Shown: piece by piece, positions 1 through 64,000 of the stretch | How positions within the stretch are numbered: the first letter of the stretch is position 1 | Layout of the letters: the number at the start of each line of letters is the position of its first letter | Source of the DNA: Bacteroidota bacterium | GTDB lineage: Bacteria; Bacteroidota; JABWAT01 | DNA length: 64,000 nt | Reading direction: 5' to 3' | Assembly (NCBI GenBank): GCA_017303995.1 | Contig: JAFLBE010000007.1 | Coordinates: forward strand, 26,163-90,162 | Program-made: the position numbers and the translations under genes | Notes under the pieces: generated by a model | What the model was told of the DNA's origin: nothing | The model's database searches: none | What the model saw: only the letters and a program-made list of their open reading frames with translations

Positions 1-75
1 TGGTTATATGGCTAAAGTGTAACGAAAAATATAATATATAGTTGGAAAAATATTATTATACCAAATATATTACGG

Positions 76-104
76 TTGACAAAATCGGTATAAATGTCTA
101 TTAT
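76..104 (+). promoter_or_regulatory. Sigma-70-like promoter TTGACA-N17-TATTAT(TG) about 290 nt upstream of cysH
   Basis: Read directly: ttgaca at 76-81, a 17-nt spacer, tattat at 99-104. It has the same architecture and the same TATTATTG extended -10 as the element at 34575-34603. Confidence 0.45.
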
Positions 105-280
105 TGTAACACAAAACAAAACTTTACAGAATAAACTGCTGTTATAAAAATAAATGCCGGATAATCTATTGATTTACCAGGCGGAGAAAAGTGATGAAGT
201 TGGAACAAGTCCCATTGACAACCTCTGAACAAGTTACCATTTCTTTGAACTTAATTTTTGCCTCTCATTATTCTTCCCGA

Positions 281-298
281 ATGACCTGCTGTTGTTGA
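281..298 (+). promoter_or_regulatory. Candidate cysteine-codon leader mini-ORF (ATG ACC TGC TGT TGT TGA = MTCCC) in the cys operon leader
   Basis: Three consecutive Cys codons sit ~100 nt upstream of cysH, inside a ~290-nt leader. A T-run (ccc ttttttt, 316-330) follows downstream. Confidence 0.3.
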
Positions 299-396
299 TT
301 CCATTCTGCCCCTGTTTAAATCTCCCTTTTTTTAATTTTAATCGGTTCTGAGAAATTAGAATCTATTGTCTTATCTCATTTATTTGGGGAAAACCC

Positions 397-1074
397 ATGT
401 CTGTGAATCATAATCAGCTTAATGGCATGCTGGATCTACTACCAGCTGAGCAGCGTGTCACCAAAATTGCAGAACATTTCAATAGTAGCCGGCTTGCAAT
501 TTCATCCAGTTTTGGAACCTTTTCCGCCGGGTTCCTTCATCTGGTTACTAAAATTTATCCGGAGATTCCTGTTCTTTTTCTGGATACAGGCTTTCATTTT
601 GAAGAGACACTTAAATTTCGTGATGAAGTAACAGAATTGCTTGGTTTGAACCTGATCAATCTCAAACCTGCAGTTTCAAAAAGCCAACTCTTTTCTGAAT
701 TGGGGGCTGAACCATTTAAATCCAATCCAGACCGGTGCTGCCAGGTAAATAAGGTTGACCCAATGGACTTAATCTTGAATGACTATGATCTCTGGATCTC
801 AGGAATCAGAAGCAGTCAGACTTCAAACCGAACAAATCTTTCTTATTTGACAACCAACATAAGGAATCAAACCAAGTTCCATCCAATTCTGGATTGGACT
901 TCAAAACAGGTTTGGGATTATTTACAGGAATATGAACTGCCTGTTCATCCACTATTTGAAAAAGGATTCACCAGTATTGGCTGTGAGCCTTGTACTTCTT
1001 TGGGGTCAGGTGATGCTGATGATCGTTCAGGTCGTTGGGGTGGTGATAAAAATGAGTGCGGACTTCATTTATGA
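397..1074 (+). CDS. cysH: Phosphoadenosine phosphosulfate/adenylylsulfate reductase (thioredoxin-dependent), APS-reductase type with Fe-S cysteine pairs
   Basis: PAPS reductase fold with the C-terminal ECGLH motif. It also has the CC (DRCCQVNK) and CxxC (SIGCEPCTS) cysteine pairs typical of [4Fe-4S] APS reductases. Confidence 0.9.
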   Translation: MSVNHNQLNGMLDLLPAEQRVTKIAEHFNSSRLAISSSFGTFSAGFLHLVTKIYPEIPVLFLDTGFHFEETLKFRDEVTELLGLNLINLKPAVSKSQLFSELGAEPFKSNPDRCCQVNKVDPMDLILNDYDLWISGIRSSQTSNRTNLSYLTTNIRNQTKFHPILDWTSKQVWDYLQEYELPVHPLFEKGFTSIGCEPCTSLGSGDADDRSGRWGGDKNECGLHL

Positions 1075-1868
1075 AACTGAAAAAGGGAAATTCCAGATTG
1101 AAATCTGGTGAAAAGGGAAAAGTATATCTGGTGGGCGCTGGAACAGGTGATCCTGAAGTGATTACAGTTAAGGCCCTTAGGTTGATTCGTCAGGCGGATG
1201 TTATTGTTTACGATTCATTGCTTCCGCAGGAACTTCTTGGAGAGGTAAAACCCTACGCTGAATTGGTTTATTGTGGTAAACGTGCCGGAAACCATCATTT
1301 AACCCAGGTTCAGATCAACCAGAAACTTGTTGACTCTGCAAGTTCCGGTAAAATGGTTGTCCGGTTAAAAGGTGGCGATCCTATGCTTTTTGGCAGGGGT
1401 GGAGAAGAAGCCATTTTTTTAAGTGAAAACAGAATACCCTTTGAATTTTGCCCGGGTGTTTCTGCTTTGCAGGTTTGTTCTTCTTACGCGAAAATTCCGT
1501 TGACTCACCGTGGACTCTCTTCAGCATTTATGGTTCTTTCAGGAGACTTTGCATCAATTGAAGATTTGGATTTTAATCTGCTTGCAAAATTTAAGGGTAC
1601 ACTGGTTTTCTTCATGGCACGATCGTCTGCCGGCAAAATAGCAGATCTTTTGGTCGAAGCTGGATCTGACCGGAATTTACCCGTTGCCTTTATTGAAAAT
1701 GGTGGAAGTTTAACTCAACGTGTTTTAACCGGTACTCTTGAAAAAATAAATGAACTTCATCCAGATAAGGATGCTCCGGTCTTGCTGATAATTGGAAAAA
1801 CAGTATTGCTGCACGACCGGCTGATTGAATCTGAAGCATTTAATTACGCGGCTTCTGTCCGTTTATAA
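1056..1868 (+). CDS. cobA: Uroporphyrinogen-III C-methyltransferase (SUMT) for siroheme synthesis
   Basis: VYLVGAGTGDPEVITVKA...VVRLKGGDPMLFGRGGEE are tetrapyrrole methylase motifs. It overlaps the cysH stop, so start M1056 or M1071 is possible. Confidence 0.9.
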   Translation: MRTSFMKLKKGNSRLKSGEKGKVYLVGAGTGDPEVITVKALRLIRQADVIVYDSLLPQELLGEVKPYAELVYCGKRAGNHHLTQVQINQKLVDSASSGKMVVRLKGGDPMLFGRGGEEAIFLSENRIPFEFCPGVSALQVCSSYAKIPLTHRGLSSAFMVLSGDFASIEDLDFNLLAKFKGTLVFFMARSSAGKIADLLVEAGSDRNLPVAFIENGGSLTQRVLTGTLEKINELHPDKDAPVLLIIGKTVLLHDRLIESEAFNYAASVRL

Positions 1869-1910
1869 ATTGGTATTAGTGAACCGGTTTTGGAAAACTG
1901 AAGGTGAAAA

Positions 1911-3554
1911 ATGGCAAAGGTTAATGTTGAAGAATTGAAATTAAATTCAGATGGACTTCGTGGCGATATTGTTTCTGAATTCTCAAATGAAAAGTCAAAT
2001 GTAACCGAAGAAACGTATCAGTTACTTAAATTTCATGGCATGTATCTGCAGGATGATCGTGACCAACGGAAGCAAAGATCGTCTCAGGGGCTGGAACGTG
2101 CCTTTTCCTTCATGATCCGGTCCCGGATTCCGGGCGGACTCATCAATCCGGCTCAATATCTGGCCCATGATAAAATCAGCGACCAGTGGGGAAATCATAC
2201 CCTTCGTATCACAACCCGTGAAGCCTTTCAGGTTCATGGCATTCTCAAGGGTGATGTAAAGTCTGTCATCCAAACGATTAATCAATCATTGCTATCCACC
2301 ATTTCTGCTTGTGGTGATGTAAACCGAAATGTTATCGTAACAACCGATCCGGTAAAATCAAAAGTAAACCTGCAATTACAGGTTCTGGCTGAAAAAATTG
2401 CAGACCATTTAACTCCTAAATCAACTGCCTATCATGAAATCTGGCTGAATGGTGAACCTGCACTAAAGGCCGTAGAAGAACCCATTTACGGGAAAACTTA
2501 CCTTCCAAGAAAATTTAAAATTGCAATTACAAAATTTGGAGATAACTCAATAGATGTATTCACAAATGATATCGGAATTGTAGCAATTTTAAGAAATGAC
2601 CAGATTTCAGGATACAATCTTTATCTCGGTGGTGGTTTGGGAAAAACCCACAATATGGAAGAAACGTTTCCACGGTTGGCTGATCCGCTTGGATTTGTAA
2701 AAGAAGAAAAAATTATCGAAGTCGTCGAAGCCATTGTAAAAGTTCAACGTGATCACGGCAACAGAGAAAACCGCAAACTGGCCAGAATGAAATATCTGGT
2801 TGCATCAAAAGGAATCAGTTGGTTTCATGACCGGGTTGCTGAATTTACAGGATTTAAACTGGATTCAATTGTTCCGGTTTCTGATTGGCAGTATGCCAAA
2901 TATCTGGGGTGGACAGATCAGCAGGATGGAAAATGGACGTATGGGTTGTTCGTTGAAAATGGCAGGATTCTAGATAAGGACGGCTTCAATTTAAAATCTG
3001 CACTCAAAAAAATTGCCACCAATTTTAATGTCAGTTTCAGACTGACCGCAACCCAGGATATTCAAATCAGAGACATCAGTGAGAAGGATAAACTAGTAAT
3101 CAGTGATTTGCTCGCTGATCATGGTGTTGGTTTTAGTGAATCCCATTCAGAAACCCGAACCGCATCGATTGCCTGTCCGGCACTTCCAACGTGCGGATTG
3201 GCTTTGACTGAATCTGAACGTGTAATGCCAGATATTATTTCTTTGATCGATAAGAACCTGACTGAAGCTGGTTTACCCAATTTTCAGATTGTAACACGAA
3301 TGACCGGTTGCCCTAACGGTTGTGCCAGACCTTATGCAGCAGAACTGGCCTTTGTAGGCAAATCTGGAATTAACTATGAAATTCATGTTGGTGGAAGTCA
3401 TAACGGGACAAGACTAACTCAGGTCTATCTGGATTCCTGGCCAGCTTCCCGTTTTGATGAACTTTTTAAAGATCTTTTCACCCGTTTTGCATCCGAAAAA
3501 AATGAAAATGAAACGTTTGGAGATTGGTCTAACCGGTCATTGTTAAACAGATAA
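1911..3554 (+). CDS. cysI: Assimilatory sulfite reductase hemoprotein (siroheme/[4Fe-4S], NirA/Sir/CysI family)
   Basis: Nitrite/sulfite reductase ferredoxin-like half-domain repeats. The cysteine cluster [10 protein letters not shown]...[10 protein letters not shown] binds siroheme and the Fe-S centre. Confidence 0.9.
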
Positions 3555-3558
3555 AAAA

Positions 3559-4617
3559 ATGAAAATAAAATCAAAATTAAAATCCCCGTTTTTTGAAATT
3601 GGTATTAAAATAGTTTGGTTCAGTTTTTCCATCCAGACAGTTTTCTGTGCATGTGGAAACAACGATTCAAAAACTATTACTTTGTTGAATGTTTCCTATG
3701 ATCCAACCCGGGAACTCTATCAGGAATATGATTCTGTTTTTGCTGCGTATTGGAAGGAAAAGACAGGGAAGATTGTTGAAATCCATCAATCACATGGCGG
3801 TTCGGGGAAACAGGCACGGGCTGTTATTGACGGATTAGAAGCAGATGTGATTACTCTGGCTCTTGCATTCGACATTGATAACATTGCTGAAAAAGCCAAT
3901 TTACTTCCGCCAGACTGGCAGCAACGACTTCCAAACAACAGTTCACCTTATACTTCTACGATCATTTTTCTGGTACGGAAGGGAAATCCCAAACAGATTA
4001 AGGATTGGGATGATTTAGTGAGGCCCGGTGTCTCTGTCATCACGCCAAACCCAAAAACCTCTGGGGGTGCACGGTGGAATTATCTGGCTGCCTTCGGTTT
4101 TGCACTTGAAAAATTCAAGAACGATTCAACAAAAGCTAAAGCTTTTTTGGCTGACCTTTTCAAAAATGTTCCTGTTCTTGATTCCGGGGCAAGAGGATCG
4201 GCAACAACTTTTACTGAACGTGGAATTGGTGATGTTTTGATTACCTGGGAAAATGAAGCCTATCTCATTCTCAACTTCCCGGAAAAAGACAACTATGAAC
4301 CTGTTTATCCATCGGTCAGTATTCTGGCAGAACCGCCGGTTGCAGTTGTTGATTCAGTTGCTGTAAAACACGGAAGCCATGAAGTTGCAAAGGCCTATCT
4401 GGAGTTCCTTTATGAGAAAAAAAGTCAGGAAATCATAGTAAAGAACTACTACCGTCCGAATAACCCTGAACTTGCAGAAATGTATAAGTCACAATTTCCT
4501 GCACTTCGTCAATTCACCATAGACAAAGATTTTGGCGGATGGAAGGTGGCACAAAAACTGCATTTTAGTGATGGCGGAATTTTTGACCAGATTTACAAAC
4601 CAACAGAGAAAAAATAA
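3559..4617 (+). CDS. sbp: Sulfate/thiosulfate ABC transporter substrate-binding protein
   Basis: Signal peptide plus a Sbp/CysP-like periplasmic binding fold ([18 protein letters not shown]). It sits immediately upstream of cysTWA. Confidence 0.85.
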
Positions 4618-4662
4618 GCATCAGGTTACCATTCATTTTTTTAATGCTTCCAGGTCAAATTT

Positions 4663-5499
4663 ATGTTCGAATTGAAAAAATCATTTTCGGTTCACAAAGG
4701 GTTCGGGTTAACACTCGGTATCACTTTGTTTTATTTAGGCCTGATGCTGATTATTCCGCTTTCAACCCTTTTCTTTAAAACATTTACACTGACCTGGGAC
4801 TCATTCTGGACAACAGTAACTGATGAAAGGGTGATGAGAGCCTATCAGGTCAGTTTTGGAACAGCATTTTTAGCTGCTGGAGTTAATCTGTTTTTCGGAA
4901 CGTTGATTGCCTGGGTTTTGGTTCGCTATCAGTTTTTCGGAAAAAGAATTCTTGATGCGCTGATTGATTTTCCCTTCGCTTTGCCAACTGCTGTTGCCGG
5001 AATTTGCCTGACAACACTTTTTGCCTCATCTGGATGGATTGGAAATCTTCTGGATGGATTTGGAATCCAGGTTGTATTTACACAATGGGGAATTACCATT
5101 GCTCTGATTTTTATTACACTTCCTTTCTCAGTGAGAAGTATTCAGCCGGTTCTTGAAGATTTGAATCCGGAGGTGGAAGAAGCTGCAATCAGTCTGGGTG
5201 CAAACCGGTGGCAGCTTTTTTCCAGAATTATTGTTCCTGAACTACTGCCAGCTGCCTTTGCAGGATTTACACTTTCTTTCGCCCGAGCCCTGGGTGAGTA
5301 CGGATCTGTTGTATTTATTTCAGGAAATCTTCCCTTTAAAACAGAAATCGCACCGCTGCTCATCGTTACGAAGCTTGAGCAGTACGATTATGCCGGTGCA
5401 ACCTCAATTGCAGTTGTGCTTCTCATCTTTTCATTTATCACCCTTATTATTCTGAACAGCCTGCAAAGTTTGAACAGAACCTGGAAAAGCAGGAACTGA
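4663..5499 (+). CDS. cysT: Sulfate ABC transporter permease CysT
   Basis: Polytopic permease with the EAA-like loop EEAAISLGANRWQLF, in the sbp-cysTWA arrangement. Confidence 0.9.
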   Translation: MFELKKSFSVHKGFGLTLGITLFYLGLMLIIPLSTLFFKTFTLTWDSFWTTVTDERVMRAYQVSFGTAFLAAGVNLFFGTLIAWVLVRYQFFGKRILDALIDFPFALPTAVAGICLTTLFASSGWIGNLLDGFGIQVVFTQWGITIALIFITLPFSVRSIQPVLEDLNPEVEEAAISLGANRWQLFSRIIVPELLPAAFAGFTLSFARALGEYGSVVFISGNLPFKTEIAPLLIVTKLEQYDYAGATSIAVVLLIFSFITLIILNSLQSLNRTWKSRN

Positions 5500-5501
5500 A
5501 A

Positions 5502-6380
5502 ATGTCTCACCATCCAATTCATAAACTGAACCGCCCCGGTGAAGGGAAACTTACTAAAATCGTTCTGATTTCAGTTGCTTTGATTTTTCTAAGTGTATTT
5601 CTGGTTCTTCCGTTGATTACAGTCTTTTATCAGGCGTTCAAGTTCGGAATTCAGCCCTATCTGGGTTATTTATCCGATCCGATGACAATAAGTGCCATTC
5701 AGATTACCTTAATTTCGGCAACTATTGCAGTTGTTCTTAATACTATTTTCGGGATTGCTGCCGCCTGGTTAATTTCAAAATTTGAATTCCCGGGAAAGAA
5801 AATTATTCTGACTTTAATTGATTTACCTCTCACCATTTCACCGGTTATCATCGGAATCATTTTCGTGTTTCTGGTTGGCGTTCATGGCTATTGGGGTGAG
5901 TTTTTCGCCTCACGTGGAATTAAAATCATTTTTGCGGTTCCGGGAATTGTTCTGGCTACAACTTTCGTCACGTTTTCGTTTGTCGCAAGGGAACTCATTC
6001 CGCACATGCAGGGGCAGGGAAATGAGGAAGAAGAAGCAGCCATTCTGCTGGGGGCCAGCGGATTTAAAACCTTTTTCCTGATCACCCTTCCGAAAATAAA
6101 ATGGAGTTTACTCTATGGTATAATTTTGTGCAATGCCCGTGCCTGTGGTGAATTTGGAGCCGTTTCTGTGGTTTCTGGGCACATTCGCGGATTGACAAAC
6201 ACACTTTCGCTCCATATCGAAATTCTTTACAACGAGTACAATATTGTTGCAGCGTTTGCGGTTGCTTCAATCCTGACCGTTCTGGCCTTAATTACTCTTA
6301 TCGTTAAAAAATTGATGGAATATTCTGAATCAAGAGATCTTGAAGCCCTTGAACCGGCAATTGCTGAGGTGAAATCATGA
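5502..6380 (+). CDS. cysW: Sulfate ABC transporter permease CysW
   Basis: Second permease with an [16 protein letters not shown] loop. Confidence 0.9.
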
Positions 6381-7399
6381 GTATCCAGATTGAAAATCTG
6401 ACCAAAAAGTTTGGCACTTTTACTGCTGTCGATCAGCTTTCCCTTACCGTCAATGATGGTGAACTATTGGCTTTGCTGGGTCCGTCTGGCTGCGGAAAAA
6501 CGACTTTACTGCGCATGATTGCCGGACTGGAAAACCCCGATCAGGGGACAATAAAATTTCAAGAAAATGAAAACCAGGTAATCGAAAACCGGATCGGATT
6601 TGTTTTTCAGCATTATGCCTTGTTCAGGCACATGACCGTTTTTGAAAATGTTGCTTTTGGGCTAAAAGTAAAACCACGATCCATCCGACCTTCAAAAGAA
6701 GAAATCAAAACAAAAGTTTTTGACCTGCTTAAAATGGTGCAGCTTGACTGGGCTGTGAACCGGTTACCCTCTGAACTTTCAGGTGGTCAGAGACAACGGG
6801 TTGCGTTGGCACGTGCGCTTGCCATTGAACCCAAAGTTTTGCTTCTCGATGAACCGTTTGGTGCGCTTGATGCAAAAGTCCGGAAGGAACTCCGTCGCTG
6901 GTTACGCCATCTTCATGACGAATTGAAAATTACAAGTGTGTTTGTAACTCACGATCAGGAAGAAGCCCTTGAAGTTTCTGACAGGATTGTCATCATGAAT
7001 CAGGGAAAAATTCTGCAGCAGGGAACGCCGGAAGAGGTCTATGCCCATCCGGCAAATCCGTTTGTGTTTAATTTTCTCGGAAATGTGAATCTTTTTCATG
7101 GACGGATTGAAAATGGTGAAGCCAATCAGGTCGGATTCGTCCGTCCGCATGACATCAGCCTCGAACTAACACCAAATGGATTGGATCGGTTTGAGGCTGT
7201 TGTTGACCGAGTATTTTCAATTGGAAACTTAACCCGGGTTGAGCTGAAATTAACTGAATCAGGACGATTTGTTGATTCAGAAATCACCAAGGAAACTTTT
7301 GATAAACTGCAAATTAAAACCGGCGATAAAGTTTTTATCAAATTGAATAAAATTAAAGTCTTTCAGGCAGATCAGAATCAACCTGAATACAGTATTTAA
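6377..7399 (+). CDS. cysA: Sulfate ABC transporter ATP-binding protein CysA
   Basis: Walker [13 protein letters not shown] signature [15 protein letters not shown], and a C-terminal TOBE/MOP-like domain. Confidence 0.9.
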
Positions 7400-7425
7400 A
7401 CTCGAATCAGAAAACGGGAGAAAAA

Positions 7426-7962
7426 ATGTCAAACGGATTTACCATTTGGTTAACCGGACATAGCGGTGCAGGAAAATCAACGCTTGCCCATGCACTTGAA
7501 AAGGAATTGACGTCCCGTCATATTTCTACCGAAGTTTTGGATGGTGATATAGTGAGGACAAATTTGTCTCAGGGATTAACTTTTTCACCTGAGGACAGGA
7601 ACATCAATGTTCAGCGGATCGGATTTGTTGCTTCGTTGCTTTCAAAGCATGGTGTAGGTGTTATTGTTTCAGCAATTTCCCCTTACAGGACGGCCCGGGA
7701 AAGCGTCAGGAAGTCAATTCCGGGATTTGTTGAGGTTTATGTGAATTGCCCGGTTGAAGAATGTGAACGCCGTGACGTGAAAGGACTTTATAAAAAAGCT
7801 AGAAACGGTGAAATCCCATCTTTTACCGGAATTAACGATCCATATGAACCACCTTTAAATCCTGAAGTGGAAGTCAGAACCGACCTGGAATCCCTTCAGG
7901 AATCCACCAGAAAAATCATCTGCTTTCTGGAACAACAAAATTTAATCGGGGAAATCAAATGA
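7426..7962 (+). CDS. cysC: Adenylylsulfate (APS) kinase
   Basis: P-loop [17 protein letters not shown] motif, [12 protein letters not shown]. Confidence 0.9.
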
Positions 7963-8840
7963 ATCAGCTTGATCAGTTGGAAGCCAGAAGTGTTTACATT
8001 TTTCGTGAAGCTTATGCCAATTTCAAAAATTTGTGTATGCTTTGGTCCATCGGGAAAGACAGTACTGTTTTGTTGTGGCTGGCCAGAAAAGCCTTTTTTG
8101 GTCATGTTCCATTTCCTCTGGTTCACATCGACACACATTATAAAATCCCGGCCATGATTGAATACAGAAATAAACTTGCTCTGGAGTTTAATCTGAATTT
8201 GATTTATGGTGAGAATACCGAAGCGTTGGCGAATAAACTGACCTTTCCTGATGGCAATGTTGACCGGCTGACCTGCTGTAAAAACCTGAAAGCGGATGCT
8301 TTGAAAAACACACTTTCAGGTGATTGGCCACGCTACAAATTGAATCATTCCAATGGCGAATTTGATCTGGACACAAACAGGGAAGCCTACACAGGCGTTA
8401 TTGTAGGGGCCCGTGCAGATGAAGAAGGAAGCCGTTCAAAGGAACGTTATTTTTCACCAAGGAATAAAGAAAGTTCGTGGGATGTGGGTGACCAACCGCC
8501 TGAATTCTGGAATCAATATAAAACTGATTTTGCTCCCGGAACCCACGTCAGAATTCATCCGCTTTTAGATTGGACTGAACTGAATATCTGGGAATATATC
8601 GAGAGGGAAAAAATCCCGACGGTTGATTTGTACTACAATCAGGGCGAAGGAAAACGGTTTCGTTCTCTCGGTTGCTGGCCCTGTACACATTCTGTCGATT
8701 CTGAAAGCAGGAATGTTGTCGAAATTATTGAAGAATTGAAAACTGGTAAATTTGCTAACATTGCAGAAAGATCTGGTCGCGCTCAGGATAAAGAAGATGG
8801 TGGCGGACTCGAAACCCTCAGAAGAGAAGGATATATGTAG
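7959..8840 (+). CDS. cysD: Sulfate adenylyltransferase subunit 2
   Basis: PAPS-reductase-like ATP pyrophosphatase fold ([13 protein letters not shown]). It lies directly upstream of cysN. Confidence 0.9.
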
Positions 8841-8842
8841 GG

Positions 8843-8877
8843 GAATAACGAATAACGAATAGCGAATTACGAAACGA
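8843..8877. repeat. Heptanucleotide tandem-repeat array 1 (GAATAAC x2, GAATAGC, GAATTAC, GAAACGA) in the cysD-cysN spacer
   Basis: Exact period-7 phasing read directly. It is followed by AGTTCTGCGATGCC (8878-8891) and then a CCCCCTCC hairpin. Confidence 0.7.
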
Positions 8878-8929
8878 TAGTTCTGCGATGCCAATTCAGA
8901 ATAATGGAAAACACCATTTTCTGAAATAC

Positions 8930-8948
8930 CCCCCTCCAACGGAGGGGG
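8930..8948. repeat. GC hairpin CCCCCTCC-aac-GGAGGGGG, a member of the CCCCTCC hairpin family
   Basis: Perfect 8-bp inverted repeat. The same stem sequence recurs at 38546-38566, 41433-41455 and 41513-41533. Confidence 0.7.
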
Positions 8949-8997
8949 AATGGGGGTGGGTTGGTATGTTTACTCCTGAAAACACGAAAAAATAAAA

Positions 8998-10641
8998 GTG
9001 AAACTTATGCATTTACTCCGTACCCAAATGAATATCGTGATCTGTGGACATGTTGACCACGGGAAAAGCACTGTTGTTGGTCGGCTTTTAGCCGATACGA
9101 ACTCACTTCCGACCGGGAAACTTGATCAGGTCAGGGCAAATTGTGAACGAAATTCAAAACCGTTTGAATATGCCTTTCTTCTTGATGCCCTGAAAGATGA
9201 ACAATCACAGGGCATTACCATTGATGCTGCACGTGTTTTCTTCAAAACCCAATCCCGTGATTATATCATCATCGATGCACCCGGTCATATTGAATTTCTG
9301 AAAAATATGGTTACCGGTGCTTCACGTGCTGAAGCAGCTTTACTGGTTATTGATGCAAAAGAAGGCGTCAAAGAAAATTCGAAACGTCACGGATATTTGC
9401 TTTCCATGCTTGGCATTTCCCAAGTTGTCGTTCTAATTAATAAAATGGATTTGGTTGGATACTCAGAAGATATTTACAACTCCATTTCTTCAGAATATCG
9501 TGCTTTTCTGAGCCAGGTTGGTATAAATCCGGCGTCGATTATTCCGATTTCTGGCCGGGAAGGTGATAATCTGGTTTCGGTCAGTCAAAATATGCCCTGG
9601 TATTCTGGTACGTCGGTTTTAACCCAGCTTGATTCGTTTAAAAAGGAAAAACAACCGGTTGAAAGTCCGTTCCGGCTGCCTGTTCAGGATGTTTATAAGT
9701 TTACTGCAAATGGCGATGACCGGCGGATTGTGGCCGGAACGATTGAATCCGGCCGGATTCAGATTGGTGATGAAATCACATTTTATCCGTCAGGGAAGAC
9801 AGCAAAAATTGCAACAATTGAGAGTTTTAACACTGCCTTGAAATCAAAGTCAGAAGCTGGTGATGCAACTGGGTTTACACTTGATCAGCAGATTTACATC
9901 ACCCGTGGCGAACTGGTAGCAAAAGTAGGTGAGTTAAAACCGGTTTGTTCTTCTCTGATCAGGGTTAATTTGTTTTGGCTCGGAAGGAATCCGTTGGTGA
10001 AAGGGAAGGATTATTTTCTTAAAATCGGGACATCAAGAGTGAAAATGAAACTCGAAACTGTTCACAAACTTCTTGATGCCGTTAATCTGGAGACTTTGGA
10101 ATCAGCAACACAAATTAACCGTCACGATGTTGCAGATTGTACTTTCCGTCTTGCAAAACCTGTGGCATTTGATCTTACCTCTGATTTCGCAGGAACCTCC
10201 CGTTTTGTTATCGTTGATGATTATGAAATCAGTGGTGGCGGAATTATAAAAGAGGCCATTGACGACGCCAATCTTGCAGACAATAGCTGGAAAAAGAATT
10301 TACTCAAATGGGAAATAGTAAACGAAAACCGTGAGTTAAAAATCAGGTTTGATTCTGAAGCCGGCAATTTGATTTTAATTTCCGGTACAGATCATCAGGA
10401 TGCGATTAATCTGGCTGCTGAAAAAGAACGTGAACTCCTGCTTCTGGGAGAAAAGCCAATTGTGATTTCAATTTCTGATGATTTATCATTTGCCGATACC
10501 AGTATTTATCAGACTGATACAACCCGTGAACAACAAGTTCAGTTTTTATCAGGATTTCTTCCGGTTTTACTGAATAACGGGTCAACTATTATTATTTCAG
10601 CTACCCGGTTAACTGAAGATGAAACGAAATTATTAGTTTGA
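8998..10641 (+). CDS. cysN: Sulfate adenylyltransferase subunit 1 (GTPase) with an unusual ~115-aa C-terminal extension
   Basis: EF-Tu-like GTPase GHVDHGKST...DAPGH...NKMD. At 547 aa it is ~70 aa longer than canonical CysN. The tail (LILISGTDHQD...) lacks a P-loop. Confidence 0.9.
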   Translation: MKLMHLLRTQMNIVICGHVDHGKSTVVGRLLADTNSLPTGKLDQVRANCERNSKPFEYAFLLDALKDEQSQGITIDAARVFFKTQSRDYIIIDAPGHIEFLKNMVTGASRAEAALLVIDAKEGVKENSKRHGYLLSMLGISQVVVLINKMDLVGYSEDIYNSISSEYRAFLSQVGINPASIIPISGREGDNLVSVSQNMPWYSGTSVLTQLDSFKKEKQPVESPFRLPVQDVYKFTANGDDRRIVAGTIESGRIQIGDEITFYPSGKTAKIATIESFNTALKSKSEAGDATGFTLDQQIYITRGELVAKVGELKPVCSSLIRVNLFWLGRNPLVKGKDYFLKIGTSRVKMKLETVHKLLDAVNLETLESATQINRHDVADCTFRLAKPVAFDLTSDFAGTSRFVIVDDYEISGGGIIKEAIDDANLADNSWKKNLLKWEIVNENRELKIRFDSEAGNLILISGTDHQDAINLAAEKERELLLLGEKPIVISISDDLSFADTSIYQTDTTREQQVQFLSGFLPVLLNNGSTIIISATRLTEDETKLLV

Positions 10642-10659
10642 AAACTAATTAGTTAAGGT

Positions 10660-11238
10660 GTGAAAATGTCGCTGTATCCAGTTTTTTTTAAACTTGAAGG
10701 TCGATGCGTTTCCTTAATTGGCGGCGGAAAGCTGGCAGCTGAAAAACTCAGGGGGTTGAACGGTACCGGTGCCTCAATAAAAATCATTGCACCCGAATTG
10801 TCTGATGAAACCCGCTTTTGGATGGAAAAACTGAATTGCCGATGGATTGCCAGTCAGTTTGAGCCTTGTATGCTCACCGGAAGCTGTTTGGTTATTGCCG
10901 CAACCGATGATGAATTTGTTAACAATGAGGTCAGAGTTGCCGCCCAAAGCAGAGGGATTCCGGTAAACGTTGCAGACAGAAATGAGTTGTGTGACTGGTA
11001 TAACGGATCAGTCGTTTCACGTGGTGATTTTCTTCTGGCATTTTCTTCCAACGGAAAATCGCCGGCTTATCTGTCGTGGATGAGAGAACAATTGGATACT
11101 TTGATTCCATCTGATGAAGATGAATTTATTGCTGAACTTGGCGAAATCAGAGAAAAAATGAAAATATTTGGATTATCACCAGCACAACGTTCTGCCTGGT
11201 TCAGAGAGAAATTTACTGAACTGCAAAAGTCACTTTAA
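10660..11238 (+). CDS. sirC: Precorrin-2 dehydrogenase / sirohydrochlorin ferrochelatase (CysG N-terminal domain-like, SirC/Met8 family)
   Basis: Rossmann motif VSLIGGGKLAAEKL at the N-terminus. At 192 aa it fits the siroheme synthase N-domain. Confidence 0.8.
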   Translation: MKMSLYPVFFKLEGRCVSLIGGGKLAAEKLRGLNGTGASIKIIAPELSDETRFWMEKLNCRWIASQFEPCMLTGSCLVIAATDDEFVNNEVRVAAQSRGIPVNVADRNELCDWYNGSVVSRGDFLLAFSSNGKSPAYLSWMREQLDTLIPSDEDEFIAELGEIREKMKIFGLSPAQRSAWFREKFTELQKSL

Positions 11239-11325
11239 TTAGGGAATTCCTGAAAACAGGACATTCACCATGGTTTCAGTCTGGAAACGGATTGAATATT
11301 CTGTTGGATTCAAAATAGTAGCGCC

Positions 11326-12264
11326 ATGATGTCAACATCGATTTTAAAACTTATCATATCCGTTCGCTCCTTCCTTGATTCCACCGGAAGAAACTTTGAA
11401 GTTTTCACAAAGCCCGACGGTTCTCCAGTTACAACATCCGATATCGGTGTTCAGATAGTGATCAACCGGTTTTTAATGGAAAACTACTCGGATGATAAAT
11501 GGATTTCTGAAGAATCAGATTCTGGTTTGCCTGAATCGTTTCTCCAAAAAGTCACCAATCTTCTCAGAGAATCAGATCCGGACTTTAAACTTTCAAGCAC
11601 TGAAATTGCGCAGATTTTATCAAATCGTGGAAATCAGAACGGAGCGTCGTGGTGGATGGTGGATCCGATTGATGGAACAAGAGGATTTTTAAGAAACGAA
11701 CAATTTTCAGTCTGTCTTGCACGCTTTACAGAGGGGAAACCTGTATTTGGGTTACTGATTTGTCCGAATTTACCTTTTCCAAGGTTAGACTCACCAGAAA
11801 CCGGAACTATTTTTTATTGGGAAAAGGGAAGTGAACCTGTTCAGTTTTCGTACTGGAACTTTGAAATAAAAACCCAAATAAGTGTAAATAAAAACCCAAC
11901 CGGAATTTTACTGACAAGTGTTGAACGTGATCATTCCCGAATGGAAAAGGTAGAAAAAATAAGCCAAGGGGCAGGTTTCGGGAAGATTCTATCGTTCGAT
12001 AGTCAGGTGAAATACGGATTGTTAGCCCGGGGTGAAGCAGAAGCGCTGCTCAGAATTCCGGGTTCTGCAACTTACAAGGAAAAAGTTTGGGATCATGCTG
12101 CAGGTTTGGGCATTCTGGAAGCTGCAAGTGGGCAGGTTTCTGATGTTAACGGATTGCCGTTTTACTTTTCCGGAGAAGAAACACTCAGTAAAAATTTTGG
12201 ATTACTTGCTTCAAACGGTATCCGCCATTTTTCGATACTTAAACAGATCGAAGAAATCCGGTGA
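11326..12264 (+). CDS. cysQ: 3'(2'),5'-bisphosphate nucleotidase (PAP phosphatase), inositol monophosphatase family
   Basis: WMVDPIDGTRGF metal-binding motif and the WDHAAG motif. It is the last gene of the sulfur cluster. Confidence 0.8.
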   Translation: MMSTSILKLIISVRSFLDSTGRNFEVFTKPDGSPVTTSDIGVQIVINRFLMENYSDDKWISEESDSGLPESFLQKVTNLLRESDPDFKLSSTEIAQILSNRGNQNGASWWMVDPIDGTRGFLRNEQFSVCLARFTEGKPVFGLLICPNLPFPRLDSPETGTIFYWEKGSEPVQFSYWNFEIKTQISVNKNPTGILLTSVERDHSRMEKVEKISQGAGFGKILSFDSQVKYGLLARGEAEALLRIPGSATYKEKVWDHAAGLGILEAASGQVSDVNGLPFYFSGEETLSKNFGLLASNGIRHFSILKQIEEIR

Positions 12265-12346
12265 AAGTTGTGGTTTGATATCATGGAATATGAATTTCGT
12301 ACCCTATACCGCCCCGAAGCTAGTTTGGAGTCCTCACTTCGTTCGG

Positions 12347-12388
12347 CTTACCACTTATAACTTATAACTAGTGCTTACTTGTCTCTCT
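12347..12388. repeat. Heptanucleotide tandem-repeat array 2 (CTTACCA CTTATAA CTTATAA CTAGTGC TTACTTG...) overlapping the 3' end of the AAA ATPase gene
   Basis: Period-7 phasing. The reverse complement reads GTTATAA GTTATAA GTGGTAA, the same unit family as array 4. Confidence 0.6.
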
Positions 12389-14075
12389 CAAACCCGATCT
12401 TTTTGCTCTTTTCATCGTTTAGCGAAATTTCTTCCTTGCAAAATTCAATAAGATTTGCAAGATCAGGCTTTGCTCCTTCAACCAGTTCATGCAGCACAAT
12501 TTTCTTGACCACATTATCAATTTGTCCGCCTGAGAAAGTAAATTTCTCTGCAAGCGTGGAAATAGTAGTTTCCGGCCATTCCTTCAGTCTGGATGCCCAG
12601 ATTTTCTTTCTGACTTCCAATTGAGGTTTTTCAAATTTGATTTTAAACAGAAAACGGCGTTCAAAGGCCTGATCCAGGTTTTCATTCATGTTAGAAGTGG
12701 CGAATAAAATACCGTTAAATGTTTCAAGTTCCTGCAGCAAAATATTCTGCATGGTATTGTTCATCTGGTCAACAGATTGGGTTATTGAAACCCGTTTACT
12801 GATGAGTGCATCTGATTCGTTGAAAAATAAAATCGGAGTCAGCTCCTGAGAGGCCGCCGCCTTTTTATAGGAAACAAAAATTTCACGGATGGCTTTTTCG
12901 GATTCGCCAACATATTTATCACGGATCTGACTGATATCAACCTGATAAAGCCGTCTACCGGTCTGGCGTGCGATCTGCATAACCGATTCAGTTTTCCCTG
13001 TACCGGGATTTCCATATAACAGGATGGTAATTCCGGGAGAAAGATGGTGATGATTCAGGCGCTCCATGACTTTGTCAAGCTGATCCTGATGTAAAATGGC
13101 CTGAAGACGTTCAACGTGACGATTTTCTTTTTCATTGAAGAAAAGTGGTTTCTCACGGATGGATTCAGCATCGTAAACCAGTAAATTTTGTGGGGTAAAA
13201 AGCTTCTTTTTAACTTCACCGGGTTCAGCGTTGGTGTTAAAAAGCATTTCTATGCTTGAGTCAGACAATTCAACTTCATTGTCTTCGTCGATAAAAAATC
13301 CGTCACTGAATCTGAGCAAATCTTCTTTGAAAAGTATTGATTTTGCTTCCAATGAAGCTCGTTTGAAGCTGATGCGATCCTGCATACGGTCGAACATGGC
13401 GAGAGATATTTCACGGATAGATGCCGTATCACTTCCGTCGGCAAATTGAAAACAGACCTCGAGGAAAAATAACAGTTCGGGTATCGTCAGTTGCTTTTTC
13501 TTGAGTTCAAGAATCAACGGAACTTTTTCCTGATCTCTCAGATAATTTTCGGCATCCCTGAAATAATCGGCAGATGAAATTTTAGATTCACGCCTTTGTT
13601 CAAACAGATTGTGAACAAACTCAATGGTCTGAAAAAGATCACCGCTGATATCATCCTGTTTGGGAATGGGTTTGTCGTAGGCGATGCTGTTAAAGACCAC
13701 ATGGCGAACGAGGTAATCTTCTTCCAGAAATCCTGATTCTCTGAACTGATCACGCATAATCAGTTTTTTTCGTTCGAGCTGATCGAAAATTTGTTTGTAT
13801 GAAACCAGACTGAACGTGTCTTCACCGGTATGCTCAATAAAGGAAAGGGGAGAAACGCCACCAGGTTTTTGGAGGTTAAGGGCAAAAATAACGCAAAAAA
13901 CAACCGATTCTTCCCGGTTGCAATTTAGGTACGAAGATGTTGCTTCAATTGATGATGCTACTCTTCCAAGTTTGAAATTTCGTTTTGGGGATTTTTGAGC
14001 GGCATGAAAAACAGCCTGTATGTGCTTTAATATCGTTTTTTCCATAACCACCAAGGTCGCCTTTTTCATGATCAA
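12375..14075 (-). CDS. AAA+ family ATPase (single C-terminal AAA module, ~330-aa N-terminal domain of unknown function)
   Basis: Walker A LLYGNPGTGKTE, Walker B ILFFNESDAL, sensor/arginine finger AFERRF. It is the only minus-strand gene in a 28-kb run of plus-strand genes. Confidence 0.8.
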   Translation of the reverse strand: MIMKKATLVVMEKTILKHIQAVFHAAQKSPKRNFKLGRVASSIEATSSYLNCNREESVVFCVIFALNLQKPGGVSPLSFIEHTGEDTFSLVSYKQIFDQLERKKLIMRDQFRESGFLEEDYLVRHVVFNSIAYDKPIPKQDDISGDLFQTIEFVHNLFEQRRESKISSADYFRDAENYLRDQEKVPLILELKKKQLTIPELLFFLEVCFQFADGSDTASIREISLAMFDRMQDRISFKRASLEAKSILFKEDLLRFSDGFFIDEDNEVELSDSSIEMLFNTNAEPGEVKKKLFTPQNLLVYDAESIREKPLFFNEKENRHVERLQAILHQDQLDKVMERLNHHHLSPGITILLYGNPGTGKTESVMQIARQTGRRLYQVDISQIRDKYVGESEKAIREIFVSYKKAAASQELTPILFFNESDALISKRVSITQSVDQMNNTMQNILLQELETFNGILFATSNMNENLDQAFERRFLFKIKFEKPQLEVRKKIWASRLKEWPETTISTLAEKFTFSGGQIDNVVKKIVLHELVEGAKPDLANLIEFCKEEISLNDEKSKKIGFERDK

Positions 14076-14281
14076 ATTCCAATCTAATGTCAGTAAAGTG
14101 ATTCTTCAGTTACGACGTGATTGTGACGGAATCTGTTCCTGAAGACAGTCAGTCATGTAATTTCCTGAACCGGGATAATGTTTGTTTACTGATAGTAAGT
14201 CTTTCATTCAGGTTTTTAAAATTAAACCGTTGGGTATTGGATCTCATCATAGTTGTGTTAATTCACAAAAAGGAATAAAAA

Positions 14282-14674
14282 ATGAAAACTAAAATGATTC
14301 TCCCCGCACTTTTTATCAGCTTACTTGCAGGTTCCGCATTTTCACAAACTCCTGCAGGACCGCCAGATCCCCAGAAACAATTAGACAGAATGACTCAGCA
14401 ACTTAATCTCGACGCCTCGCAACAGGAAAAAATAAAAGCCATTCTTCAGGCGGCAGAAAAGGACCGTGAAGCTATGAAAGCTGATCGTCTTGAAAAAGCA
14501 AAAGAAGTTTCTGGCAAAATCGAACAGGTTTTGAATGCTGAACAAAAGGTCAAATTCAAGGAAATGAAAGAAAAGCGCATAAAAGAAATGAAAGAGCGCA
14601 AAGCCGACAGGAAAGAAGGAAAAAAAGGTCGTAAAGGCCATCCTGAAGATAAACCAGAATCAGAAAAACCTTGA
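14282..14674 (+). CDS. Small periplasmic protein, Spy/CpxP/ZraP-like (LTxxQ-type helical, lysine-rich tail)
   Basis: Signal peptide MKTKMILPALFISLLAGSAFSQ, repeated QQxxI helices, highly charged K/E-rich C-terminus. Family assignment is by pattern only. Confidence 0.4.
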   Translation: MKTKMILPALFISLLAGSAFSQTPAGPPDPQKQLDRMTQQLNLDASQQEKIKAILQAAEKDREAMKADRLEKAKEVSGKIEQVLNAEQKVKFKEMKEKRIKEMKERKADRKEGKKGRKGHPEDKPESEKP

Positions 14675-14696
14675 TTCAACAGACTTTTTAAGCAGC

Positions 14697-14727
14697 CACC
14701 CGGGTCAAATCCGGGTGGTAATTTTTT
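14697..14727 (+). terminator. Intrinsic terminator CCACCCGG-gtcaaat-CCGGGTGG followed by TAATTTTTT
   Basis: Perfect 8-bp GC-rich stem followed by a T-run, 20 nt after the stop of the 14282-14674 gene. Confidence 0.7.
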
Positions 14728-14750
14728 AAACCCACCATCAAAATCCTGTC

Positions 14751-14813
14751 TTCTGACTCCAGACTCCTGACTTCTGACTCCTGCAATCTTTCTTCTGTCA
14801 CCTGAATTCTGTA
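14751..14813. repeat. Heptanucleotide tandem-repeat array 3 (TTCTGAC TCCAGAC TCCTGAC TTCTGAC TCCTGCA ATCTTTC TTCTGTC ACCTGAA TTCTGTA) upstream of gatB
   Basis: Nine phased 7-mers read directly. Unit YYCTGAC shares the TGAC/GTCA core with arrays 4 and 6. Confidence 0.7.
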
Positions 14814-14841
14814 TTTTCAGAGATTTAACCGGAATTATAGA

Positions 14842-16290
14842 ATGAATCACCCGAAATACGAAGCTGTAATCGGACTCGAAGTCCACGCACAATTATCAAC
14901 TAAAACCAAAATTTTCTGCGGTTGCTCAACTAAATTTGGTGCGGCACCGAATAGTCAGGTTTGTCCTGTTTGTCTTGGGATGCCCGGCGTTCTTCCTGTA
15001 CTCAACGAAAAAGTAGTTGAATATGTGATCCGAATGGGACTTGCCCACGGTTGTGATATTGCGGAACGGTCAACCTTCGCCCGGAAAAATTATTTCTACC
15101 CTGACCTTCCGAAAGGCTATCAGATATCCCAGTATGAAGATCCGATTTGCGCCAACGGCAGTGTTCAGTTTAAACTTGAAGACGGAACTGAAAAATCAGT
15201 TCGGCTTATGCGGATTCATATGGAAGAAGATGCCGGAAAGTCATTGCATGATCAGCATCAGGATACTTTTGTAGATTTGAACCGGGCCGGAACGCCACTG
15301 ATTGAAATCGTTTCCCAGCCGGATATCAAAACTGCAGAAGAAGCCGGAGCTTATCTTACCAAGCTTCGTCAGGCAGTCAGATATCTCGAAATTTGTGACG
15401 GAAATATGGAAGAAGGATCACTTCGATGTGATGCCAACGTTTCTGTCATGCTCAGAGGATCTAAAGAATTCGGAACCCGTACCGAACTGAAAAACCTGAA
15501 TTCAATTAAGTTCGTCGAAAAAGCCATTGACGCTGAAATTGCCCGTCAGATTGACATTATCGAAGATGGCGGAAAAATTATTCAGTCGACTATGGGTTAT
15601 GACCCGCACCGGAACGAAACCCGGGTTCTCAGAACCAAGGAAAATGCACACGACTACCGGTATTTTCCTGATCCTGATTTGGTCATGGTTCACGTTACTG
15701 AAGACAGGATTACAAAAGTCCGCAATGAAATGCCAGAGCTTCCTGATCAGAAGAAAAACAGACTGGTTAGTCAGTACGGAATTCCGGTTTATGATGCAGA
15801 AGTGCTTTCCGCAGATAAAGAACTTGCAAATTATTATGAATCGGTTTGTAAGGAAACAACTGATTTTAAGGCAGCCTCCAACTGGGTGATGGGCGAAGTC
15901 ATGCGGATCATGAAGGAAAAATTGCTTTCAATATCCGAGTTCTCTCTCACCCCTGTTCAAATTGCCGGAATTGTGAATCTGATCAAAGACGGAAAAATCA
16001 GTACTACAATAGGGAAGCAATTATTTGAAGAACTGTTGGCAAATGGTGGTGATCCTGCAACTGTTGTTGAAGCCAAAGGTTGGCTCCAGGTTTCTGATAC
16101 CGGAGCAATTGAATCTGTTATTGATACCGTGATTGCCTCAAATCCCGGTCAGGTAGCTGAATTTGTTGGCGGAAAGGATAAACTTTTTGGTTTCTTCGTT
16201 GGCCAGACCATGAAAGCCATGAAAGGGCAGGGAAACCCAAAAGTCATCAATGATATTCTGGTTAAAAAACTGGAAGCCCTGAAAAGCTAA
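14842..16290 (+). CDS. gatB: Aspartyl/glutamyl-tRNA(Asn/Gln) amidotransferase subunit B
   Basis: N-terminus YEAVIGLEVHAQL, CGC...CPVCLG zinc motif, C-terminal GatB/YqeY domain. Confidence 0.95.
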   Translation: MNHPKYEAVIGLEVHAQLSTKTKIFCGCSTKFGAAPNSQVCPVCLGMPGVLPVLNEKVVEYVIRMGLAHGCDIAERSTFARKNYFYPDLPKGYQISQYEDPICANGSVQFKLEDGTEKSVRLMRIHMEEDAGKSLHDQHQDTFVDLNRAGTPLIEIVSQPDIKTAEEAGAYLTKLRQAVRYLEICDGNMEEGSLRCDANVSVMLRGSKEFGTRTELKNLNSIKFVEKAIDAEIARQIDIIEDGGKIIQSTMGYDPHRNETRVLRTKENAHDYRYFPDPDLVMVHVTEDRITKVRNEMPELPDQKKNRLVSQYGIPVYDAEVLSADKELANYYESVCKETTDFKAASNWVMGEVMRIMKEKLLSISEFSLTPVQIAGIVNLIKDGKISTTIGKQLFEELLANGGDPATVVEAKGWLQVSDTGAIESVIDTVIASNPGQVAEFVGGKDKLFGFFVGQTMKAMKGQGNPKVINDILVKKLEALKS

Positions 16291-16332
16291 GGTTTTCAGA
16301 AAAATTGCCGGATTATTTGCTGTTATAAATAG

Positions 16333-16372
16333 GATGTCATCCCCGTCCCGAAAGCTTTCGGGACGGGGATCC
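16333..16372. repeat. TGTCATCC-family nested palindrome (ATCCCCGTCCCGAAAGC/TTTCGGGACGGGGAT)
   Basis: Perfect 17-bp inverted repeat headed by GATGTCATCC. Related copies are at 33251, 42966/43031, 45291 and 58042. Confidence 0.7.
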
Positions 16373-16573
16373 ATGCCTTTCTTCACCAATTTCGATTTTC
16401 CCCTCCAAATAAACCCCTTTCTCATATTCATCCGAATAATAATCGTAGTAATTGAATTATTCAGAATTATATTCATTTATTTTTCTCGTAAACGTGTATT
16501 GTATAAATAATAGTTGGTATTATCTTTGTAATCCAAATTATATTCAACGGTAAAACAGGTAAGGAAATTCTGA

Positions 16574-17710
16574 ATGAAGTTCTCAACTAAAGCCATTCAT
16601 ACGGGTGTAAATAAAGATTCTGCCTACAATAGTGTCATCACGCCTATTTATCAAACCTCTACCTTTCGTTTTGAAGACATTGGGACTACAAAGGGATATG
16701 ATTACACCCGTTCCGGAAATCCGACCCGGACTGCCCTCGAAGAATGTCTGGCTGATCTCGAAGGCGGACTTTTAGCGCGTGCAGTAGCAACGGGTATGGC
16801 TGCCATTAACGTAGCTCTTCATTTTGTGAAAACCGGCGAACATATCATTTCTACCAATGATTGTTATGGCGGAACGGAACGTTTACTTCGTATTTATTCT
16901 GGTCTGTATGGCATTGAAGTGACATTTGTCGATATGACTGATCTGGAAAAAGTCCGACAGGCAGTAAAGCCGAACACCCGCCTGGTCTGGATTGAAACGC
17001 CAAGCAATCCGCTTCTGAATGTTGTTGATATTAGAGCTCTTACTGACATTGCCCATCAGAATCATGCTTTGGCTGCAGTTGACAATACCTTTCTTTCTCC
17101 TTATTTCCAGCGGCCGTTTGAACTTGGCGCTGATATCGTTATTCACTCCACTACAAAATATCTGAACGGACACAGTGATGTTGTCGGTGGGGCAGTCATT
17201 GTAAATAATCAGGAGCTCGGAACCCGACTTTCTGAACTTGTGAATGCACTGGGACAAAGTCAGGCACCTTTTGATGCATGGCTGGTTTTGCGTGGAATAA
17301 AAACACTGGTTCCAAGAATGAAAGCTCACGAAGAGAACGCCAATAAACTGGCAAAATTTCTTGATCAGCACCCGAAAGTTGCAAAAGTTAACTATCCCGG
17401 TTTGCCAACGCACCCGCATCACGAACTCGCCAAAAAGCAGCAATCCGGTTTTGGCGGAATGATATCTTTTGAGGTTAAGGGTGGAATTGGAAATGTGAAC
17501 AAACTCCTGAAAGCGACCCGGATATTTGCAATTGCCGAATCGCTTGGTGGAATTGAATCACTTATTTGCCACCCGGCAACCATGACTCATGCTTCCATGA
17601 ATCCTGAGCTAAGAGAGAAGGCCGGTATCAATGAACGGGTTATCCGTCTCTCTGTCGGAATTGAAGATATCGATGATTTGATTGGAGACCTGAATCAGGC
17701 ATTAGGATAA
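16574..17710 (+). CDS. metB: PLP-dependent cystathionine gamma-synthase/gamma-lyase family enzyme (Cys/Met metabolism)
   Basis: Cys/Met-metabolism PLP fold (YTRSGNPTR..., TKYLNGHSDVVGG lysine region). 378 aa. Confidence 0.85.
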   Translation: MKFSTKAIHTGVNKDSAYNSVITPIYQTSTFRFEDIGTTKGYDYTRSGNPTRTALEECLADLEGGLLARAVATGMAAINVALHFVKTGEHIISTNDCYGGTERLLRIYSGLYGIEVTFVDMTDLEKVRQAVKPNTRLVWIETPSNPLLNVVDIRALTDIAHQNHALAAVDNTFLSPYFQRPFELGADIVIHSTTKYLNGHSDVVGGAVIVNNQELGTRLSELVNALGQSQAPFDAWLVLRGIKTLVPRMKAHEENANKLAKFLDQHPKVAKVNYPGLPTHPHHELAKKQQSGFGGMISFEVKGGIGNVNKLLKATRIFAIAESLGGIESLICHPATMTHASMNPELREKAGINERVIRLSVGIEDIDDLIGDLNQALG

Positions 17711-17939
17711 TGTTTTCATCCCGGGGTTTTTAATGTGCAGGGGCTTAAAATGAAAGGGCTTAAAATGTTAAGCCCCTACACATCTCAACCCCCTGTGGTG
17801 TTTGTATCTCAACATCCCCCATTAATCCTCCATTAATTTTAAAAGGTTTCTGACAACCCATTTGTCTGTTTTTCCAAATAAGCCTACTTTTGCACCCGAA
17901 AATTATTCCAATTTTATACAATCAAAAGGAAAAAATCCC

Positions 17940-18692
17940 ATGCCAAAAACCATTATTGCCGGTAACTGGAAAATGAACAAGAACCTGGCTGAATCCGTTC
18001 AGCTTGCTTCAGAAGTTGTTAAAGTTTCTGGTAAGGCAAGTGCAGGCGTTGAACTTGTCGTTTGTCCTGTTTTTACCCATCTCGAAGCAGTCAAAGAAGT
18101 GATCAAGGGAAGTGCTGTTAAGCTTGGTGCTCAAAATTGTTATCCTGCAGATTCAGGTGCTTTTACCGGTGAAGTTTCTGGCTCGATGCTCAAGGCAATT
18201 GGTGTTGAATATGTGATTTTAGGTCACTCTGAGCGTCGTCAGTATTTTCATGAAAGCAATGAATTTATCAATAAAAAAGTACATCATGTTCTTGCTCATG
18301 GTATGAAACCGATTTATTGTGTTGGCGAGTTGCTTGAAGAACGTGAAAAAGGCGTTACCCATCAGGTTGTAACTGAGCAGATCAATGCCGGTCTTGCTAA
18401 TGTGACTGCCGACCAAATGAAAAATGTGGTTATTGCATACGAACCGGTTTGGGCTATCGGTACCGGAAAAGTTGCTTCTCCTGAACAGGCAAACGAAGTT
18501 CACATCCTCATCAGAAATCTTCTGGTTAAGCTGGTTGGCGATGCAGGTAAGGAAGTTACCATTCAATATGGTGGTTCTATGAAACCTGACAATGCAAAAG
18601 AATTGCTTGCCCAATCAGAAATCAATGGTGGTTTGATCGGCGGCGCTGCATTAAAGGCTGACGATTTCCTTGCTATCGGTTCCGCAAAATAA
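17940..18692 (+). CDS. tpiA: Triosephosphate isomerase
   Basis: IAGNWKMN, AYEPVWAIGTG, GGSMKPDNA motifs. The start was moved from the track's 17862 to the M of MPKTIIAGNWKMN. Confidence 0.9.
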   Translation: MPKTIIAGNWKMNKNLAESVQLASEVVKVSGKASAGVELVVCPVFTHLEAVKEVIKGSAVKLGAQNCYPADSGAFTGEVSGSMLKAIGVEYVILGHSERRQYFHESNEFINKKVHHVLAHGMKPIYCVGELLEEREKGVTHQVVTEQINAGLANVTADQMKNVVIAYEPVWAIGTGKVASPEQANEVHILIRNLLVKLVGDAGKEVTIQYGGSMKPDNAKELLAQSEINGGLIGGAALKADDFLAIGSAK

Positions 18693-18702
18693 TTGATTTT
18701 TG

Positions 18703-18731
18703 GTAGAGACAAGGCAATGCCTTGTCTCTAC
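18703..18731 (+). terminator. Hairpin GTAGAGACAAGGCA-a-TGCCTTGTCTCTAC downstream of tpiA, followed by a partial direct repeat of its 3' arm
   Basis: Perfect 14-bp stem. The next 25 nt (ttatttcattgccttgtctctacgc) repeat the descending arm. Confidence 0.55.
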
Positions 18732-18883
18732 TTATTTCATTGCCTTGTCTCTACGCTTCAAAATCCACAGCCTCCTTGATTCAATCCCGTTTTCCTGCTA
18801 CCTTTTCAACTTAATTCCGGAAACTCCGGAATCCTTTTAAACCATGAATCCGGTTTAACTGTCCTTAAACCGGACGGACAGGT

Positions 18884-19381
18884 ATGCAGGCATTAATCCT
18901 CAATCAGAATTATCAGGCTGTTTCTGTAACCGATACAACCAACGCCTTCCTTCTGGTGTTTCTCGAAAAAGCTGAATTGCTTGAAATCTACGATGAACAG
19001 GTGCTTAAGACCATTTCCAAGTCGTATCCGATGCCAAGTATTATCAAATTGAAACGGTATATTTCCATTCCGTATCGAAATATTCTGCTTTCAAGAAAAA
19101 ATGTGATTAAAAGGGACAATCACAGGTGTCAATATTGTCATTCGGTTGCTGCAGATCTGACGGTTGATCACATTCTTCCAAAATCACTAGGCGGACAGGA
19201 TACATGGGAAAATCTGACAACCGCCTGCCACCGTTGTAATCACAAAAAAGGAAACCGGACGCCAGAACAGGCGGGAATGATCTTGCTAAGTAAGCCTTTT
19301 AAACCGAATCATGTGCTTTTTCTTCGCCAGAATGTCGCAAAAATCCACGAAAAGTGGAAACCCTATTTATTTCTGTCCTGA
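18884..19381 (+). CDS. HNH endonuclease (small stand-alone HNH nuclease)
   Basis: CQYCHS...DHILPKSLGG...WENLTTACHRCNHKKGN is a canonical HNH zinc-finger/catalytic His motif. Confidence 0.85.
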   Translation: MQALILNQNYQAVSVTDTTNAFLLVFLEKAELLEIYDEQVLKTISKSYPMPSIIKLKRYISIPYRNILLSRKNVIKRDNHRCQYCHSVAADLTVDHILPKSLGGQDTWENLTTACHRCNHKKGNRTPEQAGMILLSKPFKPNHVLFLRQNVAKIHEKWKPYLFLS

Positions 19382-19586
19382 AATTGTTTAATATTGTACT
19401 TCGAATTCAGACTCCGGCTCAAACAAGGGCACCAAAATCCAATCTTCTGTTCCCGTTACTCAACGGAATCCTTCGGGACAGGAACCATTGCCGGAGCATT
19501 CACACAGTTTCCAAATAATCGACCCGGAACACTTTGCTCCAGTTAACTGTTTTTATATCTCCGACTAAACTAAAATTCCGTTTTTA

Positions 19587-20564
19587 ATGAAAAAAACAAT
19601 CCTATCCGGTATGCGACCTACCGGCAGGCTCCACATTGGTCATTATGTGGGTGCCCTCGAAAACTGGGTTTCCCTTCAGGGCGATTACCAGAATTACCAT
19701 CTTGTTGCTGATCTCCATGTTCTGACTACCAATACCAATACTTCAAATATTGAAGACTACACACTTGATATGGTGATGGATTGGATTGCCTCTGGCATCG
19801 ATCCTGAAAAAAGTCCCATGTTCCGCCAAAGTCAGATTAAACAGCACTCAGAACTTTTCCTCATTTTTTGTATGCTGATCACCAAGTCCCGGCTTGAGCG
19901 CAATCCAACGCTGAAGGAACAGGTTCGGGATATGGAAATTGACAATATGATTTACGGACATTTAGGGTACCCGGTACTTCAGGCTGCTGACATCCTTCTT
20001 TACAAAGGGAATCTGGTTCCGGTTGGTGAAGACCAGCTTTCTCACATCGAGATTACCAGAGAAATTGCCCGGAAATTCAATTTTGAGTACGGAAATGTAT
20101 TTCCTGAACCTGATCCGAAATTGACTAAATTTTCGAGACTTCCCGGTCTTGACGGAAAAGCTAAAATGTCAAAATCTCTTGGCAATACAATTTTTCTTTC
20201 TGATGCGCCGGAAGATATTTTTGCCAGCGTTAAAAAAGCAGTTACCGATACCCAAAAACAACGCAAAAACGATCCAGGCCGCCCGGAAGTTTGCACAGTT
20301 TATACCTACCATGAAAAGTTTAATCCGGCTGAAACAGAAACCATTGCTGCAGATTGCAGGAGCGGTGCTTTAGGTTGTGTAGATTGTAAAAAACGGTGCG
20401 CAACTGCAATTTCCGACTTTTTTGAACCCATCAGAGAACGTCGTGCTCCGCTTGCAGCAAATCCTGAAAAAGTAAAAGAGATTCTGCTTGATGGTGAAAC
20501 CAAAGCCAGAAAAGTTGCTGAAGAAACCATGCGTCAGGTTCACGAAGCCATGAAACTGGGTTAA
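19587..20564 (+). CDS. trpS: Tryptophan--tRNA ligase
   Basis: SGMRPTGRLHIGHYVG (HIGH) and KMSKS (AKMSKSLGN) class I motifs. 325 aa. Confidence 0.95.
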   Translation: MKKTILSGMRPTGRLHIGHYVGALENWVSLQGDYQNYHLVADLHVLTTNTNTSNIEDYTLDMVMDWIASGIDPEKSPMFRQSQIKQHSELFLIFCMLITKSRLERNPTLKEQVRDMEIDNMIYGHLGYPVLQAADILLYKGNLVPVGEDQLSHIEITREIARKFNFEYGNVFPEPDPKLTKFSRLPGLDGKAKMSKSLGNTIFLSDAPEDIFASVKKAVTDTQKQRKNDPGRPEVCTVYTYHEKFNPAETETIAADCRSGALGCVDCKKRCATAISDFFEPIRERRAPLAANPEKVKEILLDGETKARKVAEETMRQVHEAMKLG

Positions 20565-21334
20565 TGTATAAAGTTTCTCTTGACCATTTTGAAGGTCCGC
20601 TTGACCTTCTTTTATTTTTTATCCGGCGTGATGAAGTCAATATATATGACATTCCAATCGCCAGAATCACAAACGAATTTCTTGAATACGTTCATTACAT
20701 CAGACAGTTAGATCTTGAAGTTGCCAGTGATTTTATCTACATGGCCACCTATCTGCTGAGTATCAAGGCCAGAATGTTGCTGCCGGCAGAACCAGGCGAA
20801 GATGGTGAAATTGAAGATCCCAGAACTGAACTGATGACCATGCTGCTTGAGCACAGTCAGTTCAAGGAAGCTGCTGCTGACCTTCTAAAACTTGAAAATG
20901 AGAGAAGTGTTTTTTTTCAACGGCTTCAGTTTGATGCTGAAAAGAAAATGGCAGAATCTAACACCGACCCGGGATTGGACATTCTTCTTGAGAATGTGAC
21001 GCTGTTTGATTTGATGCTGGTTTATCGCAAGGTCATTCAGAATACGCCAAAAGTAACTTATCATGAAGTGAAGAAAATCAGCGTAACCATCGAAGATCAG
21101 ATCAAAGTGGTTGGTGAGTGGCTGGATAGAAAAGAACGGTTTGCCTTCAGTGAGTTGTTCAAAGAAATTCAGGAAAAAATTGTTCTCATCATTACTTTTC
21201 TTGCCATTCTCGAAATGACAAAATTACAAAAAATCACCTTATTTATTTCTGAAAACCTGACTGATTTTTATGTGGTCAGACGAACTGAAACCGACGAAGA
21301 TGTGAACGGGGAACTCTCAAACTATGGCGGATGA
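20564..21334 (+). CDS. scpA: Segregation and condensation protein A
   Basis: ScpA N-terminus FEGPLDLLLFFIRRDEVNIYDIPIA. It overlaps the trpS stop by 1 nt and scpB by 11 nt. Confidence 0.85.
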   Translation: MYKVSLDHFEGPLDLLLFFIRRDEVNIYDIPIARITNEFLEYVHYIRQLDLEVASDFIYMATYLLSIKARMLLPAEPGEDGEIEDPRTELMTMLLEHSQFKEAAADLLKLENERSVFFQRLQFDAEKKMAESNTDPGLDILLENVTLFDLMLVYRKVIQNTPKVTYHEVKKISVTIEDQIKVVGEWLDRKERFAFSELFKEIQEKIVLIITFLAILEMTKLQKITLFISENLTDFYVVRRTETDEDVNGELSNYGG

Positions 21335-22049
21335 ATTAAAAAATCAGCCAATTCCTCAGGCTGATACAACCGATGATTTGTTTGTGCCTGATGATACCCT
21401 TATGCCCATTGTTGAAGCATTGATTTTTGCTTCTGAAGCACCGGTTTCGCTTTCTTCTCTTAAATTATTGCTTGATGAAGAATATGCCGTTTTGGGCAGT
21501 GGTGGTGTGCCTGAAGGTCGGATTGTTGAAGTCATCGACCGGCTTAACCGCCAATACGAAGATCAGAAACGTGCGTTTTTAATCCGGTATATTGCTGATG
21601 GCTATTTGTTCATGACTCATGAAAACCAGGCTGGCTGGGTCGCCAAATTATACCGGAACAAACAAAGTAAACGTATCAACCAAACTGCACTTGAAACCCT
21701 TGCAATTATTGCTTACAAGCAACCAATCTCTAAACCGGAGATTGAAAATATCCGTCGTGCCTCAGCCGATTACTCAGTCAAAATTCTTTTGGAACGAAAT
21801 TTGATAACTGTTGTAGGCCGTGCCGAAACCGTCGGGAAACCCCTCCTGTACGGCTCTACCCGTGAATTCCTGCTTCATTTCGGATTAAAGTCCATTACGG
21901 AACTTCCGAAACTCAGAGAAATCTCTGAAATTATGAAGGATGATGAATTTGAATTTGAACAGCAAATGAGAATAAAAATGGAGGATTCGGATGCCGGAAA
22001 CCCGGCAGACACATCCCCGGAGCAGAATGATGAACAACTCGAATCGTAA
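21324..22049 (+). CDS. scpB: Segregation and condensation protein B
   Basis: ScpB winged-helix pair, acidic C-terminus, translationally coupled to scpA. Confidence 0.85.
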   Translation: MADELKNQPIPQADTTDDLFVPDDTLMPIVEALIFASEAPVSLSSLKLLLDEEYAVLGSGGVPEGRIVEVIDRLNRQYEDQKRAFLIRYIADGYLFMTHENQAGWVAKLYRNKQSKRINQTALETLAIIAYKQPISKPEIENIRRASADYSVKILLERNLITVVGRAETVGKPLLYGSTREFLLHFGLKSITELPKLREISEIMKDDEFEFEQQMRIKMEDSDAGNPADTSPEQNDEQLES

Positions 22050-23304
22050 ACCCTACGGTAATAAATATAAGAAAAGCCGTACTCCCCACGGCAACTCTAG
22101 CCATCCCGGCAGCCACAATCCGAACAGGGATGAACCCAATTTCAATCTGAAAAGTGAAATTGATGAATATGGCGTCAGGACAACAAAGTCACGGCAGTAC
22201 ATTGAGAAAGAACACCGCAAATACGGTTATTCTGTTGATACCCTCAACGGAAATGCAACTCAAAAGCATAACAGTGACATTCTCCCGAACGTAAGCAAAG
22301 TCTGGCGCCCGGATAATGAAATTTCTGTTGGCACCGGCGGAATTTCAAAGGCAACCGGCCAGAGAAAAAGCCACTATGGAACAAAACCGGCACCTTCAAA
22401 TACCGGTCATCCCGGTCAGCGCCGTAAAATTGATAATTCAACACCCGCTCTTGGTGGACCTTCAACCGGACGGAATTCAGATTCAAGCGGACCAGGCAAG
22501 CCGAATACCAATCAGAAACGTGGTAAACCATTCCGTCCAAAACAAAAGGTTTCGGGTGTGCCCAAAACCGCTGAAGAGGGTGAGCTAAGACTAAATAAAT
22601 ATCTCTCCCAGCAAGGTGTTTCTTCCCGCCGTCATGCAGATGAGTTAATCGAAGCCGGAAAAGTTAAAATCAACGGAAAAGTGGTTAAGGAACTCGGTGT
22701 AAAAGTCGACCCAACAACTGATAAAATTTCAGTAGCTGGTCTTGAAGTTTCGAATAAACCCGAACCAAACTACTACCTGGTGATGAATAAACCGAAAGAT
22801 ACCATTACAACCCGGGCAGATGAAAAAGACCGGAAAATTGTTATGGATCTGATCGACGAAGATCTACGCAAAAAAGTGGTTCCAGTTGGTCGCCTTGACC
22901 GGGATACCACCGGAACTTTGCTCCTGACAAACGATGGTGAACTGACTTATCGCCTAACTCATCCATCCTATCAGGTTCCAAGGGTTTATCATGTCATTCT
23001 TGACAAGAAAATCCTGAAAAAAACCATGGATACAATTCTCTCAGGTGTGATGATCGATGGTGAAGCTGCTGTTGTAAGTTCAATCGAATACAACATTGAT
23101 AAAAAGAATGAAGTCTTTCTGACCCTGAACGAAGGTAAGAACAGAGAAGTAAGAAAGATTTTCGAAACAGTTGGTTATGTGGTTGAGAAACTTGACCGGA
23201 TCACCTTTGCAGGGATGAACTGTGAAGGTCTGAAAAGGGGAGAATTCCGCCAGCTGACCAAATCTGAAATCACCTACCTGAAATCAATTGTGGACATCCG
23301 ATGA
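21991..23304 (+). CDS. rluB: 23S rRNA pseudouridine synthase (RluB/RsuA family) with ~190-aa basic, low-complexity N-terminal extension
   Basis: S4 domain LRLNKYLSQQGVSSRRHADELIEAGKVKINGK and catalytic PVGRLDRDTTGTLLLTNDG. Precise start is uncertain (it overlaps the scpB end). A long stop-free run supports coding. Confidence 0.8.
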   Translation: MPETRQTHPRSRMMNNSNRKPYGNKYKKSRTPHGNSSHPGSHNPNRDEPNFNLKSEIDEYGVRTTKSRQYIEKEHRKYGYSVDTLNGNATQKHNSDILPNVSKVWRPDNEISVGTGGISKATGQRKSHYGTKPAPSNTGHPGQRRKIDNSTPALGGPSTGRNSDSSGPGKPNTNQKRGKPFRPKQKVSGVPKTAEEGELRLNKYLSQQGVSSRRHADELIEAGKVKINGKVVKELGVKVDPTTDKISVAGLEVSNKPEPNYYLVMNKPKDTITTRADEKDRKIVMDLIDEDLRKKVVPVGRLDRDTTGTLLLTNDGELTYRLTHPSYQVPRVYHVILDKKILKKTMDTILSGVMIDGEAAVVSSIEYNIDKKNEVFLTLNEGKNREVRKIFETVGYVVEKLDRITFAGMNCEGLKRGEFRQLTKSEITYLKSIVDIR

Positions 23305-24683
23305 GTATTGCCCGGATCATCGCCATTGATGATTATCAGGCTACACTTGAAAGTCTGACTGTTTTGCTTGAGGCGAATAATTATGAAGTTGTGACCGCTG
23401 ACAACGGCATAACCGGACTTAAATTGCTCAACAGTCAGGACTTTGATCTTGTTCTTCTCGATGTTAAAATGCCCGGCATGGATGGGTTTGAGGTTATTGA
23501 AAAACTCAAACGTGAAAAACCGGAAATTCCAGTAATTATCATGTCTGCCCATGATTCGGCAAATACTGCAATCCGTGCAGCCGGAATGGGTGCTTTTGAC
23601 TTCCTCGAAAAACCTCTCGATACCGACCGTCTACTCATTACCATCAGAAACGGACTCGAAAAAGGTCGTTTGGTAAAAGAAAACAAAAAGCTGAAGGTTC
23701 AGGTTGAAGGAACTTACGATATCATCGGAGTTTCAAAACCCATTCAGCAAATTCGGGAAATGATTTTCAGGGTTGCAAAAACCGAAGCACGGGTTCTGAT
23801 AACCGGTGAAAACGGAACCGGTAAAGAGTTGGTCGCCCGTGCCATCCATAAACATTCCGCCAGAAATGCAGCCCCCCTTGTTGAAATAAATTGTGCTGCC
23901 ATCCCCCATGAACTGATTGAAAGTGAACTATTCGGTCATGAAAAAGGATCATTTACCGGAGCTACTGTTCAGCGTCTTGGTAAATTTGAACAGGCTCAGG
24001 GTGGAACTCTTTTCATGGATGAAGTGGGCGACATGTCGCTTTCAGCTCAGGCAAAAGTACTCAGAGCCCTTCAGAATAATACCATTCAGCGGGTTGGCGG
24101 TTCAGAAAGCATCACCGTTGACGTTCGGGTAATTGCTGCAACCAATAAAAATCTCCGTGAAGCTATCGACGAAGGTAAATTCCGTGAAGATTTGTATCAC
24201 CGCTTGAATGTAATTCCAATTCATGTTCCGCCACTTCGTGAGCGCCGTGAAGATATTCCAATTCTCCTTAAGCATTTTTCAAAGGAATTGGCAGCAAAAT
24301 ATCAGGTTTCAGAAAAGGATTTTGATCAGCGATCCCTTGAAATATTACAAAGTCTCGAATGGACGGGCAACGTTCGTGAGCTTCAAAATATGGCTGAACG
24401 CCTCATGATACTCAGCCGTGCCGATCTGATCACCGAACAGGATGTGAGTCAGTTTGTTACTCTCGATATCAATAAAGTGCTTCCGGGAAATGATCTTTTT
24501 GATCTCTATGATGATTTTCAAACATTTAAAGACATGATTGAAAAGCTGTTTATTGAAAGAAAACTAGAAAAATACGCCTGGAATATTTCGAAAACGGCTG
24601 AAGCACTCGATATTCAGAGAAGCCATTTATACAATAAAATCGAAAAATACGGCATCAAACGGTCTGAAGGTGATAACGGATGA
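23301..24683 (+). CDS. Sigma-54-dependent two-component response regulator (NtrC/AtoC family: REC-AAA-Fis HTH)
   Basis: REC domain (DD...D...K), sigma-54 interaction domain GENGTGKE...GAFTGA-like ...[16 protein letters not shown]-terminal HTH. Confidence 0.9.
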
Positions 24684-25360
24684 GCAATCCACTTTTCCGT
24701 CTTGAAAACCTGCACAAATCTTACAAACGTGAAGGTCGTGATGACCTTGAAGTTTTACGTGGCATTTCACTTTCCGTCGAAGAAAAATCATTTTTAACCA
24801 TCGTTGGCCGTTCTGGTTCAGGGAAAAGTACCATTCTGCAGCTCATGGCTGCCTTTGATAAACCCACTCAGGGTCATGTTTTTTTCCGTGAATCCAATCT
24901 TACTTCAAAGAATGATGAAGCTTTGAGTCTTTACAGAAATAAACACATTGGGTTCATTTTTCAGTTTCACCATCTGTTGCCTGAGTTTTCTGCTTTGGAA
25001 AATGTCATGATTCCGGGTCTGATCAGGCAAACGGGTAAACGGAATGAAATCGAGAAAAAAGCTGTTGATCTTTTAAATCTGGTCGGTTTGGCTGAACGTT
25101 CAGATCATAAACCATCTCAAATGAGTGGTGGTGAACAGCAGCGGGTTGCAATTGCCCGTTCCCTGATGAATGAACCTGAAGTTATTTTTGCTGATGAACC
25201 AACCGGAAATCTGGATTCAGCCAATTCGGAACTTGTTTATACTTTACTTGAAAAAATCCACAGAGATTTAAATACTACCCTGATCGTGGTAACCCATAAT
25301 GCCGATCTCGCCGGAATGGGACAAATTCGTTTAGAAATTAAAGATGGAATGTTTTGCTGA
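24680..25360 (+). CDS. ABC transporter ATP-binding protein (LolD/FtsE-like)
   Basis: Walker [10 protein letters not shown], signature [15 protein letters not shown], Walker [12 protein letters not shown]. The ATGA overlap with the upstream regulator is read directly. Confidence 0.8.
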
Positions 25361-26301
25361 TGGTGAATGAACCTTTAATTCAATCTGATCTTGCACAAAA
25401 AATAAATCTTCTGAAAAAGGAAATGAATGCCGTTATTCTGGCACATTACTATCAGGATGGTGAAATTCAGGATATTGCTGATTTCGTTGGTGACTCGCTC
25501 CAGCTTGCCCAGGCAGCCGTTAAAACTCAGGCAGACGTGATTGTCTTTGCCGGTGTTCATTTTATGGCTGAAACTGCAAAAATTCTGAATCCGGATAAAC
25601 TCGTTCTTCTGCCTGATTTGAATGCAGGCTGCTCGCTTGCAGATGATTGTCCCTACGATGATTTCAAAGCTTTCCGTGGAAAATATCCCGATCACAAAGT
25701 ATTATCTTACATCAATTGTTCTGCTGCAATTAAAACATTGTCTGATGTGATCGTGACCAGCTCAAACGCTGAAAAAATTGTCAGATCCTTTCCCGAAAAT
25801 CAACCACTTATTTTTGCTCCCGATAAAAATCTGGGAGCGTACCTCAATAAGAAATTGGGAAAAAATATGATTTTGTGGGATGGTTCCTGCCAGGTTCACG
25901 AGGTATTTTCTGAAAGAAAGATGATTGATCTGAAACTCCGTCATCCTGAAGCTTTAATTCTTGCCCATCCGGAATGTACCGAATCCATTTTAAATCATGC
26001 TGATTATATCGGATCAACAACCGGAATCCTGAATTATGCTGTAAGTTCACCTGCAAAAGAATTCATTGTCGTAACTGAACCCGGAATTATCCATCAGATG
26101 GGAAAAGCATGTCCGGATAAAGTTTTTATTCCTGCTCCCCCTGAAGCAAACTGTGCCTGTAATGAATGCCCGCACATGAAACTGAACACCATGGAGAAAA
26201 TTTACCTTGCCATGAAAAACAAGTTTCCTGAAATCATTCTGGACGCAGAAACCCTCAGACTTGCCCGTTTACCCATCGATAAAATGCTGGCTTTGAGCTG
26301 A
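25354..26301 (+). CDS. nadA: Quinolinate synthase A
   Basis: NadA fold with conserved Cys (CSLADDC...). Adjacent to nadB. Confidence 0.95.
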
Positions 26302-26302
26302 T

Positions 26303-27892
26303 ATGATTTTTATATCTGATTTTCTTGTTATCGGAAGCGGAATTGCCGGACTCAGTTATGCACTGAAAGCTGCAAAACACGGCACTGTTCATGTCATAAC
26401 CAAAAAAGATTCAGCTGAGTCTAGCACAAACTACGCTCAGGGTGGCATCGCTGCTGTTTTCTCGCCTACTGATACCTTTGACTCCCATATTCAGGATACG
26501 TTGATTGCCGGCGATGGTCTTTGTGATCTTGAAGCGGTTACTCAGCTCGTGAAAGAAGGCCCGGAACGGATCAACGAACTCATCGAGATCGGCGTTAAAT
26601 TTTCTGAACGCAATGGTGAAATTGAACTTGTGAAAGAGGGTGGGCATTCCATCCACCGGATTCTTCATGCAAAAGATCTTACCGGTAAGGAAATTGAACG
26701 GGCTTTACTTGCTGCAACAACAGAAGATGAGTCGATTCAGGTTTTTGAACACCGTCAAGCTATTGATCTTATCACCGAACATCACTCTGGCGGCGTTATG
26801 AAAGACGGTCATCCAACCTGTTTTGGTGCCTATGTATTAAATCCGGATTCGGGTAAAATTGATATATTTCTCTCAAAAATTACATATTTGTGTACAGGTG
26901 GTGCTGGTCAGGTTTATTTGCACACAACAAACCCAGGAATTGCAACTGGTGACGGAATTGCAATGGCTCATCGTGCCGGAGCGACAGTTGGTAACCTTGA
27001 ATTTATGCAATTTCATCCAACAAGCCTGTATTCAAAAACAAGAAAACGGTTTTTGATTTCAGAAGCAGTAAGAGGGCACGGTGCCATTCTCAGGAATAAA
27101 ACCGGTGAACGGTTTATGGAAAAGGTTGATCCACGTCTTGAACTGGCAACCCGTGATATTGTTGCACGTGCAATTGACCGTGAGATGAAGCAAAGTGGTG
27201 ATGATTATGTTTTACTTGATCTTTCCAGTCTGCCCGCTGAAGATATTAAAGACCATTTCCCGAATATCTTTCAAACCTGTCTGAAAGAGGGAATTGACAT
27301 TACCAAAGAACCCATCCCAGTCGTTCCTGCTGCACATTATATGTGTGGTGGCGTTAAGTGTGATCTTGACGGTAAAACAGCGATCCGGAACTTATATGTT
27401 GGTGGAGAAACTGCTTTCACCGGTGTTCACGGCGCAAACCGGCTTGCTTCAAACTCACTTCTTGAAGCGGTTGTCTGGGCTCACCGCTCAGTTGAAGATG
27501 CGGTAAAAGTTTTACCTGACCTTCACTTTCAAACCCGGAAAATTCCCGAGTGGGATGACAAGGGAACTACAAATGCTGAAGAATGGATCCTTGTTTCTCA
27601 TAGTTTTAATGAAATCAAAACAATAATGTGGGATTATGTCGGGATTGTAAGAAGTAACCTTCGTTTGGAACGTGCTCAAAGGCGAATTGCTTTTCTCAGT
27701 AAAGAAGTTGATGAATTTTACCGGAGAACCCGGCTGACCCCTGAAATTGTGGAACTTAGAAATCTGGTTTTGGTTGCCTCACTCATTATTGAATGTGCTT
27801 TTCTGAGGAAAGAAAGCAGAGGACTTCACTTTACAACCGATTTTCCAGGCAAATCAGATGAAAATCCACCAGTAAACACGGTTTTATTGTGA
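26303..27892 (+). CDS. nadB: L-aspartate oxidase
   Basis: FAD-binding VIGSGIAGLSYAL, succinate dehydrogenase/fumarate reductase flavoprotein family, RLELATRDIVARAI. Confidence 0.95.
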   Translation: MIFISDFLVIGSGIAGLSYALKAAKHGTVHVITKKDSAESSTNYAQGGIAAVFSPTDTFDSHIQDTLIAGDGLCDLEAVTQLVKEGPERINELIEIGVKFSERNGEIELVKEGGHSIHRILHAKDLTGKEIERALLAATTEDESIQVFEHRQAIDLITEHHSGGVMKDGHPTCFGAYVLNPDSGKIDIFLSKITYLCTGGAGQVYLHTTNPGIATGDGIAMAHRAGATVGNLEFMQFHPTSLYSKTRKRFLISEAVRGHGAILRNKTGERFMEKVDPRLELATRDIVARAIDREMKQSGDDYVLLDLSSLPAEDIKDHFPNIFQTCLKEGIDITKEPIPVVPAAHYMCGGVKCDLDGKTAIRNLYVGGETAFTGVHGANRLASNSLLEAVVWAHRSVEDAVKVLPDLHFQTRKIPEWDDKGTTNAEEWILVSHSFNEIKTIMWDYVGIVRSNLRLERAQRRIAFLSKEVDEFYRRTRLTPEIVELRNLVLVASLIIECAFLRKESRGLHFTTDFPGKSDENPPVNTVLL

Positions 27893-27969
27893 TTTATTCC
27901 GGATTTTTAATTAGATTGGTTTTATAATTCAAAATCACTTTCTATATTTATGCCTTTGATTTTCCGGAG

Positions 27970-28827
27970 ATGTCAATGTGGACAATGAAAAGCATTCTAG
28001 TTCCAACTGATTTCAGTAGTCATTCTGAACTTGCACTTCGGCAAGCTGAAGCTTTTGCCAAAGTTTATAATGCTCAACTTGAAATTCTTCATGTTACCGA
28101 TTTTGAAAAGGTTGCCAATGATTATACCGGTCACCGGGGATCAAAAGAGAGTCTGATCAAGGTTATTGAGAATGAAGCTGAACTCAAGGTGAACAAGCTC
28201 ATAAAAGAAAGAAACTGGAACGGTTTAAAGGCAATAGGTATTAATATTACCGGCAGTGCAATTGACCGAATTGTTCATGTTGCCAGATCCAGAAAAAGCG
28301 ATGTTGTGCTGATGGCTACCCGCGGGCGTGGTAACGCTACTGATTTCGTACTTGGATCAACAACCTATAAAGTGATCAGAACTGCGCCTTGTCCCGTTTT
28401 ATCCATTCCGAATCCCAAAAACGATTTATCTGTCACTTCTGTTCTGTTTCCAACCGATTTTTCAAATAACTCCTATCTTGGATATGAATATGCGGTTTCG
28501 GTTGCCAAGCAATTTAATTCCAAGCTTCATATTCTGCACATTGTTGATGATAAAACTCCCGATATGGATGTTGTAGAACAAAAATTTACAGCTTTAAAAT
28601 CAGCTGCCCATGCTGAAGGGGTTTTAAACGTCAACTCTACTATTGCCAAAGACCGGGATGCCAGCGATGGAATTAAAAACTTCGTGGACAAAAGCGGAAT
28701 TGATTTTATTGTGATTGCAACACATGGTCACGGCGGGGTCAAACAATATTTTCTGGGTTCGACAACAGTTGATGTTATTACAAGATCTCAGGTTCCAGTT
28801 TTACTGATCAGACAAATGGAATACTAA
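27970..28827 (+). CDS. Universal stress protein, tandem UspA domains
   Basis: Two UspA repeats, each with ILVPTDFS...HV... and a G-x2-G-x9-G-S ATP motif (VLGSTTYKVI / FLGSTTVDVI). Confidence 0.8.
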   Translation: MSMWTMKSILVPTDFSSHSELALRQAEAFAKVYNAQLEILHVTDFEKVANDYTGHRGSKESLIKVIENEAELKVNKLIKERNWNGLKAIGINITGSAIDRIVHVARSRKSDVVLMATRGRGNATDFVLGSTTYKVIRTAPCPVLSIPNPKNDLSVTSVLFPTDFSNNSYLGYEYAVSVAKQFNSKLHILHIVDDKTPDMDVVEQKFTALKSAAHAEGVLNVNSTIAKDRDASDGIKNFVDKSGIDFIVIATHGHGGVKQYFLGSTTVDVITRSQVPVLLIRQMEY

Positions 28828-30443
28828 ACCAGGAAAACGGGATTCGTAAACGCAATCAACGGATCTTGTGATCGCTGATAATAAAAATCTCCCAATTTTC
28901 CTTCAACCTCAATTCTGAAGTACAGGCTTCCTTCCGGAAGCCTGATTCCGGAAAAATCAAGTTCGAAATCTAAGCAATTTGCTTCCGGAACTTTAACCCT
29001 AACTTCAATCTCCTGCCCAGTTGTTCCAAAATAAATTCTCACTTCTTCAATTGAACCAAATTCACCCGTTGTTTTGGTTTTTAATACTATCGTTTTAAAC
29101 CGTTCTGCTCCTAATTCTGATCCAAACAGGAGATCAGGAATCTTTTCCGTTTTTAAAAGAAGAGCAATGCCGTTTGTCAGATAAGAATGACCCGCTTTCA
29201 ATGCAGACAGAATGCTTTGTTCATTCTTTTCCTGAGATTGAACTACCGTCCTGAATTTTCCAAACCAGTGAGAATCCTTTTCAGTGATTGAAAAAAAAGG
29301 AAGCTTTATTTGTCTGACCCGATTGAAATTGCCATGGGAATCATTTCCTCCACCAATTAGTGTTCGGTTTCCGGCAAGCAGAAAATGAATCCAGATTTGC
29401 CGGGATTTTTGAAAAGCTTCACCTAACCACCCATTTAATATCTGCAAAGGAATTTGGGTGGTGAGCAAATCATGTTCAGTGTAAATTCCCCGGTTTAAAG
29501 TTAATTTTTCTGGCGTTGACGGGGTCTCAAAAGGGTGAGCAGCAAAGGCAGTTGTTTGCGGATCTAGCCGTCCAAGAGCCTCACTCAAAGTTGTTTCGGG
29601 TTTTGTTTTAAACGGAATTTCACCGCCGTCTCCCGATCCGTGAATAAAAGTGGTTTGCCCAAGTAAAAGCAGGTGAACATTTTCACCGGATTGATTTCCG
29701 GTACTTAACTCAAAGCCAGGAATTAAAAGAGTACCGTCCTTTTGCCCGTTTAATTCAGAAACTTCTTTATTGAATTGTTTCCACTTTTCAAGTTCCGGAT
29801 CCTGTTTTAAATAGTTATCCGGAAGATCATCAAGATCATAAGAGTGATCAGTCAGACAAAGAAAATCGTAACCCAAAACATTTGCTGCTGATTTTGAAAG
29901 TGGAATTCCGCCCCCAAATTCAACCTGATCAAAGGTATACCGGGTATGATGATGAAGATCGCCATGTTGCTGATTTAAAAACTTTGGAAAAGGTTCAGAT
30001 GAAACCCAGACTGTAAACGGTTTTTTGGAAGTTGACCGGTAATTATCAGATACTGCATGAAATGATTTATTACGGTTTTTGCCTATTAATTCTGCACTTA
30101 TTTCCCACTTACCCGATTGGGTGAGCAGAATCGGAAAAATCTGTTCATAATAATTGGATGAAATTTCTGCATCAACATTAAAATAAAAATTTTCCCTGAC
30201 GTCAAGTAATGAATGGTAGCAAGTAAAGGTGACTGAAGAAATTTGAATCGGGAATAGATGTGCATCGTTGATGAGCAGAAATATGGGTAACTTTCCTTCT
30301 GGTTCTGTTCTTACCGGCATATCAAAAATGATTTCAGGTTCACGACGGAAGAGCCGGCTTGGTAAAAGGGGAATTCTGAAATGAATTTCAGCATATCCAA
30401 TAAGCGGAAATCCAATTGTAAGCAGCCAGAGAAGTTCGGTCAT
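28824..30443 (-). CDS. Secreted/membrane-anchored PHP-domain metal-dependent phosphoesterase-like protein with extra N- and C-terminal domains
   Basis: PHP-like motif series GDLHHHT, CLTDHSY, AAHPF, GGGNDSHG. Hydrophobic N-terminus. Assignment is by motif reading only. Confidence 0.5.
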   Translation of the reverse strand: MTELLWLLTIGFPLIGYAEIHFRIPLLPSRLFRREPEIIFDMPVRTEPEGKLPIFLLINDAHLFPIQISSVTFTCYHSLLDVRENFYFNVDAEISSNYYEQIFPILLTQSGKWEISAELIGKNRNKSFHAVSDNYRSTSKKPFTVWVSSEPFPKFLNQQHGDLHHHTRYTFDQVEFGGGIPLSKSAANVLGYDFLCLTDHSYDLDDLPDNYLKQDPELEKWKQFNKEVSELNGQKDGTLLIPGFELSTGNQSGENVHLLLLGQTTFIHGSGDGGEIPFKTKPETTLSEALGRLDPQTTAFAAHPFETPSTPEKLTLNRGIYTEHDLLTTQIPLQILNGWLGEAFQKSRQIWIHFLLAGNRTLIGGGNDSHGNFNRVRQIKLPFFSITEKDSHWFGKFRTVVQSQEKNEQSILSALKAGHSYLTNGIALLLKTEKIPDLLFGSELGAERFKTIVLKTKTTGEFGSIEEVRIYFGTTGQEIEVRVKVPEANCLDFELDFSGIRLPEGSLYFRIEVEGKLGDFYYQRSQDPLIAFTNPVFLV

Positions 30444-30509
30444 CCGTAGGGTCAGGTTTTAATAAGTGAGCAATAAATTGTATATTTCCGAAAATATAGG
30501 ATTTACGAA

Positions 30510-31139
30510 ATGGGCAAACAAGTCATTATCATTGATCATCCCCTAATTAAGAGAAATATTTCAATTTTAAGGGATAAAACGACGCCGGTAAATCAATTCC
30601 GTGATACCGTGACTGAACTTTCTACTCTGATGGCGTACGAAGTCACCAAGGATATTAATGTTCAGACTTATGAAATTCATACCCCACTTGAAAAAACGGA
30701 GGGGTATTTCGTTTCTGATCAGATTGTAATCATTCCTATTCTAAGAGCCGGTTTGGGTATTTTAGATGGATTTTTGAAATTTCTGCATGAAGCACGGGTT
30801 GGAATGTTAGGGTTATACAGAGACCACCGTACTCATGAACCCGTAGAGTATTATTCAAACATTCCTTCTGGTATCGAAAACTCAGTGGTAATTTTAATTG
30901 ATCCCATGCTTGCAACCGGTGGCAGTGCCATCATGGCTGTAGATTATTTGAAAAAGCTTGGTGCAAAAAAGATAAAATTTGTTTGTCTGATTGCTGCTCC
31001 AGAGGGTATTGAAGCTTTTCATACCAAACATCCATCAGTTCCGGTGTTTACTGCTTCTGTTGACAGGTGTCTGAATCACAATAAATACATTCTTCCGGGT
31101 CTGGGTGATGCGGGTGATCGTTTTTTTGGTACAATGTAA
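30510..31139 (+). CDS. upp: Uracil phosphoribosyltransferase
   Basis: IIDHPLIKRNISILRDK N-terminus, PRPP-binding ILIDPMLATGGS. 209 aa. Confidence 0.95.
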   Translation: MGKQVIIIDHPLIKRNISILRDKTTPVNQFRDTVTELSTLMAYEVTKDINVQTYEIHTPLEKTEGYFVSDQIVIIPILRAGLGILDGFLKFLHEARVGMLGLYRDHRTHEPVEYYSNIPSGIENSVVILIDPMLATGGSAIMAVDYLKKLGAKKIKFVCLIAAPEGIEAFHTKHPSVPVFTASVDRCLNHNKYILPGLGDAGDRFFGTM

Positions 31140-31161
31140 CTAACTGCAATTTTTTTTAAAA

Positions 31162-31572
31162 TCAATCTATAATCACTGGGGTTATTTGAATTGCATGAAC
31201 TGGTGGCAGATAATCTTTAGCCATCAGGTAACAAACCGCAAATAAAGCAGCATCATCAATCTGACCCACAATTGGATAAAAATCGGGACTTAGTTCTATA
31301 GGCTGGTAGATAAAAAAAAGTGTAAAAATGATCGCTTCAATAACCGGAAAGGGAACATCCTTTCTTTTACCCTGATTGTAATCTTTTACCAGTTTGAGTA
31401 CATTATCCAATTCCGGAATCCAATCCTGAAATTTAGAATGGTGACTCAGTATCGTCCTGATACGCTCCTCATTTTCCGTAATTCTGTGAATATCTTCAGG
31501 TTTTATTCGTTTTGAATTCCGGGTAATAAAATCAGGACTAATCCGGGTTAAATACTGGTTGAAATCATTCAT
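31162..31572 (-). CDS. DUF1232/YkvA-family small membrane protein
   Basis: LSPDFYPIVGQIDDAALFAVCYLMA matches the DxIPDFIPxxGxxDD signature of DUF1232. Confidence 0.5.
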   Translation of the reverse strand: MNDFNQYLTRISPDFITRNSKRIKPEDIHRITENEERIRTILSHHSKFQDWIPELDNVLKLVKDYNQGKRKDVPFPVIEAIIFTLFFIYQPIELSPDFYPIVGQIDDAALFAVCYLMAKDYLPPVHAIQITPVIID

Positions 31573-31835
31573 AATTGCTCTGTCTGTGTAGTTTCGATTG
31601 CGATTTGATGTAAAGTTAATAAAAACATAGATTTTGAAACAGAGATGTAAAAAGAATTAACAGATATCTAATCAATACTGAATTATCATGTTGATCCTTG
31701 GAAATTAAGCTGACATTTCATATATTAATCAAATTCGTAGTATAATGTTTCATAAGTACAGGATTTTAAAGGGTTTTGACTCTGTTTAGCAGGTATTACC
31801 CAAAGTCATTTTCTGTGCAAATTTCGGGATCAAAA

Positions 31836-33209
31836 ATGAAGTTTTGGATAAAAAACAGTTTGGTTATTTTACTGGCAGGAATTCTTGTTGTTCCTGTTTC
31901 AGCCAAGTCAGCCAAAAGCAGAAAATCTGCTCCTGCTGTTCCGAAACTATCCTCTTTTCGTATTGATGATGTATATACCGACAGTATTAAATATCAAATC
32001 GTTGCCGATTTACTTGATAAAACACTTCGCCAAAAGGCTTACCGCAAAACCCGTTTTGGTATTCAGATTCAGGATGAATTGGGTAACCCTGTTTTCAGCC
32101 TGAACTCAAATTTTAAACTTAAGCCTGCCTCGACCCTTAAAATTGTTACCACTGCCGTTGCACTGGAAAAACTAGGACCAGATTTCCGTTATAAAACGGT
32201 AATTTCAACTGATGGTGAACTTGAAAATGGCATTCTTGATGGCAACCTGATTATTCACGGAACCGCTGACCCGCAACTATCCGGTTATTTCGATGGTGAA
32301 GTCATTTCAATCACTTCTGCCTGGGCCAATCAGATTCAGGAAATGGGTATTTCAAAAATTACAGGTTCTGTTTTCCTCGACAATTCCTACTACGCTGATG
32401 AAAACGGTAATGTCAAAACCAGGTTTGTTACAGTTGCCATGTTTGATCAGGCTGCAAAAAGCCAGCTTACCCAAACTGTAAAAAACAAAAAGGGTAAAGA
32501 AGTTAAAAGAAAAATTCGCCTCAGACGGTCTTCTTCCAGAAAACTTGTTCAAGTGAATATGAATCAATATCTCGGCAACTTGTTAACTTCAGAACTATAC
32601 AAAAGAAATCTGATTGAAACCAAAGAAGCTGAAACTGACTTTGACCTGCCAAAAGACATCCATCTTTCTGCACTTATTGTTCATGAGTCTGACCCATTAA
32701 GTGAGATCATCACCAGAACCAACAAGAAAAGTGATAACTTTTATGCTGATCAACTGGTTAGAACGCTCGGATATGAATTTTTGGGGACAGGAAATATTGA
32801 AGCGGGAATCAGAGTTATTGAAGGGTTTCTTCGTTTTCACATGAACATCAATGAATCAGAATATGATATGACAGACGGTTCTGGCCTAAGTCATGATAAT
32901 CAAATGTCAGCCAAAGTGCTGACCCGGATTCTGTCTTATATGTCAACTTCTACGCCAAACCGTGATTATTTTTACAACTCTCTTTCCATTCCAACTGTTG
33001 ACGGAACGCTTGCCAACCGCATCCACCATCCACTTGCAGAAAACATGAGAGGGAAAACCGGTTCAATCTCGGGCGTTGTAAGTCTAACGGGTTACATTTC
33101 GAGTAACTCAGGGAAAAATCTGGTTTTCAGTATTATGTGCAATGGCGGAAGTTCACGCAGGCTTAAATCTCTGGAAGATGAAATCTGTAAGTTATTGCTG
33201 AACCTTTGA
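31836..33209 (+). CDS. dacB: D-alanyl-D-alanine carboxypeptidase/endopeptidase (PBP4, peptidase S13)
   Basis: Signal peptide, ASTLK active-site serine motif, SDN-like motif (KKSDNFYAD), KTG (RGKTGS). The start was moved to MKFWIKN. Confidence 0.8.
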   Translation: MKFWIKNSLVILLAGILVVPVSAKSAKSRKSAPAVPKLSSFRIDDVYTDSIKYQIVADLLDKTLRQKAYRKTRFGIQIQDELGNPVFSLNSNFKLKPASTLKIVTTAVALEKLGPDFRYKTVISTDGELENGILDGNLIIHGTADPQLSGYFDGEVISITSAWANQIQEMGISKITGSVFLDNSYYADENGNVKTRFVTVAMFDQAAKSQLTQTVKNKKGKEVKRKIRLRRSSSRKLVQVNMNQYLGNLLTSELYKRNLIETKEAETDFDLPKDIHLSALIVHESDPLSEIITRTNKKSDNFYADQLVRTLGYEFLGTGNIEAGIRVIEGFLRFHMNINESEYDMTDGSGLSHDNQMSAKVLTRILSYMSTSTPNRDYFYNSLSIPTVDGTLANRIHHPLAENMRGKTGSISGVVSLTGYISSNSGKNLVFSIMCNGGSSRRLKSLEDEICKLLLNL

Positions 33210-33250
33210 TCCACTTGAGTTAAATTCCCAACAGGTTGCATTTCCACACT

Positions 33251-33299
33251 GTCATCCCCGTGAAGACGGGATAATGAAGTTCTGCGAAGCCATCCCGTA
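33251..33299. repeat. TGTCATCC-family element: GTCATCCCCGTGAAGACGGGAT plus an AAGTTCTGCGAAGCC module inside an ACGGGAT/ATCCCGT hairpin
   Basis: Read directly. The AAGTTCTGCGAAGC module is also at 58068-58082 and, as AGTTCTGCGATGCC, at 8878-8891. Confidence 0.65.
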
Positions 33300-33488
33300 T
33301 TAAGAGCATTGATCCAAGATCCCCAAAACGTTCGGGGTAAGCTAAGTCTCCAGGTTTCACCGGATCCGCGGTTCGTAAACGAACCTTGGACGGGAAGACA
33401 TCTGATTCAGAATCCTAATTGCATACCTATTTTCTCGCTTACCTTTAGTTCTAACTAACCTCTTAATCCCTATAACCCATTTTTCTTG

Positions 33489-34292
33489 CTACTGCTGATT
33501 TTCCATGGCAGGCTTATCAATTTCACGGTATTCAAAGCGGTGATGATATTGTCTTGTTGCTTTAATTCCTGACCGGTAATCGATCATTTCAAGAAAACTC
33601 TTTCCTGTTATCTTTTTTGATAACTTCAATAAAGGTGATCCAGAATTTGCATCAAAAAGTTCGACAAAATAATTCAAAGAATCAGTAGCTGTTTTAATAT
33701 TAACGGTAAATGGATTCAAGTATTTCAAAGAGTCTGTATTCATATCAAGTAAAGTAACTTCTTTACCGCCAGGGAACCCATTTTTCAGATAAACATTCCA
33801 CTTTGATAAAAATCGGGTATCTACAAGAAAGGTGTCAGGTAATTCCTGCTTCGTTTCATTTACAAATTCTTCACGGATTTTATTCCGGCTGCGCATAAAA
33901 TTCTCCTGAAAGGATGCATAGAGTCCGTTTGACAAAACACTGTCATTGCCGGTCCATCTTGATGTGTCCATTCTGAAAACTTCAAAATGACTCCAAATGT
34001 GCCTTCTCGTGGTTGAATCTGTTACAAGCCGGTAACCCGAATGCACAGAAGTGTCTCCGGGGTGCTTAAACCGAATTTCAAAATAGTCATAATTTCCAGC
34101 TTTGTAATATTGGTAAAGTTCAGTTCCTACGGTGTCTCCTTCAAGATTGGTGATCAGGTAAGAGGCTTCCTGTTCAAGCCACAAAGAAGGTAGTTTGAAA
34201 GTATAAGGAACACCAACATTTTTTAGATTATATATGATAAGGAAAGCAATACCCATTAAAACGAGAATCGAAACCCTGATAATGTATTTCAT
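33489..34292 (-). CDS. Hypothetical N-terminally anchored/exported protein
   Basis: 267-aa ORF with an N-terminal TM/signal segment and no recognisable motif. It is convergent with dacB. Confidence 0.5.
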   Translation of the reverse strand: MKYIIRVSILVLMGIAFLIIYNLKNVGVPYTFKLPSLWLEQEASYLITNLEGDTVGTELYQYYKAGNYDYFEIRFKHPGDTSVHSGYRLVTDSTTRRHIWSHFEVFRMDTSRWTGNDSVLSNGLYASFQENFMRSRNKIREEFVNETKQELPDTFLVDTRFLSKWNVYLKNGFPGGKEVTLLDMNTDSLKYLNPFTVNIKTATDSLNYFVELFDANSGSPLLKLSKKITGKSFLEMIDYRSGIKATRQYHHRFEYREIDKPAMENQQ

Positions 34293-34574
34293 GATTTAAA
34301 CCAGACAACTAATAAAATAAATGGCAAAGTTAATTAAAACAGACGACTTTTCACTGTGAACATGCGGGATGGAGATCTGATTCCCTATTTTTTCAAATTG
34401 AATTTAAATGCAGTTAAATTTTGTATTTTGGTCAAATGTCAAAACTTTACTTTTTAAAGTTTCAAAAATCAGAATAATAATTTGTGATAATGGATAAATG
34501 ACAAATATAATATTGTGTTATGATCCAAATCGACGAAAAGAAGGGATTAAAACTGAGAAAAAACGGAGATGTTT

Positions 34575-34603
34575 GTTGACATGCTGAGAATCCTTTCTTA
34601 TTA
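34575..34603 (+). promoter_or_regulatory. Sigma-70-like promoter TTGACA-N17-TATTAT(TG) for the ilv-leu leader
   Basis: ttgaca at 34575-80, 17-nt spacer, tattat at 34598-603. Same TATTATTG extended -10 as the cys promoter at 76-104. Confidence 0.45.
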
Positions 34604-34655
34604 TTGCCTAAGCAATTAAGAAAAACACGACAACAACTTTACTTTCTTAAACAAT

Positions 34656-34799
34656 ATGAACCATATGCAAACATACTCTTCCGCAATACCGGTCGACTCC
34701 GCATATGGAAATTCATTGCCCTATTTTATCAACCTACCGAACCTTCTGCTTCTTGTGGGCCTTACTATTCTACTTCTTGGTATTATTACCCTGAAATAA
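34656..34799 (+). promoter_or_regulatory. Candidate branched-chain-amino-acid leader peptide (47 aa: MNHMQTYSSAIPVDSAYGNSLPYFINLPNLLLLVGLTILLLGIITLK) upstream of ilvB
   Basis: My own translation; the ORF is below the track's size cut-off. 15 of the last 18 codons are Leu/Ile/Val. It starts ~50 nt after the promoter, and a ggtcagcct...aggctgacc hairpin (34809-34855) follows. Confidence 0.4.
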
Positions 34800-35128
34800 G
34801 AACATAGTGGTCAGCCTGCATAACCCGATTTAACAACAAAACAAAAAGGCTGACCAGCCTGAAGAACCAGCCGGAACGGCAGACCCAGATTTCATTTTTG
34901 AACTGAGGTTTTTATGTTTGACTGGATGTTTGTTTCACCTGATTCCTGCAAACGAATGCAGAATGAAGATTTGTTTTGCCCCGCCCGGCATTCCAGATCT
35001 GCCTGCTATTCTTCCCCAAGTATTTCTGCATTAAACATCCCGGTTCAGACTTCAGCCACACTTCCCGATTTTATTTTTCAATTATCAAATAGCCTGTTAA
35101 GCAGCGTAAATAATCAACGGAGTCAAGT

Positions 35129-36856
35129 ATGAGCCAGACACACCGTGAAATGAACGGAGCCGAAATTTTTCTGGAATCACTTAGAAAAGAGGGCGTGGAT
35201 ATCATTTTTGGATATCCGGGCGGAGCTGTTCTAGGGATTTATGATAAACTTTATGACTGTGATTTTATCCACCACATCCTGGTTCGTCATGAGCAGGGAG
35301 CTGCACATATGGCAGAAGGTTATGCAAAAGCAACCGGGAAAGTCGGCGTAGTACTGGTGACTTCAGGTCCGGGTGCAACCAACACAGTTACAGGAATTGC
35401 TGATGCTTATATGGATTCAATTCCCATCGTGGTTTTTACGGGTCAGGTTCCGTCAAAATTGATTGGAAATGATGCTTTTCAGGAAGCTGATATTGTCGGA
35501 ATCACCCGTCCAATCACCAAACACAATTTTCTCGTTCGTGAAGTTGATGAACTCGCTTCTACGATTAAAAAAGCATTTTTCATTGCTTCAACAGGACGGC
35601 CTGGTCCTGTTCTGGTTGATATGCCCAAAGATATGCTGGCTAAAATTACCAAGTTTATCTATCCGGATCATGTTGAAATCCGGGGTTACAAACCCACCTA
35701 TTCGGGACATTCCCAGCAAATCAAAAAAGCAGCAAATGCGTTAAGAAAAGCAAAACGCCCGCTTCTTTATGTTGGCGGCGGTGTTGTGATGTCAAATGCA
35801 GACCGTGAACTCACTTTGCTTGCCCGTGAAACCGGCATCCCGGTCACGATGACCCTTCAGGGGTTGGGTTCCTTCCCGATGACAGATGATTTGTCTCTGG
35901 GCATGTTGGGCATGCATGGTACTTTCTGGGCGAACATGGCTACTGAAAATTGTGATCTTCTGATTTCTCTGGGTGCCCGTTTTGATGATCGGGTGACAGG
36001 AAATACAGAAACTTTTGCAAAAGATGCCTATAAAATCCAGGTTGATATTGATCCGACTGCAATTGACAAAAATGTTAAAGTTGATCTGCCGATTGTGGGT
36101 GACCTTAAAAATGTTCTGGCTGAACTTCTCACCGAATTGGCTGAAAAACCGGTTACAACAGATTTTACAGACTGGTGGTCGATGATCACCAAGTGGAAGG
36201 ATGCATGTCCGCTTGAATTTGAAAATTCTGATGGCAAACTTCGTGCACAATATGTGCTTCAGCGGTTATCCAAAATGACTAAAGGTGAAGCAGTAGTGGT
36301 CACCGATGTGGGTCAGCATCAGATGTGGACGACCCAATGGTACGAATTCAACCATCCGCGGTCACACATCACTTCCGGAGGACTGGGAACCATGGGATTT
36401 TCAGTTCCGGCAGCAATTGGTGCAGCTTTTGCGATTAAAGACCGTCCGGTTATTTCAATTTCCGGTGATGGCGGATTTCAGATGAATATGCAGGAGCTGA
36501 TAACGGCTGCTGCGTATAAACTTCCCATCAAATTTATCATTCTGAATAACAGTTTTCTGGGAATGGTTCGCCAATGGCAGGATTTGTTCTACAAGGAAAA
36601 ATACAGTTTTACTGATTTGTCAAAAACAAATCCGAACTTTGTAAAAGTTGCAGAAGCTTTCGGTTGCAAAGCCATGTCTACAGACAATCCGGCAGAAGTT
36701 GACGGGTTGATCAATGAAATGATGGAATATAATGACGGACCTGTTCTGGTTGAATTTAAGGTGGTGAAAGAGGAGATGGTGTTCCCGATGGTTCCGTCGG
36801 GTGGTTCCATACGTGACATCATGGTAAAGCGTCTTGATCCGAACCGGCTCGTTTAA
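35129..36856 (+). CDS. ilvB: Acetolactate synthase large subunit (TPP-dependent)
   Basis: TPP enzyme domains and GDGGFQMN thiamine-binding motif. 575 aa. Confidence 0.95.
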   Translation: MSQTHREMNGAEIFLESLRKEGVDIIFGYPGGAVLGIYDKLYDCDFIHHILVRHEQGAAHMAEGYAKATGKVGVVLVTSGPGATNTVTGIADAYMDSIPIVVFTGQVPSKLIGNDAFQEADIVGITRPITKHNFLVREVDELASTIKKAFFIASTGRPGPVLVDMPKDMLAKITKFIYPDHVEIRGYKPTYSGHSQQIKKAANALRKAKRPLLYVGGGVVMSNADRELTLLARETGIPVTMTLQGLGSFPMTDDLSLGMLGMHGTFWANMATENCDLLISLGARFDDRVTGNTETFAKDAYKIQVDIDPTAIDKNVKVDLPIVGDLKNVLAELLTELAEKPVTTDFTDWWSMITKWKDACPLEFENSDGKLRAQYVLQRLSKMTKGEAVVVTDVGQHQMWTTQWYEFNHPRSHITSGGLGTMGFSVPAAIGAAFAIKDRPVISISGDGGFQMNMQELITAAAYKLPIKFIILNNSFLGMVRQWQDLFYKEKYSFTDLSKTNPNFVKVAEAFGCKAMSTDNPAEVDGLINEMMEYNDGPVLVEFKVVKEEMVFPMVPSGGSIRDIMVKRLDPNRLV

Positions 36857-36877
36857 GTCATGGAAACAGGTAAACCT

Positions 36878-37393
36878 ATGAAAAAAATTATATCCGTATT
36901 AGTTGAAAACAAATTTGGCGCTTTGAACCGGGTTGCAACCATGTTCAGTGGCCGTGGCTTCAATATCCATTCCATTTCCATCGGGGTTACTGAAGATCCT
37001 GAAGTATCACGGATGACGATTGTGACTTCCGGTGAAGCAAACATTCTTGATCAGGTTATCAAGCAATTAAACCGGCTTATTGATATTATTAAAGTGATCG
37101 ATTTGTCTGCAGAACATCATGTTGCCCGTGAACTTGCCATGATTTCAGTGAATTACCAGAAGGGAATCCGTTCTGAAATTATGAATATCTGCGAAGTCTT
37201 TCAGGGAAAAGTCGTTGATATCACCATCAAGTCCATTACGATCGAAGTTACCGGACCGCCTGATAAAATCGATGCCATTATCAATATGTTAACTCCTTAC
37301 GGAATCAAAGATGTTGCCCGTTCAGGACTTGTTGCCCTGAAAAGAGAAGAACAAATTATTATCAAACCGAAAAAAGAAGTCACCATTTCGTGA
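36878..37393 (+). CDS. ilvN: Acetolactate synthase small (regulatory) subunit, ACT domain
   Basis: ISVLVENKFGALNRVATMFSGRGFNI ACT motif. The start is at MKKII (aggt 7 nt upstream); the alternative is M36860. Confidence 0.85.
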   Translation: MKKIISVLVENKFGALNRVATMFSGRGFNIHSISIGVTEDPEVSRMTIVTSGEANILDQVIKQLNRLIDIIKVIDLSAEHHVARELAMISVNYQKGIRSEIMNICEVFQGKVVDITIKSITIEVTGPPDKIDAIINMLTPYGIKDVARSGLVALKREEQIIIKPKKEVTIS

Positions 37394-37439
37394 TTGCTTC
37401 TTGAAAACTCAATTTTAAACAAACAACGAAGGACAACCC

Positions 37440-38456
37440 ATGAAAGTGTATTACAGTGATGACGCCTCCCTTGATAATCTTAAAGGGAAAAAAGTTGCCG
37501 TTATCGGTTTCGGAAGTCAGGGACACGCACATTCCCTGAACCTGATGGACAGCGGAATGAATGTTACCGTTGGATTACGGAAAGAAAGTGCAAGCTGGGC
37601 AAAAGCTGAAGCTGCCGGTCTTGCTGTAAAAACAGTTTCTGATGCTTCTGCATGGGCCGATATCATCATGATTTTGCTTCCTGATCAGACTCAAAAAGCT
37701 GTTTATGATGCTGAAATTGCACCTCACTTGACTGCCGGAAAAACCCTGGCTTTTGCACACGGATTCAATATTCACTTCAAGGTTATTGTTCCTCCCGCAA
37801 ATGTGAACGTGATCATGATTGCACCCAAAAGCCCCGGTCACCTGGTTCGCCGTACTTACGTTCAGGGCAATGGTGTTCCTTGTTTGATTGCTATTCATCA
37901 GGATGCAACCGGCAATGCTTTGGCTTTGGCTTTGGCCTGGTCAAAGGGAATTGGCGGAACCTTCGCTGGTGTAATTGAAACTACTTTCAAAGATGAAACT
38001 GAAACTGATTTGTTTGGCGAGCAGGCTGTTCTTTGCGGCGGATCTGCAGAAATCATCAAAGCAGGTTTTGAGACTCTGGTTGAAGCAGGTTACCCAGCTG
38101 AACTGGCTTATTTCGAATGTATGCACGAACTGAAACTGATCGTTGACCTGTATTATGAAGGCGGACTTACCCGCATGAACTATTCAGTTTCTGATACCGC
38201 AGAATATGGTGGAATGACCCGCGGACCACGTCTGGTTACCGGCGAAACCAAAAAAGAAATGAAGAAAATTCTGGAAGAAATCCAATCCGGCCAATTTGCA
38301 AAAGAATTTTTGGCTGAAACCAATGGCGACAAAGCCAATTTTGAAAAGCTCCGGAAAGAAAACCGTGAACATCCGATTGAAAAAGTTGGAACCAAACTTC
38401 GCGGAATGATGAGCTTCCTGTTCAAAAAAGACAAACGTGAAGAAGTAGGCGTTTAA
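37440..38456 (+). CDS. ilvC: Ketol-acid reductoisomerase (class I)
   Basis: [20 protein letters not shown] motif, [11 protein letters not shown]. 338 aa. Confidence 0.95.
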
Positions 38457-38462
38457 TAACCA

Positions 38463-38634
38463 GTGACAAGTTACAAGTGACAAGTTACAAGTGGTAAGTT
38501 ATAAGTGACAAATTACAGGTTACGGGTGACACGAGAATAAAAACTCCCCTCCTTTTTAAGGAGGGGAAATCAGTCGTAAGACTGATGGGGTGGTTCGGTC
38601 TTTGGCCCACGTCCCATGTCCCCTGTCACTTGTC
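38463..38634. repeat. 172-bp composite intergenic element: left heptamer array 4 (10 units), CCCCTCC hairpin, right inverted heptamer array (MITE-like terminal inverted arrays)
   Basis: Left array GTGACAA GTTACAA ... GTGACAC (38463-38532). Hairpin CCCCTCCTT-ttt-AAGGAGGGG (38546-66). Right array GTCCCAT GTCCCCT GTCACTT GTCACCA (38607-34) is in inverse orientation. Confidence 0.65.
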
Positions 38635-38662
38635 ACCAGCATTTTAAAAGAAAGCAAGTTCA

Positions 38663-39760
38663 ATGAATTATAAGATTGTGGTCCTGCCCGGTGATGGAAT
38701 CGGACCTGAAGTTGTAGAAGCCTCCATTCCGGTCATGACCGAAGTTGGAAAAAAATTTGGCGTCAGTTTTGATTTTGATGTTCGTCTTTTTGGCGGATGC
38801 AGTTTTGATAAGTTCGGTGAGCCGGTAACTGTTGAAACACTCAGTGCCTGTGCAAACGCTGATGCCGTTCTGCTTGGTGCAGTTGGCGGACCGAAATGGG
38901 AATCACTTCCTCATGATAAAAAACCGGAAGCCGGTCTTCTGAAACTCAGAAAATCACTTGAACTCTATGCCAATATTCGTCCAGCCCGGGTTTACACCGG
39001 TCTTGCAGAAGGTTCAACACTGAAGAAGGAAGTTATTGCCGGCGTTGATCTAGTTGTTGTACGTGAATTAACTGGCGGATTGTATTTCGGTCAACCCCGG
39101 GGTATGACTGAAGACAAAGGCTGGAATACCATGGCCTACACCAAAGATGAAATCATCCGGATTGCAAAATCAGCTTTTGAACTTGCAAAAAAACGCAGAA
39201 AAACACTTTGTTCAGTAGATAAAGCCAATGTACTTGAAGTTTCCCAATTTTGGCGGAATGTGGTTCTTGAAGTTGCCCGTGATTATCCGGATGTTAAACT
39301 CAGCCACATGTATGTTGATAATGCCGCCATGCAATTAGTGCGAAATCCGGCCCAGTTTGACGTCATCCTGACCGAAAACATGTTCGGTGATATTCTCAGT
39401 GATATTGCTTCGATGATTCCCGGAAGTCTGGGTATGTTGCCTTCAGCATCACTTGGAACCAAATATGCGTTGTATGAACCCGTTCACGGTTCTGCACCTG
39501 ATATTGCCGGACAAAACAAAGCCAACCCCATTGCAACTATTGCTTCCATCGGAATGCTTTTTGATAACAGTCTCGGTATGCATATCGCCAGCGATTATAT
39601 TCAGAAATCCATTGAAAAAACACTTGAGCAAGGTTATCGGACCGCCGATATTTATTCTGAGGGAACCACACTTCTCGGTACGAAGGAAATGGCAGAAAAA
39701 GTAAAAGAATCCTTCCTTCAGATTTTTGAAGAACAGCCTTACGGATTTGCAGTAGCCTGA
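38663..39760 (+). CDS. leuB: 3-isopropylmalate dehydrogenase
   Basis: Isocitrate/isopropylmalate dehydrogenase family; NMFGDILSD signature. 365 aa. Confidence 0.95.
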
Positions 39761-39791
39761 TTTCATTCATTAACTAAAACACGATACGACC

Positions 39792-41387
39792 ATGGCAGAA
39801 AAAATCATCATCTTCGACACCACCCTGAGGGACGGCGAACAATCCCCGGGTGCATCTTTGAACGTGTACGAAAAGGTGGAGATCGCCCGTCAGCTAGAAC
39901 GTATGAAAGTTGATGTGATTGAAGCCGGTTTCCCGGTTTCGTCACCAGCTCAGTTCGAAGCGGTTCAACGGATAGCAGATCAATCCACTGTGACGATTGC
40001 CGGTCTATGCCGTGCGGTTGAAAAAGATATTCTTGTTGCTTCTGATGCACTTAAAAATGCTAAAAAGAAACGGATTCATACTTTTTCAAGCACTTCTGAT
40101 ATTCATATTCTCGGGAAATTCGGTGATAACCGTTATGGGGTTTCACTTGATGAAAAACGTCAGACTGTCCTGAAAATGTCGGTTGATGCAGTGAAATATG
40201 CAAAAACATTCACACAGGATGTTGAGTATTCTGCTGAAGATGCTGGCAGGACGGATATCGGATATTTGTGCGATGTTATCGAAGCCGTGATTGCAGCCGG
40301 AGCTACAACTGTCAATATCCCGGATACAACCGGTTATTGTATGCCTCTGGAATTCGGGGCAAAAATTGCCGAACTGAAACGCCGTGTGAAAAATATTGAC
40401 CAGGCGGTTATTTCAGTCCATTGCCATAATGATCTTGGGCTGGCAGTTGCCAATTCGCTGTCTGCCATTTCAAACGGTGCCCGTCAGGTTGAATGTACGA
40501 TCAACGGAATCGGTGAACGTGCAGGCAATGCGTCCATGGAAGAAATCGTTATGGCATTGAAAGTCAGGAAAGATCTCTGGGCATTTTACACCGATATTAT
40601 CTCCGAAGAAATTTCCAATTCGTCAAAAATGGTTTCCGGTTTTACCGGGATGATCATTCAGCCTAATAAAGCTATTGTAGGTGATAATGCTTTTGCCCAT
40701 GAATCTGGTATTCATCAGGATGGCATGCTGAAAAACCGGGATACTTACGAGATCATGAAGCCGGAAGATGTGGGTATCACCCATAACCGTATTGTTCTGG
40801 GTCGACATTCCGGACGTCATGGCCTGGTTGCCAGAATGAAAGCTTTGGGTTACGAATTGTCTCCGGCAGAGCTTGACGAGATTTACGAAAAATTCCTTGT
40901 CATTGCAGACCGCAAAAAAGAAGTTTATGACGAAGATCTTCGGGTTCTGATGGGCGAAGAAGTCCAGAAACAATACGAAGAACAATATTATCAGCTCGAT
41001 TATCTGCAGGTGACTCTGGGAACTTCAATAATTCCGACTGCCACGGTTCGGGTAAAAGCGAAAGACAAAATTATTCAGGAATCGTCCGTTGGTGACGGAC
41101 CCGTTGATGCCGCCTATAAAGCAGTTGAACGTGCACTGAAAATTCATGTAAATATCGAAAATTACCAGGTCAGGTCGGTAACCGGTGGCCGTGATGCTGT
41201 TGGTGAAGTGATTATCAGAATCAGGGATGCTGGAAAAGCCTTTACCGGAAAGGGAAATTCAACTGATATCGTTGAAGCTTCAGTTCGTGCATTTTTGAAT
41301 GCCCTGAACCACAAAAAACAATTTGAAAAAGACCGTCAGGAACAAACAGAAAATATCTGGCAGGATAATCCGGTCAGGTTTGTTTGA
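39792..41387 (+). CDS. leuA: 2-isopropylmalate synthase (long form with LeuA dimerisation/regulatory domain)
   Basis: FDTTLRDGEQSPG, HCHNDLGLAVANSL, and a C-terminal LeuA allosteric domain. 531 aa. Confidence 0.9.
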   Translation: MAEKIIIFDTTLRDGEQSPGASLNVYEKVEIARQLERMKVDVIEAGFPVSSPAQFEAVQRIADQSTVTIAGLCRAVEKDILVASDALKNAKKKRIHTFSSTSDIHILGKFGDNRYGVSLDEKRQTVLKMSVDAVKYAKTFTQDVEYSAEDAGRTDIGYLCDVIEAVIAAGATTVNIPDTTGYCMPLEFGAKIAELKRRVKNIDQAVISVHCHNDLGLAVANSLSAISNGARQVECTINGIGERAGNASMEEIVMALKVRKDLWAFYTDIISEEISNSSKMVSGFTGMIIQPNKAIVGDNAFAHESGIHQDGMLKNRDTYEIMKPEDVGITHNRIVLGRHSGRHGLVARMKALGYELSPAELDEIYEKFLVIADRKKEVYDEDLRVLMGEEVQKQYEEQYYQLDYLQVTLGTSIIPTATVRVKAKDKIIQESSVGDGPVDAAYKAVERALKIHVNIENYQVRSVTGGRDAVGEVIIRIRDAGKAFTGKGNSTDIVEASVRAFLNALNHKKQFEKDRQEQTENIWQDNPVRFV

Positions 41388-41533
41388 GGTTACGGGTCAC
41401 AGATAACGGGTCACAGGTTAATGTGTGAAATTCCCCTCCTTTTATAAAGGAGGGGTGGCGAAGCCGGGGTGGTTTTGTTTTGGGTTTAGATAATAACTAA
41501 ACCTCCCCTAGCCCCTCCTTTGAAAAAGGAGGG
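41388..41533. repeat. Composite intergenic element: heptamer array 5 (GGTTACG GGTCACA GATAACG GGTCACA GGTTAAT GTGTGAA) plus two CCCCTCC hairpins
   Basis: Array 41388-41429. Hairpins CCCCTCCTTTTA-taa-AGGAGGGG (41433-55) and CCCTCCTTT-gaaa-AAGGAGGG (41513-33). It lies in the 250-bp leuA-leuC spacer. Confidence 0.65.
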
Positions 41534-41637
41534 AAATCTTCTCCAAAAAGCTAACAGCCAATAGCTAATAGATTTCATTTTACACCTTAACCCTTATGCC
41601 TTAACCCTATTTATATAACAAAAGGAAAGCTTCTCAA

Positions 41638-42933
41638 ATGGGAATGACCATCACAGAAAAAATCCTTGCAAAAGCTGCAGGAAAAAGCCGGGTAACTCCG
41701 GGTGAAAGTGTTTGGCTGAGTGTTGACGTTTTAATGACCCACGATGTGTGCGGTCCACCCACGATCGACATCTGGAAAAGAGAGTTTGGACCGGAAGCAA
41801 AAATCTGGGACAAAGAAAAACTCGTTATTTTTCCCGATCACTACATTTTTACTGCCAATACCCATGCAATTGCGAATGTTGCAAAACTCCGGGATTTTGC
41901 GAAGGAATATGACCTTCCCAATTATTACGATCCGGGCACAGAACGCTATAAAGGCGTTTGTCACATGGCTTTGGCTGAAGAAGGATACAACGTTCCTGGA
42001 ACTGTTCTTTTCGGAACGGATTCCCACACGTGTACCTCTGGTGCTTTCGGCATGTTTTCAACCGGTGTCGGTAATTCGGATGCGGCCTTTATTCTCGGAA
42101 CCGGAAAAATCTGGGAAAAAGTCCCTGAATCCATGCTGTTCTGGTTTGAAGGTGAAATTCCTCCTTACCTGACCGCCAAAGATATGATTTTACAGATCAT
42201 TGGTGATATTACAACCGATGGTGCAACTTATCGTGCAATGGAATTTGCAGGTCCCGGCGTCATGTCATTACCTATGTCTGAGAGAATGACACTCACTAAC
42301 ATGGCTATTGAAGCCGGTGGTATGAACGGTATTATTGAAGCTGATGAACTGACTGAAGCTTATGTGAAAGCCCGTACCGACAAATCTTACGAGCTGTTCA
42401 AATCAGATCCGGATGCAACTTACCATTCCAAATACAATTACGATCTGTCTAAAATGGAACCCATGGTTGCAAAACCTCACAGTCCGGATAATAAAGATAC
42501 AGTTCGGAATGTTCAGGGCACCAAACTGACGAAATGTTATATCGGTAGCTGTACAGGCGGAAAATTGGAAGATTTTCAGTTTGCTGCAAAGCTTCTCTTT
42601 GGTCAGACTGTAAAAACACCAACTTATATCGTACCTGCATCTACATGGGTTGATCAGCAACTTGATGTTGAAACTGTAAATGGTGTATCTCTTCGTGAAA
42701 TTTTTGTCAAAGCGGGTTGTACAATCGGTGAATCATCCTGTGCAGCTTGTCTGGGTGGTCCGTCTGATACATTCGGCCGTGCTCAGGACGACGAAGTGAT
42801 TATTTCAACCACCAACCGGAATTTCCCGGGACGGATGGGGAGCAAGAAATCAGCCGTTTATCTGGCTTCAGCATTAACTGTTGCTGCATCTGCGATCCAT
42901 GGTGTGATTACCGATCCACGGGATGTGATGTAA
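41638..42933 (+). CDS. leuC: 3-isopropylmalate dehydratase large subunit (short, archaeal/type-II-like)
   Basis: Aconitase-family Fe-S ligand cysteines (CIGSCTGG, ESSCAACLGG). 431 aa. Confidence 0.9.
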   Translation: MGMTITEKILAKAAGKSRVTPGESVWLSVDVLMTHDVCGPPTIDIWKREFGPEAKIWDKEKLVIFPDHYIFTANTHAIANVAKLRDFAKEYDLPNYYDPGTERYKGVCHMALAEEGYNVPGTVLFGTDSHTCTSGAFGMFSTGVGNSDAAFILGTGKIWEKVPESMLFWFEGEIPPYLTAKDMILQIIGDITTDGATYRAMEFAGPGVMSLPMSERMTLTNMAIEAGGMNGIIEADELTEAYVKARTDKSYELFKSDPDATYHSKYNYDLSKMEPMVAKPHSPDNKDTVRNVQGTKLTKCYIGSCTGGKLEDFQFAAKLLFGQTVKTPTYIVPASTWVDQQLDVETVNGVSLREIFVKAGCTIGESSCAACLGGPSDTFGRAQDDEVIISTTNRNFPGRMGSKKSAVYLASALTVAASAIHGVITDPRDVM

Positions 42934-42965
42934 GGAAAGATTTGTTTTAAAATTTGGTTAACGTG

Positions 42966-43060
42966 GATGTCATCCCGGACTTAGCCTGCCCCGAACGCTT
43001 TCGGGGATTCGGGATCCAGTTTTTTTAACAATGGATCCTGACTTTCGTCAGGATGACACA
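42966..43060. repeat. Head-to-head pair of TGTCATCC-family palindromes in the leuC-leuD spacer
   Basis: P1 is GTCATCCCGGAC...CCCCGAAcgctTTCGGGG...CGGGAT (42966-43017). P2 is ATCCTGACtttcGTCAGGATGACAC (43031-43060), whose reverse complement starts TGTCATCCTGAC. They flank a T7 run. Confidence 0.65.
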
Positions 43061-43081
43061 AATCCAAAACAAAGGAAATTT

Positions 43082-43648
43082 ATGGAAAAAGTGATTACAG
43101 GAAAAGCTTTCGTTCTCGGTGATAAAATCGATACCGATCAGATCATTCCGGCAGAACATCTGGTTTACAGTTTATCCGATCCGGAAGAAAAAAAGAAATA
43201 TGGCTATTATGCCTTTTCAGGAGTTCCTCTTCCTGAATCTGGTTTGCCGATGGGTCACAAACCCTTCATCAAAGGTGATAATTATCTGTCAGAATATGCT
43301 ATCATCATTGGTGGCGGAAATTTTGGTTGCGGATCAAGCCGTGAACATGCTCCGTTTGCGCTTCAGGTTGCAGGCGTAAAAGCTGTCATCGCTGAATCTT
43401 ATGCCCGGATCTTTTACCGGAATTGTGTTGATGGTGGTTTTCTGATTCCTTATGAAGGATTCGAAAAACTGAATGACAAGATCAAAACCGGAGACGAACT
43501 GGAAATTGATATTTCTGCAAATCTGGTAAAAAATCTGACAACCGGCGATGAGTTTCTTCTGAAACCACTCGGAAGTGTTGTGTCGATCATTGAAGCAGGT
43601 GATCTGTTTGAATATGCCCGTAAAACCGGGATGATTGCAAAAGGTTGA
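43082..43648 (+). CDS. leuD: 3-isopropylmalate dehydratase small subunit
   Basis: Aconitase C-terminal swivel domain (IIGGGNFGCGSSREHAP). The start was moved to MEKVITG; the track's N-terminal extension lies over the palindromic repeat. Confidence 0.85.
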   Translation: MEKVITGKAFVLGDKIDTDQIIPAEHLVYSLSDPEEKKKYGYYAFSGVPLPESGLPMGHKPFIKGDNYLSEYAIIIGGGNFGCGSSREHAPFALQVAGVKAVIAESYARIFYRNCVDGGFLIPYEGFEKLNDKIKTGDELEIDISANLVKNLTTGDEFLLKPLGSVVSIIEAGDLFEYARKTGMIAKG

Positions 43649-43676
43649 AACATTCCGGATTAAACTGGGAAGTGAA

Positions 43677-45263
43677 ATGAAAAAAATCGAGATTTTCGAT
43701 ACCACATTGCGGGACGGAACACAAGGCGAACATGTGAGTGTATCAGTTAATGATAAATTGCTGATAACCCGCAAACTGGATGAATTTGGTGTTGATTTCA
43801 TTGAAGGCGGCTGGCCGGGAAGTAACCCAAAAGACGCCGAATTTTTCAGAAAAGTGAAGTCAGTCAACCTTCAGGCTGCAAAATTGTGCGCCTTTGGTTC
43901 GACGGCAAGATCTTTGGATGCCGTAAAAGAAGACGCCAATCTGAATGCACTTCTACAGGCTGAAACATCAGTGGTTACCATTTTTGGTAAATCCTGGAAT
44001 CTGCATTCCCAGCATGGACTTGGTCTAACCGAAGAACAAAATGAAGAACTCATTTTCCGTTCAGTCGAATATCTTCGGTCTGAAGGTCGGCAGGTCATTT
44101 TTGATGCCGAACATTTTTTTGACGGATACAAGAATAACCCGGATTTTGCCATCAGAATGTTATTATCAGCTCAAAAGGCCGGTGCTTCAACGCTGACTTT
44201 GTGCGATACCAATGGCGGAACTCTTCCACATGAAATTGCTGAAATTGTTAAAACGGTTGCAGGAAAGGTTGCCCTTCCACTGGGAATTCATGCCCACAAT
44301 GACAGTGAACTTGCGGTTGCCAATTCGCTTTCTGCCGTTGAAAATGGGGTAACCCATGTTCAGGGAACTATTAATGGAATCGGTGAACGCTGCGGAAATG
44401 CAAATCTGGTCAGTATAATCCCGAATTTAATCCTCAAGCAAAAAAGGGAAACCGTCAGACCCATCAATCTGCAGAATCTGAGTTCAATTTCCCTTTTTAT
44501 TTATGAAACCATGAATCTGGTTCCGAATTCCCGTCAGGCCTTTGTTGGAAAATCAGCATTTGCACATAAGGGCGGGATTCACGTTTCTGCTGTTTTAAAA
44601 GACAGCCGGATGTACGAACACATTGAACCTGAAAAAGTAGGGAACAAACAACGGGTTTTGGTTTCTGATCTATCTGGACAAAGCAATGTTCGTTACAAAG
44701 CCCAGCAACTCGGACTTGATCTCGATTCTGATAAAGAACTCGCCAAGCGGGTTGTTGACCGGATCAAGGAAATGGAATTCAATGGGTACCAGTTTGAAGG
44801 TGCCGATGCTTCATTTGAATTGCTGCTCAGAGGAGAAATGGGTGAATTCCATCCCTATTTTAATCTGATCGACAGCAAAATCAATATTTCCTCAAATGAC
44901 ATTCGTCATCTCTCGCATGCAGAGGCCGTTTTGAAACTGGAAGTTGACGGTGAAATTGAACATACCGCCGCCGACGGAAACGGTCCGGTCAATGCTCTGG
45001 ATAATGCATTGAGAAAAGCACTTTGCCGGTTTTATCCATCCATAACTGAAACTGAACTGGTTGATTATAAAGTGCGGGTTCTTGACGAAAAAGACGGAAC
45101 AAATGCAAACGTGCGTGTTTTGGTTGAAACATCAGATAGAAAAGATGTCTGGGTAACAGTTGGTGTGAGCCGGAATATCATTGAAGCCAGTCTGCATGCG
45201 ATCATTGACGGATTGAATTATAAACTTTTCAAAGATAAAGTGAAATCCAAATTTTCTGTCTGA
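43677..45263 (+). CDS. cimA: (R)-citramalate synthase (LeuA-family; threonine-independent isoleucine pathway)
   Basis: N-terminus IEIFDTTLRDGTQGEHVSVSVNDKL...IEGGWPGSNPKDAEFF resembles Geobacter/Leptospira-type CimA more than LeuA. It is a second LeuA-family gene in the cluster. Confidence 0.7.
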   Translation: MKKIEIFDTTLRDGTQGEHVSVSVNDKLLITRKLDEFGVDFIEGGWPGSNPKDAEFFRKVKSVNLQAAKLCAFGSTARSLDAVKEDANLNALLQAETSVVTIFGKSWNLHSQHGLGLTEEQNEELIFRSVEYLRSEGRQVIFDAEHFFDGYKNNPDFAIRMLLSAQKAGASTLTLCDTNGGTLPHEIAEIVKTVAGKVALPLGIHAHNDSELAVANSLSAVENGVTHVQGTINGIGERCGNANLVSIIPNLILKQKRETVRPINLQNLSSISLFIYETMNLVPNSRQAFVGKSAFAHKGGIHVSAVLKDSRMYEHIEPEKVGNKQRVLVSDLSGQSNVRYKAQQLGLDLDSDKELAKRVVDRIKEMEFNGYQFEGADASFELLLRGEMGEFHPYFNLIDSKINISSNDIRHLSHAEAVLKLEVDGEIEHTAADGNGPVNALDNALRKALCRFYPSITETELVDYKVRVLDEKDGTNANVRVLVETSDRKDVWVTVGVSRNIIEASLHAIIDGLNYKLFKDKVKSKFSV

Positions 45264-45290
45264 CCTTATACAGACCTGATTGTTTTCCTT

Positions 45291-45319
45291 TGTCATTCCG
45301 GCTCCGGCCGGAATTGACG
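45291..45319. repeat. TGTCATTCC-family palindrome (TGTCATTCCGGCTCCGGCCGGAATTGACG) between cimA and thrA
   Basis: ATTCCGGC...GCCGGAAT inverted repeat read directly; the next run is ttttaaaaa. Confidence 0.6.
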
Positions 45320-45362
45320 TTTTAAAAAGTACCGGTTATTGAAAAATTGAATAGAGGTTTTT

Positions 45363-47843
45363 TTGCATTCTTATAAATGGACTGTACACAAATTTGGTGG
45401 CACATCGGTTGCCAATTCTGAACGGATTGAGGCTGTTGCCAAAATTATTAAACGGGATCATGTTCAGAAAACTGGCGTTGTGGTTTCGGCAATGAGTGGC
45501 GTAACTGATCAGTTACTGCAATTGCTTGAGATGGCCAGTAATCGCAAAGAGTCTCTTAAAGAACATCTTGATTCGCTCAGGAAAAAACATCTTGATGCTA
45601 TTGAAGACTTACTTCCGGCAATTAACCGAACTCCATTGGTTGCGGCCATTCAATCTGATTTCAACGATGTTGAAGACATTTTGCGTGGTGTCTGGCTGAC
45701 TCGTGAATATTCAACCCGAACCCGTGATTTTATTTCTGGGTTAGGTGAAGTCTGGAATGCCCAGTTTCTGAATGCAAAACTTCAGGCTTTGGGTCTAAAA
45801 TCAGAATGGCTCGACGCCCGTCAAATTCTGGTTGTAACACCCGCAGTTCCGACTTCAAACGTACTTTGGGAGCCTTCCCAAAAGAAACTCGATCACTGGG
45901 TAAAAAGTCACACTCACGCTGATTATGTGGTAATTACCGGATTTGTTGCTCAAACTGAAGATGGGATCCCAACCACTCTCGGACGAAACGGCTCAGATTA
46001 TTCGGGTTCCATTTTTGGTAATTTGCTGAATGCAGAAAATATTACCATCTGGACGGATGTTGACGGCGTGATGTCTGCCAACCCGAAACAAGTCCCCGGT
46101 GCTGTGGTTGTTCCCGAGCTGACCTATCAGGAAGCAGTTGAACTTGCTTACTTTGGTGCTAAGGTTCTTCATCCTTCCACCATGATTCCGGCCATGAAGA
46201 AAGATATTCCGATCTGGATCCGGAATACATTCAATCCGGATTTTCCCGGAACCAAAATTTCGAAAACCTGTGAACACGATCATTTCAGTTCGGTAAAAGG
46301 ATTTTCAACTGTTGATAAAGTTGCATTGCTCAACGTTGAAGGAACCGGCATGATGGGTGTGCCAGGTATTTCTGCCCGGCTTTTCACTGCTTTGAACGAA
46401 AAAACAATTTCTGTTATTTTGATTTCACAGGCTTCTTCTGAACATTCAATTTGTGTGGCTGTTCCTGAAAATCAGGCTGCCCAGGCAAAGCTTGTGACTG
46501 AACAGGCATTTTTCTCAGAGCTGTATCACGGAAAGATTTCTACCGTTTCAGTTGAACCTCATTGCGCCGTTTTAGCTGCAGTGGGTGAAAGTATGTCGGG
46601 TATTCCAGGCGTTTCTGCCAAGTTTTTTGGTGCCCTCGGGAAAGCCGGAGTCAATATCCGGGCTATTGCTCAGGGTTCTTCTGAAAGAAATATTTCTGTT
46701 GTTGTGGGTTCTGATGATGCTACGAAGGCACTTCGGGCTGCACACGCTGGTTTTTATCTGTCCAATCAGACGCTATCAGTTGGAATAATCGGACCCGGTT
46801 TAGTAGGAACTACACTTTTAAACCAAATAACCGGTGAACACAAACGTCTGAAAGCTGATTTTGGAATTGACATCCGGGTACGGGGAATTATCAATTCCAG
46901 AAAAATGGTGCTGAGCAACTCAGGATTGAATCTTTCAAAATGGAAACATGAAATCGAATCTGCTGAAAGTCCGGCTGACATGGAAGCTTTTATTCAGCAT
47001 GTTCATGCAGATTATTTCCCTCACACAGTTATCATTGACTGTACCTCTTCTCAGGACATTGCCGGACGATATGTTGAATGGCTGAAACGTGGAATCCACG
47101 TCATTACGCCAAACAAAAAAGCCAACACGATGCCTTATCCTTATTATCAGGAATTGAGAAAAGAAGGAAAACGCATTTCGAAGCACTTCCTTTACGAAAC
47201 AACTGTCGGCGCAGGACTTCCAATTATCGGTACTCTCCGGGATTTAATTCAAACCGGTGATGAAATTATCCGGATCGAAGGTGTTCTTTCCGGAACATTG
47301 GGTTATTTGTTTTCTTCCTATGACGGAAAAATTCCGTTCAGTGAACTGGTTCGCCAGGCAAAAGAAAAGGGTTATACTGAGCCTGATCCAAGAGATGACC
47401 TTTCCGGAACGGATGTTGGCCGGAAAGTGGTGATTCTTTCCCGTGAAATCGGAAAAAATATTGAACTGGATGAAGTGCCTATCCGGAGTCTTGTTCCGGC
47501 AAAACTTGAGAAAGTTTCCATTCAGGAATTTGTTGACGGCCTTTCCATGATCAACGAAGAAATGGCAGAAATGTACCGTAAAGCTGATGAAAACGGGGAA
47601 GTGCTTCGTTATGTTGGCGTGATTGACCCGGCTGGTGGTTCACGTGTTGAACTCAGAACTTATCCGAAAACTCACCCATTTGCCCACATCCGTGGAAACG
47701 ATAATATTGTGGCTTTCACTACCAAACGATATCTGAACCAGCCGTTGATTGTTCAGGGTCCTGGTGCCGGACCGGAAGTAACTGCTGCAGGTGTTTTTGC
47801 CGATTTGCTCAGGTTATCCCAATATCTCGGAGCAACCATTTAA
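45363..47843 (+). CDS. thrA: Bifunctional aspartokinase / homoserine dehydrogenase
   Basis: Amino-acid kinase domain (VHKFGGTSV), two ACT domains, C-terminal homoserine dehydrogenase. 826 aa. Confidence 0.9.
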   Translation: MHSYKWTVHKFGGTSVANSERIEAVAKIIKRDHVQKTGVVVSAMSGVTDQLLQLLEMASNRKESLKEHLDSLRKKHLDAIEDLLPAINRTPLVAAIQSDFNDVEDILRGVWLTREYSTRTRDFISGLGEVWNAQFLNAKLQALGLKSEWLDARQILVVTPAVPTSNVLWEPSQKKLDHWVKSHTHADYVVITGFVAQTEDGIPTTLGRNGSDYSGSIFGNLLNAENITIWTDVDGVMSANPKQVPGAVVVPELTYQEAVELAYFGAKVLHPSTMIPAMKKDIPIWIRNTFNPDFPGTKISKTCEHDHFSSVKGFSTVDKVALLNVEGTGMMGVPGISARLFTALNEKTISVILISQASSEHSICVAVPENQAAQAKLVTEQAFFSELYHGKISTVSVEPHCAVLAAVGESMSGIPGVSAKFFGALGKAGVNIRAIAQGSSERNISVVVGSDDATKALRAAHAGFYLSNQTLSVGIIGPGLVGTTLLNQITGEHKRLKADFGIDIRVRGIINSRKMVLSNSGLNLSKWKHEIESAESPADMEAFIQHVHADYFPHTVIIDCTSSQDIAGRYVEWLKRGIHVITPNKKANTMPYPYYQELRKEGKRISKHFLYETTVGAGLPIIGTLRDLIQTGDEIIRIEGVLSGTLGYLFSSYDGKIPFSELVRQAKEKGYTEPDPRDDLSGTDVGRKVVILSREIGKNIELDEVPIRSLVPAKLEKVSIQEFVDGLSMINEEMAEMYRKADENGEVLRYVGVIDPAGGSRVELRTYPKTHPFAHIRGNDNIVAFTTKRYLNQPLIVQGPGAGPEVTAAGVFADLLRLSQYLGATI

Positions 47844-48770
47844 ATGGAAAAAGTCACCGTTTTTGCTCCGGCAACCTGTGCCAATGTTGCCGTTGGTTTT
47901 GATATTTTGGGTTTTGCGCTGAATGCAATCGGTGATTCAATTTCCATCGAAAGAATTGATGAACCCAAAGTTGTTATCACTGAGATTACGGGTACAAATG
48001 AAAACCTTCCGCTCGATCCTGTTTTGAATGTGTCGGGTGCGGTTTTATTAAAACTTATTGCCGATCATCAACTCAATTTCGGATTTGAACTTTCCATCCA
48101 CAAGGGAATTCCTTTAGGAAGCGGAATGGGTGGTTCTGCTGCTTCTTCGGTTGGGGCTTTGGTAGGCGCCAATGCACTTTTAGATTCCCCACTTTCAAAA
48201 AACGAATTGCTTTCCTATGCACTTTTAGGCGAAAAAGTGGCAAGTGGTTCTGCTCATGGTGATAATGTAACGCCATGTTTGTTTGGCGGATTAACTTTAA
48301 CCCGGTCACTCGATCCGGTTGATGTGATCAATATTCCGGTTCCTGAAGGAGTTTTTGCTGTTATTCTTCATCCTCACTACCGTTTGGATACAAGACTAAG
48401 CCGTTCCGTTCTGAAAAAAGATTTACCGCTTGCAGATTTTGTTGCCCAGTCTGCAAATCTGGCCGGATTTATGGCCGGGTGTTACAGTCAGGATATAAGC
48501 CTGATAAAACGGTCACTCAAAGATGTGCTGATTGAACCTAGACGGGCATCTTTGCTTCCTGGTTTTTTTCCGGTAAAACGGGCGGCACTGGATAATGGTG
48601 CCATCGGTTGTTCAATCTCGGGCTCTGGTCCATCCATTTTTGCCTGGGTTGAAGGTCAGGAGCATGCTGATAAAGTCAGAAGGGAAATGGTCACTGCTTT
48701 GGAATCTGAAGGGTTGCAATGTGATTCCTGGGTTTCTGAAATCAATCGTCAGGGTGCTTTCATTCTCTGA
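47844..48770 (+). CDS. thrB: Homoserine kinase
   Basis: GHMP kinase motif IPLGSGMGGSAAS. 308 aa. Confidence 0.9.
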   Translation: MEKVTVFAPATCANVAVGFDILGFALNAIGDSISIERIDEPKVVITEITGTNENLPLDPVLNVSGAVLLKLIADHQLNFGFELSIHKGIPLGSGMGGSAASSVGALVGANALLDSPLSKNELLSYALLGEKVASGSAHGDNVTPCLFGGLTLTRSLDPVDVINIPVPEGVFAVILHPHYRLDTRLSRSVLKKDLPLADFVAQSANLAGFMAGCYSQDISLIKRSLKDVLIEPRRASLLPGFFPVKRAALDNGAIGCSISGSGPSIFAWVEGQEHADKVRREMVTALESEGLQCDSWVSEINRQGAFIL

Positions 48771-48794
48771 TTTTTCATTTTTAATTTAAAAGTC

Positions 48795-50060
48795 ATGAAA
48801 TATATTTCTACACGATCAAATTCGCCGGCAGCTTCGGTATCAGAAGCCATTCAAAAAGGACTTGCCGACGATGGCGGACTTTATGTTCCTGAAAATTTTC
48901 CGGTTATTGACTGGTCTGGCATAAAAAACTGGAATGATTTTCCTTCAGTTGCTGCTTATGCATTGAAACCATTCTTCGAAGGTGATCCGCTTCAGGGTGA
49001 ACTTGATGAAATTTGTAAATCTGCTTTTAATTTCCCACTACCGCTTGATCTCGTGACCGACCGTGTTGCCTTTCTGGAGTTGTTTCATGGTCCGACTGCC
49101 GCCTTTAAAGATGTGGGTGCCCGTTTTCTTTCGGAATGTCTCGTCAGGATCCGGAAAAATAATCCACGACCATTGACCATTGCAGTTGCAACATCTGGTG
49201 ATACGGGTGGGGCAGTAGCTGCTGCATTTTACAACAAACCCGGAATCAAGGTTAAGGTGCTGTTTCCAAAGGGAAGAGTTTCTGAACGTCAGGAAAAACA
49301 GCTGACCTGCTGGGGCGGAAACATCGAAGCTTACTCAGTCAGAGGAACATTTGACGACTGTCAGAAACTGGTGAAAGAAGCTTTTACACAAAGCTGGATA
49401 ACTGAAAATACCGATCTGAGTTCAGCAAATTCCATTAATATTGCCCGTTTGCTTCCTCAGATGACTTATTATGTTTATGCAGCCAATTTGTATTATCGGT
49501 TAACAGATGAGAAACCGGTTGTGATTATTCCAAGCGGAAACGTCGGTAATTCTGCCGGGGCCTTCTGGGCAAAACAAATTGGTGCCCCAATCAAAGAAAT
49601 CGTCCTTGCAGTGAACGCCAACCGGCCAATACCTGATTTTCTTGAAACAGGGAAGTGGGAACCACGGGCAAGTATTCAAACGCTTGCCAATGCAATGGAT
49701 GTCGGGAACCCGAGCAATATGGAGCGGATCAGAAATCTGTTTCCTGACTTTTCTGAGTTAAAGGCTGCTTTTACTTCTTTCAGTGTCAGTGACGAAGAAA
49801 TTAAAAAGACAATTAAAACCACCTTTGTGCAATCTGGAATGGTTCTTTGTCCGCATACGGCAGTTGGGGAATTTGTAAGGAAAAGGTGGTTTCCTGATTC
49901 ATTTACTATTGTGGTAGCAACTGCTCACCCCGCAAAATTTGAAACGATTGTTGAACCAGAAATTGGACAGAAAGTTTCAGTGCCCACTGTTTTATCTGAC
50001 CTGCTAAATCGCCAGTCCTTTGTAAAAGAAATTGATCCTGATCTTCATTCATTTTTCTGA
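48795..50060 (+). CDS. thrC: Threonine synthase
   Basis: PLP-lysine motif FHGPTAAFKDVGARF. 421 aa. Confidence 0.9.
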   Translation: MKYISTRSNSPAASVSEAIQKGLADDGGLYVPENFPVIDWSGIKNWNDFPSVAAYALKPFFEGDPLQGELDEICKSAFNFPLPLDLVTDRVAFLELFHGPTAAFKDVGARFLSECLVRIRKNNPRPLTIAVATSGDTGGAVAAAFYNKPGIKVKVLFPKGRVSERQEKQLTCWGGNIEAYSVRGTFDDCQKLVKEAFTQSWITENTDLSSANSINIARLLPQMTYYVYAANLYYRLTDEKPVVIIPSGNVGNSAGAFWAKQIGAPIKEIVLAVNANRPIPDFLETGKWEPRASIQTLANAMDVGNPSNMERIRNLFPDFSELKAAFTSFSVSDEEIKKTIKTTFVQSGMVLCPHTAVGEFVRKRWFPDSFTIVVATAHPAKFETIVEPEIGQKVSVPTVLSDLLNRQSFVKEIDPDLHSFF

Positions 50061-50183
50061 TTATTCTGCTATAAATCCTTTAATTTCCCATGGGAATCAC
50101 TGTATATTTGGCTAATAACTGATTTCCTTAAATAAATCACTTATTTTTAGACTTTTTATGACCAAGCTCAGAAAAGGAAGACC

Positions 50184-51044
<861 letters not shown>

Positions 51045-51061
51045 TTGAAAGACTAGTCGGT

Positions 51062-52282
51062 TTGAAACATCTTTTAATTATCAACCAGCATTACTACCCT
51101 GATTTTGCTGCTACCGGACAATTACTGGCTGAGCTATGTGAAGACCTTGAAAAAGCTGGATTTAAAATTACCGTAATAACCGGGTATCCCGAACCTGGCA
51201 CCTATCCCGATCATTTATCGCCAAAGAAACTGGAAATTATTGGAAATCTGACAATCTACCGGCTTTATAACCACCCCGCGGGAAATAAATCAATTTCAAA
51301 CCGGCTTCTTCATTTTTTTAGTTTTTGGCTTGGATCCATCAGAACCGCCTTACTTACCCGAAAAGTTGACCTCGTTTTTGTAATGAGTACACCGCCGTTA
51401 CTTAATGGTATGACTGCCAATTTGCTAAGGCTGATAAAAAGAGTCCCCTATGTTTACAACGTTCAGGATTTATATCCGGCTATTGCAGTTAAAATGGGAA
51501 CGCTTACTAACAAGCCACTCATTCGGTTTTCAGAATGGGCAGAGAAAATTATCAACTCAAAATCAGTCCGGATTGTTACCTTATCTGAACCCATGAAAGC
51601 GGCAATTGCTCATAGTGGAGTTGAATCGGAAAAAATTCAGATTATTCCCAATTGGAGTGATGACCAGTTATTATTTCCTCAAACCACAAGTTCCTTTCGG
51701 ACGTTAAACCAACTCGGCAATAAATTTGTCATCATGTACTCTGGAAACATAGGAAAAAGTCAGGGGCTTGATGTCATATTAAGCCTGGCTCCGGAGCTGG
51801 AAAAAGAATATCCTGAAATCCATTTTTGTGTGATAGGAAATGGTGTGAATCTTCCATCTCTGAAAGAACAAGTTGCAAAATATGAGATCACCAATGTTTC
51901 TTTTTATCCCTTTCAGGCAAAGGAAACCCTTTCTGATAGTTTAAATGCCGCTGATATTCATCTGATTCCACTTACCGAAAAAATGGCAAAATACCTGTTG
52001 CCCTCTAAACTTTATGGAATTCTTGCAGTTGGGAAACCCATACTTGCAATTGTTGACCCAGAGACAGAGATAGATTTATTAGTGAAGCAAACCGGTTGTG
52101 GATATTCAGTTAAGCCCGGTGCTCAAACTGACTTAAAGGAAGTTATTACCAACGCCTACTTGAATAGGGAGAGTCTTTTAGAAATGGGAAATAGAGGCAG
52201 AACCTATTTCCTTGATAATTTAACCAGGAAAATTGCTGTAAACTCGTATTCCACCCTTTTTTCTAAGTTAACCTCCAGATAA
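51062..52282 (+). CDS. Glycosyltransferase family 4 (WbuB/WcaI-like)
   Basis: N-terminus HLLIINQHYYPDFAATGQL typical of WbuB-type GT4, plus a C-terminal GT-B E-x7-E region. Confidence 0.8.
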   Translation: MKHLLIINQHYYPDFAATGQLLAELCEDLEKAGFKITVITGYPEPGTYPDHLSPKKLEIIGNLTIYRLYNHPAGNKSISNRLLHFFSFWLGSIRTALLTRKVDLVFVMSTPPLLNGMTANLLRLIKRVPYVYNVQDLYPAIAVKMGTLTNKPLIRFSEWAEKIINSKSVRIVTLSEPMKAAIAHSGVESEKIQIIPNWSDDQLLFPQTTSSFRTLNQLGNKFVIMYSGNIGKSQGLDVILSLAPELEKEYPEIHFCVIGNGVNLPSLKEQVAKYEITNVSFYPFQAKETLSDSLNAADIHLIPLTEKMAKYLLPSKLYGILAVGKPILAIVDPETEIDLLVKQTGCGYSVKPGAQTDLKEVITNAYLNRESLLEMGNRGRTYFLDNLTRKIAVNSYSTLFSKLTSR

Positions 52283-52393
52283 ATGGGTGATGTCTATCAT
52301 AGTTCTGGCTATGCTCATAGAGAGAGTGAAGTATTTTTTGTATCTTTAATGTTCTGTTTAAATCGTGATATTTAAAATGCAATCCGGATTTGG

Positions 52394-54058
52394 ATGTTAA
52401 ATTTCTATTCCTTTGTTTTGGCTCTCGCCACCTCTTTTTTCCTGATGCCAGTAATTATAAAATTGGCTACCAGACTAAATTTGATTGATAAACCCGGTGA
52501 AAGAAAAGTCCATACTCAGGCTGTTCCAAGAGTCGGAGGTGTTGCTGTTGTCATTTCCTTCATTTTCGCTATTCTTTTGTTGGGTCCTGCAAGTTCTCCT
52601 GTTTTAAAAGGGATCACAACGGGTGCACTCATTGTTGCGATGGTTGGACTTCTTGATGATTATTCCAGTCTGAATCCCTACATCAAATTTTTCGGGCAGA
52701 TTGTAGCTGGTTCAGTTGCACTTGCAATTTCAGGTCTTTCCATTTCCCAAATTGACATTCTTGGCTTGTATAAAATCGATTTGGGATGGGCATCATACCC
52801 TTTCACCTTACTTTGGATTATTGGGATAACAAATGCCGTCAATTTAATGGATGGTTTGGATGGACTTGCCGCCGGTATTGTTTCTATTGCGCTTTTTTTC
52901 CTTGGTCTAATTGGATATCTGCAGGGCCACCTGATTCTTGTATTTATCAGTGCAACTTTATTGGGGTCAACTCTCGGGTTTTTAAAGTATAATGCGCATC
53001 CCGCCAGTGTTTTTATGGGTGATGTCGGATCTTATTTTCTGGGTTTTATCCTATCCATGCTTACCCTGGTTGGATCATTTAAATCTGCAGCCGTTATGGC
53101 TCTTGCTCTCCCAATTACCATTTTGGGTTTACCAATTCTCGATACGGTTTGGGCATTTTCACGAAGAATTCTATCCGGTAAAAATCCCTTTTCTCCTGAT
53201 AAATTGCATATTCATCATCGATTGATGGGACTTGGTCTTGGCCATGGCCTTACCGTTATGTTTATGTACGGTATAGCCACTTTTTTAGGGATGATTGCTG
53301 TTCTATCCGTTTATCAGTACCAATTTAAAGAACTTTCCCTTTTAGTTGTTGGCGTCTCAATGGTTTTCGCCGCATTTAAATTGGTTACCTACATCAGAAA
53401 CCGACCAACTTTGAAGTCTCTTTTTAAAAAGAGATTCAGTCCAATTCCGGTATCCATCTTTTTCTCATTAAGACTAACACTATTCCTTCCTCTTATTATC
53501 AGAAACCTCATTATTGTTGCGCTTTTACTAAACATTGTTGTTTTAACACATACAACAATTGAAGGAATTATAATTGGTTCCATTTTGGTTGCCGGCTTGC
53601 TTTATCTCTATCTGACTTCAAAAACAGTTTGGTATGAACAGTTTATGATGTTTGTTCTATTTCTTTCTGGTGCATTTATCATATTTACTGCAGAGCAGGT
53701 TATTGATCCGGTTTTTATCGGAACCATCTCTGCGGAAGTGTTTTCGAATGTTCTTTATTCTCTGATCGGGTTTCTGATTTTGTTTAATATTGTTGTTAAG
53801 CAACTCAGCGGAAATTTTCTGTCGAACCCATTTGAGTTTTTTATTCTCCTTTTTGTGATTTCTTTAAATATTTTGCCTCCATCTGTTGTTCAGGAATTCC
53901 ACCTTGCCGCCGTTAGTATCAAATCAATTATTCTATTCCTCGGCTACCGGTTACTTCTTGAATACCATTTGCAGAGAAGTCGCCGGATTGTCTACGTTTC
54001 GTTTGGCGTTATTCTCTTCACCATTGGTTACTCATTGTATTTGATGTGGGTTGTGTAA
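52394..54058 (+). CDS. wecA: Undecaprenyl-phosphate sugar-1-phosphate transferase (WecA/MraY family) with ~200-aa extra C-terminal polytopic region
   Basis: N-terminus LMPVIIKLATRLNLIDKPGERKVHTQAVPRVGG and the DDxxD-like motif MVGLLDDYSSL. The 554-aa length exceeds the typical ~350-370 aa. Confidence 0.8.
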   Translation: MLNFYSFVLALATSFFLMPVIIKLATRLNLIDKPGERKVHTQAVPRVGGVAVVISFIFAILLLGPASSPVLKGITTGALIVAMVGLLDDYSSLNPYIKFFGQIVAGSVALAISGLSISQIDILGLYKIDLGWASYPFTLLWIIGITNAVNLMDGLDGLAAGIVSIALFFLGLIGYLQGHLILVFISATLLGSTLGFLKYNAHPASVFMGDVGSYFLGFILSMLTLVGSFKSAAVMALALPITILGLPILDTVWAFSRRILSGKNPFSPDKLHIHHRLMGLGLGHGLTVMFMYGIATFLGMIAVLSVYQYQFKELSLLVVGVSMVFAAFKLVTYIRNRPTLKSLFKKRFSPIPVSIFFSLRLTLFLPLIIRNLIIVALLLNIVVLTHTTIEGIIIGSILVAGLLYLYLTSKTVWYEQFMMFVLFLSGAFIIFTAEQVIDPVFIGTISAEVFSNVLYSLIGFLILFNIVVKQLSGNFLSNPFEFFILLFVISLNILPPSVVQEFHLAAVSIKSIILFLGYRLLLEYHLQRSRRIVYVSFGVILFTIGYSLYLMWVV

Positions 54059-55617
54059 TGGCTAAAATTCTATTCCTGTTTTGCTTCGGTTGTTATTTCT
54101 CCGCTACAGATTTACTTTCTCAAACTCTGCCTTGGGTACAAGATGACCGATCCGAATCAGAATGGTATTCAGAATTGAAGCTCAGATATCCTGATTCCTT
54201 TTCTTCATTTGAAAGCAATCCTGAATCCTGGGAAAAATGGTTGTCAGCAAGTAAAATACTGAACTCAAAATTTGAAAAAGTTTGGAACCAGGAACTTCGC
54301 CAAAGATACACCCAACAAGATACCTCGGCATTCTTTATGAATTTTATGGCCTATGGTTCTTTGACAGGTGCTTCAAAACCAATTTACACCAAAAATATAA
54401 GGGGTACTGGCTATGGTGGTGCCTGGGCAAAACTTGGAAAATACACCGTTTTTTCTTCCATATTTCAGATTGACAATGATGTCAGTATTGATAATGATTA
54501 TCGAGGCAGAACACTAAATGTAGTAAACAATGAGCAGGTAAAGGGTTTCCTCATTCACAAACATGCCTATATTTCTTTCAAAATGGGTTGGTTTGAAGCA
54601 ATTGGTGGAAAAAATAAAATTGGATGGGGGCCAACCTCAACAAGTTCGTTGATTTTAAGTCACTCGGCACCTCCTCTTGATCTGATTTGGTTCCGTTATA
54701 CGGCAGGCTCATTCCGGGTAACCCATTTCTTTTCACAGATGGATTATTCAATATTCTCCAAAAAGGATAATCCTTCACTTTTATCAGATACCGAAATCCA
54801 GCGAAACCTGGCAGGTGTCAGAATTGAAGCAAGAGTTACAAATAATTTAACTGCCGGGCTTTCTCAAACCATTCTTTTCCCAACACGTTCGCCGGGGTTC
54901 AGGATTGTTTACCTGAATCCGCTTGTAACGTATTTTGGTGAACGTGAAAATATTGGTTTGTCTGCACTTGATGATAATATCAACTATTCTGCAGACCTTT
55001 CCTTCAGAATTCCGGGTTTGCATTCTTATGCTTCACTTTTAATTGATGATTTTTCTTTGGATGGAACAGTTAATAACAAACTTGGTTTTCAAATTGGTAC
55101 TGAACTTTCTGATCCGGTTTTTTCATTTCCGGCCTCATTTCTTATTGAAATAACTAAGATCAACCCAAAGGTTTATACCGTTAAAAATACTGGTGGTCCT
55201 CTTTGGTTAAATTATGTTTTTTATGGAAAAATGCTTTCAATAACTCAACCAGATTTCTCAAACGGATCAATTTTGGGTCATCCTTTAGGTCCTGATGCCT
55301 GGCAAATTTATACTCGCTTAAAGTACTGGGATTTTTACCCATTTCGGATGGATGCCGCCTTTTTATATCGGGTTTTGGGAAAAGAAAATACCCTCATCGC
55401 ACAGGGTTCACCTTTTGAACGTGACGAAAGTCACGCTTTTTATGAAATTAAAACTGGCTATGAATGGACCGGTTGGATGGTGACTTCTCTTTTTGTTCAA
55501 AACAGAACGCAGATTAATTCTGGACACCTCAGGCAAAACACCTCTGATTGGCTCATTGGTGGCAGATTTGAAATGGATCTTGGGTACACATATCGATCTG
55601 GAAAAACACTTTTTTAA
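54046..55617 (+). CDS. Outer-membrane beta-barrel protein, possibly Wzi-like capsule-assembly protein
   Basis: Signal peptide, alternating amphipathic beta-strand pattern, C-terminal ...RSGKTLF. Sits between wecA-like and ugd. The Wzi assignment is a guess. Confidence 0.5.
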   Translation: MGCVMAKILFLFCFGCYFSATDLLSQTLPWVQDDRSESEWYSELKLRYPDSFSSFESNPESWEKWLSASKILNSKFEKVWNQELRQRYTQQDTSAFFMNFMAYGSLTGASKPIYTKNIRGTGYGGAWAKLGKYTVFSSIFQIDNDVSIDNDYRGRTLNVVNNEQVKGFLIHKHAYISFKMGWFEAIGGKNKIGWGPTSTSSLILSHSAPPLDLIWFRYTAGSFRVTHFFSQMDYSIFSKKDNPSLLSDTEIQRNLAGVRIEARVTNNLTAGLSQTILFPTRSPGFRIVYLNPLVTYFGERENIGLSALDDNINYSADLSFRIPGLHSYASLLIDDFSLDGTVNNKLGFQIGTELSDPVFSFPASFLIEITKINPKVYTVKNTGGPLWLNYVFYGKMLSITQPDFSNGSILGHPLGPDAWQIYTRLKYWDFYPFRMDAAFLYRVLGKENTLIAQGSPFERDESHAFYEIKTGYEWTGWMVTSLFVQNRTQINSGHLRQNTSDWLIGGRFEMDLGYTYRSGKTLF

Positions 55618-55700
55618 TTGGTTTAATGTATTTTTCTTTACTAATAGAACACCTACCTTTGATATATAATAAAATATTGTTTATTGAACTGGAGTAACAA

Positions 55701-57032
55701 ATGAAGATAACCGTAATCGGAACTGGGTATGTTGGCCTGGTCACAGGAACCTGTCTTGCAGAAACAGGGAATGATGTACTTTGTATTGATATCGACAAGG
55801 CTAAAGTTGAAAAGTTGAAAAATAAGGTAATTCCTATTTTTGAACCGGGTCTGGATTTACTTTTTGCAAGAAATATTAAGGAAGGTCGTCTTCACTTTTC
55901 AACCCAACTGGAAGAAGGTTTTTTGCATGGGGAAGTTTTGTTTTTGGCCCTGCCAACCCCACAGGATGAAGACGGATCTGCAGATTTGAAATATATTCTG
56001 GGTGTAGCCAAAAATATTGGCGAGTTGTACTCAAAACTACCCAAAAGTGGTTATAAAGTTATTGTTGATAAATCTACAGTTCCAGTTGGAACTGCTGAAA
56101 AAGTTCGGGCAGAAGTATTAAAATACTCAAATGGGTTTACTGATTTTGATGTGGTTAGTAATCCCGAATTTCTTCGTGAAGGATATGCAGTTGAAGATTT
56201 CATGAAGCCTGAACGTGTTGTAGTCGGCGTATCCTCCGAAAAGGGGAAAACCGTTATGAATGACGTTTATCAGCCGTTTGTAATGCAGGGAAATCCGATT
56301 TATATGATGGATGAACGTTCTGCAGAAATGACAAAATATGCAGCCAATGCCTTTCTTGCCCTAAAAATTTCCTTTATGAACGAAATTGCAAACCTATGTG
56401 AAAAAGTAGGGGCAAATGTTGATAATGTGCGTATTGGAATTGGATCTGATTCCAGAATCGGAAAACGATTCCTGTTTCCCGGCATTGGTTATGGTGGATC
56501 ATGTTTCCCAAAAGATGTATCTGCACTTAATAAAACTGCTGAGGAATATAAATATGATTTTCGGATTTTGAAATCGGTTATGTCGGTGAATAAAGATCAG
56601 AAAACTGTCATTATTCAGCGTATCAAATCCCATTTTGGATCAGTTGCCGGAAAAACATTTGCAGTTTGGGGACTTGCATTCAAGCCCAATACAGATGACA
56701 TCCGCGATGCACCGGCGATTGAAATAATAAATGCTTTGCTTGCTGAAGGTGCCAAAGTTCAGGCATATGATCCTGAGGCAATGGAAAATGTTAAAGCGAA
56801 ACTTGGTGATAAAATTACCTTCCCTGAAAGCTACTACGGTGCACTTCAGGATGCAGACGCATTAATTGTGGCAACTGAATGGAATGAGTTCCGCCGCCCT
56901 GATTTTTCTGTAATGAAAAGGTTGATGAAGCAACCCATTGTCTTTGACGGACGAAATGTCTATGACGTCAAAACCATGCACGAACAAGGATTTACCTATT
57001 ATTCGATCGGGAGACCAGTCAGTGGAAAATAA
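55701..57032 (+). CDS. ugd: UDP-glucose 6-dehydrogenase
   Basis: [16 protein letters not shown] Rossmann motif, catalytic GGSCFPKD. 443 aa. Confidence 0.9.
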
Positions 57033-57972
57033 AAGACGCCCAAGAACGCTCATTACCGGTGGTGCAGGTTTTCTTGGCAGCCACCTTTGCGACAGATTTA
57101 TTGCCGAAGGTCATGATGTTATTGCAATGGATAACCTTATTACGGGATCCACTGATAACATTGCACATTTATCGGGTCATCCTAATTTCAGATTCATCCT
57201 TCATGACGTAAGTAATTACATTTTTGTTGACGGGCCAATTGATTATATCCTTCATTTTGCTTCACCGGCAAGCCCGATTGATTATTTGAAAATTCCTATT
57301 CAAACACTAAAAGTGGGCAGTTTAGGAACACATAATGCCTTGGGACTTGCAAAATCGAAAAATGCAAGGATGCTCATTGCGTCAACATCTGAAGTTTACG
57401 GCGATCCGCTTATTCACCCGCAAACTGAAGACTATTGGGGAAATGTAAATCCTGTGGGTTATCGGGGTTGTTATGACGAAGCGAAACGGTTTGCTGAAGC
57501 AATAACAATGGCCTATCATCGGTACCACAATGTTGAAACCCGAATAATACGCATTTTCAACACATACGGCCCACGGATGAGACTGGATGATGGCCGGGTA
57601 CTCCCAGCTTTTATTGGTCAGGCATTACGTGGAGAAGACCTTTCAGTTTTTGGTGACGGAAGCCAAACCCGTAGTTTCTGCTACGTTTCCGATTTGGTTG
57701 ATGGAATTTTCAAATTACTGATGTCAGATGAATCTGATCCGACCAATATCGGTAATCCGGATGAAATCACCATTCTGCAATTTGCCGAAGAAGTTCTGAA
57801 GTTAACCGGAAGCAAAAGCAAAATCGCCTATAATCCGCTTCCACAGGATGATCCGAAGGTTCGTCAGCCGGATATTACGAAAGCAAGACGAATTCTTGGT
57901 TGGGAACCCAAAGTGAACAGGTCTGAAGGTCTAAAAATTACTTTGGATTACTTCAAACAAAAAGTTCATTAA
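57022..57972 (+). CDS. uxs: UDP-glucuronate decarboxylase (UDP-xylose synthase, SDR family)
   Basis: [21 protein letters not shown] catalytic motif. Proposed GTG start at 57022 overlaps the ugd stop; the track ORF starts at 56938 inside ugd. Confidence 0.75.
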
Positions 57973-58041
57973 TTTTAGGGGCAGCTGGTCTGCCTCTTTT
58001 TTTCAGTTGGGGTAATTTCCGTATTTCTTGGGATGCCCATC

Positions 58042-58082
58042 TGTCATTCCCGCGAAGGCGGGTTAACAAAGTTCTGCGAAGC
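58042..58082. repeat. TGTCATTCC-family element (TGTCATTCCCGCGAAGGCGGG plus the AAGTTCTGCGAAGC module)
   Basis: Read directly; it matches 33251-33290 in both modules. Confidence 0.65.
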
Positions 58083-58127
58083 TTATCAAGTATTTCAAAT
58101 CTATACGATTTTTTTATTTATTCTTTT

Positions 58128-58751
58128 ATGAACAAACTTGTTTTGTCTGTAATCCTTTTTCTTGGTTTCACTTCACTTTCTGAAGCTCAAGTCAGAGAGT
58201 GGAGCTGGAGTGCTGGTTTCGGTGTTTCGAAGCATTACTTCTATTCAGTCACTGATTATCTCTCAGGATTTGGTGACAATATTGACCGGGGGCAATCTGC
58301 GATAACTACCGAACTCAGGCTCAATAAAGATTTTTACGGAATTTTTGGTATCGGACTTACCTTCAATTTTGATTACACAACCCTGAATCAGTCTATTGCT
58401 GGAAATGAACAGTCGTATGGTTATTCTGCTCATATTTTCTCACTTTATCCCTATTGGATTATCGCATCTGAGAAGCAGTATCATTGGGTAGCCGGAATCC
58501 AAACCGGTAAAATATCCTACGGACTATCTACAACCGGAGTTGGAGCATTTTTACCAAAATCAATTTCAGGTAATGGCTGGTTGTTTGGCCTGCGCTCTGA
58601 TGTTGATTTACTTACAGGCGAAATTACATTTTTTCAACTGTCTGGCGGATTACAAGTTAAAACCAGTGAAAGTGTAAAAAGGGGAAACTCTTCTTTCAAT
58701 TTTAAAAGTTTGGATGCCTGGGTGAGAATGGGAGTGATTTACGATATTTGA
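58128..58751 (+). CDS. Hypothetical exported protein, probable small outer-membrane beta-barrel
   Basis: Signal peptide MNKLVLSVILFLGFTSLSEAQ and alternating hydrophobic pattern. No named motif. Confidence 0.45.
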   Translation: MNKLVLSVILFLGFTSLSEAQVREWSWSAGFGVSKHYFYSVTDYLSGFGDNIDRGQSAITTELRLNKDFYGIFGIGLTFNFDYTTLNQSIAGNEQSYGYSAHIFSLYPYWIIASEKQYHWVAGIQTGKISYGLSTTGVGAFLPKSISGNGWLFGLRSDVDLLTGEITFFQLSGGLQVKTSESVKRGNSSFNFKSLDAWVRMGVIYDI

Positions 58752-59350
58752 ATGAAGAACTTTCTGGTGAGCAGGATATTTTACTGAGAATTCAAAATAT
58801 CCGCCTTCTTATCGACAAAAAATGGCTTCTCCCGGAACCTCCCCATTCATTTGAAGATTTGGTATCTTTCCAAAACCTTTTAATCCGGATCAATTTCCTA
58901 TCTAAAACAAGTGATAAAGGGTCATTTGCCTACGAAAAGGAATTTGTTAAAAAAGGCCGGTTTTGGTTTCGACTCACCTTTTACACCGCGGCATTTTGGT
59001 TTTTGCTAGCCAAAATTATTCTTGTTCCAGCCTTGCCCTCGTTACTCCTTACCTTTTTTATCACCCTCATTCTCATGTGGATTCAATTAGGTGAAGAAAG
59101 GAAAAAATGGGATAAAGAGCACAAGTCTGACCTGAATTCAATTAATCTGGATCAGAATGAACTTGGCAGACTTGGTCTGATTAAATCCGAAATCGAGAAA
59201 AAACTGCAGATAAAAGAACTTACTATTGAATTAATCGAAGATTGGCTGGAAGATTATCAACTTTGGCTTCGTCATGAAAACGAACGCCGTGCACTTGAAG
59301 AATTGGAAAAACAACTTGAATTCATCAGAAACCAACAGGGAAATTCGTAG
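58748..59350 (+). CDS. Hypothetical membrane protein (two predicted TM helices, charged coiled C-terminus)
   Basis: Hydrophobic segments FYTAAFWFLLAKIILVPALPSLLLTFFITLILMWI. It overlaps the upstream ORF by 4 nt. Confidence 0.45.
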   Translation: MNEELSGEQDILLRIQNIRLLIDKKWLLPEPPHSFEDLVSFQNLLIRINFLSKTSDKGSFAYEKEFVKKGRFWFRLTFYTAAFWFLLAKIILVPALPSLLLTFFITLILMWIQLGEERKKWDKEHKSDLNSINLDQNELGRLGLIKSEIEKKLQIKELTIELIEDWLEDYQLWLRHENERRALEELEKQLEFIRNQQGNS

Positions 59351-59482
59351 GTTAGATTTTGTTTTTTAAAGAGAAACCACGTATTTGATCATTTTTTCTG
59401 ACAAATAAAGTCTGAATCAGGCACTTCGACTCCGCTCAGTGACCGTTTCATGCTCATTTTTTTAATTTGTTCATCGTACCCC

Positions 59483-59517
59483 GTATCACTTGCCACTTGT
59501 CACTTACCACTTATTTT
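59483..59517. repeat. Heptanucleotide tandem-repeat array 6 (GTATCAC TTGCCAC TTGTCAC TTACCAC TTATTTT) in the dusB 5' region
   Basis: Period-7 phasing. TTGTCAC is the reverse complement of the GTGACAA unit of array 4. Confidence 0.65.
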
Positions 59518-59532
59518 CCCTACCTTTGCAAC

Positions 59533-60507
59533 ATGTTAAAAATTGGCGATAAAATACAAATACAAAATGCTGTTGTTCTTGCTCCGATGGAGGAAGTGAC
59601 AGATTTACCATTCCGCAAAATTTGCAAAGAGAATGGTGCAGACATCGTTTACACTGAATTCATTCCTTCTGAAGCCATTATCCGGAATGCAGCAAAATCT
59701 CTGCGAAAAATGGAAATTGCAGACGAAGAACGTCCTGTTTCTATTCAGATTTATGGAAATCAGACTGAAGTGATGGTCAAGGCTGCAAAGCTTGCTGAAG
59801 CCTTAAATCCCGATTTTCTTGATATCAATTACGGTTGCCCGGCCAAAAAAATTGCAGGGCGTGGAGCAGGAAGTGGTCTGCTATGTTATCCTGATCTGAT
59901 GGAAACCATAACAAGAGAAATTGTTAATGCCTTATCAATCCCAGTAACTGCCAAAACCCGGATTGGTTGGGATTCCGACTCTATTTCAATAATTGAAACT
60001 ACAAAACGACTTGAACAGCAGGGAATTAAAGCACTAACCATCCACGGCAGGACGAAAGCTCAAATGTTTGAAGGAACTGCCGATTGGGATTGGATTGGAA
60101 AGGCAAAGGCCTCTGCCGGTATTCCAATAATTGGAAATGGTGATATTACAACTCCTGAATTTGCTCTGGAAGTTTTCAACCGGTCTGGGGTCGATGGTGT
60201 TATGATTGGACGTGGGTCTTACGGAAACCCGTGGATTTTCAGCCGCACAAAGCACTTGTTAAATACGGGGATTTTGCTACCAGAACCAGAAATTGAAGAG
60301 AAAGTTGAAGTGATGCTCAGGCATCTCAGATATTCAATGGCATGTAAAGGTCAGCACGGATTGGTATCCTTCAGAAAACACTATCCCAATTATCTGAAGG
60401 GATTTGAAAATGCAGCAAAACTCAGAAGTCAGCTTGTTCTGATTAATACTTACGAGCAGATTGCTGAAACGGTAATGAATTTTCTCGGGATTAAATGCGT
60501 AGCCTGA
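59533..60507 (+). CDS. dusB: tRNA-dihydrouridine synthase
   Basis: FMN TIM-barrel motifs LAPMEEVTDLPFR, INYGCPAKK, TIHGRT. The start was moved to MLKIGDK. Confidence 0.85.
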   Translation: MLKIGDKIQIQNAVVLAPMEEVTDLPFRKICKENGADIVYTEFIPSEAIIRNAAKSLRKMEIADEERPVSIQIYGNQTEVMVKAAKLAEALNPDFLDINYGCPAKKIAGRGAGSGLLCYPDLMETITREIVNALSIPVTAKTRIGWDSDSISIIETTKRLEQQGIKALTIHGRTKAQMFEGTADWDWIGKAKASAGIPIIGNGDITTPEFALEVFNRSGVDGVMIGRGSYGNPWIFSRTKHLLNTGILLPEPEIEEKVEVMLRHLRYSMACKGQHGLVSFRKHYPNYLKGFENAAKLRSQLVLINTYEQIAETVMNFLGIKCVA

Positions 60508-60533
60508 TTGAATAGTAGAATTGTCACAAAAAC

Positions 60534-60566
60534 AAAAAAGTCCGTAAAAACGGACTTTTTTGTTTT
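60534..60566. terminator. Bidirectional intrinsic terminator AAAAAAGTCCG-taaaaa-CGGACTTTTTT between convergent dusB and the response-regulator gene
   Basis: Perfect stem with an A-run on one side and a T-run on the other. It sits 27 nt after the dusB stop and 12 nt after the minus-strand gene's stop. Confidence 0.75.
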
Positions 60567-60578
60567 TGTATTTTCCAA

Positions 60579-61529
60579 TTAAAAAAGTTTCCTTGTTCCC
60601 GATGCATTCATCAAATGGGACAGAATAGGATTTCCCTGAACGGAAAGCCTTTTGATAATATCACTTTCCCTTGTAGAAAAGATACCATTCCTGAATCCCC
60701 AGAAAAATCCATCAATTACCAGACTTTTTCTGTTTTCACCGGCACCAAGTAAAAAGTCTTTATCATCAAGGTTAAGAAACGGAAGCAGAATTTCACTGGT
60801 AAGGTTATACTTTTGAACCCAGGCCTTTATTGAGGGAGAGGTTGAGCTCAATGCGTCATTGCTGAATATTTCATTCCGGGTCTCAAACATTTTACTTAAC
60901 GATCCAGTGGTGTTGGGTTTCACTGCCCTGATATCAATAGGAAAGTTGAAATTTCCACCTTCATTTACCAAAACGAACTCACCGGTTTCTGTTTTTTGGT
61001 AAAAGGCCATACAATCGAAATCAAATATTTCATTAAGCCCGCCAATAAAAGAACTGATTGCCTTTTCAAAATTCCGTTCCAGTGAATTCTTAGCAAGCAT
61101 CATCATGAGTTTTTGTTTTTTTCTCATGAGTATTTCTTCTGTGTTATCGTTAGTTGTATAGAAATCACCAAGGATAGCAAATGTTTTTACCAGATAAACA
61201 AGTTCATTTTGGGTAAAGGGTTTAGCAAGAAATCCAACAGCCCCTTGTTCATTTGCATATCGAGCTTTTTCACCGCTTGGGTCACCAGTAACAATTACAA
61301 CAGGAATTTTATTTAAATTTTTGTCACGTTTGATCGCTGCAAGGAATGATAATCCATCCATTCCTTCCATATTGATATCACTGAGGATGAAATTAACTTT
61401 GTTTGACTTCATGATATCGACACCCTCTTGCACACTATAGGCGTGGAGAACCCTCACACTCATGGGCTCGAGCATAAAATCTACCATATTATGGTATTCG
61501 TAGTCATCTTCAATGTATAAGATAGTCAT
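60579..61529 (-). CDS. Orphan response regulator: N-terminal REC domain plus ~190-aa C-terminal domain of unknown type (possibly GAF-like)
   Basis: REC signature YIEDD...LSDINMEGMDG...IVTGD...K. No adjacent histidine kinase. Confidence 0.75.
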   Translation of the reverse strand: MTILYIEDDYEYHNMVDFMLEPMSVRVLHAYSVQEGVDIMKSNKVNFILSDINMEGMDGLSFLAAIKRDKNLNKIPVVIVTGDPSGEKARYANEQGAVGFLAKPFTQNELVYLVKTFAILGDFYTTNDNTEEILMRKKQKLMMMLAKNSLERNFEKAISSFIGGLNEIFDFDCMAFYQKTETGEFVLVNEGGNFNFPIDIRAVKPNTTGSLSKMFETRNEIFSNDALSSTSPSIKAWVQKYNLTSEILLPFLNLDDKDFLLGAGENRKSLVIDGFFWGFRNGIFSTRESDIIKRLSVQGNPILSHLMNASGTRKLF

Positions 61530-61774
61530 GATGTTGCCTTTTAAGACTGGTTCGGAAAAATGAGCTCCAAGAATTTGAAAGATACAACTTTTTTTATCGT
61601 AGTTCGAGCAAAAAATGAATGTTTAAGTAAAAAGGTGATTTGTTCAATTATCAAATTTGTACCCGATTTAACCCTCATGGAAAGGGACGGGATTTTACCT
61701 ACTGCTCACTTTGCTTTTAACAGCATGTAAGTCTATTTTTGTTAGTTATTCTAAAAAACACAGGGACTTAGAAA

Positions 61775-62788
61775 ATGCGTATTCTTGTCACCGGTGGTGC
61801 CGGGTTTATTGGCGCCAATTTTATTCATTTTATTCTGAAAAAAGTATCTGGGGTTGATATTGTCAACTTTGACAAATTGACTTATGCCGGAAATCTTGAA
61901 AACCTGACTGAATTTGAAAAGAATCCGCGCTATACCTTTGTAAAAGGGGATATCCTTAATGCTGAGCAGGTTGATCATACCATTTCGAAATATGAAATTG
62001 ACGGCATCATTCACTTTGCAGCAGAGTCTCACGTTGACCGTTCAATTTTGGGTCCGCTGGTTTTTACTGAAACCAATGTGATTGGAACGCAGGTTTTACT
62101 TGAAGCTGCACGCAAACATAAAATTAAACGGTACCTTCAAATCAGCACCGATGAAGTTTACGGTTCGCTTGGCGCAGAAGGACTATTCCACGAAACTACC
62201 CCACTTGCTCCAAATTCACCTTACAGTGCATCAAAAGCCTCAGCTGATATGCTGGTTCGGGCTTATGTTCACACCTTTGACCTTCCCGCTGTGATGACCC
62301 GGTGTTCAAACAATTATGGACCCTATCAATTTCCTGAAAAACTGATTCCACTCATGATCATCAATGCCCTGAATAATAAACCACTTCCGGTCTATGGTGA
62401 CGGGATGAACGTTAGAGATTGGATTCATGTCGAAGATCATAACCGTGGCGTTTGGGATGTCTTTGAAAAAGGAAAAATTGGCGAACACTACAATCTTGGC
62501 GGAATCGCAGAAAAGCCAAACATTGAAATTGTGAAATTTATTCTGAATCATCTTGGTAAAGACGAAAGTCAGATCAAATATGTTAAAGACCGTCCGGGGC
62601 ATGACAAACGGTATGCAATGGATGTTTCCTATATTAAGCAGGAGCTTGGCTGGGAGCCAAAAATCAAGTTTGAAGAAGGTTTAGCCTCCACTATAGACTG
62701 GTATCTTGCAAATAAAACCTGGTGGGAACGGATTTTGTCTGGTGATTACCAAAATTATTTCCAGGCAAATTACAAGGATCGTGTATGA
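61775..62788 (+). CDS. rfbB: dTDP-glucose 4,6-dehydratase
   Basis: MRILVTGGAGFIGANF, YSASKASAD catalytic YxxxK. 337 aa. Confidence 0.95.
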   Translation: MRILVTGGAGFIGANFIHFILKKVSGVDIVNFDKLTYAGNLENLTEFEKNPRYTFVKGDILNAEQVDHTISKYEIDGIIHFAAESHVDRSILGPLVFTETNVIGTQVLLEAARKHKIKRYLQISTDEVYGSLGAEGLFHETTPLAPNSPYSASKASADMLVRAYVHTFDLPAVMTRCSNNYGPYQFPEKLIPLMIINALNNKPLPVYGDGMNVRDWIHVEDHNRGVWDVFEKGKIGEHYNLGGIAEKPNIEIVKFILNHLGKDESQIKYVKDRPGHDKRYAMDVSYIKQELGWEPKIKFEEGLASTIDWYLANKTWWERILSGDYQNYFQANYKDRV

Positions 62789-64000
62789 CGACTGCCGGAG
62801 AGCAGCTTCAGAAGAAAATCGAAGATAAATCTGCAGTCATTGGTATTGTTGGATTGGGCTATGTAGGTCTTCCACTTGCTGTTGAATTTGTTGATCGTGG
62901 ATTTAAAACGGTTGGAATTGATTTAAGCGCAAAAAAAATCGAGTCCCTTCAATCCGGGCAGAACTACATTGCCGATATCCCTGAAAATAAATGGCAGTCC
63001 GCTTTTAATTCGGGGCTTTTTATTGCTCAAACAGATTATAAAAACGGAAAAGATATTGATGTCTTTTATATCTGTGTTCCAACGCCTTTTACAGAAAATA
63101 AAGAACCCGATATCAGCTATATACTCTCTGCGGCAGAATCTATTCAAACCGTATTACGACCTGGTCAGCTTGTCATTTTAAAAAGTACAACCTTCCCGAA
63201 TACAACTGAAGGCTTTGTTTTGCCGGTTCTTAATAAATCGGGGCTTCAGGCTGGTTCAGACTATTTTCTTGCCTTTTCACCTGAACGTATTGATCCGGGC
63301 AACACAAAATGGCATACAGGCAATACGCCAATTGTTGTAGGTGGCGTCACCAAAGCATGTACCTCTCTTTCAGCCTTGGTTACCCGTCAGATCGTTGATC
63401 TGGTTTATGAAGTTTCTTCACCCAAAGTTGCAGAAATGGAAAAGTTACTTGAAAACATTTTCCGCTCTGTAAATATTGCCCTTGTGAATGAACTTGCCCA
63501 GATGTGTGATCGAATGGGTGGAATAAACGTTTGGGAAGTGATCGAGGCTGCAGGAACCAAACCCTTCGGATTTATGCCGTTTTGGCCGGGACCTGGAATT
63601 GGTGGACATTGTATCCTAATTGACCCATACTACCTTTCATGGTATGCAAAAGCCTACGATTTTCATTCTGATTTTATAGAGTTGGCAGCAAAAACCAATG
63701 AATCCATGCCATTTTACGTTCGGGATGCCATTATCAGGGAAATTGCAAAAGCTGGTGTTCCACTTTTACGTGCGAAAATTCTTATTCTGGGCGTTGCTTT
63801 CAAAAAGAATGTTGACGACACTCGCCACTCTCCGGCCATCCGGGTTATGGAGCTCCTTTTACAGGAAGGACTAACCGGGCTGTCTTATCATGATCCATTT
63901 GTTCCTGTTCTTGAAGTCAGTGGTGGTCATTTTTCTTCAGTTCCGCTTGAGGCCGAAATCCTTAATCAAACTGATCTGGTTGTTGTTACGACTGATCATA
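62785..64000 (+). CDS. UDP-N-acetyl-D-glucosamine/mannosamine 6-dehydrogenase-like nucleotide-sugar dehydrogenase (partial, runs off window end)
   Basis: My own translation from the ATG at 62785 (ATGA overlap with the rfbB stop): MTTAGEQLQKKIEDKSAVIGIVGLGYVGLPLAVEF... It is a UDP-glucose/GDP-mannose dehydrogenase family Rossmann fold. The frame is open to position 64000. Confidence 0.8.
   Translation, partial: MTTAGEQLQKKIEDKSAVIGIVGLGYVGLPLAVEFVDRGFKTVGIDLSAKKIESLQSGQNYIADIPENKWQSAFNSGLFIAQTDYKNGKDIDVFYICVPTPFTENKEPDISYILSAAESIQTVLRPGQLVILKSTTFPNTTEGFVLPVLNKSGLQAGSDYFLAFSPERIDPGNTKWHTGNTPIVVGGVTKACTSLSALVTRQIVDLVYEVSSPKVAEMEKLLENIFRSVNIALVNELAQMCDRMGGINVWEVIEAAGTKPFGFMPFWPGPGIGGHCILIDPYYLSWYAKAYDFHSDFIELAAKTNESMPFYVRDAIIREIAKAGVPLLRAKILILGVAFKKNVDDTRHSPAIRVMELLLQEGLTGLSYHDPFVPVLEVSGGHFSSVPLEAEILNQTDLVVVTTDH

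Follow-up and report, generated by a model that had tools for sequence, protein, structure and literature searches.

The window, that is, the whole stretch of 64,000 nucleotides that was analysed, carries on its + strand a presumed operon at 397-12264, whose genes, assigned with Pfam, lie on a single strand with short gaps. The gene order is cysH, uroporphyrinogen methylase, sulfite reductase, sulfate-binding protein, cysT, cysW, cysA, cysC, cysD and cysN, and the last genes encode a siroheme-synthase domain protein and then a CysQ-like phosphatase; the set from cysH to the CysQ-like gene presumably forms one operon, as judged from the sequence. Its sulfide product feeds cysteine synthesis, which fits a control by cysteine sensing. 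The start of cysH at position 397, given in an earlier note made on this DNA from the letters alone, was confirmed as an ATG, and the product matches PAPS_reduct with E = 2.8e-46. The CysH of the window is 100% identical to a protein of a metagenome-assembled genome named 'Bacteroidetes bacterium', and the nearest named relatives of the window IlvB belong to the Ignavibacteria and Melioribacteraceae (72-74% identity). The CysH match together with the IlvB relatives therefore places the host in the FCB group, to which the earlier note had assigned it only weakly. The features of the cysH leader, all on the + strand, are as follows.

76-106, + strand: promoter, with TTGACA at 76-81, a 17-nt spacer, TATTAT at 99-104 and TG at 105-106; 11/12 in the promoter scan
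183-186, + strand: GGAG, Shine-Dalgarno-like, 7 nt 5' of the leader ORF ATG, found by reading
194-298, + strand: leader ORF of 34 codons plus stop, MKLEQVPLTTSEQVTISLNLIFASHYSSRMTCCC, with ATG at 194 and TGA at 296-298; the ORF listing gives 191-298
274-284, + strand: block A, UUCCCGAAUGA, abutting the Cys codons on their 5' side, complementary to 380-390 and expected to lie under a stalled ribosome
287-295, + strand: three Cys codons in tandem, TGC TGT TGT, proposed to do the sensing, adjoined by the TGA stop at 296-298
299-333, + strand: pyrimidine-rich, G-poor tract directly 3' of the stop, a candidate Rho entry site, including a T7 run at 327-333
339-368, + strand: hairpin H2, UAAU-C-GGUUCUGA-GAAA-UUAGAAUC-U-AUUG, -8.1 kcal/mol, z = -2.6
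380-399, + strand: cysH translation start region, made up of UUAUUUGGGGA (block B, 380-390), AAACCC and the ATG at 397-399

The near-perfect sigma-70 promoter TTGACA-N17 previously read at 76-104 was found again by reading and is kept in the relatives described below. In the AT-rich region the promoter scan gave 5 promoter-type sites against 3.1 expected, so that such a match is not rare. Transcription would, from the position of this promoter, start near 111-113.

A profile search placed the window CysH in a small clade of six clusters, which scored 397-442 bits as compared with at most 286 bits for all other CysH proteins. The clade comprises five lineages, metagenome-derived throughout, of which four independent ones, the window included, have readable cysH leaders, with CysH identities of 53-79% across these four. 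The relatives are listed here.

L001, L024 and L025: BAC1 lineage, CysH 77-79% identical to the window, full leader
L026-L029: GCA_013360915.1 lineage, CysH 56% identical to the window, full leader
L031 and L032: ENA lineage, CysH 53% identical to the window, full leader
L030: short contig, CysH 82% identical to the window, beginning just 3' of the putative ORF stop

Since the leaders are identical within L026-29 and within L031/32, they hold no polymorphism for covariation analysis, and the leader comparisons rest on n = 4 independent sequences. The promoter is found at the same position as in the window in L001 (TTGACA-N17-TATTAT) and in L026 (TTGACA-N18-TATAAT, 12/12 in the scan), while that of L031 was identified by reading as TTGCAT-N17-TATTATTG, with TATTAT as the -10 element. 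A TG directly 3' of the -10 hexamer is present in the window, L001, L026 and L031.

Downstream of the promoter, all four readable lineages present an ORF of 34-44 codons, and the ORF lies on the operon strand in the order promoter (76-106 in the window), ORF and cysH (at 397), in L001, L026 and L031 as in the window. The four ORFs end in CCC, CCC, CCCC and CCCPAVCC (3-5 Cys codons), each followed by TGA, at a distance of 72-143 nt from cysH. In all four, no stop interrupts the frame of the Cys run between it and a start codon lying 30-36 codons upstream; the window has an additional in-frame start, GTG 191, upstream of ATG 194. The leader peptides of the relatives are MMLERLRRIRRINSERISAAVFTPNLPGFESRMTCCC for L001, THSSPRLAISDFVAVGPAIRFPVLSVSSLCCCC for L026, which has a TTG start, and MNPDFSLLKDDLPDQINLSNIFNSVLEIRSFSNSVACCCPAVCC for L031. 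In dinucleotide shuffles, an equally long open frame with a start was obtained with p = 0.038, 0.036, 0.15 and 0.07, giving a product of 1.5e-5. Purine-rich motifs, GGGGA, AGGTG and AAGGT, lie 4-8 nt 5' of the starts in the other three lineages, and a comparable 4-mer motif precedes only 21 of 54 genes of the window. The host genome uses Shine-Dalgarno-like motifs sparingly.

The earlier note had proposed to look for tandem TGC/TGT codons in orthologous leaders, and the Cys codons are kept in every leader recovered. The triplet itself carries little information: the 64-kb window has 9 (TGY)3 runs on its two strands together, so that a Cys triplet within a leader of 290 nt reaches, taken alone, only about p = 0.04. 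Its significance therefore comes from the conservation in the relatives, not from the triplet or the promoter alone. The remaining (TGY)3 runs of the window were considered as Cys-leader ORFs and rejected, all of them being out of frame within genes. As background, we considered the other cysH loci among the matches listed in a CysH-profile metagenome scan, which are distant homologues of at most 48% identity, and scored a start-to-stop ORF with CC within its last six codons, at most 400 nt upstream of cysH. Only 3 of these 99 loci have such a CC-ending ORF, none of them convincing, in comparison with 4/4 lineages of the clade (Fisher p = 8e-6). A 'KKCCPMNWTN' ORF of Saprospiraceae (L021/L022) was discarded, as it lies, in another frame, within the coding region upstream, which appears by eye siroheme-synthase-like. 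The loci of the next-closest CysH proteins (P0007, P0008, P0009, P0010, P0018 and P0121) are uninformative on the leader, because cysH is not the first gene there.

The conserved elements are the promoter, the ORF with its start signals and the terminal Cys run, while the peptide sequence is not conserved: the alignment of the four peptides has only the start Met and CCC as invariant residues. This bears on the possibility that the ORF encodes a functional small Cys-rich protein (one that is lipidated, for instance, or binds metal or sulfur) that would be co-transcribed with the cys genes and have no sensor role. The conserved length of 34-44 codons and the conserved start signals would suit such a protein, and an independent role of some mycobacterial sORF products was left open by Canestrari et al. 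(10.1101/834739); however, the residues kept across the four lineages are limited to Met1 and the Cys run, the peptides matched no family in Pfam or NCBIfam, and their make-up ranges from highly charged in L001 to hydrophobic in L026. A small protein of this kind is quite improbable.

At the nucleotide level, the leaders of the window and L001 align with 52% identity overall. The best 20-nt windows of this alignment, with 19/20 identities, start at 275-280 (span 275-299) and all include the Cys codons; the sole change in this best-conserved block is the synonymous TGC to TGT. The window and L001 do not differ in the 12 nt preceding the Cys codons, nor in UCCCGAAUGACC, and all four lineages share TGTTGTTGAT unchanged. 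Hairpin H2 has counterparts of differing sequence in the equivalent place of L001 (z = -3.3), L030 (z = -3.1) and L031 (z = -3.7), the comparison being made by single-sequence folds with the arms out of register in the MAFFT alignment; no hairpin was found at this position in L026.

The 12-nt identity and TGTTGTTGAT could reflect a function at the RNA level that is free of translation. The leader might then be an RNA or DNA element, such as a riboswitch not yet recognised or a site bound by a small RNA or regulatory protein, with an incidental reading frame, and the nucleotide identity beyond what the peptide needs as well as a hairpin structurally conserved in four lineages agree with this. 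On the other hand, the joint presence of an open frame, a start and a purine-rich motif in four lineages is improbable by chance, as the shuffles indicate, and the one substitution of the block is synonymous. Moreover, Rfam 15 searched over 1-600 of the window with E up to 10 returned a spurious snoRNA as its sole match, so that no Rfam family supports an RNA element even at E = 10, nothing reached the gathering score in the whole 64-kb window, and the leader has no excess structure. An element acting without translation is unlikely, in our judgement.

The cysteine codons had first been read as part of a mini-ORF at 281-298 encoding Met-Thr-Cys-Cys-Cys. The codons ATG ACC TGC TGT TGT TGA are present as described, but they are only the in-frame tail of the 34-codon ORF at 194-298. 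If this mini-ORF were the regulatory unit, attenuation would be of the trp type, the mini-ORF governing an intrinsic terminator that ends in a T-run. The ATG at 281 is shared by the window and L001, and a T7 run does follow; it had been placed at 322-330, is actually located at 327-333 and starts 29 nt past the leader ORF stop, and a T6 run is found at a comparable place in L030. Against this, the region 5' of ATG 281 is pyrimidine-rich and devoid of a start signal, and in L026 and L031, two of the four lineages, the Cys run is not adjoined by an ATG, so that a five-codon MTCCC translated unit cannot be common to the lineages. Nor does the T-run behave as part of a terminator, as it is preceded by no hairpin and is missing, by reading, in the leaders of L001, the nearest full-length relative, and of L026 and L031.

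The terminator scans detected no intrinsic terminator on the + strand 3' of the ORF in the window, L001, L026 and L031; the sole + strand match of these four leader scans lies in L031, upstream of its ORF. Hairpin H2 is not a canonical terminator, because no U-run follows it. The folding energy of the whole leader equals that of shuffled sequences (z = 0.12). The earlier note had also suggested folding the leader for a mutually exclusive terminator and antiterminator: none that involves the Cys codons was found in any lineage, and the minimum free energy (MFE), free and ribosome-masked constrained folds revealed no alternative-helix scheme common to the lineages. Therefore, with the terminator, the hairpin before the T-run and a shared alternative fold all missing, attenuation of the trp type is not supported; we consider the mini-ORF version of it very improbable indeed, and intrinsic termination of the classical type in general unlikely. 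The sensing half of the earlier idea stands, while its trp-type termination half does not.

Taken together, we estimate with a probability of about 0.72 that the cysH-operon leader encodes a translated 34-codon ORF whose terminal Cys codons sense cysteine shortage by ribosome stalling. This reading is favoured because the anatomy of the leader, the pathway of the operon and the experimental precedent in mycobacteria, considered below, agree. From the sequence we infer translation of the leader ORF, ribosome stalling on it and regulation in the following direction. When Cys-tRNA(Cys) is plentiful, ribosomes would complete the ORF and depart from the RNA, and the expression of cysH and of the downstream genes would be low. 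When cysteine is scarce, a ribosome would stall on the terminal Cys codons, covering roughly 270-310, and the expression of the operon would go up.

Two ways in which the stalled ribosome may raise expression were considered. It might release the cysH start region (380-390) from pairing with 274-284. Among the 16-nt segments of the leader, block A pairs best with the cysH start region, through 11 contiguous pairs (-13.0 kcal/mol), and within the start region the window and L001 share CTCATTTAT and GGAAAAYCCATG. For the window, L026 and L031 alike, the segment that pairs best with the start region falls within the Cys zone; the corresponding L001 segment takes fourth rank. In L026, masking of the footprint of the stalled ribosome raised the predicted accessibility of the start region from 0.37 to 0.74, the peak coinciding exactly with the A-site on the first Cys codon. 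The position of the best partner in the Cys zone in 3/4 lineages and the unmasking in L026 therefore support a release of the start region. It is weakened because the RNAduplex energies for pairing of the Cys zone with the cysH start are not better than those of dinucleotide shuffles (p = 0.2-0.68), and because masking left the predicted accessibility unchanged in L001 and L031 and lowered it in the window, from 0.54 to 0.30.

Alternatively, the stalled ribosome might keep Rho off the pyrimidine-rich, G-poor tract that begins after the stop, in the manner of the tna operon. Over the 70 nt that follow the stop, the pyrimidine fraction is 0.66, the 98th percentile of the window, and the YC density lies at the 95th percentile. 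A similar tract follows the stop in 4/5 lineages (window, L001, L030 and L031), with pyrimidine fractions at the 87th-98th percentile, and is missing in L026. The C/G ratio is 1.5-1.8 in the four complete spacers versus about 1.0 in cysH, and the partial upstream stretch of L030 has 26 C to 9 G; C exceeds G in the spacer of all five lineages, with a modest skew. Blocking of Rho is supported because the Cys run always abuts the stop, a pyrimidine tract follows the stop and terminators are missing, and is weakened because the C over G skew is modest and L026 is devoid of the tract.

Given a real sensor, the unmasking of the start region and the blocking of Rho entry are about equally likely, each with the odds somewhat against it. 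The lineages may differ in which of them is used.

The earlier statement that Cys-codon leader peptides had been predicted upstream of actinobacterial cys genes is well founded, precedents being available both from prediction (PMC1262725) and from experiment (10.1101/834739). In mycobacteria, polycysteine leaderless sORFs have been shown experimentally to be cysteine-responsive attenuators, in which a ribosome that stalls within the Cys tract lifts the attenuation (Canestrari et al. 2020, 10.1101/834739). One of them, Rv2334A, has a C-terminal Cys tract and lies upstream of cysK1-cysE; for another, Ms5788A, the stalled ribosome blocks an RNA duplex in which the next gene's ribosome-binding site is hidden (10.1101/834739). 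The mycobacterial sORFs resemble the ORF described here in having consecutive Cys codons, in being the first cistron of a cysteine-metabolism operon and in the strong conservation of the Cys tract alone. They differ in belonging to Actinobacteria and not to the FCB group, with no sequence homology, and in being leaderless, whereas about 80 nt, counted from the predicted transcription start, and a GGAG precede the start of the leader ORF here, whose ATG lies about 90 nt past the -10 element. Furthermore, the host genome has few Shine-Dalgarno sites, and the sequestering duplex demonstrated for Ms5788A has as its counterpart here a duplex without statistical support. By analogy, the element is one that would work like the known polycysteine sORF attenuators of Actinobacteria, and it is not homologous to them.

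Seliverstov et al. (2005) predicted leader peptides of actinobacterial cys and cbs genes, with Cys runs near the stop (PMC1262725). No conserved terminators were found by these authors, who suggested a Rho-dependent, tna-like control from polyY motifs; the prediction is computational only, and the polyY motifs are not conserved (PMC1262725). The leader described here shares with them the Cys run near the stop, the lack of a conserved terminator hairpin and a pyrimidine-rich spacer, and differs in the taxa and in the operons concerned ('cys operon' and cbs there, cysH/sulfate uptake here).

In E. coli tnaC, the ribosome is held at the end of the ORF beside a Rho entry site located after the stop, and its occupancy prevents early termination. 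Free tryptophan acts on the nascent TnaC peptide, the sequence of which matters, and the system is inducible by the amino acid. The arrangement of the ribosome at the ORF end beside a Rho entry site after the stop, here a candidate one, is common to both, but the stalling proposed here would arise when charged tRNA is short, and here the peptide is not conserved. To our knowledge, a starvation-sensing mechanism of the tna type has been proposed for biosynthetic operons and never demonstrated.

In trpL, hisL, ilvL and Bacteroid-trp (RF01692), the last of which we take to be an attenuator, a leader ORF rich in codons for the end product also lies upstream of a biosynthetic operon, but these systems have terminator and antiterminator hairpins and a U-run, and none of these is found here. 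The RF01692 motif is among the Bacteroidetes motifs listed in PMC2864571. Another upstream ORF with tandem Cys codons, uORFC-8-2 of the Rhodobacterales cysS gene, has been proposed as a sensor of Cys-tRNA charging (PMC8632094). It differs in having two mid-peptide Cys codons (positions 14-15) inside a stem and a clear intrinsic terminator with a U-run, and the gene it controls encodes a tRNA synthetase of alpha-proteobacteria, whereas a cysH operon is concerned here.

The concept of a cysteine leader ORF is itself not new: experimental demonstration is known from mycobacteria alone, and predictions exist for a few Actinobacteria and alpha-proteobacteria. In full-text searches of the literature covered, no report of a Cys leader ORF in the Bacteroidota/Ignavibacteriota (FCB) group was retrieved, in line with the earlier view that an attenuator of this group would be outside the described cases. 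The FCB occurrence suggests an independent origin of the Cys-leader solution in distant phyla, and the missing classical terminator repeats the unexplained anatomy remarked for Actinobacteria in 2005. For this clade, an unannotated CCC-ending ORF upstream of cysH can serve as an annotation rule. The leader also provides a compact test case of whether stalling controls Rho access or the accessibility of a start site, in a genome where Shine-Dalgarno sequences are rarely used.

Additionally, a parallel leader, which lends support to the reading of the cysH leader as a sensor, is present upstream of ilvB in the same window, with the following features.

34576-34606: ilvB promoter, TTGACA-N17-TATTATTG, of the same form as the cysH promoter, ilvB itself being at 35129
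34656-34799: ilvB leader ORF of 47 codons, ending LPNLLLLVGLTILLLGIITLK before the stop, with a Leu/Ile/Val-rich C-terminus

No + strand terminator was found at this leader in the window by the scan, nor by reading in a relative (L122) with an 80% identical IlvB. As the ilvB leader is like the cysH leader, the clade appears, from the sequences, to use long leader ORFs with C-terminal sensing codons for more than one amino-acid operon. A broader proposal, which we regard as rather doubtful, is that the clade runs several amino-acid operons (at least cys and ilv/leu) by an attenuator style of its own that excludes Rho. Such an attenuator would consist of an ORF of 34-47 codons preceded by a 5' UTR, with the sensing codons beside the stop and no intrinsic terminator, and would act as a starvation-sensing variant of tna in which Rho is kept off a pyrimidine-rich entry site starting at the stop. 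The leader peptide of L122, MNQ...PTLLLAGLVILLSGIITLG, has a conserved C-terminus, and a GGTCAGCCTGCAT...AGGCTGA helix after the ilvB leader ORF is common to the window and this relative.

The gene cluster ilvBNC-leu-thr (35129-50060 of the window) is headed by a 47-codon ORF, located 330 nt 5′ of ilvB, whose surroundings have a counterpart in L122, the ilvB locus of a relative (IlvB 80% identical):

Window 34576-34606: ilv promoter, TTGACA-N17-TATTATTG
Window 34656-34799: candidate ilv leader ORF, 47 codons, peptide MNHMQTYSSAIPVDSAYGNSLPYFINLPNLLLLVGLTILLLGIITLK, then stop
Window 34576-34861: candidate ilv/leu leader region; counterpart at L122 1110-1370

In L122 the C-terminus of the ORF reads ...PTLLLAGLVILLSGIITLG before the stop codon, and a helix 3′ of the ORF stop, GGTCAGCCTGCAT...AGGCTGA, is kept between the window and L122. 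The ORF is a candidate ilv/leu leader peptide, while its product could alternatively be a small membrane peptide.

All six promoters seen (four cys and two ilv) carry a TG immediately 3′ of the -10 hexamer, giving TAnnATTG at the following sites:

Window 99-106 and 34599-34606: cys and ilv promoters
L001 2701-2708, L026 about 2771-2778 and L031 about 2632-2639: cysH loci of relatives
L122 about 1130-1137: ilv promoter of a relative

The Bacteroidetes -7 motif is TAnnTTTG. The TAnnATTG of these promoters resembles it and is combined with a sigma-70-like TTGACA, an arrangement that has the look of a hybrid promoter type in this FCB clade. The opposite strand carries a promoter-like site that overlaps the cys promoter at its -35 region:

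Window 55-82, minus strand: TTGTCA-N16-TATAAT with TG upstream, score 11/12

The window is cut off at position 1, and it shows no divergent gene on that side for this reason.

In the cys leaders of four lineages, a hairpin of differing sequence occupies the same position, about 25-35 nt 5′ of the cysH start codon (z = -2.6 to -3.7), and is not followed by a U-run:

Window 339-368; L001 about 2951-2978; L030 (a cysH locus on a short contig) 48-72; L031 2902-2975: position-conserved hairpin
L031 2646-2677: terminator-like hairpin, then T6

The latter hairpin lies directly after the putative transcription start, 5′ of the leader ORF, and could serve as a stem-loop that stabilises the 5′ end, or else as an extra control point.

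A Cys/Met-metabolism PLP enzyme gene (16574-17710) is preceded by a non-coding region:

Window 16291-16573: non-coding, 283 nt

This region gave no Rfam matches and contains no Cys- or Met-run ORF. At L050, a distant, high-GC cysH locus, an ORF ending ...MTFSSAARRACCACCCARSLGSGHGGAVVSS and a stop, with five Cys codons, is found about 192 nt 5′ of cysH; it may be a Cys leader of the actinobacterial type.

Follow-up and report, generated by a model that had tools for sequence, protein, structure and literature searches.

The window, by which we mean the whole 64-kb stretch of DNA that was analysed, contains a long sulfate-assimilation operon in which cysD and cysN are separated by a spacer of 157 bp (8841-8997). 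The two genes and the features found between them are as follows.

7959-8840, plus strand: cysD, sulfate adenylyltransferase subunit 2 (NCBIfam NF003587, E=3e-102)
8843-8877, plus strand: heptamer array made up of GAATAAC (twice), GAATAGC, GAATTAC and GAAACGA, a solo 'left arm' of the CGAAT type
8868-8892, plus strand: inner end of the arm, ACGAAACGATAGTTCTGCGATGCC, which includes the module singled out by an earlier sequence-only reading and a degenerate GCGAAGC mini-hairpin motif (here GCGATGC)
8895-8925, plus strand: imperfect hairpin TTCAGAAtAATGG-aaaaca-CCATTtTCTGAA, unique to the window allele
8930-8948, plus strand: perfect hairpin CCCCCTCC-AAC-GGAGGGGG with an 8-bp stem, a member of a dispersed CCCCTCC unit
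8952-8964, plus strand: G-rich tail GGGGGTGGGTTGG, which accompanies the CCCCTCC hairpin and corresponds to GGGGTGGTT in the other copies
9007-10641, plus strand: cysN (NCBIfam); gene calls in relatives put the start at the ATG at 9007, and the ORF listing starts at GTG 8998

The first heptamer begins 2 nt after the TAG stop codon of cysD, following GG, and the array consists of four good units and one degenerate unit (TRF: period 7, 4.4 copies, 87% matches). A single T separates it from the module AGTTCTGCGATGCC, which occupies 8879-8892. An A-rich stretch lies between GGGGGTGGGTTGG and the cysN start, and the sequence common to relatives picks up again at AAAGTGAAACTTATG on the cysN side of the spacer. 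When 2.8 kb around the array were searched (7900-10700), no inverted partner was found for it. The imperfect hairpin at 8895-8925, which the sequence-only reading had passed over, was not found a second time, either elsewhere in the window or across 1.5 Mb of loci.

Repeat families and composite copies in the window

The heptamers, the AGTTCTGCGATGCC module and the CCCCCTCC hairpin that the sequence-only reading had described between cysD and cysN are all present, and all occur above chance expectation. Four period-7 runs were detected in the window where Markov simulations predict 0.02, and runs of other periods are almost absent. The pattern CCCTCC-N3-12-GGAGGG has four matches in the window compared to 0.00 in 100 shuffles. 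The module has three matches (8879; 33278, which is exact; and 58070, with one mismatch), compared to 0.46 expected when up to two mismatches are allowed; the second and third of these had been reported at 33277 and 58068, that is one to two bases away from where they were found. The module is lineage-specific, its matches being confined to the window, where there are three, and to the related loci L001, L002 and L008, apart from one chance-level match in 1.3 Mb from other organisms, and it is located both in heptamer arms and beside TGTCATYCC palindromes. Within these 64 kb of the genome there are four CCCCTCC units and five TGTCATYCC palindromes, and those palindromes at 16335, 42968 and 45291 are without heptamers.

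The order of heptamers, CCCCTCC hairpin and GGGGTGGTT is repeated in two further spacers, at 38462-38595 between ilvC and leuB (spacer 38457-38662) and at 41388-41474 between leuA and leuC (spacer 41388-41637; genes identified by Pfam). A two-part layout of this kind had been noted at 38463 and 41388, and gene identification with NCBIfam and Pfam places all three composite copies in intra-operon spacers, as had also been claimed. At all three sites the arms start 0-5 nt past the upstream stop codon and finish just ahead of the downstream start region. The parts of these two copies, and the other repeats of the window, are listed below.

14746-14783, plus strand: direct heptamer array of the CTGACTC type, upstream of gatB
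33250-33290, plus strand: palindrome TGTCATCCCCGTGAAGACGGGAT, then the module as AGTTCTGCGAAGC
38462-38532, plus strand: ilvC-leuB left arm, approximately ten units of the GTGACAA/GTTACAA type, beginning 5 nt past the ilvC stop codon
38546-38595, plus strand: ilvC-leuB core, consisting of CCCCTCC-TTTTTAA-GGAGGGG, a TCAGTC-GTAA-GACTGA hairpin and GGGGTGGTT
38606-38639, plus strand: ilvC-leuB right arm, inverted heptamers (...TGTCCCCTGTCACTTGTCAC) with 85% complementarity to the left arm across 20 nt
41388-41422, plus strand: leuA-leuC left arm, GGTTACG GGTCACA GATAACG GGTCACA GGTTAAT, immediately past the leuA stop codon
41433-41474, plus strand: leuA-leuC core, consisting of CCCCTCC-TTTTATAAA-GGAGGGG, a GGCGAAGCC mini-hairpin and GGGGTGGTT
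41512-41533, plus strand: second CCCCTCC-type hairpin of leuA-leuC, the 3' half of which is a 14-nt insertion relative to close relatives
41550-41607, plus strand: right-hand short arrays of leuA-leuC, GCTAACA GCCAATA GCTAATA G and CCTTAACCCTTATGCCTTAACCC
58042-58082, plus strand: palindrome TGTCATTCCCGCGAAGGCGGG, then the module as AGTTCTGCGAAGC
59487-59512, no strand assigned: solo array CACTTGC/CACTTGT/CACTTAC, the reverse complement of an AAGTGNC type, upstream of a probable ATG near 59533

In the predicted fold of the leuA-leuC spacer, TTAACC from the right side pairs with GGTTAA of the left arm. As a reason for the period of 7, the provision of stop codons in all three frames was rejected because several arrays are without any. 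Two further ideas, that the G-rich tail forms a G-quadruplex and that CCUCC/GGAGG mimics an anti-Shine-Dalgarno sequence, were likewise considered and dropped.

Alleles of the spacers in close relatives

The cysD-cysN spacer was compared with that of relatives in which the CysD protein is 95-99% identical, and the cysD and cysN DNA 91-95% identical, to the window. Spacer identity between the window and relatives at the three sites was 21%, 63-66% and 75%. In loci L001-L004 (CysD 98% identical as protein and 93% as DNA), which include the species-representative MAG BAC1 (GCA_020161835.1), the cysD-cysN spacer is approximately 680 bp long and holds a gene of 127 aa between two inverted arms. The encoded protein matches PF05635, a family named "23S rRNA-intervening sequence protein", at 6e-20 and TIGR02436, "four helix bundle protein", at 2e-21, and its nearest solved relative is XCC0516 (PDB 2GSC). 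A PF05635 ORF is absent from the window as judged by tblastn and HMM searches.

Upstream of the gene the arm of L001-L004 reads AATTACG AATAGCG AATGGCG AATTGCG AATAACG ACACGATAGTTCGGC..., and downstream, in reverse complement, it reads ...GCTTCGCAGAACTATCGTTTCG ... CGTCATA CGTCATT CGTCATT CGTAATT, with the right arm stopping just ahead of the ribosome-binding region of cysN. Each arm is composed of a heptamer array and ACGATAGTTC(TGCGAA)GC, so what the sequence-only reading took for a AGTTCTGCGAWGC module is an arm's inner end. In these loci the module is on the opposite strand and on the far side of the gene relative to the window, and the window's ACGAAACGATAGTTCTGCGATGCC is one base off the CGAAACGATAGTTCTGCGAAGC of their right arm (minus strand) and of the left arm of L008, inside which the module also lies. 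In L002 the arms form inverted repeats 54 nt and 34 nt long, and in the predicted MFE and centroid RNA folds they pair around the ORF (z = -4.25).

The site is filled differently again in other relatives. L006 and L007 have GAATGAC/GAATTGC heptamers followed by a different sequence that runs into a TGTCATC element, and L005 carries yet another allele, which brings the allelic series at cysD-cysN to five among close relatives. The window allele alone among the five carries the CCCCCTCC hairpin and is without a right arm. At a greater distance, L009 (CysD 81% identical) also has a PF05635 gene at cysD-cysN, with (CTGGCTA)n and inverted (GCCAGNN)n arrays on either side, and its four-helix-bundle protein is only 29% identical to that of L002. 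The arm type of the 8843 array flanks the four-helix-bundle gene in L002, L008, L097, L099, L100 and L188. As the window has no PF05635 ORF and its array has no partner, the link between the window copy and the gene cassette is one of position and arm sequence only.

For the other two composite sites, relatives were taken as loci with a 100% identical LeuB protein. At ilvC-leuB the heptamer arms are kept on both sides in these relatives, with variation in the number and sequence of the units. Loci L186 and L187, which come from two other samples, share the window-type core of CCCCTCC, TCAGTC-GTAA-GACTGA and GGGGTGGTT, and in L182-L185 two TGTCATYCC palindromes take the place of this core. At leuA-leuC the CCCCTCC core is common to the window and the relatives, the left arm of the relatives is built of GTGACAA/GTTATAA units, and L186 has five additional heptamers. 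No PF05635 gene was present at ilvC-leuB or leuA-leuC in any relative recovered. The array at 14746, which is uninterrupted in the window, carries in relatives an internal insertion of 70 nt that consists of a small hairpin and more heptamers.

Because the arms are kept and the cores are exchanged among relatives, the heptamer arrays delimit or host small exchangeable cores, and the slot is occupied alternatively by the CCCCTCC unit, by TGTCATYCC palindromes or by the four-helix-bundle gene. The proposal that the composites belong to one modular repeat family was therefore right as to the pieces, which are modular and recombined (a shared CCCCTCC...GGAGGGG...GGGGTGG and swapped cores), and it is the regulatory reading attached to them that is not supported, as discussed below.

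PF05635 genes and repeat arms in other organisms

Armed PF05635 genes were also found outside this lineage. L068, from an unrelated organism of higher GC, has one at ilvB-ilvN between inverted CGTAACT arms. Homologs of the L002 protein that are 56-61% identical to it lie at cysD-cysN of an organism in which CysD and CysN are 28% and 34% identical to those of the window; further homologs are located between a ccsA-like (cytochrome-c-assembly) gene and hemA and at the junction of a radical-SAM gene with a DUF1207 gene, and a single polysaccharide operon holds three of them. At these sites all of the homologs have inverted arms of CGAATT-type 7-8-mers, which is the type of the solo arm in the window. 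The homologs are similar and the host genes are not, and thus the similarity of the gene is decoupled from that of its host genes, with the arm type tracking the gene.

To cover the family more widely, species-representative genomes were scanned with the family alignment, which gave 80 loci, and 91 PF05635 genes were included in all; the sample spans Bacteroidota, Ignavibacteria, Anaerolineae, Nitrospirota, Omnitrophota, Patescibacteria, Verrucomicrobiota, Desulfobacterota and other groups. The 150 nt upstream of each gene were compared with the 150 nt downstream by local alignment, using 114 control genes, in place of a duplex-energy measure that had a poor baseline. Inverted-complementary flanks scoring above the 95th percentile of the controls were present for 77 of the 91 PF05635 genes (5% of controls, by construction), and the median flank score was 38 for PF05635 compared to 18 for the controls (Mann-Whitney p = 5e-25). 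Periodicity in the PF05635 flanks is most often 7, then 8, then 9, and at least one of three flank features was found for 80 of the 91 genes. Both arms of one cassette match each other, and arms differ between cassettes. The genes are embedded in operons, with both neighbours co-directional in 67 of 82 cases (82%) and median gaps of 88 and 71 nt. Transition mismatches between arms were of the G.U type in 150 cases and of the A.C type in 149; there is no sense-strand excess of wobble pairs, and so RNA-level selection on arm pairing is unsupported.

The converse was addressed with a background sample of 835 kb around leuA from approximately 80 diverse organisms, which is unbiased for PF05635 (LeuA at most 70% identical among the matches listed). 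It contains 42 arrays of period 7-9, about half of them with an inverted partner within 600 nt, and a single PF05635 gene according to the family HMM, which makes gene-less inverted heptamer elements the larger class. In one example, an ilvB-ilvN junction is filled by (TTAGTTG)n ... (CAACTAA)n where another organism has a PF05635 gene; in a second, a heptamer-armed element with a CCTGAC-tgcc-GTCAGG core sits at two junctions of one contig. PF05635 genes are thus almost always found in an armed frame, and most frames are empty. It may be that the arrays are primary and that PF05635 genes are occasional tenants.

That small repeats of no relation to one another, mobile or prone to slippage (REP/MITE-like hairpins and simple-sequence heptamers), have gathered in permissive spacers, with the four-helix-bundle gene as a coincidental neighbour, is considered unlikely. 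This would suit the palindromes that occur without heptamers, the cores that swap independently of the arms, the slippage-like variation in heptamer copy number and the arrays that vastly outnumber PF05635 genes in the leuA sample. Against coincidence stand the inverted-complementary flanks of most PF05635 genes, arms that match within a cassette and differ between cassettes, and a CGAATT arm type that tracks the protein subfamily in hosts where the flanking genes are unrelated. With respect to the features of MITEs, inverted arms are seen in relatives and, in the window, at 38462/38606, and copies vary greatly in both length and core; neither a target-site duplication nor an empty site was identified for these elements, and no linked transposase or recombinase.

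Origin of the window element and related systems

The window spacer is probably a gene-less allele of a hypervariable intercistronic slot which is bounded by heptamer arrays and is occupied by a PF05635 cassette in the nearest relatives. The window copy is most likely a selfish or neutral passenger itself, and elements of this kind would spread together with their arms and be co-transcribed with the host operon. Based on the predicted folds, the arms could pair into a long stem, and the cargo would then be looped out of the polycistronic transcript. By analogy with rRNA, RNase III may then remove the cargo, or the upstream stop and downstream start may be brought together. The stem, or small hairpins in decayed copies, would thereby limit harm to the host, such as polarity in cysD/cysN or ilvB/ilvN. 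It is also possible that the symmetry of the arms is kept at the DNA level, for example through template switching in quasi-palindromes, without an RNA function.

The window copy may have arisen when the gene and the right arm were lost or replaced. On this reading its cargo is two small hairpins, one of which, CCCCTCC...GGAGGGG...GGGGTGG, is also the cargo of two complete gene-less slots, at ilvC-leuB and leuA-leuC. As the window copy has one arm it cannot form the long stem, and as its hairpins are without a U-tract they could act as decay barriers at most. The position of the arms at the stop and start edges of the three window sites is consistent with looping-out.

The sequence-only reading had instead suggested a cis-regulatory RNA module, selected in biosynthetic operons for differential mRNA stability or for uncoupling CysD from CysN, and this is judged quite improbable. 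Every copy does lie between co-transcribed genes, and the spacers are more stable than shuffled sequence (z = -3.1 for cysD-cysN, which is moderate, and -4.7 and -4.4 for the other two). GC-rich intercistronic hairpins can moreover serve as 3' stabilisers, as is established for REP elements. The contents are however not conserved in close relatives, with five alleles at cysD-cysN and a swapped core at ilvC-leuB; spacers that differ this radically between flanking genes that are 91-95% identical, in relatives that manage with completely different sequence, count against a role selected for cysDN. The compensatory conservation anticipated for the hairpin stems was not seen either, since the sole stem change among homologous copies, a G to A change in the leuA-leuC stem of L183-L185, is uncompensated. 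Rfam at gathering thresholds gave 0 matches in the whole window, either to a regulatory RNA family or to rRNA. A terminator scan found no site in 8700-9100 and, at 38546, a match on the minus strand only, with no coding-strand U-tract, and a promoter scan at the hairpins found none on the coding strand. Furthermore, the same element types are met in unrelated operons and phyla.

It is extremely improbable that the 157-bp spacer is a misassembly produced by a jump of the assembler from one repeat copy to another, with loss of the gene. Many short-read contigs do end within such arrays and the exact 157-bp allele was seen in the window only, but the spacer runs without a break into cysD on one side and cysN on the other, such an error would take two independent jumps, the hairpin at 8895-8925 offers no other copy as a jump target, and the window-type ilvC-leuB core was recovered independently in two other samples (L186 and L187).

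The reading as a gene-less passenger allele finds its closest parallel in the intervening sequences (IVS) of 23S rRNA. In Coxiella burnetii, three to four tandem GACAGAT heptamers, the number of which is strain-variable, precede the S23p (PF05635) ORF, and the IVS forms a long stem that RNase III cuts at the first repeat (PMC4990558). The ORF-bearing IVS of Leptospira, Coxiella and Xanthomonas resemble the cassette of the relatives in their PF05635 cargo and in inverted repeats that form a stem, and ORF-less versions exist, as here. They are located in rRNA helices, whereas the elements described here are in intercistronic spacers of protein-coding operons, where cleavage is predicted by analogy. 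The window allele further differs in having no PF05635 ORF and no second arm, both of which are present in relatives at the same site; inverted arms capable of forming a stem are also found in the window at 38462/38606. The window element is therefore best filed as a gene-less, one-armed derivative of an IVS-like heptamer-armed cassette slot.

PF05635 family genes have been noted in insertions in CPR rRNA genes (PMC11270868), and in cas loci, including the junction of cmr3 with cmr2, where they were read as functionally associated (PMC3936711). No description of repeat-armed PF05635 cassettes in protein-coding operons was found in the literature searched, the coverage of which is incomplete.

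Other repeat systems are similar in part. Mazel and co-workers reportedly described, in 1990, short tandemly repeated heptamers (STRR) in cyanobacteria. The arrays here are like STRR in being degenerate tandem heptamers, non-coding, with several families per genome and a strain-variable copy number, and the window's tandem heptamers in non-coding DNA (families GAATNAC, GTGACAA/GTTACAA, GGTNACN, CTGACTC and CACTTNC) are of the STRR type; they differ in belonging to another phylum. We know of no description of STRR as inverted arms around cargo or as a habitat of PF05635. Small dispersed repeats nested in other repeats are said to have been reported from Nostoc by Elhai and co-workers in 2008, a study to which PMC3116915 refers. 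Together with the REP/BIME of enterobacteria and the NIME/dRS3 of Neisseria, the Nostoc repeats share with the window hairpin units in varied orders that are nested, strain-variable and intergenic, often within operons, but here the bounding units are tandem heptamer arrays and not single palindromes, and the protein-coding cargo is optional.

Integron gene cassettes also have promoterless cargo, co-directional with host transcription, and imperfect inverted repeats that can fold as hairpins. The elements here differ from them in having no integrase, attI or cassette array, in having tandem-repeat arms in place of attC, and in occurring singly in housekeeping operons. The accessory protein Avd of diversity-generating retroelements is homologous, and the proteins of L009 and L068 have weak matches to bAvd/DivGenRetAVD, but no reverse transcriptase or template/variable repeat pair was found near any cassette examined.

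A wider generalisation is put forward tentatively, and we regard it as possible but doubtful. PF05635 genes with inverted arms of 7-9-nt repeats could make up a class of cassettes, promoterless and self-looping, that is widespread at co-transcribed junctions in many phyla and has so far gone undescribed, with the 23S IVS as a special case in rRNA and the gene-less elements, including the three in the window, as decayed or non-autonomous derivatives; the pentameric protein might recognise the arm units, of which there are typically about 4-6 per arm. If this general pattern holds, the origin and spread of rRNA IVS, an open question since 1993, would become testable in ordinary operons, and PF05635 genes found "inside" CRISPR-Cas or biosynthetic operons (PMC3936711) would be passengers and not functional partners.

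For the window, the allelic slot accounts for a puzzling cluster of repeats without a bespoke regulator, and it connects tandem heptamer repeats, small intergenic hairpin repeats and the 23S rRNA IVS protein family, which are usually treated separately.

The window itself is part of a metagenome-assembled genome, and arrays of this kind are places where short-read assemblies often break. The arrays are flagged as a systematic reason why contigs in metagenome assemblies break and gene starts are mis-called.

Four-helix-bundle genes at the cysD-cysN junction and elsewhere

The junction between cysD and cysN is occupied, in three independent cases that include contig L009, by genes encoding four-helix-bundle proteins. 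At L097:3824-4490 and L098:1-545 the gene between cysD and cysN shares 61% identity with the PF05635 gene (23S rRNA intervening sequence family) of the close relatives of the window, and the CysD and CysN of its host are respectively 28% and 34% identical to those of the window. A single polysaccharide operon (L099:1654-5990) carries three PF05635 genes interleaved with sugar-modifying enzymes, each having its own inverted repeat arm pair, the arm sequence of which differs between cassettes.

Many short-read contigs (L005-L007 and L010-L016) end within heptamer arrays just past cysD, so the heptamer elements are a cause of broken assemblies. The called cysN start of L009 took in the heptamer array.

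Gene-less elements

Elements without the PF05635 gene were observed in unrelated bacteria and are ordered as heptamer arm, small hairpin core and inverted heptamer arm. One such element type is present at two operon junctions of a single contig (L064:760-990 and L064:12230-12450), and the same is seen at L048:10566-10651 and 12576-12708. As each contig has the same gene-less element at two junctions, this suggests that these heptamer-armed elements multiply within a genome.

Small hairpins, palindromes and the CCCTCC unit

Several small inverted repeats lie in the window:

8885-8891, 33284-33290, 41457-41465, 58052-58061 and 33258-33269: GAA-loop mini-hairpins GCGAAGC, GGCGAAGCC, CGCGAAGGCG and CGTGAAGACG
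14696-14730: terminator-like hairpin CCACCCGG-GTCAAAT-CCGGGTGG, then TAATTTTTT
16335-16372, 42968-43017 and 45291-45319: solitary TGTCATYCC...GGRATCC palindromes in other spacers, without heptamers or module
18693-18760: palindrome GAGACAAGGCAATGCCTTGTCTCTAC, two neighbouring related copies, in the spacer 3' of the gene ending at 18692

The GAA-loop mini-hairpins are common to the module (the inner end of the heptamer arm), the CCCCTCC unit and the TGTCATYCC palindromes; d(GCGAAGC) is a DNA mini-hairpin of unusual stability. The palindrome copy at 42968 is followed by a T-run, and the hairpin at 14696-14730, which is kept in relatives, is immediately 5' of the 14746 heptamer array. The 836 bp, gene-poor region 5' of ilvB (34293-35128) gave no match to an Rfam leader or riboswitch, and in relatives a 72-aa gene is called that adjoins ilvB on its upstream side.

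The CCCTCC hairpin unit may have a distribution far wider than the genome of the window. The CCCTCC-loop-GGAGGG hairpin with its GGG(T/A)GG tail was found in distant lineages (L059:9963-10200 and L133:5111-5260), and a Kryptoniota MAG is among the distant carriers.

Follow-up and report, generated by a model that had tools for sequence, protein, structure and literature searches.

How does a run of similar heptads come to occupy the gap between one gene's terminator and the next gene's promoter, and does the repeat do anything for that promoter? The question is raised by the spacer in front of gatB in the 64-kb stretch of DNA analysed here (the window), where positions 14744-14813, read in steps of seven across 14730-14827, resolve into ten in-phase heptads of the TYCTGAC type (in order TCCTGTC, TTCTGAC, TCCAGAC, TCCTGAC, TTCTGAC, TCCTGCA, ATCTTTC, TTCTGTC, ACCTGAA and TTCTGTA). 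The array is free of indels and its YYCTG starts all share one phase modulo 7; the nine heptads in exact 7-nt phase that a preliminary description had placed at 14751-14813 are confirmed, with one further unit upstream at 14744. Heptads 1-5 are good copies of TYCTGAC, heptads 6-10 are degenerate (about 4-5 of 7 positions matching), and at most two identical units are adjacent anywhere in the array. Within these 70 nt the self-match at lags of 7, 14, 21 and 28 is 0.63, 0.68, 0.71 and 0.60, and at the remaining lags from 1 to 27 it is 0.12-0.32. TRF reports both a period of 7 (5.7 copies, 14744-14783, score 52) and a 21-nt super-period (3.4 copies, 14742-14812, score 77), which together with the slightly highest self-match at lag 21 points to a higher-order block of three units.

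The array is bounded on both sides by well-defined features on the same (+) strand. Upstream, an ORF at 14282-14674 encodes a 130-aa Lys/Glu-rich protein with a hydrophobic, signal-peptide-like N-terminus, the orthologues of which give weak matches to PF07813 (LTXXQ) and PF13801 (Metal_resist). It is followed by an intrinsic terminator at 14695-14727 consisting of a hairpin (14695-14719; 11-bp stem with 7 G-C pairs) and a run of six T residues (14722-14727); the related contig L003 likewise carries a hairpin and T-run, with a different stem sequence. The array starts 17 nt past the T-run and ends 28 nt before the ATG of gatB (14842-16290), which encodes subunit B of the Asp/Glu-tRNA amidotransferase (482 aa, GatB_N and GatB_Yqey domains; PF02934, PF02637), so that the placement between a strong terminator and gatB described earlier holds. 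The spacer is identical in two independent Logan assemblies of the same strain (L001 and L002, 100% and 99.96% identical to the window over 4.1 and 2.4 kb), and the array is therefore not an assembly artefact. The closest matches to the window GatB, at 99-100% identity, come from MAGs labelled 'Bacteroidetes bacterium', and its next named relatives are from Ignavibacteriales, Kryptonia and Melioribacter (~60% identity), in keeping with the earlier remark that the gene content is not cyanobacterial.

The array is not coding, since all three forward frames are interrupted by TGA and the spacer alleles described below differ by indels (34 and 70 nt) that are not multiples of three. The only ORF spanning the array, an antisense frame of 148 aa (14446-14892), was also rejected: two well-supported genes overlap it, and the same indels disrupt it in alleles B and C. 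A candidate role as a transcribed RNA element, acting either on translation as part of the gatB 5'-UTR or as a 3'-UTR extension of the upstream gene, would suit mRNAs of the Bacteroidota type, which are without Shine-Dalgarno sequences and for which heptamers near start codons have been proposed to bind S1, Csp or CsrA-like proteins; moreover, other arrays of the window begin 3-6 nt after stop codons, among them the GAATAAC array at 8843-8877 (3 nt past the stop codon of a PAPS reductase gene), and so may be transcribed. At gatB, however, the strong terminator ends 17 nt before the array, a conserved -7-like box lies at the array's 3' end, and the last heptad stops 28 nt from the ATG instead of within a few nucleotides of it. 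RNA structure in the array region does not exceed that of shuffled sequence (z = +0.26) and the search for Rfam families in the region returned no credible match (best E-value 0.58, scores far below gathering thresholds). We consequently give the RNA reading very little weight.

The gatB array is one of several in this DNA. The 64 kb were scanned for 28-nt segments, taken as a sliding window, with 21 or more self-matches, and 30 dinucleotide-preserving shuffles served as control. Period 7 yielded four regions in 64 kb (8839-8877, 14743-14789, 38454-38508 and 38602-38640), periods 4-6 and 8-13 yielded none in the same scan, and the shuffles gave 0.00-0.03 regions per period. Period 7 is the sole enriched period in the window, with four to five arrays of at least four unit types; the enrichment over shuffled sequence that had been predicted is confirmed over these 64 kb, from which a genome-wide array count is an extrapolation. 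The proposal that the genome tolerates several heptamer families also stands: in addition to the gatB unit the window contains GAATAAC (5 units, 8843), AGTKACA (10 units, 38462), CCCAYGT/CACTTGT (5 units, 38606), CACTTRY (4 units, 59487) and ACTTATA (2.4 units, 12353). Every array sits in intergenic DNA, which makes up 11.6% of the window (chance of five out of five ~2e-5 by simple arithmetic), as expected if selection against frameshifts purges 7-nt units from coding DNA. Across 215 kb comprising the window and non-redundant related loci, 18 period-7 arrays were found and each other period from 4 to 13 gave 0-2. Unit families recur within the clade (3 near-identical pairs vs 0.79 expected, P = 0.043); an ACTT core common to these families is weakly supported by the same near-identical units (P = 0.043) and is not relied on here. 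Single copies of TYCTGAC are in about twofold excess in the window (34 vs 15.2 ± 3.5 expected, a count reached by none of 100 dinucleotide-preserving shuffles); they are mostly intragenic, and codon usage may explain the excess.

Comparison of the spacer, taken from the small-protein gene to gatB, among contigs encoding close GatB homologues resolves five alleles. Allele A (window, L001 and L002) is 167 nt long with 10 units. Allele D (L003 and L004, GatB 97%) is 187 nt long with 13 units and no insert, its array being related to that of allele A by one clean 21-nt (three-unit) gap. Allele B (L012, 201 nt) has the units of allele A with a 36-nt insert replacing the 'TG' of unit 4; allele C (L013, L014 from GCA_020161835.1, L015 and L017) is 237 nt long, 70 nt longer than allele A, and reads as 5.6 units, the insert and 9 units; and allele E (L139, 251 nt) has ~2 decayed units, a 76-nt version of the insert and 9 units. 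The length polymorphism that the preliminary description had made its test is thus present between related lineages. DNA identity to the window is 92-93% for the B, C and E lineages and ~84% for the D lineage, so that the polymorphism lies between species-level lineages and not demonstrably within a population; a scan of metagenome DNA for further spacer alleles added none. Unit variants are specific to alleles and repeated inside them (TTCTAAC/TTCTATC in C and E, TYCTGAC in A, TTCTNNC in D), a pattern typical of arrays that evolve in concert through slippage or unequal exchange. Unit number also varies in a second array, at 12353-12369 between convergent inositol-phosphatase and AAA-ATPase genes, where the window has 2.4 units of ACTTATA and L012:1-54 has ~7 units of CACTTAC/CACTTAT, the L012 contig beginning inside the array.

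The variation is unevenly distributed along the array. All of the length changes and the insert fall within the six distal heptads (14744-14785), the number and type of which vary among alleles A-E. The 56 nt before the ATG (14786-14841), which include the four proximal, degenerate heptads 7-10 (14786-14813), show 0-2 differences between the window and its array-bearing relatives. At third codon positions of gatB, divergence from the window is 16-21% for B, C and E and 35% for D, rates at which ~9-12 (B, C, E) and 19 (D) differences would be expected in 56 nt. Relatives with 77-91% GatB identity (L005, L006, L007 and L010) have no array at the gatB site: in L007 (GCA_013360915.1) and L010 (GatB 77-78%) the spacers are 84 and 105 nt long, and in L005 and L006 (GatB 90-91%) gltB-gltD stands between the two genes. 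Neither the lineage of L005 and L006 nor GCA_013360915.1 has an array in the ~21 kb sampled around the site. The gltB-gltD pair, encoding the large and small subunits of glutamate synthase (L005:3715-9893, L006:3703-9893), occupies exactly the spacer that carries the heptad array in the window lineage.

Conservation of the proximal units coincides with a putative promoter. The Bacteroidetes sigma-A consensus comprises a -7 element TAnnTTTG and a TTTG near -33 (PMC7366714). A candidate -7 box, TATTTTCA, lies at 14812-14819 (+) and is invariant in the array-bearing alleles and in L005/L006, and a candidate -33 element (TTTC vs the consensus TTTG) lies 19 nt upstream of it at 14789-14792 (+), where CTTT is invariant (alignment A3). 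In the same alignment the 19-nt spacing between the two elements does not vary and CTTTnTTCTGnC followed by TATTTTCAnAGATTT is invariant in all lineages, including the array-less L005/L006; CTTTnTTCTGnC...TATTTTCA is kept even in relatives without the array. Boxes equivalent to TATTTTCA are present ~30 nt before the ATG in L010 (TATTTTTG) and L007 (TATTTTTA). More generally, upstream regions in the window are without Shine-Dalgarno sequences and many have TAnnTTT(G/A) boxes 27-53 nt before the start codon. We infer from these alignments a gatB promoter with its -33 element at 14789-14792, a 19-nt spacer, its -7 element at 14812-14819 and a transcription start near 14825, which would place the distal heptads 1-6 at about -81 to -40 and the proximal heptads 7-10 across the core promoter. 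A sigma-70 promoter was considered and set aside, the only hits putting the -10 hexamer implausibly on the gatB start codon. Relatives at 90-91% GatB identity, which have no array, carry a single TTCTGAC in their promoter that is homologous to heptad 8 (TTCTGTC, 14793-14799), suggesting that the array unit is native to the promoter; this promoter heptad either seeded the array or is its sole remnant.

Taken with the period-7 enrichment and the allele series, this arrangement leads us to consider it probable that the array is an STRR-like long simple-sequence repeat with a heptanucleotide unit, produced by slippage and serving distally as a nearly neutral spacer. The array would occupy the gap between the upstream terminator and the gatB core promoter, a gap that is probably not transcribed. 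Its unit would match TTCTGWC, a heptad of the gatB promoter itself that is located between the -33 and -7 elements, and replication slippage or unequal exchange between heptads would make the array grow, shrink and homogenise, sometimes in 21-nt blocks. Selection may freeze the four proximal units because they form part of promoter and leader, while the six distal units (~-40 to -81) would remain an expandable spacer under little constraint that at most sets the distance from terminator to promoter. One observation counts against slippage with near-neutrality: heptads 1-3 are identical in alleles A, B and C although synonymous divergence is 16-21%.

The preliminary description had further suggested that the array could influence gatB expression through DNA curvature or through phase variation by unit slippage, and the data favour neither. 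In a wedge-model calculation based on dinucleotide angles the array has an end-to-end/contour ratio of 0.988-0.991, among the straightest 3-9% of 63-bp windows in the 64 kb and hence straighter than 91-97% of them; synthetic (TTCTGAC)15 gives 0.997 vs 0.83 for phased A-tracts. Predicted curvature is absent: a 7-bp period does not keep phase with the helical repeat of 10.5 bp, and bends spaced by 7 bp rotate by 240 degrees and cancel every 21 bp. A contingency switch would find some encouragement in the differences of unit number between lineages, yet the tract is imperfect, with no more than two identical adjacent units, and the same allele is present in both other assemblies of the strain (L001 and L002). 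What is found at gatB is neither a perfect tract in an ORF nor one between the core promoter elements as we place them: the variable part lies upstream of the putative -33 element, outside the -33/-7 interval with its invariant spacing, and the proximal part does not change. The variant alleles, moreover, belong to lineages 92-93% identical and not to one population, and gatB is a housekeeping gene. A phase-variable switch or a curvature element controlling gatB is thus extremely unlikely.

Units of the gatB type are widely distributed outside this lineage. A scan for (TYCTGAC)x3 with one genome per species returned at least 120 stretches where ~2 would be expected by chance (our own arithmetic), and the at least 120 loci (837 kb) contain 281 period-7 arrays, compared with at most 16 at any other period. 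Among the matches listed, 89 of the 112 testable TYCTGAC arrays are not inside long open frames. Of 80 loci listed, 37 are cyanobacterial (Okeania, Microcoleus, Anabaena, Nostoc, Dolichospermum, Microcystis, Moorena, Scytonema and others), 11 are from Acidobacteriota, 8 from Bacteroidota, 6 from Proteobacteria, 4 each from Verrucomicrobiota/Kiritimatiellota and Nitrospirota, and 10 from other phyla or unassigned. A GGAGTCA/GAATTAA array is also present in the 78% GatB relative L010 (19309-19359), between an ABC-transporter ATPase gene and nadA and thus at a locus unrelated to gatB, GGAGTCA being the reverse complement of a rotated TCCTGAC. The arrays in at least 120 other genomes and at this unrelated locus argue against purely local, random seeding, and together with the recurrence of unit families in the clade (P = 0.043) they hint at a sequence preference contributed by a protein or by the amplification mechanism; for this reason a modest probability is kept for readings that invoke a binding protein or a dedicated mechanism.

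The gatB array belongs to a known class of heptanucleotide repeats (STRR-like LSSR), having tandem 7-nt units, several unit families, a non-coding location and differences in unit number between relatives. The likeness to cyanobacterial STRRs drawn earlier is apt, since tandem TYCTGAC is present in Anabaena, Nostoc, Dolichospermum, Scytonema, Microcystis and Okeania, and the STRRs of Calothrix, Nostoc and Anabaena share with the gatB array their tandem 7-nt units, their several families and their intergenic position. The three named Calothrix units are CCCCAGT, TTGGTCA and CAACAGT. The gatB unit is not among them, its host is an uncultured Bacteroidota/Ignavibacteria-related bacterium and the window arrays are short and degenerate, so that in the strict sense, which takes a cyanobacterial host and units STRR1-3, the array is not an STRR. 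Heptanucleotides are the most abundant class of long SSR in many prokaryotes, and polymerase slippage has been proposed as their cause (Mrazek et al., 2007, summarised in PMC4679880 and PMC4692102). The GGGAATC-type repeats of Xanthomonas and Nostoc vary widely in length and sequence between close relatives at the same intergenic sites (PMC4692102), with 7-nt increments separating close relatives of Xanthomonas; these LSSRs and the gatB array have in common the over-representation of period 7, an intergenic location, same-site variation and the lack of any visible link to gene function, whereas the gatB unit is not G-rich and therefore has no G-quadruplex potential.

Two further systems resemble the gatB array in unit or in distribution. 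In Geobacter metallireducens the sequence MTYCTGA, which is the TYCTGAC heptad rotated by one position, occurs at 16 sites, each with about five units in tandem and most of them paired in inverted orientation; these sites are annotated as predicted binding sites for the global regulators IHF/HU (PMC2700814). Both repeats are tandem and intergenic, but the Geobacter sites form a 16-site BLAST family of mostly inverted pairs, whereas the array at gatB stands alone, is longer and varies in its number of units. At TAACTGA repeats, length differences between Cyanothece strains come in steps of 7 nt, several Bacteroidetes carry heptamer-repeat assemblages, and a translational role has been proposed for the TAACTGA repeats that lie near start codons in Beggiatoaceae (PMC4679880). 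The TAACTGA repeats of Beggiatoaceae, cyanobacteria and some Bacteroidetes are, like the gatB array, intergenic heptads with 7-nt indels scattered across phyla, and rotation of the allele C units gives TAACTTC, identical to TAACTGA at 5 of 7 positions. The gatB unit is nevertheless TYCTGAC/TTCTAAC, and its array lies behind a terminator and ends 28 nt before the ATG, which sets it outside the TAACTGA group.

The Geobacter annotation bears on a regulatory reading, in which the heptads would be candidate docking sites for a protein upstream of the gatB core promoter and their number would tune transcription, as at ctxAB of V. cholerae. There, TTTTGAT heptads bind ToxT and H-NS and their copy number correlates with promoter activity; at both loci the heptads lie directly upstream of, or run into, the core promoter and differ in copy number with the strain, although ctxAB is a virulence promoter with known ToxT and H-NS sites and gatB is a housekeeping gene. 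Deletion of the heptamers upstream of Nostoc recO alters promoter activity 1.5-2-fold. The position of the distal units (~-40 to -81 from the predicted start), the identity of units 1-3 in alleles A, B and C, and the recurrence of TYCTGAC at other loci and in at least 120 genomes of many phyla would fit the same reading. Against it, other loci of the genome carry the unrelated units GAATAAC, AGTKACA and CCCAYGT, so that no single protein would explain all arrays; units decay and are freely replaced, with G at unit position 5 becoming A or T in alleles C and E; some lineages tolerate an insert of 36-76 nt inside the array; the array is missing, with gatB unchanged, from the relatives sampled at 77-91% GatB identity; and gatB is expressed constitutively as a housekeeping gene. 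We judge it unlikely that the array acts as such a set of docking sites, and a regulatory device of consequence is likewise unlikely.

The optional insert brings in a different class of explanation. It is found inside the gatB array at L012:2435-2470, L013:9872-9907 and L139:~130-215; the 36-nt version, AATCCCGAAAGTGTTCGGGATCTTCGTTGCACTACG, contains an 8-bp hairpin (ATCCCGAA/TTCGGGAT), and the 76-nt version of L139 retains the same outer stem (RNA fold z = -2.2). The insert has no Rfam match. Its presence in alleles B, C and E would be compatible with an array that is no slippage product but marks a recombination hot spot or else a small mobile or foldback-type element, as its remnant or its docking site. 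Inverted pairs of heptad arrays around a hairpin or gene, as at 38462/38606 in the window, around the PF05635 gene of L013, and in L079 and L087, can be cited for this reading, as can the mostly inverted Geobacter sites, some with IS elements at a fixed distance, and the insertion of gltB-gltD in the same spacer in the 90-91% GatB relatives. The window allele, however, has neither an inverted partner nor the insert, and neither target-site duplications nor a nearby transposase was found. The possibility that the 36-nt insert is a dispersed element was rejected, there being no other copy in the window or related loci (~250 kb of the clade). Whole-unit indels and homogenisation within alleles are what slippage predicts. 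An origin of the gatB array in a mobile element or recombination hot spot is therefore very unlikely.

The inverted arrangements are of some interest in themselves. The window arrays at 38462-38531 (AGTKACA x10) and 38606-38640 (CCCAYGT/CACTTGT x5) share one 206-nt spacer in inverted orientation, CACTTGT being the reverse complement of a rotated AGTGACA, and between them lies a terminator-like hairpin (CTCCCCTCC-TTTTTAA-GGAGGGGA). In L013 and L014 the spacer that holds the GAATAAC array contains an extra gene for a 127-aa protein of the 23S_rRNA_IVP family (PF05635), with the array and its flank in forward orientation on one side and an inverted copy downstream (GCAGAACTATCGTTTCG... TCGTCAT x4); the L013 arrays are at 2984-3040 and 3530-3622, and L014 is arranged likewise. 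Inverted TYCTGAC pairs are also present in L079 (5984-6039 and 6161-6223) and in L087.

TYCTGAC arrays, present in at least 120 genomes, frequently form inverted pairs that enclose a hairpin or a small cargo gene, and this leads to a broader conjecture: that heptad arrays drawn from a small set of units are the footprint of an undescribed sequence-specific system spread across phyla, for which a chromosomal protein that binds heptads, or a foldback-like mechanism of mobility or recombination, would be a candidate. We think this quite improbable. On that view, gatB would carry a solo site, and access to the promoter would be tuned by the number of units.

Heptanucleotide repeats are best known as the STRRs of cyanobacteria and have also been described in Xanthomonas, Burkholderia, Beggiatoaceae, Geobacter and a few Bacteroidetes; the present arrays extend them to an uncultured, deep-branching lineage related to Bacteroidota/Ignavibacteria. 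With slippage and a nearly neutral distal spacer as the favoured explanation, the gatB locus would illustrate how a repeat can share its heptad with a promoter, build on it and leave an essential gene undisturbed. Its five alleles, with turnover in the distal units and frozen proximal units, constitute an unusually clean natural series. The occurrence of TYCTGAC across many phyla keeps alive a question now 35 years old, namely what favours a period of seven and these particular units, for which the gatB alleles offer a tractable locus. That unit length itself can change within one tract is suggested by L087:1050-1560, from a MAG of the Acidobacteriota, where a tract drifts over ~450 nt from AGAAGTC heptads through AGAATC hexads to AAATC pentads ahead of the inverted TTCTGAC array.

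Follow-up and report, generated by a model that had tools for sequence, protein, structure and literature searches.

Oriented TGTCAT-headed hairpins in intergenic spacers of an Ignavibacteria genome region are probably SRMs, with decayed and composite copies

The stretch of DNA analysed here (64 kb in all, hereafter the window) has a G+C content of 41%. Nearly all of its genes lie on the + strand and the GC skew is positive, so that the + strand is probably the leading strand; intergenic DNA makes up 5.3 kb, or 8%. The LeuC protein encoded in the window is 77% identical to LeuC of Melioribacter roseus, and on the strength of this protein comparison the host is placed in the Ignavibacteria as a Melioribacteraceae-like bacterium. 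Exact look-ups of the window LeuC and GatB gave no match, and relatives were gathered via homology search. They include a Logan contig with 95% nucleotide identity to the window (L005), ‘Bacteroidetes bacterium BAC1’ with 90-94% nucleotide identity (locus L138; the BAC1 MAG is JAIUNL01), and a syntenic genome whose LeuC is 90% identical (L001, GCA_013360915.1).

Short oriented hairpins are dispersed over the intergenic and intra-operon spacers of the window (Table 1), as the first-pass annotation of this DNA had reported. The five copies and the inverted partner that it listed were all found, but it had missed a seventh, decayed copy on the - strand. The good copies share one frame, namely (GGA)TGTCAT, a palindrome beginning with (T)CCC, and ATCCA(G/T). 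TGTCAT stands directly 5' of the stem in six copies, and the direction is that of transcription in six of eight.

Table 1. Hairpin copies and 14-nt modules in the window
Feature	Position	Strand	Context	Sequence and remarks
Copy 1, intact	16331-16377	+	gatB-metC spacer	AGGATGTCAT-CCCCGTCCCGAAAGCTTTCGGGACGGGG-ATCCATGCC
Copy 2, decayed	33250-33272	+		TGTCATCCCCGTGAAGACGGGAT; head and short bulged 5-bp stem
Module, first copy	33277-33290	+	takes the place of the copy 2 tail	AAGTTCTGCGAAGC; lineage-specific, 14 nt
Seventh copy, composite and decayed	~33307-33402	-	convergent with copy 2	from alignment to copy 3
Copy 3	42964-43022	+	leuC-leuD spacer	GGATGTCATCCCGGA...TTCGGGATCCAG; matched by model R1
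Copy 3', intact	43028-43062	-	leuC-leuD spacer; inverted partner of copy 3	TGTCATCCTGACGAAAGTCAGGATCCATTG
Copy 4, weak	45291-45318	+	leuA-thrA spacer	TGTCATTCCGGCTCCGGCCGGAATTGAC; T, not C, after the palindrome
Copy 5, tail replaced	58042-58062	+		TGTCATTCCCGCGAAGGCGGG; 5-bp stem, right-hand AAT absent
Module, second copy	58069-58082	+	behind copy 5	identical to the copy at 33277

The palindrome of copy 1 (16339-16370) is perfect and 32 nt long. Its arms measure 16 nt rather than the 17 bp first given, and when folded they form 14 bp with a 4-nt loop (DNA fold -19.3 kcal/mol, z -6.5 against shuffles). The loop of copy 3 holds a nested hairpin, CCCCGAACGCTTTCGGGG, at 42989-43006. Together with copy 3', which was first given as 43031-43060, starts there with TGTCATCCT and is intergenic, copy 3 makes up a heads-out doublet without a gene (fold -23.3 kcal/mol, z -4.2), which lies 20 nt upstream of the leuD start codon (ATG at 43083, according to gene calls in relatives). 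Copy 4 is kept in L005 and folds at -11 kcal/mol (z -4.3), and the folds of copies 2 and 5 are not more stable than those of shuffles (z -0.8 and -1.4, respectively). An A follows the palindrome in both copies 2 and 5; copy 2 is without the ATCCAG tail, and in copy 5 an AATCCAG tail is swapped for TTAACAA and the module. The seventh copy consists of a mutated head, GATGTCTTCCCG, which reads GTCTT and not TGTCAT, then an insert of 42 nt that contains a further hairpin, GGTTCGTTTACGAACC, and then GACTTAGCTTACCCCGAACGTTTTGGGGATCTTGGATCAATG; the C and the RNCYNB tail were not found in it. Its global alignment to copy 3 scored 55, compared to 22.6 +/- 4.3 for shuffles. The inner hairpin CCCCGAACG(C/T)TTT(C/G)GGGG is common to the seventh copy and copy 3, where it is nested, and the apex of copy 1, CCCGAAAGCTTTCGGG, is related to it. 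A C after the palindrome and a tail are both present in copy 1 (ATCCAT), copy 3 (ATCCAG) and copy 3' (ATCCAT). The inverted repeats of the type ATCCCNG...CNGGGAT that had been ascribed to every copy are present in copies 1 and 3, and as ATTCC...GGAAT in copy 4, but not in copy 2 with its bulged stem, nor in copy 5, which lacks the right-hand AAT and the tail.

The pattern search that had been proposed as a check, TGTCATYCC, gave six matches in the window when 1.48 were expected, and five of the six were intergenic and on the + strand. In the intergenic DNA (5.3 kb, both strands), TGTCATYC was found six times where 0.33 were expected, and six was not attained in any of 2000 shuffles. A generic scan for GTCA followed by any hairpin with a stem of at least 6 bp showed no enrichment in the window (30 observed, 27 expected); it was too loose and was dropped, the signal being the specific head together with a G+C-rich stem.

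The identity of the 3' module in two copies was confirmed. A copy with two mismatches lies at 8878, and the module also stands behind heptamer arrays, both in the window (8879) and at a second BAC1 locus (L140); it was found in none of the other 272 fetched loci, and a search of viral contigs with GAAACGATAGTTCTGCGAWGC gave no match. The earlier suggestion that the hairpins and the heptamer arrays belong to one recombining pool of small elements is borne out to the extent that the AGTTCTGCGAWGC module is common to these heptamer-repeat spacers, and the replacement of interiors described below fits exchange between copies.

The family of Ssn-related motifs (SRMs), to which the Neisseria Transformation Sequence (NTS) belongs as the founding example, was described by Chenal et al. 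(Nat Commun 2025, PMC11893778). The SRM/NTS family, CGTCATTCCCGCG..GCGGGAATCYRG, includes dRS3; the sequence of the NTS is CGTCATTCCCGCGMAVGCGGGAATCYRG, for which the paper allows at most one mismatch, and the dRS3 palindrome lies inside it. SRMs occur across bacterial phyla, with a definition set of 29 genomes from four phyla, and the published string is HGTCWYN(0-2)YYVSBRHN(0-5)WNVSBRGN(0-2)RNCYNB (PMC11893778). To follow the distribution of the frame seen here, GGATGTCATCCC-N10-40-GGGATCCA was scanned for in one genome per species. It was found in at least 118 genome loci from many phyla (Proteobacteria, Planctomycetes, Acidobacteriota, candidate phyla and others), and these loci take in Ignavibacteria (L136) and the close relative BAC1 (L138 and L140). 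Nearly all of the 124 matches listed are hairpins, with stems that differ in sequence yet remain complementary. The view that the family is specific to this genome is therefore abandoned, the same head and tail being this widespread. Copy 5 is the exact 5' two-thirds of the commonest SRM across bacteria; of 73 occurrences in viral contigs of the 21-mer seen in copies 2 and 5, 43 have AATCCAG behind them, which indicates that copy 5 is this commonest SRM with a replaced tail.

A covariance model (R1) was built from an alignment of 56 SRMs of other organisms and phyla. The alignment is 97% paired, six of eight pairs show changes on both sides, and the covariation score was 0.436, compared to 0.132 when shuffled, and it did not exceed 0.16 once the partner columns were slid. 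In the window, R1 matched copy 1 with 32.9 bits (E 2.5e-6), copy 3' with 32.0 bits (E 4.6e-6) and copy 3 with 25.1 bits (E 3e-4). Scores were lower for copy 4 (15.8 bits, E 0.11), copy 5 (a partial match of 12.2 bits) and copy 2 (11.1 bits, E 2), and the seventh copy was below detection by R1. Matches to R1 were also obtained in L005, L138, L140 and L136. A chance origin of the hairpins was considered and excluded on the head enrichment together with the R1, covariation and cross-phylum evidence.

The published SRM string has no match in the window (0.14 in shuffles), because the stems of the window copies are longer or nested or their tails are lost. It is matched exactly by the L005 ortholog of copy 3, which has the simple form TGTCATCCCGGACTCGATCCGGGATCCAG, and by a single copy in each of L138 and L140; judged by its position, the matching copy in L138 is orthologous to copy 1. 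The two further SRMs that BAC1 carries at L140, a locus outside the window region, show that the family is not confined to one region. The strict dRS3 motif, ATTCCC-N8-GGGAAT, was not found in the window, where a single 1-mismatch match (intragenic, 39416) is at chance level, and the strict NTS CGTCATTCCCGCGMAVGCGGGAATCYRG had no window match even with three mismatches. Thus, the likeness to Neisseria dRS3 that had been noted stands in so far as the NTS/SRM family contains dRS3, but the strict dRS3 and NTS definitions do not describe the window copies. No Rfam family overlapped the copies at gathering or E-value thresholds, and the expectation that standard annotation would miss them was correct, as Rfam has no model for them.

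In their oriented frame (a GTCAT head, a palindrome beginning with (T)CCC and, in copies 1, 3 and 3', a C/ATCCAG tail), in the compensatory variation of their stems, in their dispersed intergenic positions and in the heads-out pairing known from around ssn, the gene of the SRM-binding nuclease, the window hairpins resemble SRMs. Furthermore, orthologs in sister genomes fit the published string, and Ignavibacteriaceae carry the SRM-ssn-SRM arrangement. They differ from published SRMs in that their stems are longer or nested and fail the strict string, four of the seven are tail-less relics of which two are fused to the module AAGTTCTGCGAAGC, the host belongs to an environmental lineage of Ignavibacteria, and the window is without ssn. 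The resemblance to dRS3, the palindromic core of NTS, extends to ATTCCCGCGAAGGCGGG in copy 5, and the spacers of the window are mosaics of short modules as are the NIME mosaic arrays; however, most window copies have ATCCC and not ATTCCC, and RS units (50-150 bp) lying between dRS3 copies are absent. Taken together, these results make it probable that the window hairpins are SRMs, a known and published family, with decayed and composite copies among them. They are an Ignavibacteria instance of SRM/NTS, neither genome-specific nor new in kind.

Comparison with sister lineages showed where the copies had been gained. The leuC-leuD spacer is 149 bp long in the window and 126 bp in L005, compared to 17 bp in L001, 10 bp in L274, 20 bp in M. 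roseus, 50 bp in L272 and 113 bp (without an SRM) in L275. In L001, TAAGGAAAG directly adjoins GGAAACAGATCATG between leuC and leuD, and the window carries ~126 bp extra at that point. Similarly, the leuA-thrA spacer is 99 bp in the window and 24 bp in L001, and the spacer from pbp4 to the next gene is 279 bp in the window and 8 bp in L001. No SRM was found in the syntenic spacers of L001, L272, L274, L275 and M. roseus, which are compact (10-50 bp) except in L275 (113 bp), and R1 detected no copy in ~109 kb of these more distant relatives. These compact, SRM-free spacers demonstrate that the window copies are insertions relative to sister lineages.

A unit extending beyond the core, with ATTTG/TTTGTTTT upstream, was sought and was consistent at the leuC-leuD doublet only; the upstream flanks of the other copies are plain AT-rich spacer in which no unit boundary or target-site duplication is definable. 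With ~126 bp, a position in an operon spacer and inverted ends (TTTGTTTT...AAAACAAA, then TGTCATCC...GGATGACA), the leuC-leuD insertion is reminiscent of MITEs such as the Neisseria Correia elements. Unlike MITEs, it has no definable target-site duplication, and single copies without inverted ends are dispersed as well. No cognate DDE transposase is known.

The partner of SRMs is a small nuclease. Ssn proteins are GIY-YIG nucleases of ~95 aa with a single domain. One of them, SsnA (94 aa), binds SRMs solely in their single-stranded form, and its nick falls a few nucleotides 5' of the motif; the enzyme is inactive on double-stranded DNA, on RNA and on the opposite strand (PMC11893778). Binding depends on the sequence of the stem and on the C that directly follows it, cleavage requires the three bases before the palindrome (GTC), and the activity of N. 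meningitidis SsnA is abolished when the stem sequence is changed with the structure kept (PMC11893778). The gene usually lies between two SRMs in inverted, heads-out orientation, and gene-less dispersed copies accumulate intergenically (PMC11893778). We found ssn ORFs using phmmer with an approximate consensus as the probe, and they were then checked in Pfam. GIY-YIG ORFs of 95-100 aa with a match to PF01541 adjoin the motif in L092, L010, L040, L061 and L114, and the gene in L092 is bracketed by GGATGTCATCCCCGCGCAGGCGGGGATCCAC. In 80 metagenomic ssn loci, R1 gave 186 matches, 72 of the 97 matches to the strict string were at most 250 nt from ssn, and the commonest two-sided layout was SRM(+), ssn, SRM(-), found 13 times. 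A full-library phmmer search at E <=1e-3 put the size of the ssn family at 15,993 clusters (50% identity). Two of the homologs (P0351 and P0348) are annotated Ignavibacteriaceae, and in their contigs, from Ignavibacteriaceae MAGs, ssn lies between htpG and clpB, with TTGTCATTCCCGACTTGATCGGGAATCC upstream and the inverted GATTCCCACTTACGTGGGAATGACA downstream. Among the ssn homologs from profile, phmmer and cluster searches, none was assignable to BAC1 or Melioribacteraceae, and no ssn was found in the 64-kb window, in ~27 kb of close relatives (L005, L138 and L140) or in L136.

We infer that the genome of the window encodes a cognate Ssn, of the cd10448-type GIY-YIG group, and that window copies are cut by it. 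Copies 1, 3 and 3' keep GTC before and C after the palindrome and are thus predicted substrates of Ssn, and the other four (33250, 33307-33402, 45291 and 58042) would be relics; this division, which was read from the nucleotide sequence, agrees with the R1 scores. Since SsnA lost its activity on a change of stem sequence, the divergent stems of the window copies may not suit any single enzyme.

At two sites, orthologous copies in near-identical genomes differ in their interiors. The interior of copy 1 is CCCCG-TCCCGAAAGCTTTCGGGA-CGGGG; its BAC1 ortholog (L138), which has the same flanks and an identical head and tail, reads CCCCG-CGAAGG-CGGGG, with the canonical interior CCCCGCGAAGGCGGGG and an R1 score of 48.1 bits. 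In copy 3, a nested segment of 27 nt stands in the place of CGA in the 95%-identical L005, and again head and tail are identical. The seventh copy, at 33.3 kb, has this long form of copy 3 too, and conversion between copies is thus the simplest reading of the interior replacement.

In its geometry, the leuC-leuD doublet resembles an ssn unit from which the gene is missing. Gene-less close pairs of SRMs were also found in other genomes, where 13 were convergent (heads-out), one was divergent and five were tandem, a tally that includes several non-independent pairs from one Ramlibacter MAG. Where truncated copies stand in tandem, they are joined immediately 5' of GGATGTCAT; if one may speculate, such a junction would fit a unit boundary close to where cleavage is reported to occur.

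As ssn was found in none of the DNA searched from this lineage, the main alternative is that the hairpins are inert descendants of SRMs, in a lineage that either lost ssn or never had it and gained the copies by recombination. Four of the seven copies are without the tail and the post-palindrome C, no ssn was seen in the examined DNA of the window lineage, and among genomes that carry over 200 SRMs, 19% have no ssn homolog (PMC11893778). However, three copies keep an exact head and tail across genomes that are 5-10% diverged while their interiors differ, and the DNA examined amounts to only ~90 kb of a multi-megabase genome; we consider this alternative unlikely. A role at the RNA level, with the hairpins acting as terminators, attenuators or stabilisers of mRNA 3' ends and their SRM likeness secondary, would suit the position of most copies 3' of genes on the coding strand and the T7 run that lies behind copy 3, six bases past the stem. 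Yet no copy was among the 49 terminator-like sites called in two 20-kb scans, which did pick other hairpins of the same spacers (such as 57977-57997, 14695 and 18702); the first of these is the true terminator of the gene upstream of copy 5. In addition, a terminator between leuC and leuD would break an operon that is tightly spaced in relatives, terminators are not characterised by a conserved, asymmetric head and tail, and the frame is kept across phyla with different terminators, which makes an RNA-level role quite improbable.

REPs and REPINs, which depend for their mobility on a RAYT (an IS200/IS605-type Y1 transposase), are likewise short intergenic palindromes with a conserved 5' head, they form inverted doublets like the heads-out pairs seen here, which look like the spreading unit, and their partner gene is flanked by its own repeats. 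A Y1_Tnp gene is present in the Ignavibacteriaceae MAG, but the hairpin at the flanks of this gene (in L265) is another one, CCCACGGATTTATCCGTGGG, of which the window has no copy, and on that same contig it is ssn that the TGTCAT hairpins flank. A RAYT-like gene with its own distinct hairpin on the ssn contig indicates that the two systems are distinct, and the label REP, in the RAYT sense in which it might have been taken from the first-pass annotation, does not apply. Moreover, there is no Y1 gene in the window or in the ~27 kb from its close relatives, the partner of SRMs is a GIY-YIG nuclease and not a Y1 HUH transposase, and the head is GTCAT and not GTAG, the typical REP head. We regard mobilisation by a RAYT as very improbable. 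Least credible of all is that the copies are target sites of a site-specific recombinase or phage integrase; dRS3 of Neisseria is cited as a phage recombinase target (PMC11893778), but no recombinase, prophage or IS end adjoins any window copy, and such a role would account for the use of the sites and not for their origin or conserved frame.

If the window hairpins are SRMs served by an Ssn, the single strand that carries GTCAT would fold, and Ssn would bind it and nick 5' of the motif. Three window copies would retain both Ssn determinants, the four others having decayed, and the spread of SRMs would presumably be driven by Ssn or by recombination between copies. To our knowledge, no mechanism by which Ssn spreads SRMs has been demonstrated anywhere. 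It is conceivable, though we put it forward only tentatively and hold it to be doubtful, that the SRMs here are recently active non-autonomous mobile elements, whose gene-less doublets derive from SRM-ssn-SRM in a REPIN-like manner, are copied or moved in trans via Ssn-nicked single-stranded intermediates, and exchange their interiors.

For annotation, such hairpins and the spurious ORFs that they create can be labelled SRMs. One such ORF, ‘WIPAFAGMT’, was seen in L136. The presence of SRMs also predicts a small GIY-YIG single-stranded DNA nuclease somewhere in the genome. That SRMs occur in one more phylum is unsurprising. Chenal et al. (2025, PMC11893778) left the question of whether SRM-ssn-SRM is mobile and how SRMs multiply. 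The empty sites in sister lineages, the recurrent gene-less heads-out doublets and the interiors swapped between genomes of 90-95% identity bear on this spread, and are suggestive. If the copies were indeed moved by Ssn, Ssn/SRM would represent a transposable element of a new class, based on hairpins and driven by a GIY-YIG nuclease, and not a domesticated restriction-like system.

Many spacers in the window are filled by heptamer tandem arrays directly 3' of stop codons, with GAATAAC, TCCTGAC, AGTTACA, CCCATGT and others as units. Arrays also occur in a close relative (BAC1, contig L140) and a more distant one (L275), but the heptamers differ. Another family of hairpins, of the form (T)CCCCTCC-loop-GGAGGGG(A), was usually located downstream of a heptamer array and often followed on its 3' side by GGGGTGG; the copies starting at 38545 and 41433 each have a perfect 10-bp stem, and L275 carries the similar form CCCCTTT...AAAGGGG (5270-5330). 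Upstream of the 13-nt module AGTTCTGCGAWGC lies either a decayed SRM (Ssn-related motif) or a heptamer array (GAAACGAT-AGTTCTGCGA). Beyond the window, this module was found only in BAC1 among 273 fetched loci. It contains GCGAAGC, the sequence of a very stable DNA mini-hairpin.

Repeat and hairpin features of the window and its relatives
Feature	Locus	Positions	Strand
13-nt module AGTTCTGCGAWGC	window	8879-8891, 33278-33290, 58070-58082	
13-nt module AGTTCTGCGAWGC	L140	200-212	minus
Heptamer arrays	window	8843-8873, 14744-14783, 38462-38523, 38606-38627, about 41388-41420	
Heptamer array	L140 (BAC1)	about 7730-7790	minus
Heptamer array	L275	6700-6740	
CCCCTCC hairpins	window	8930-8948, 38545-38567, 41433-41455, 41513-41533	
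GGTCACTGAGCGGAGTCGAAGTGCC	window	59421-59446	minus
CGTCATACTGAGCGGAGTCGAAGTATGAC	L275, leuC-leuD spacer	6758-6790	
Hairpin GGTAGAGACAAGGC-AAT-GCCTTGTCTCTAC, 13-bp stem	window	18702-18755	
Perfect 20-bp A/T-rich palindrome ACAAAAACAAAAAAGTCCGT-AAAA-ACGGACTTTTTTGTTTTTGT, between convergent genes	window	60526-60569	

The window element GGTCACTGAGCGGAGTCGAAGTGCC and the L275 element CGTCATACTGAGCGGAGTCGAAGTATGAC share the 12-nt loop GAGCGGAGTCGA, and the head of the L275 copy, CGTCATACT, is that of the published NTSvar. The two elements may represent a further subtype of SRM within this clade. The hairpin at 18702 has a REP-like GTAG head, and its 3' arm is duplicated, with a second copy (CATTGCCTTGTCTCTAC) just after the hairpin. 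It scored as terminator-like in a terminator scan, and a fixed-spacing search of viral contigs matched two loci only. The palindrome at 60526 is likely a bidirectional terminator; the weak Rfam Thr_leader matches there were produced by the palindrome and were rejected as spurious.

SRMs can also lengthen ORFs and generate spurious peptides. The mechanically called leuD ORF begins at 43031 of the window, within an inverted SRM, and so includes 43031-43082, while relatives and gene calls place the true start at the ATG at 43083. Further examples are the peptide 'MYDWIPAFAGMTS' (3710-3916 of the Ignavibacteria contig L136) and the N-terminal extensions of many database entries for the nuclease Ssn. 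In addition, a genome scan revealed 5'-truncated SRM copies directly upstream of full copies at five loci (L089, L112, L160, L166 and L172; L089 and L112, at least, come from Ramlibacter). The two copies meet just 5' of GGATGTCAT. Another locus, L102, carries a composite SRM (GTCATCCCGGACTTGATGAGCCTGCCCCGG...) that shares the junction AGCCTGCCCCG with the plus-strand SRM of the window's leuC-leuD spacer (copy 3), despite phylum-level distance.

Contig L265 of an Ignavibacteriaceae MAG carries, at 13050-13810, a RAYT-like gene (Y1_Tnp, 146 aa) with three or more copies of the hairpin CCCACGGATTTATCCGTGGG around it. Since this gene lies 2.8 kb from ssn, two hairpin-plus-nuclease systems adjoin here. 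Furthermore, the 90%-identity protein cluster represented by P0385 includes an Ssn of Xanthobacteraceae (Alphaproteobacteria). P0385 and the Ignavibacteriaceae Ssn share 63% identity, and the Xanthobacteraceae protein is among the closest relatives of the Ignavibacteriaceae one out of 1.8 billion representatives. Such closeness in sequence suggests that the ssn unit moved between phyla by horizontal transfer.
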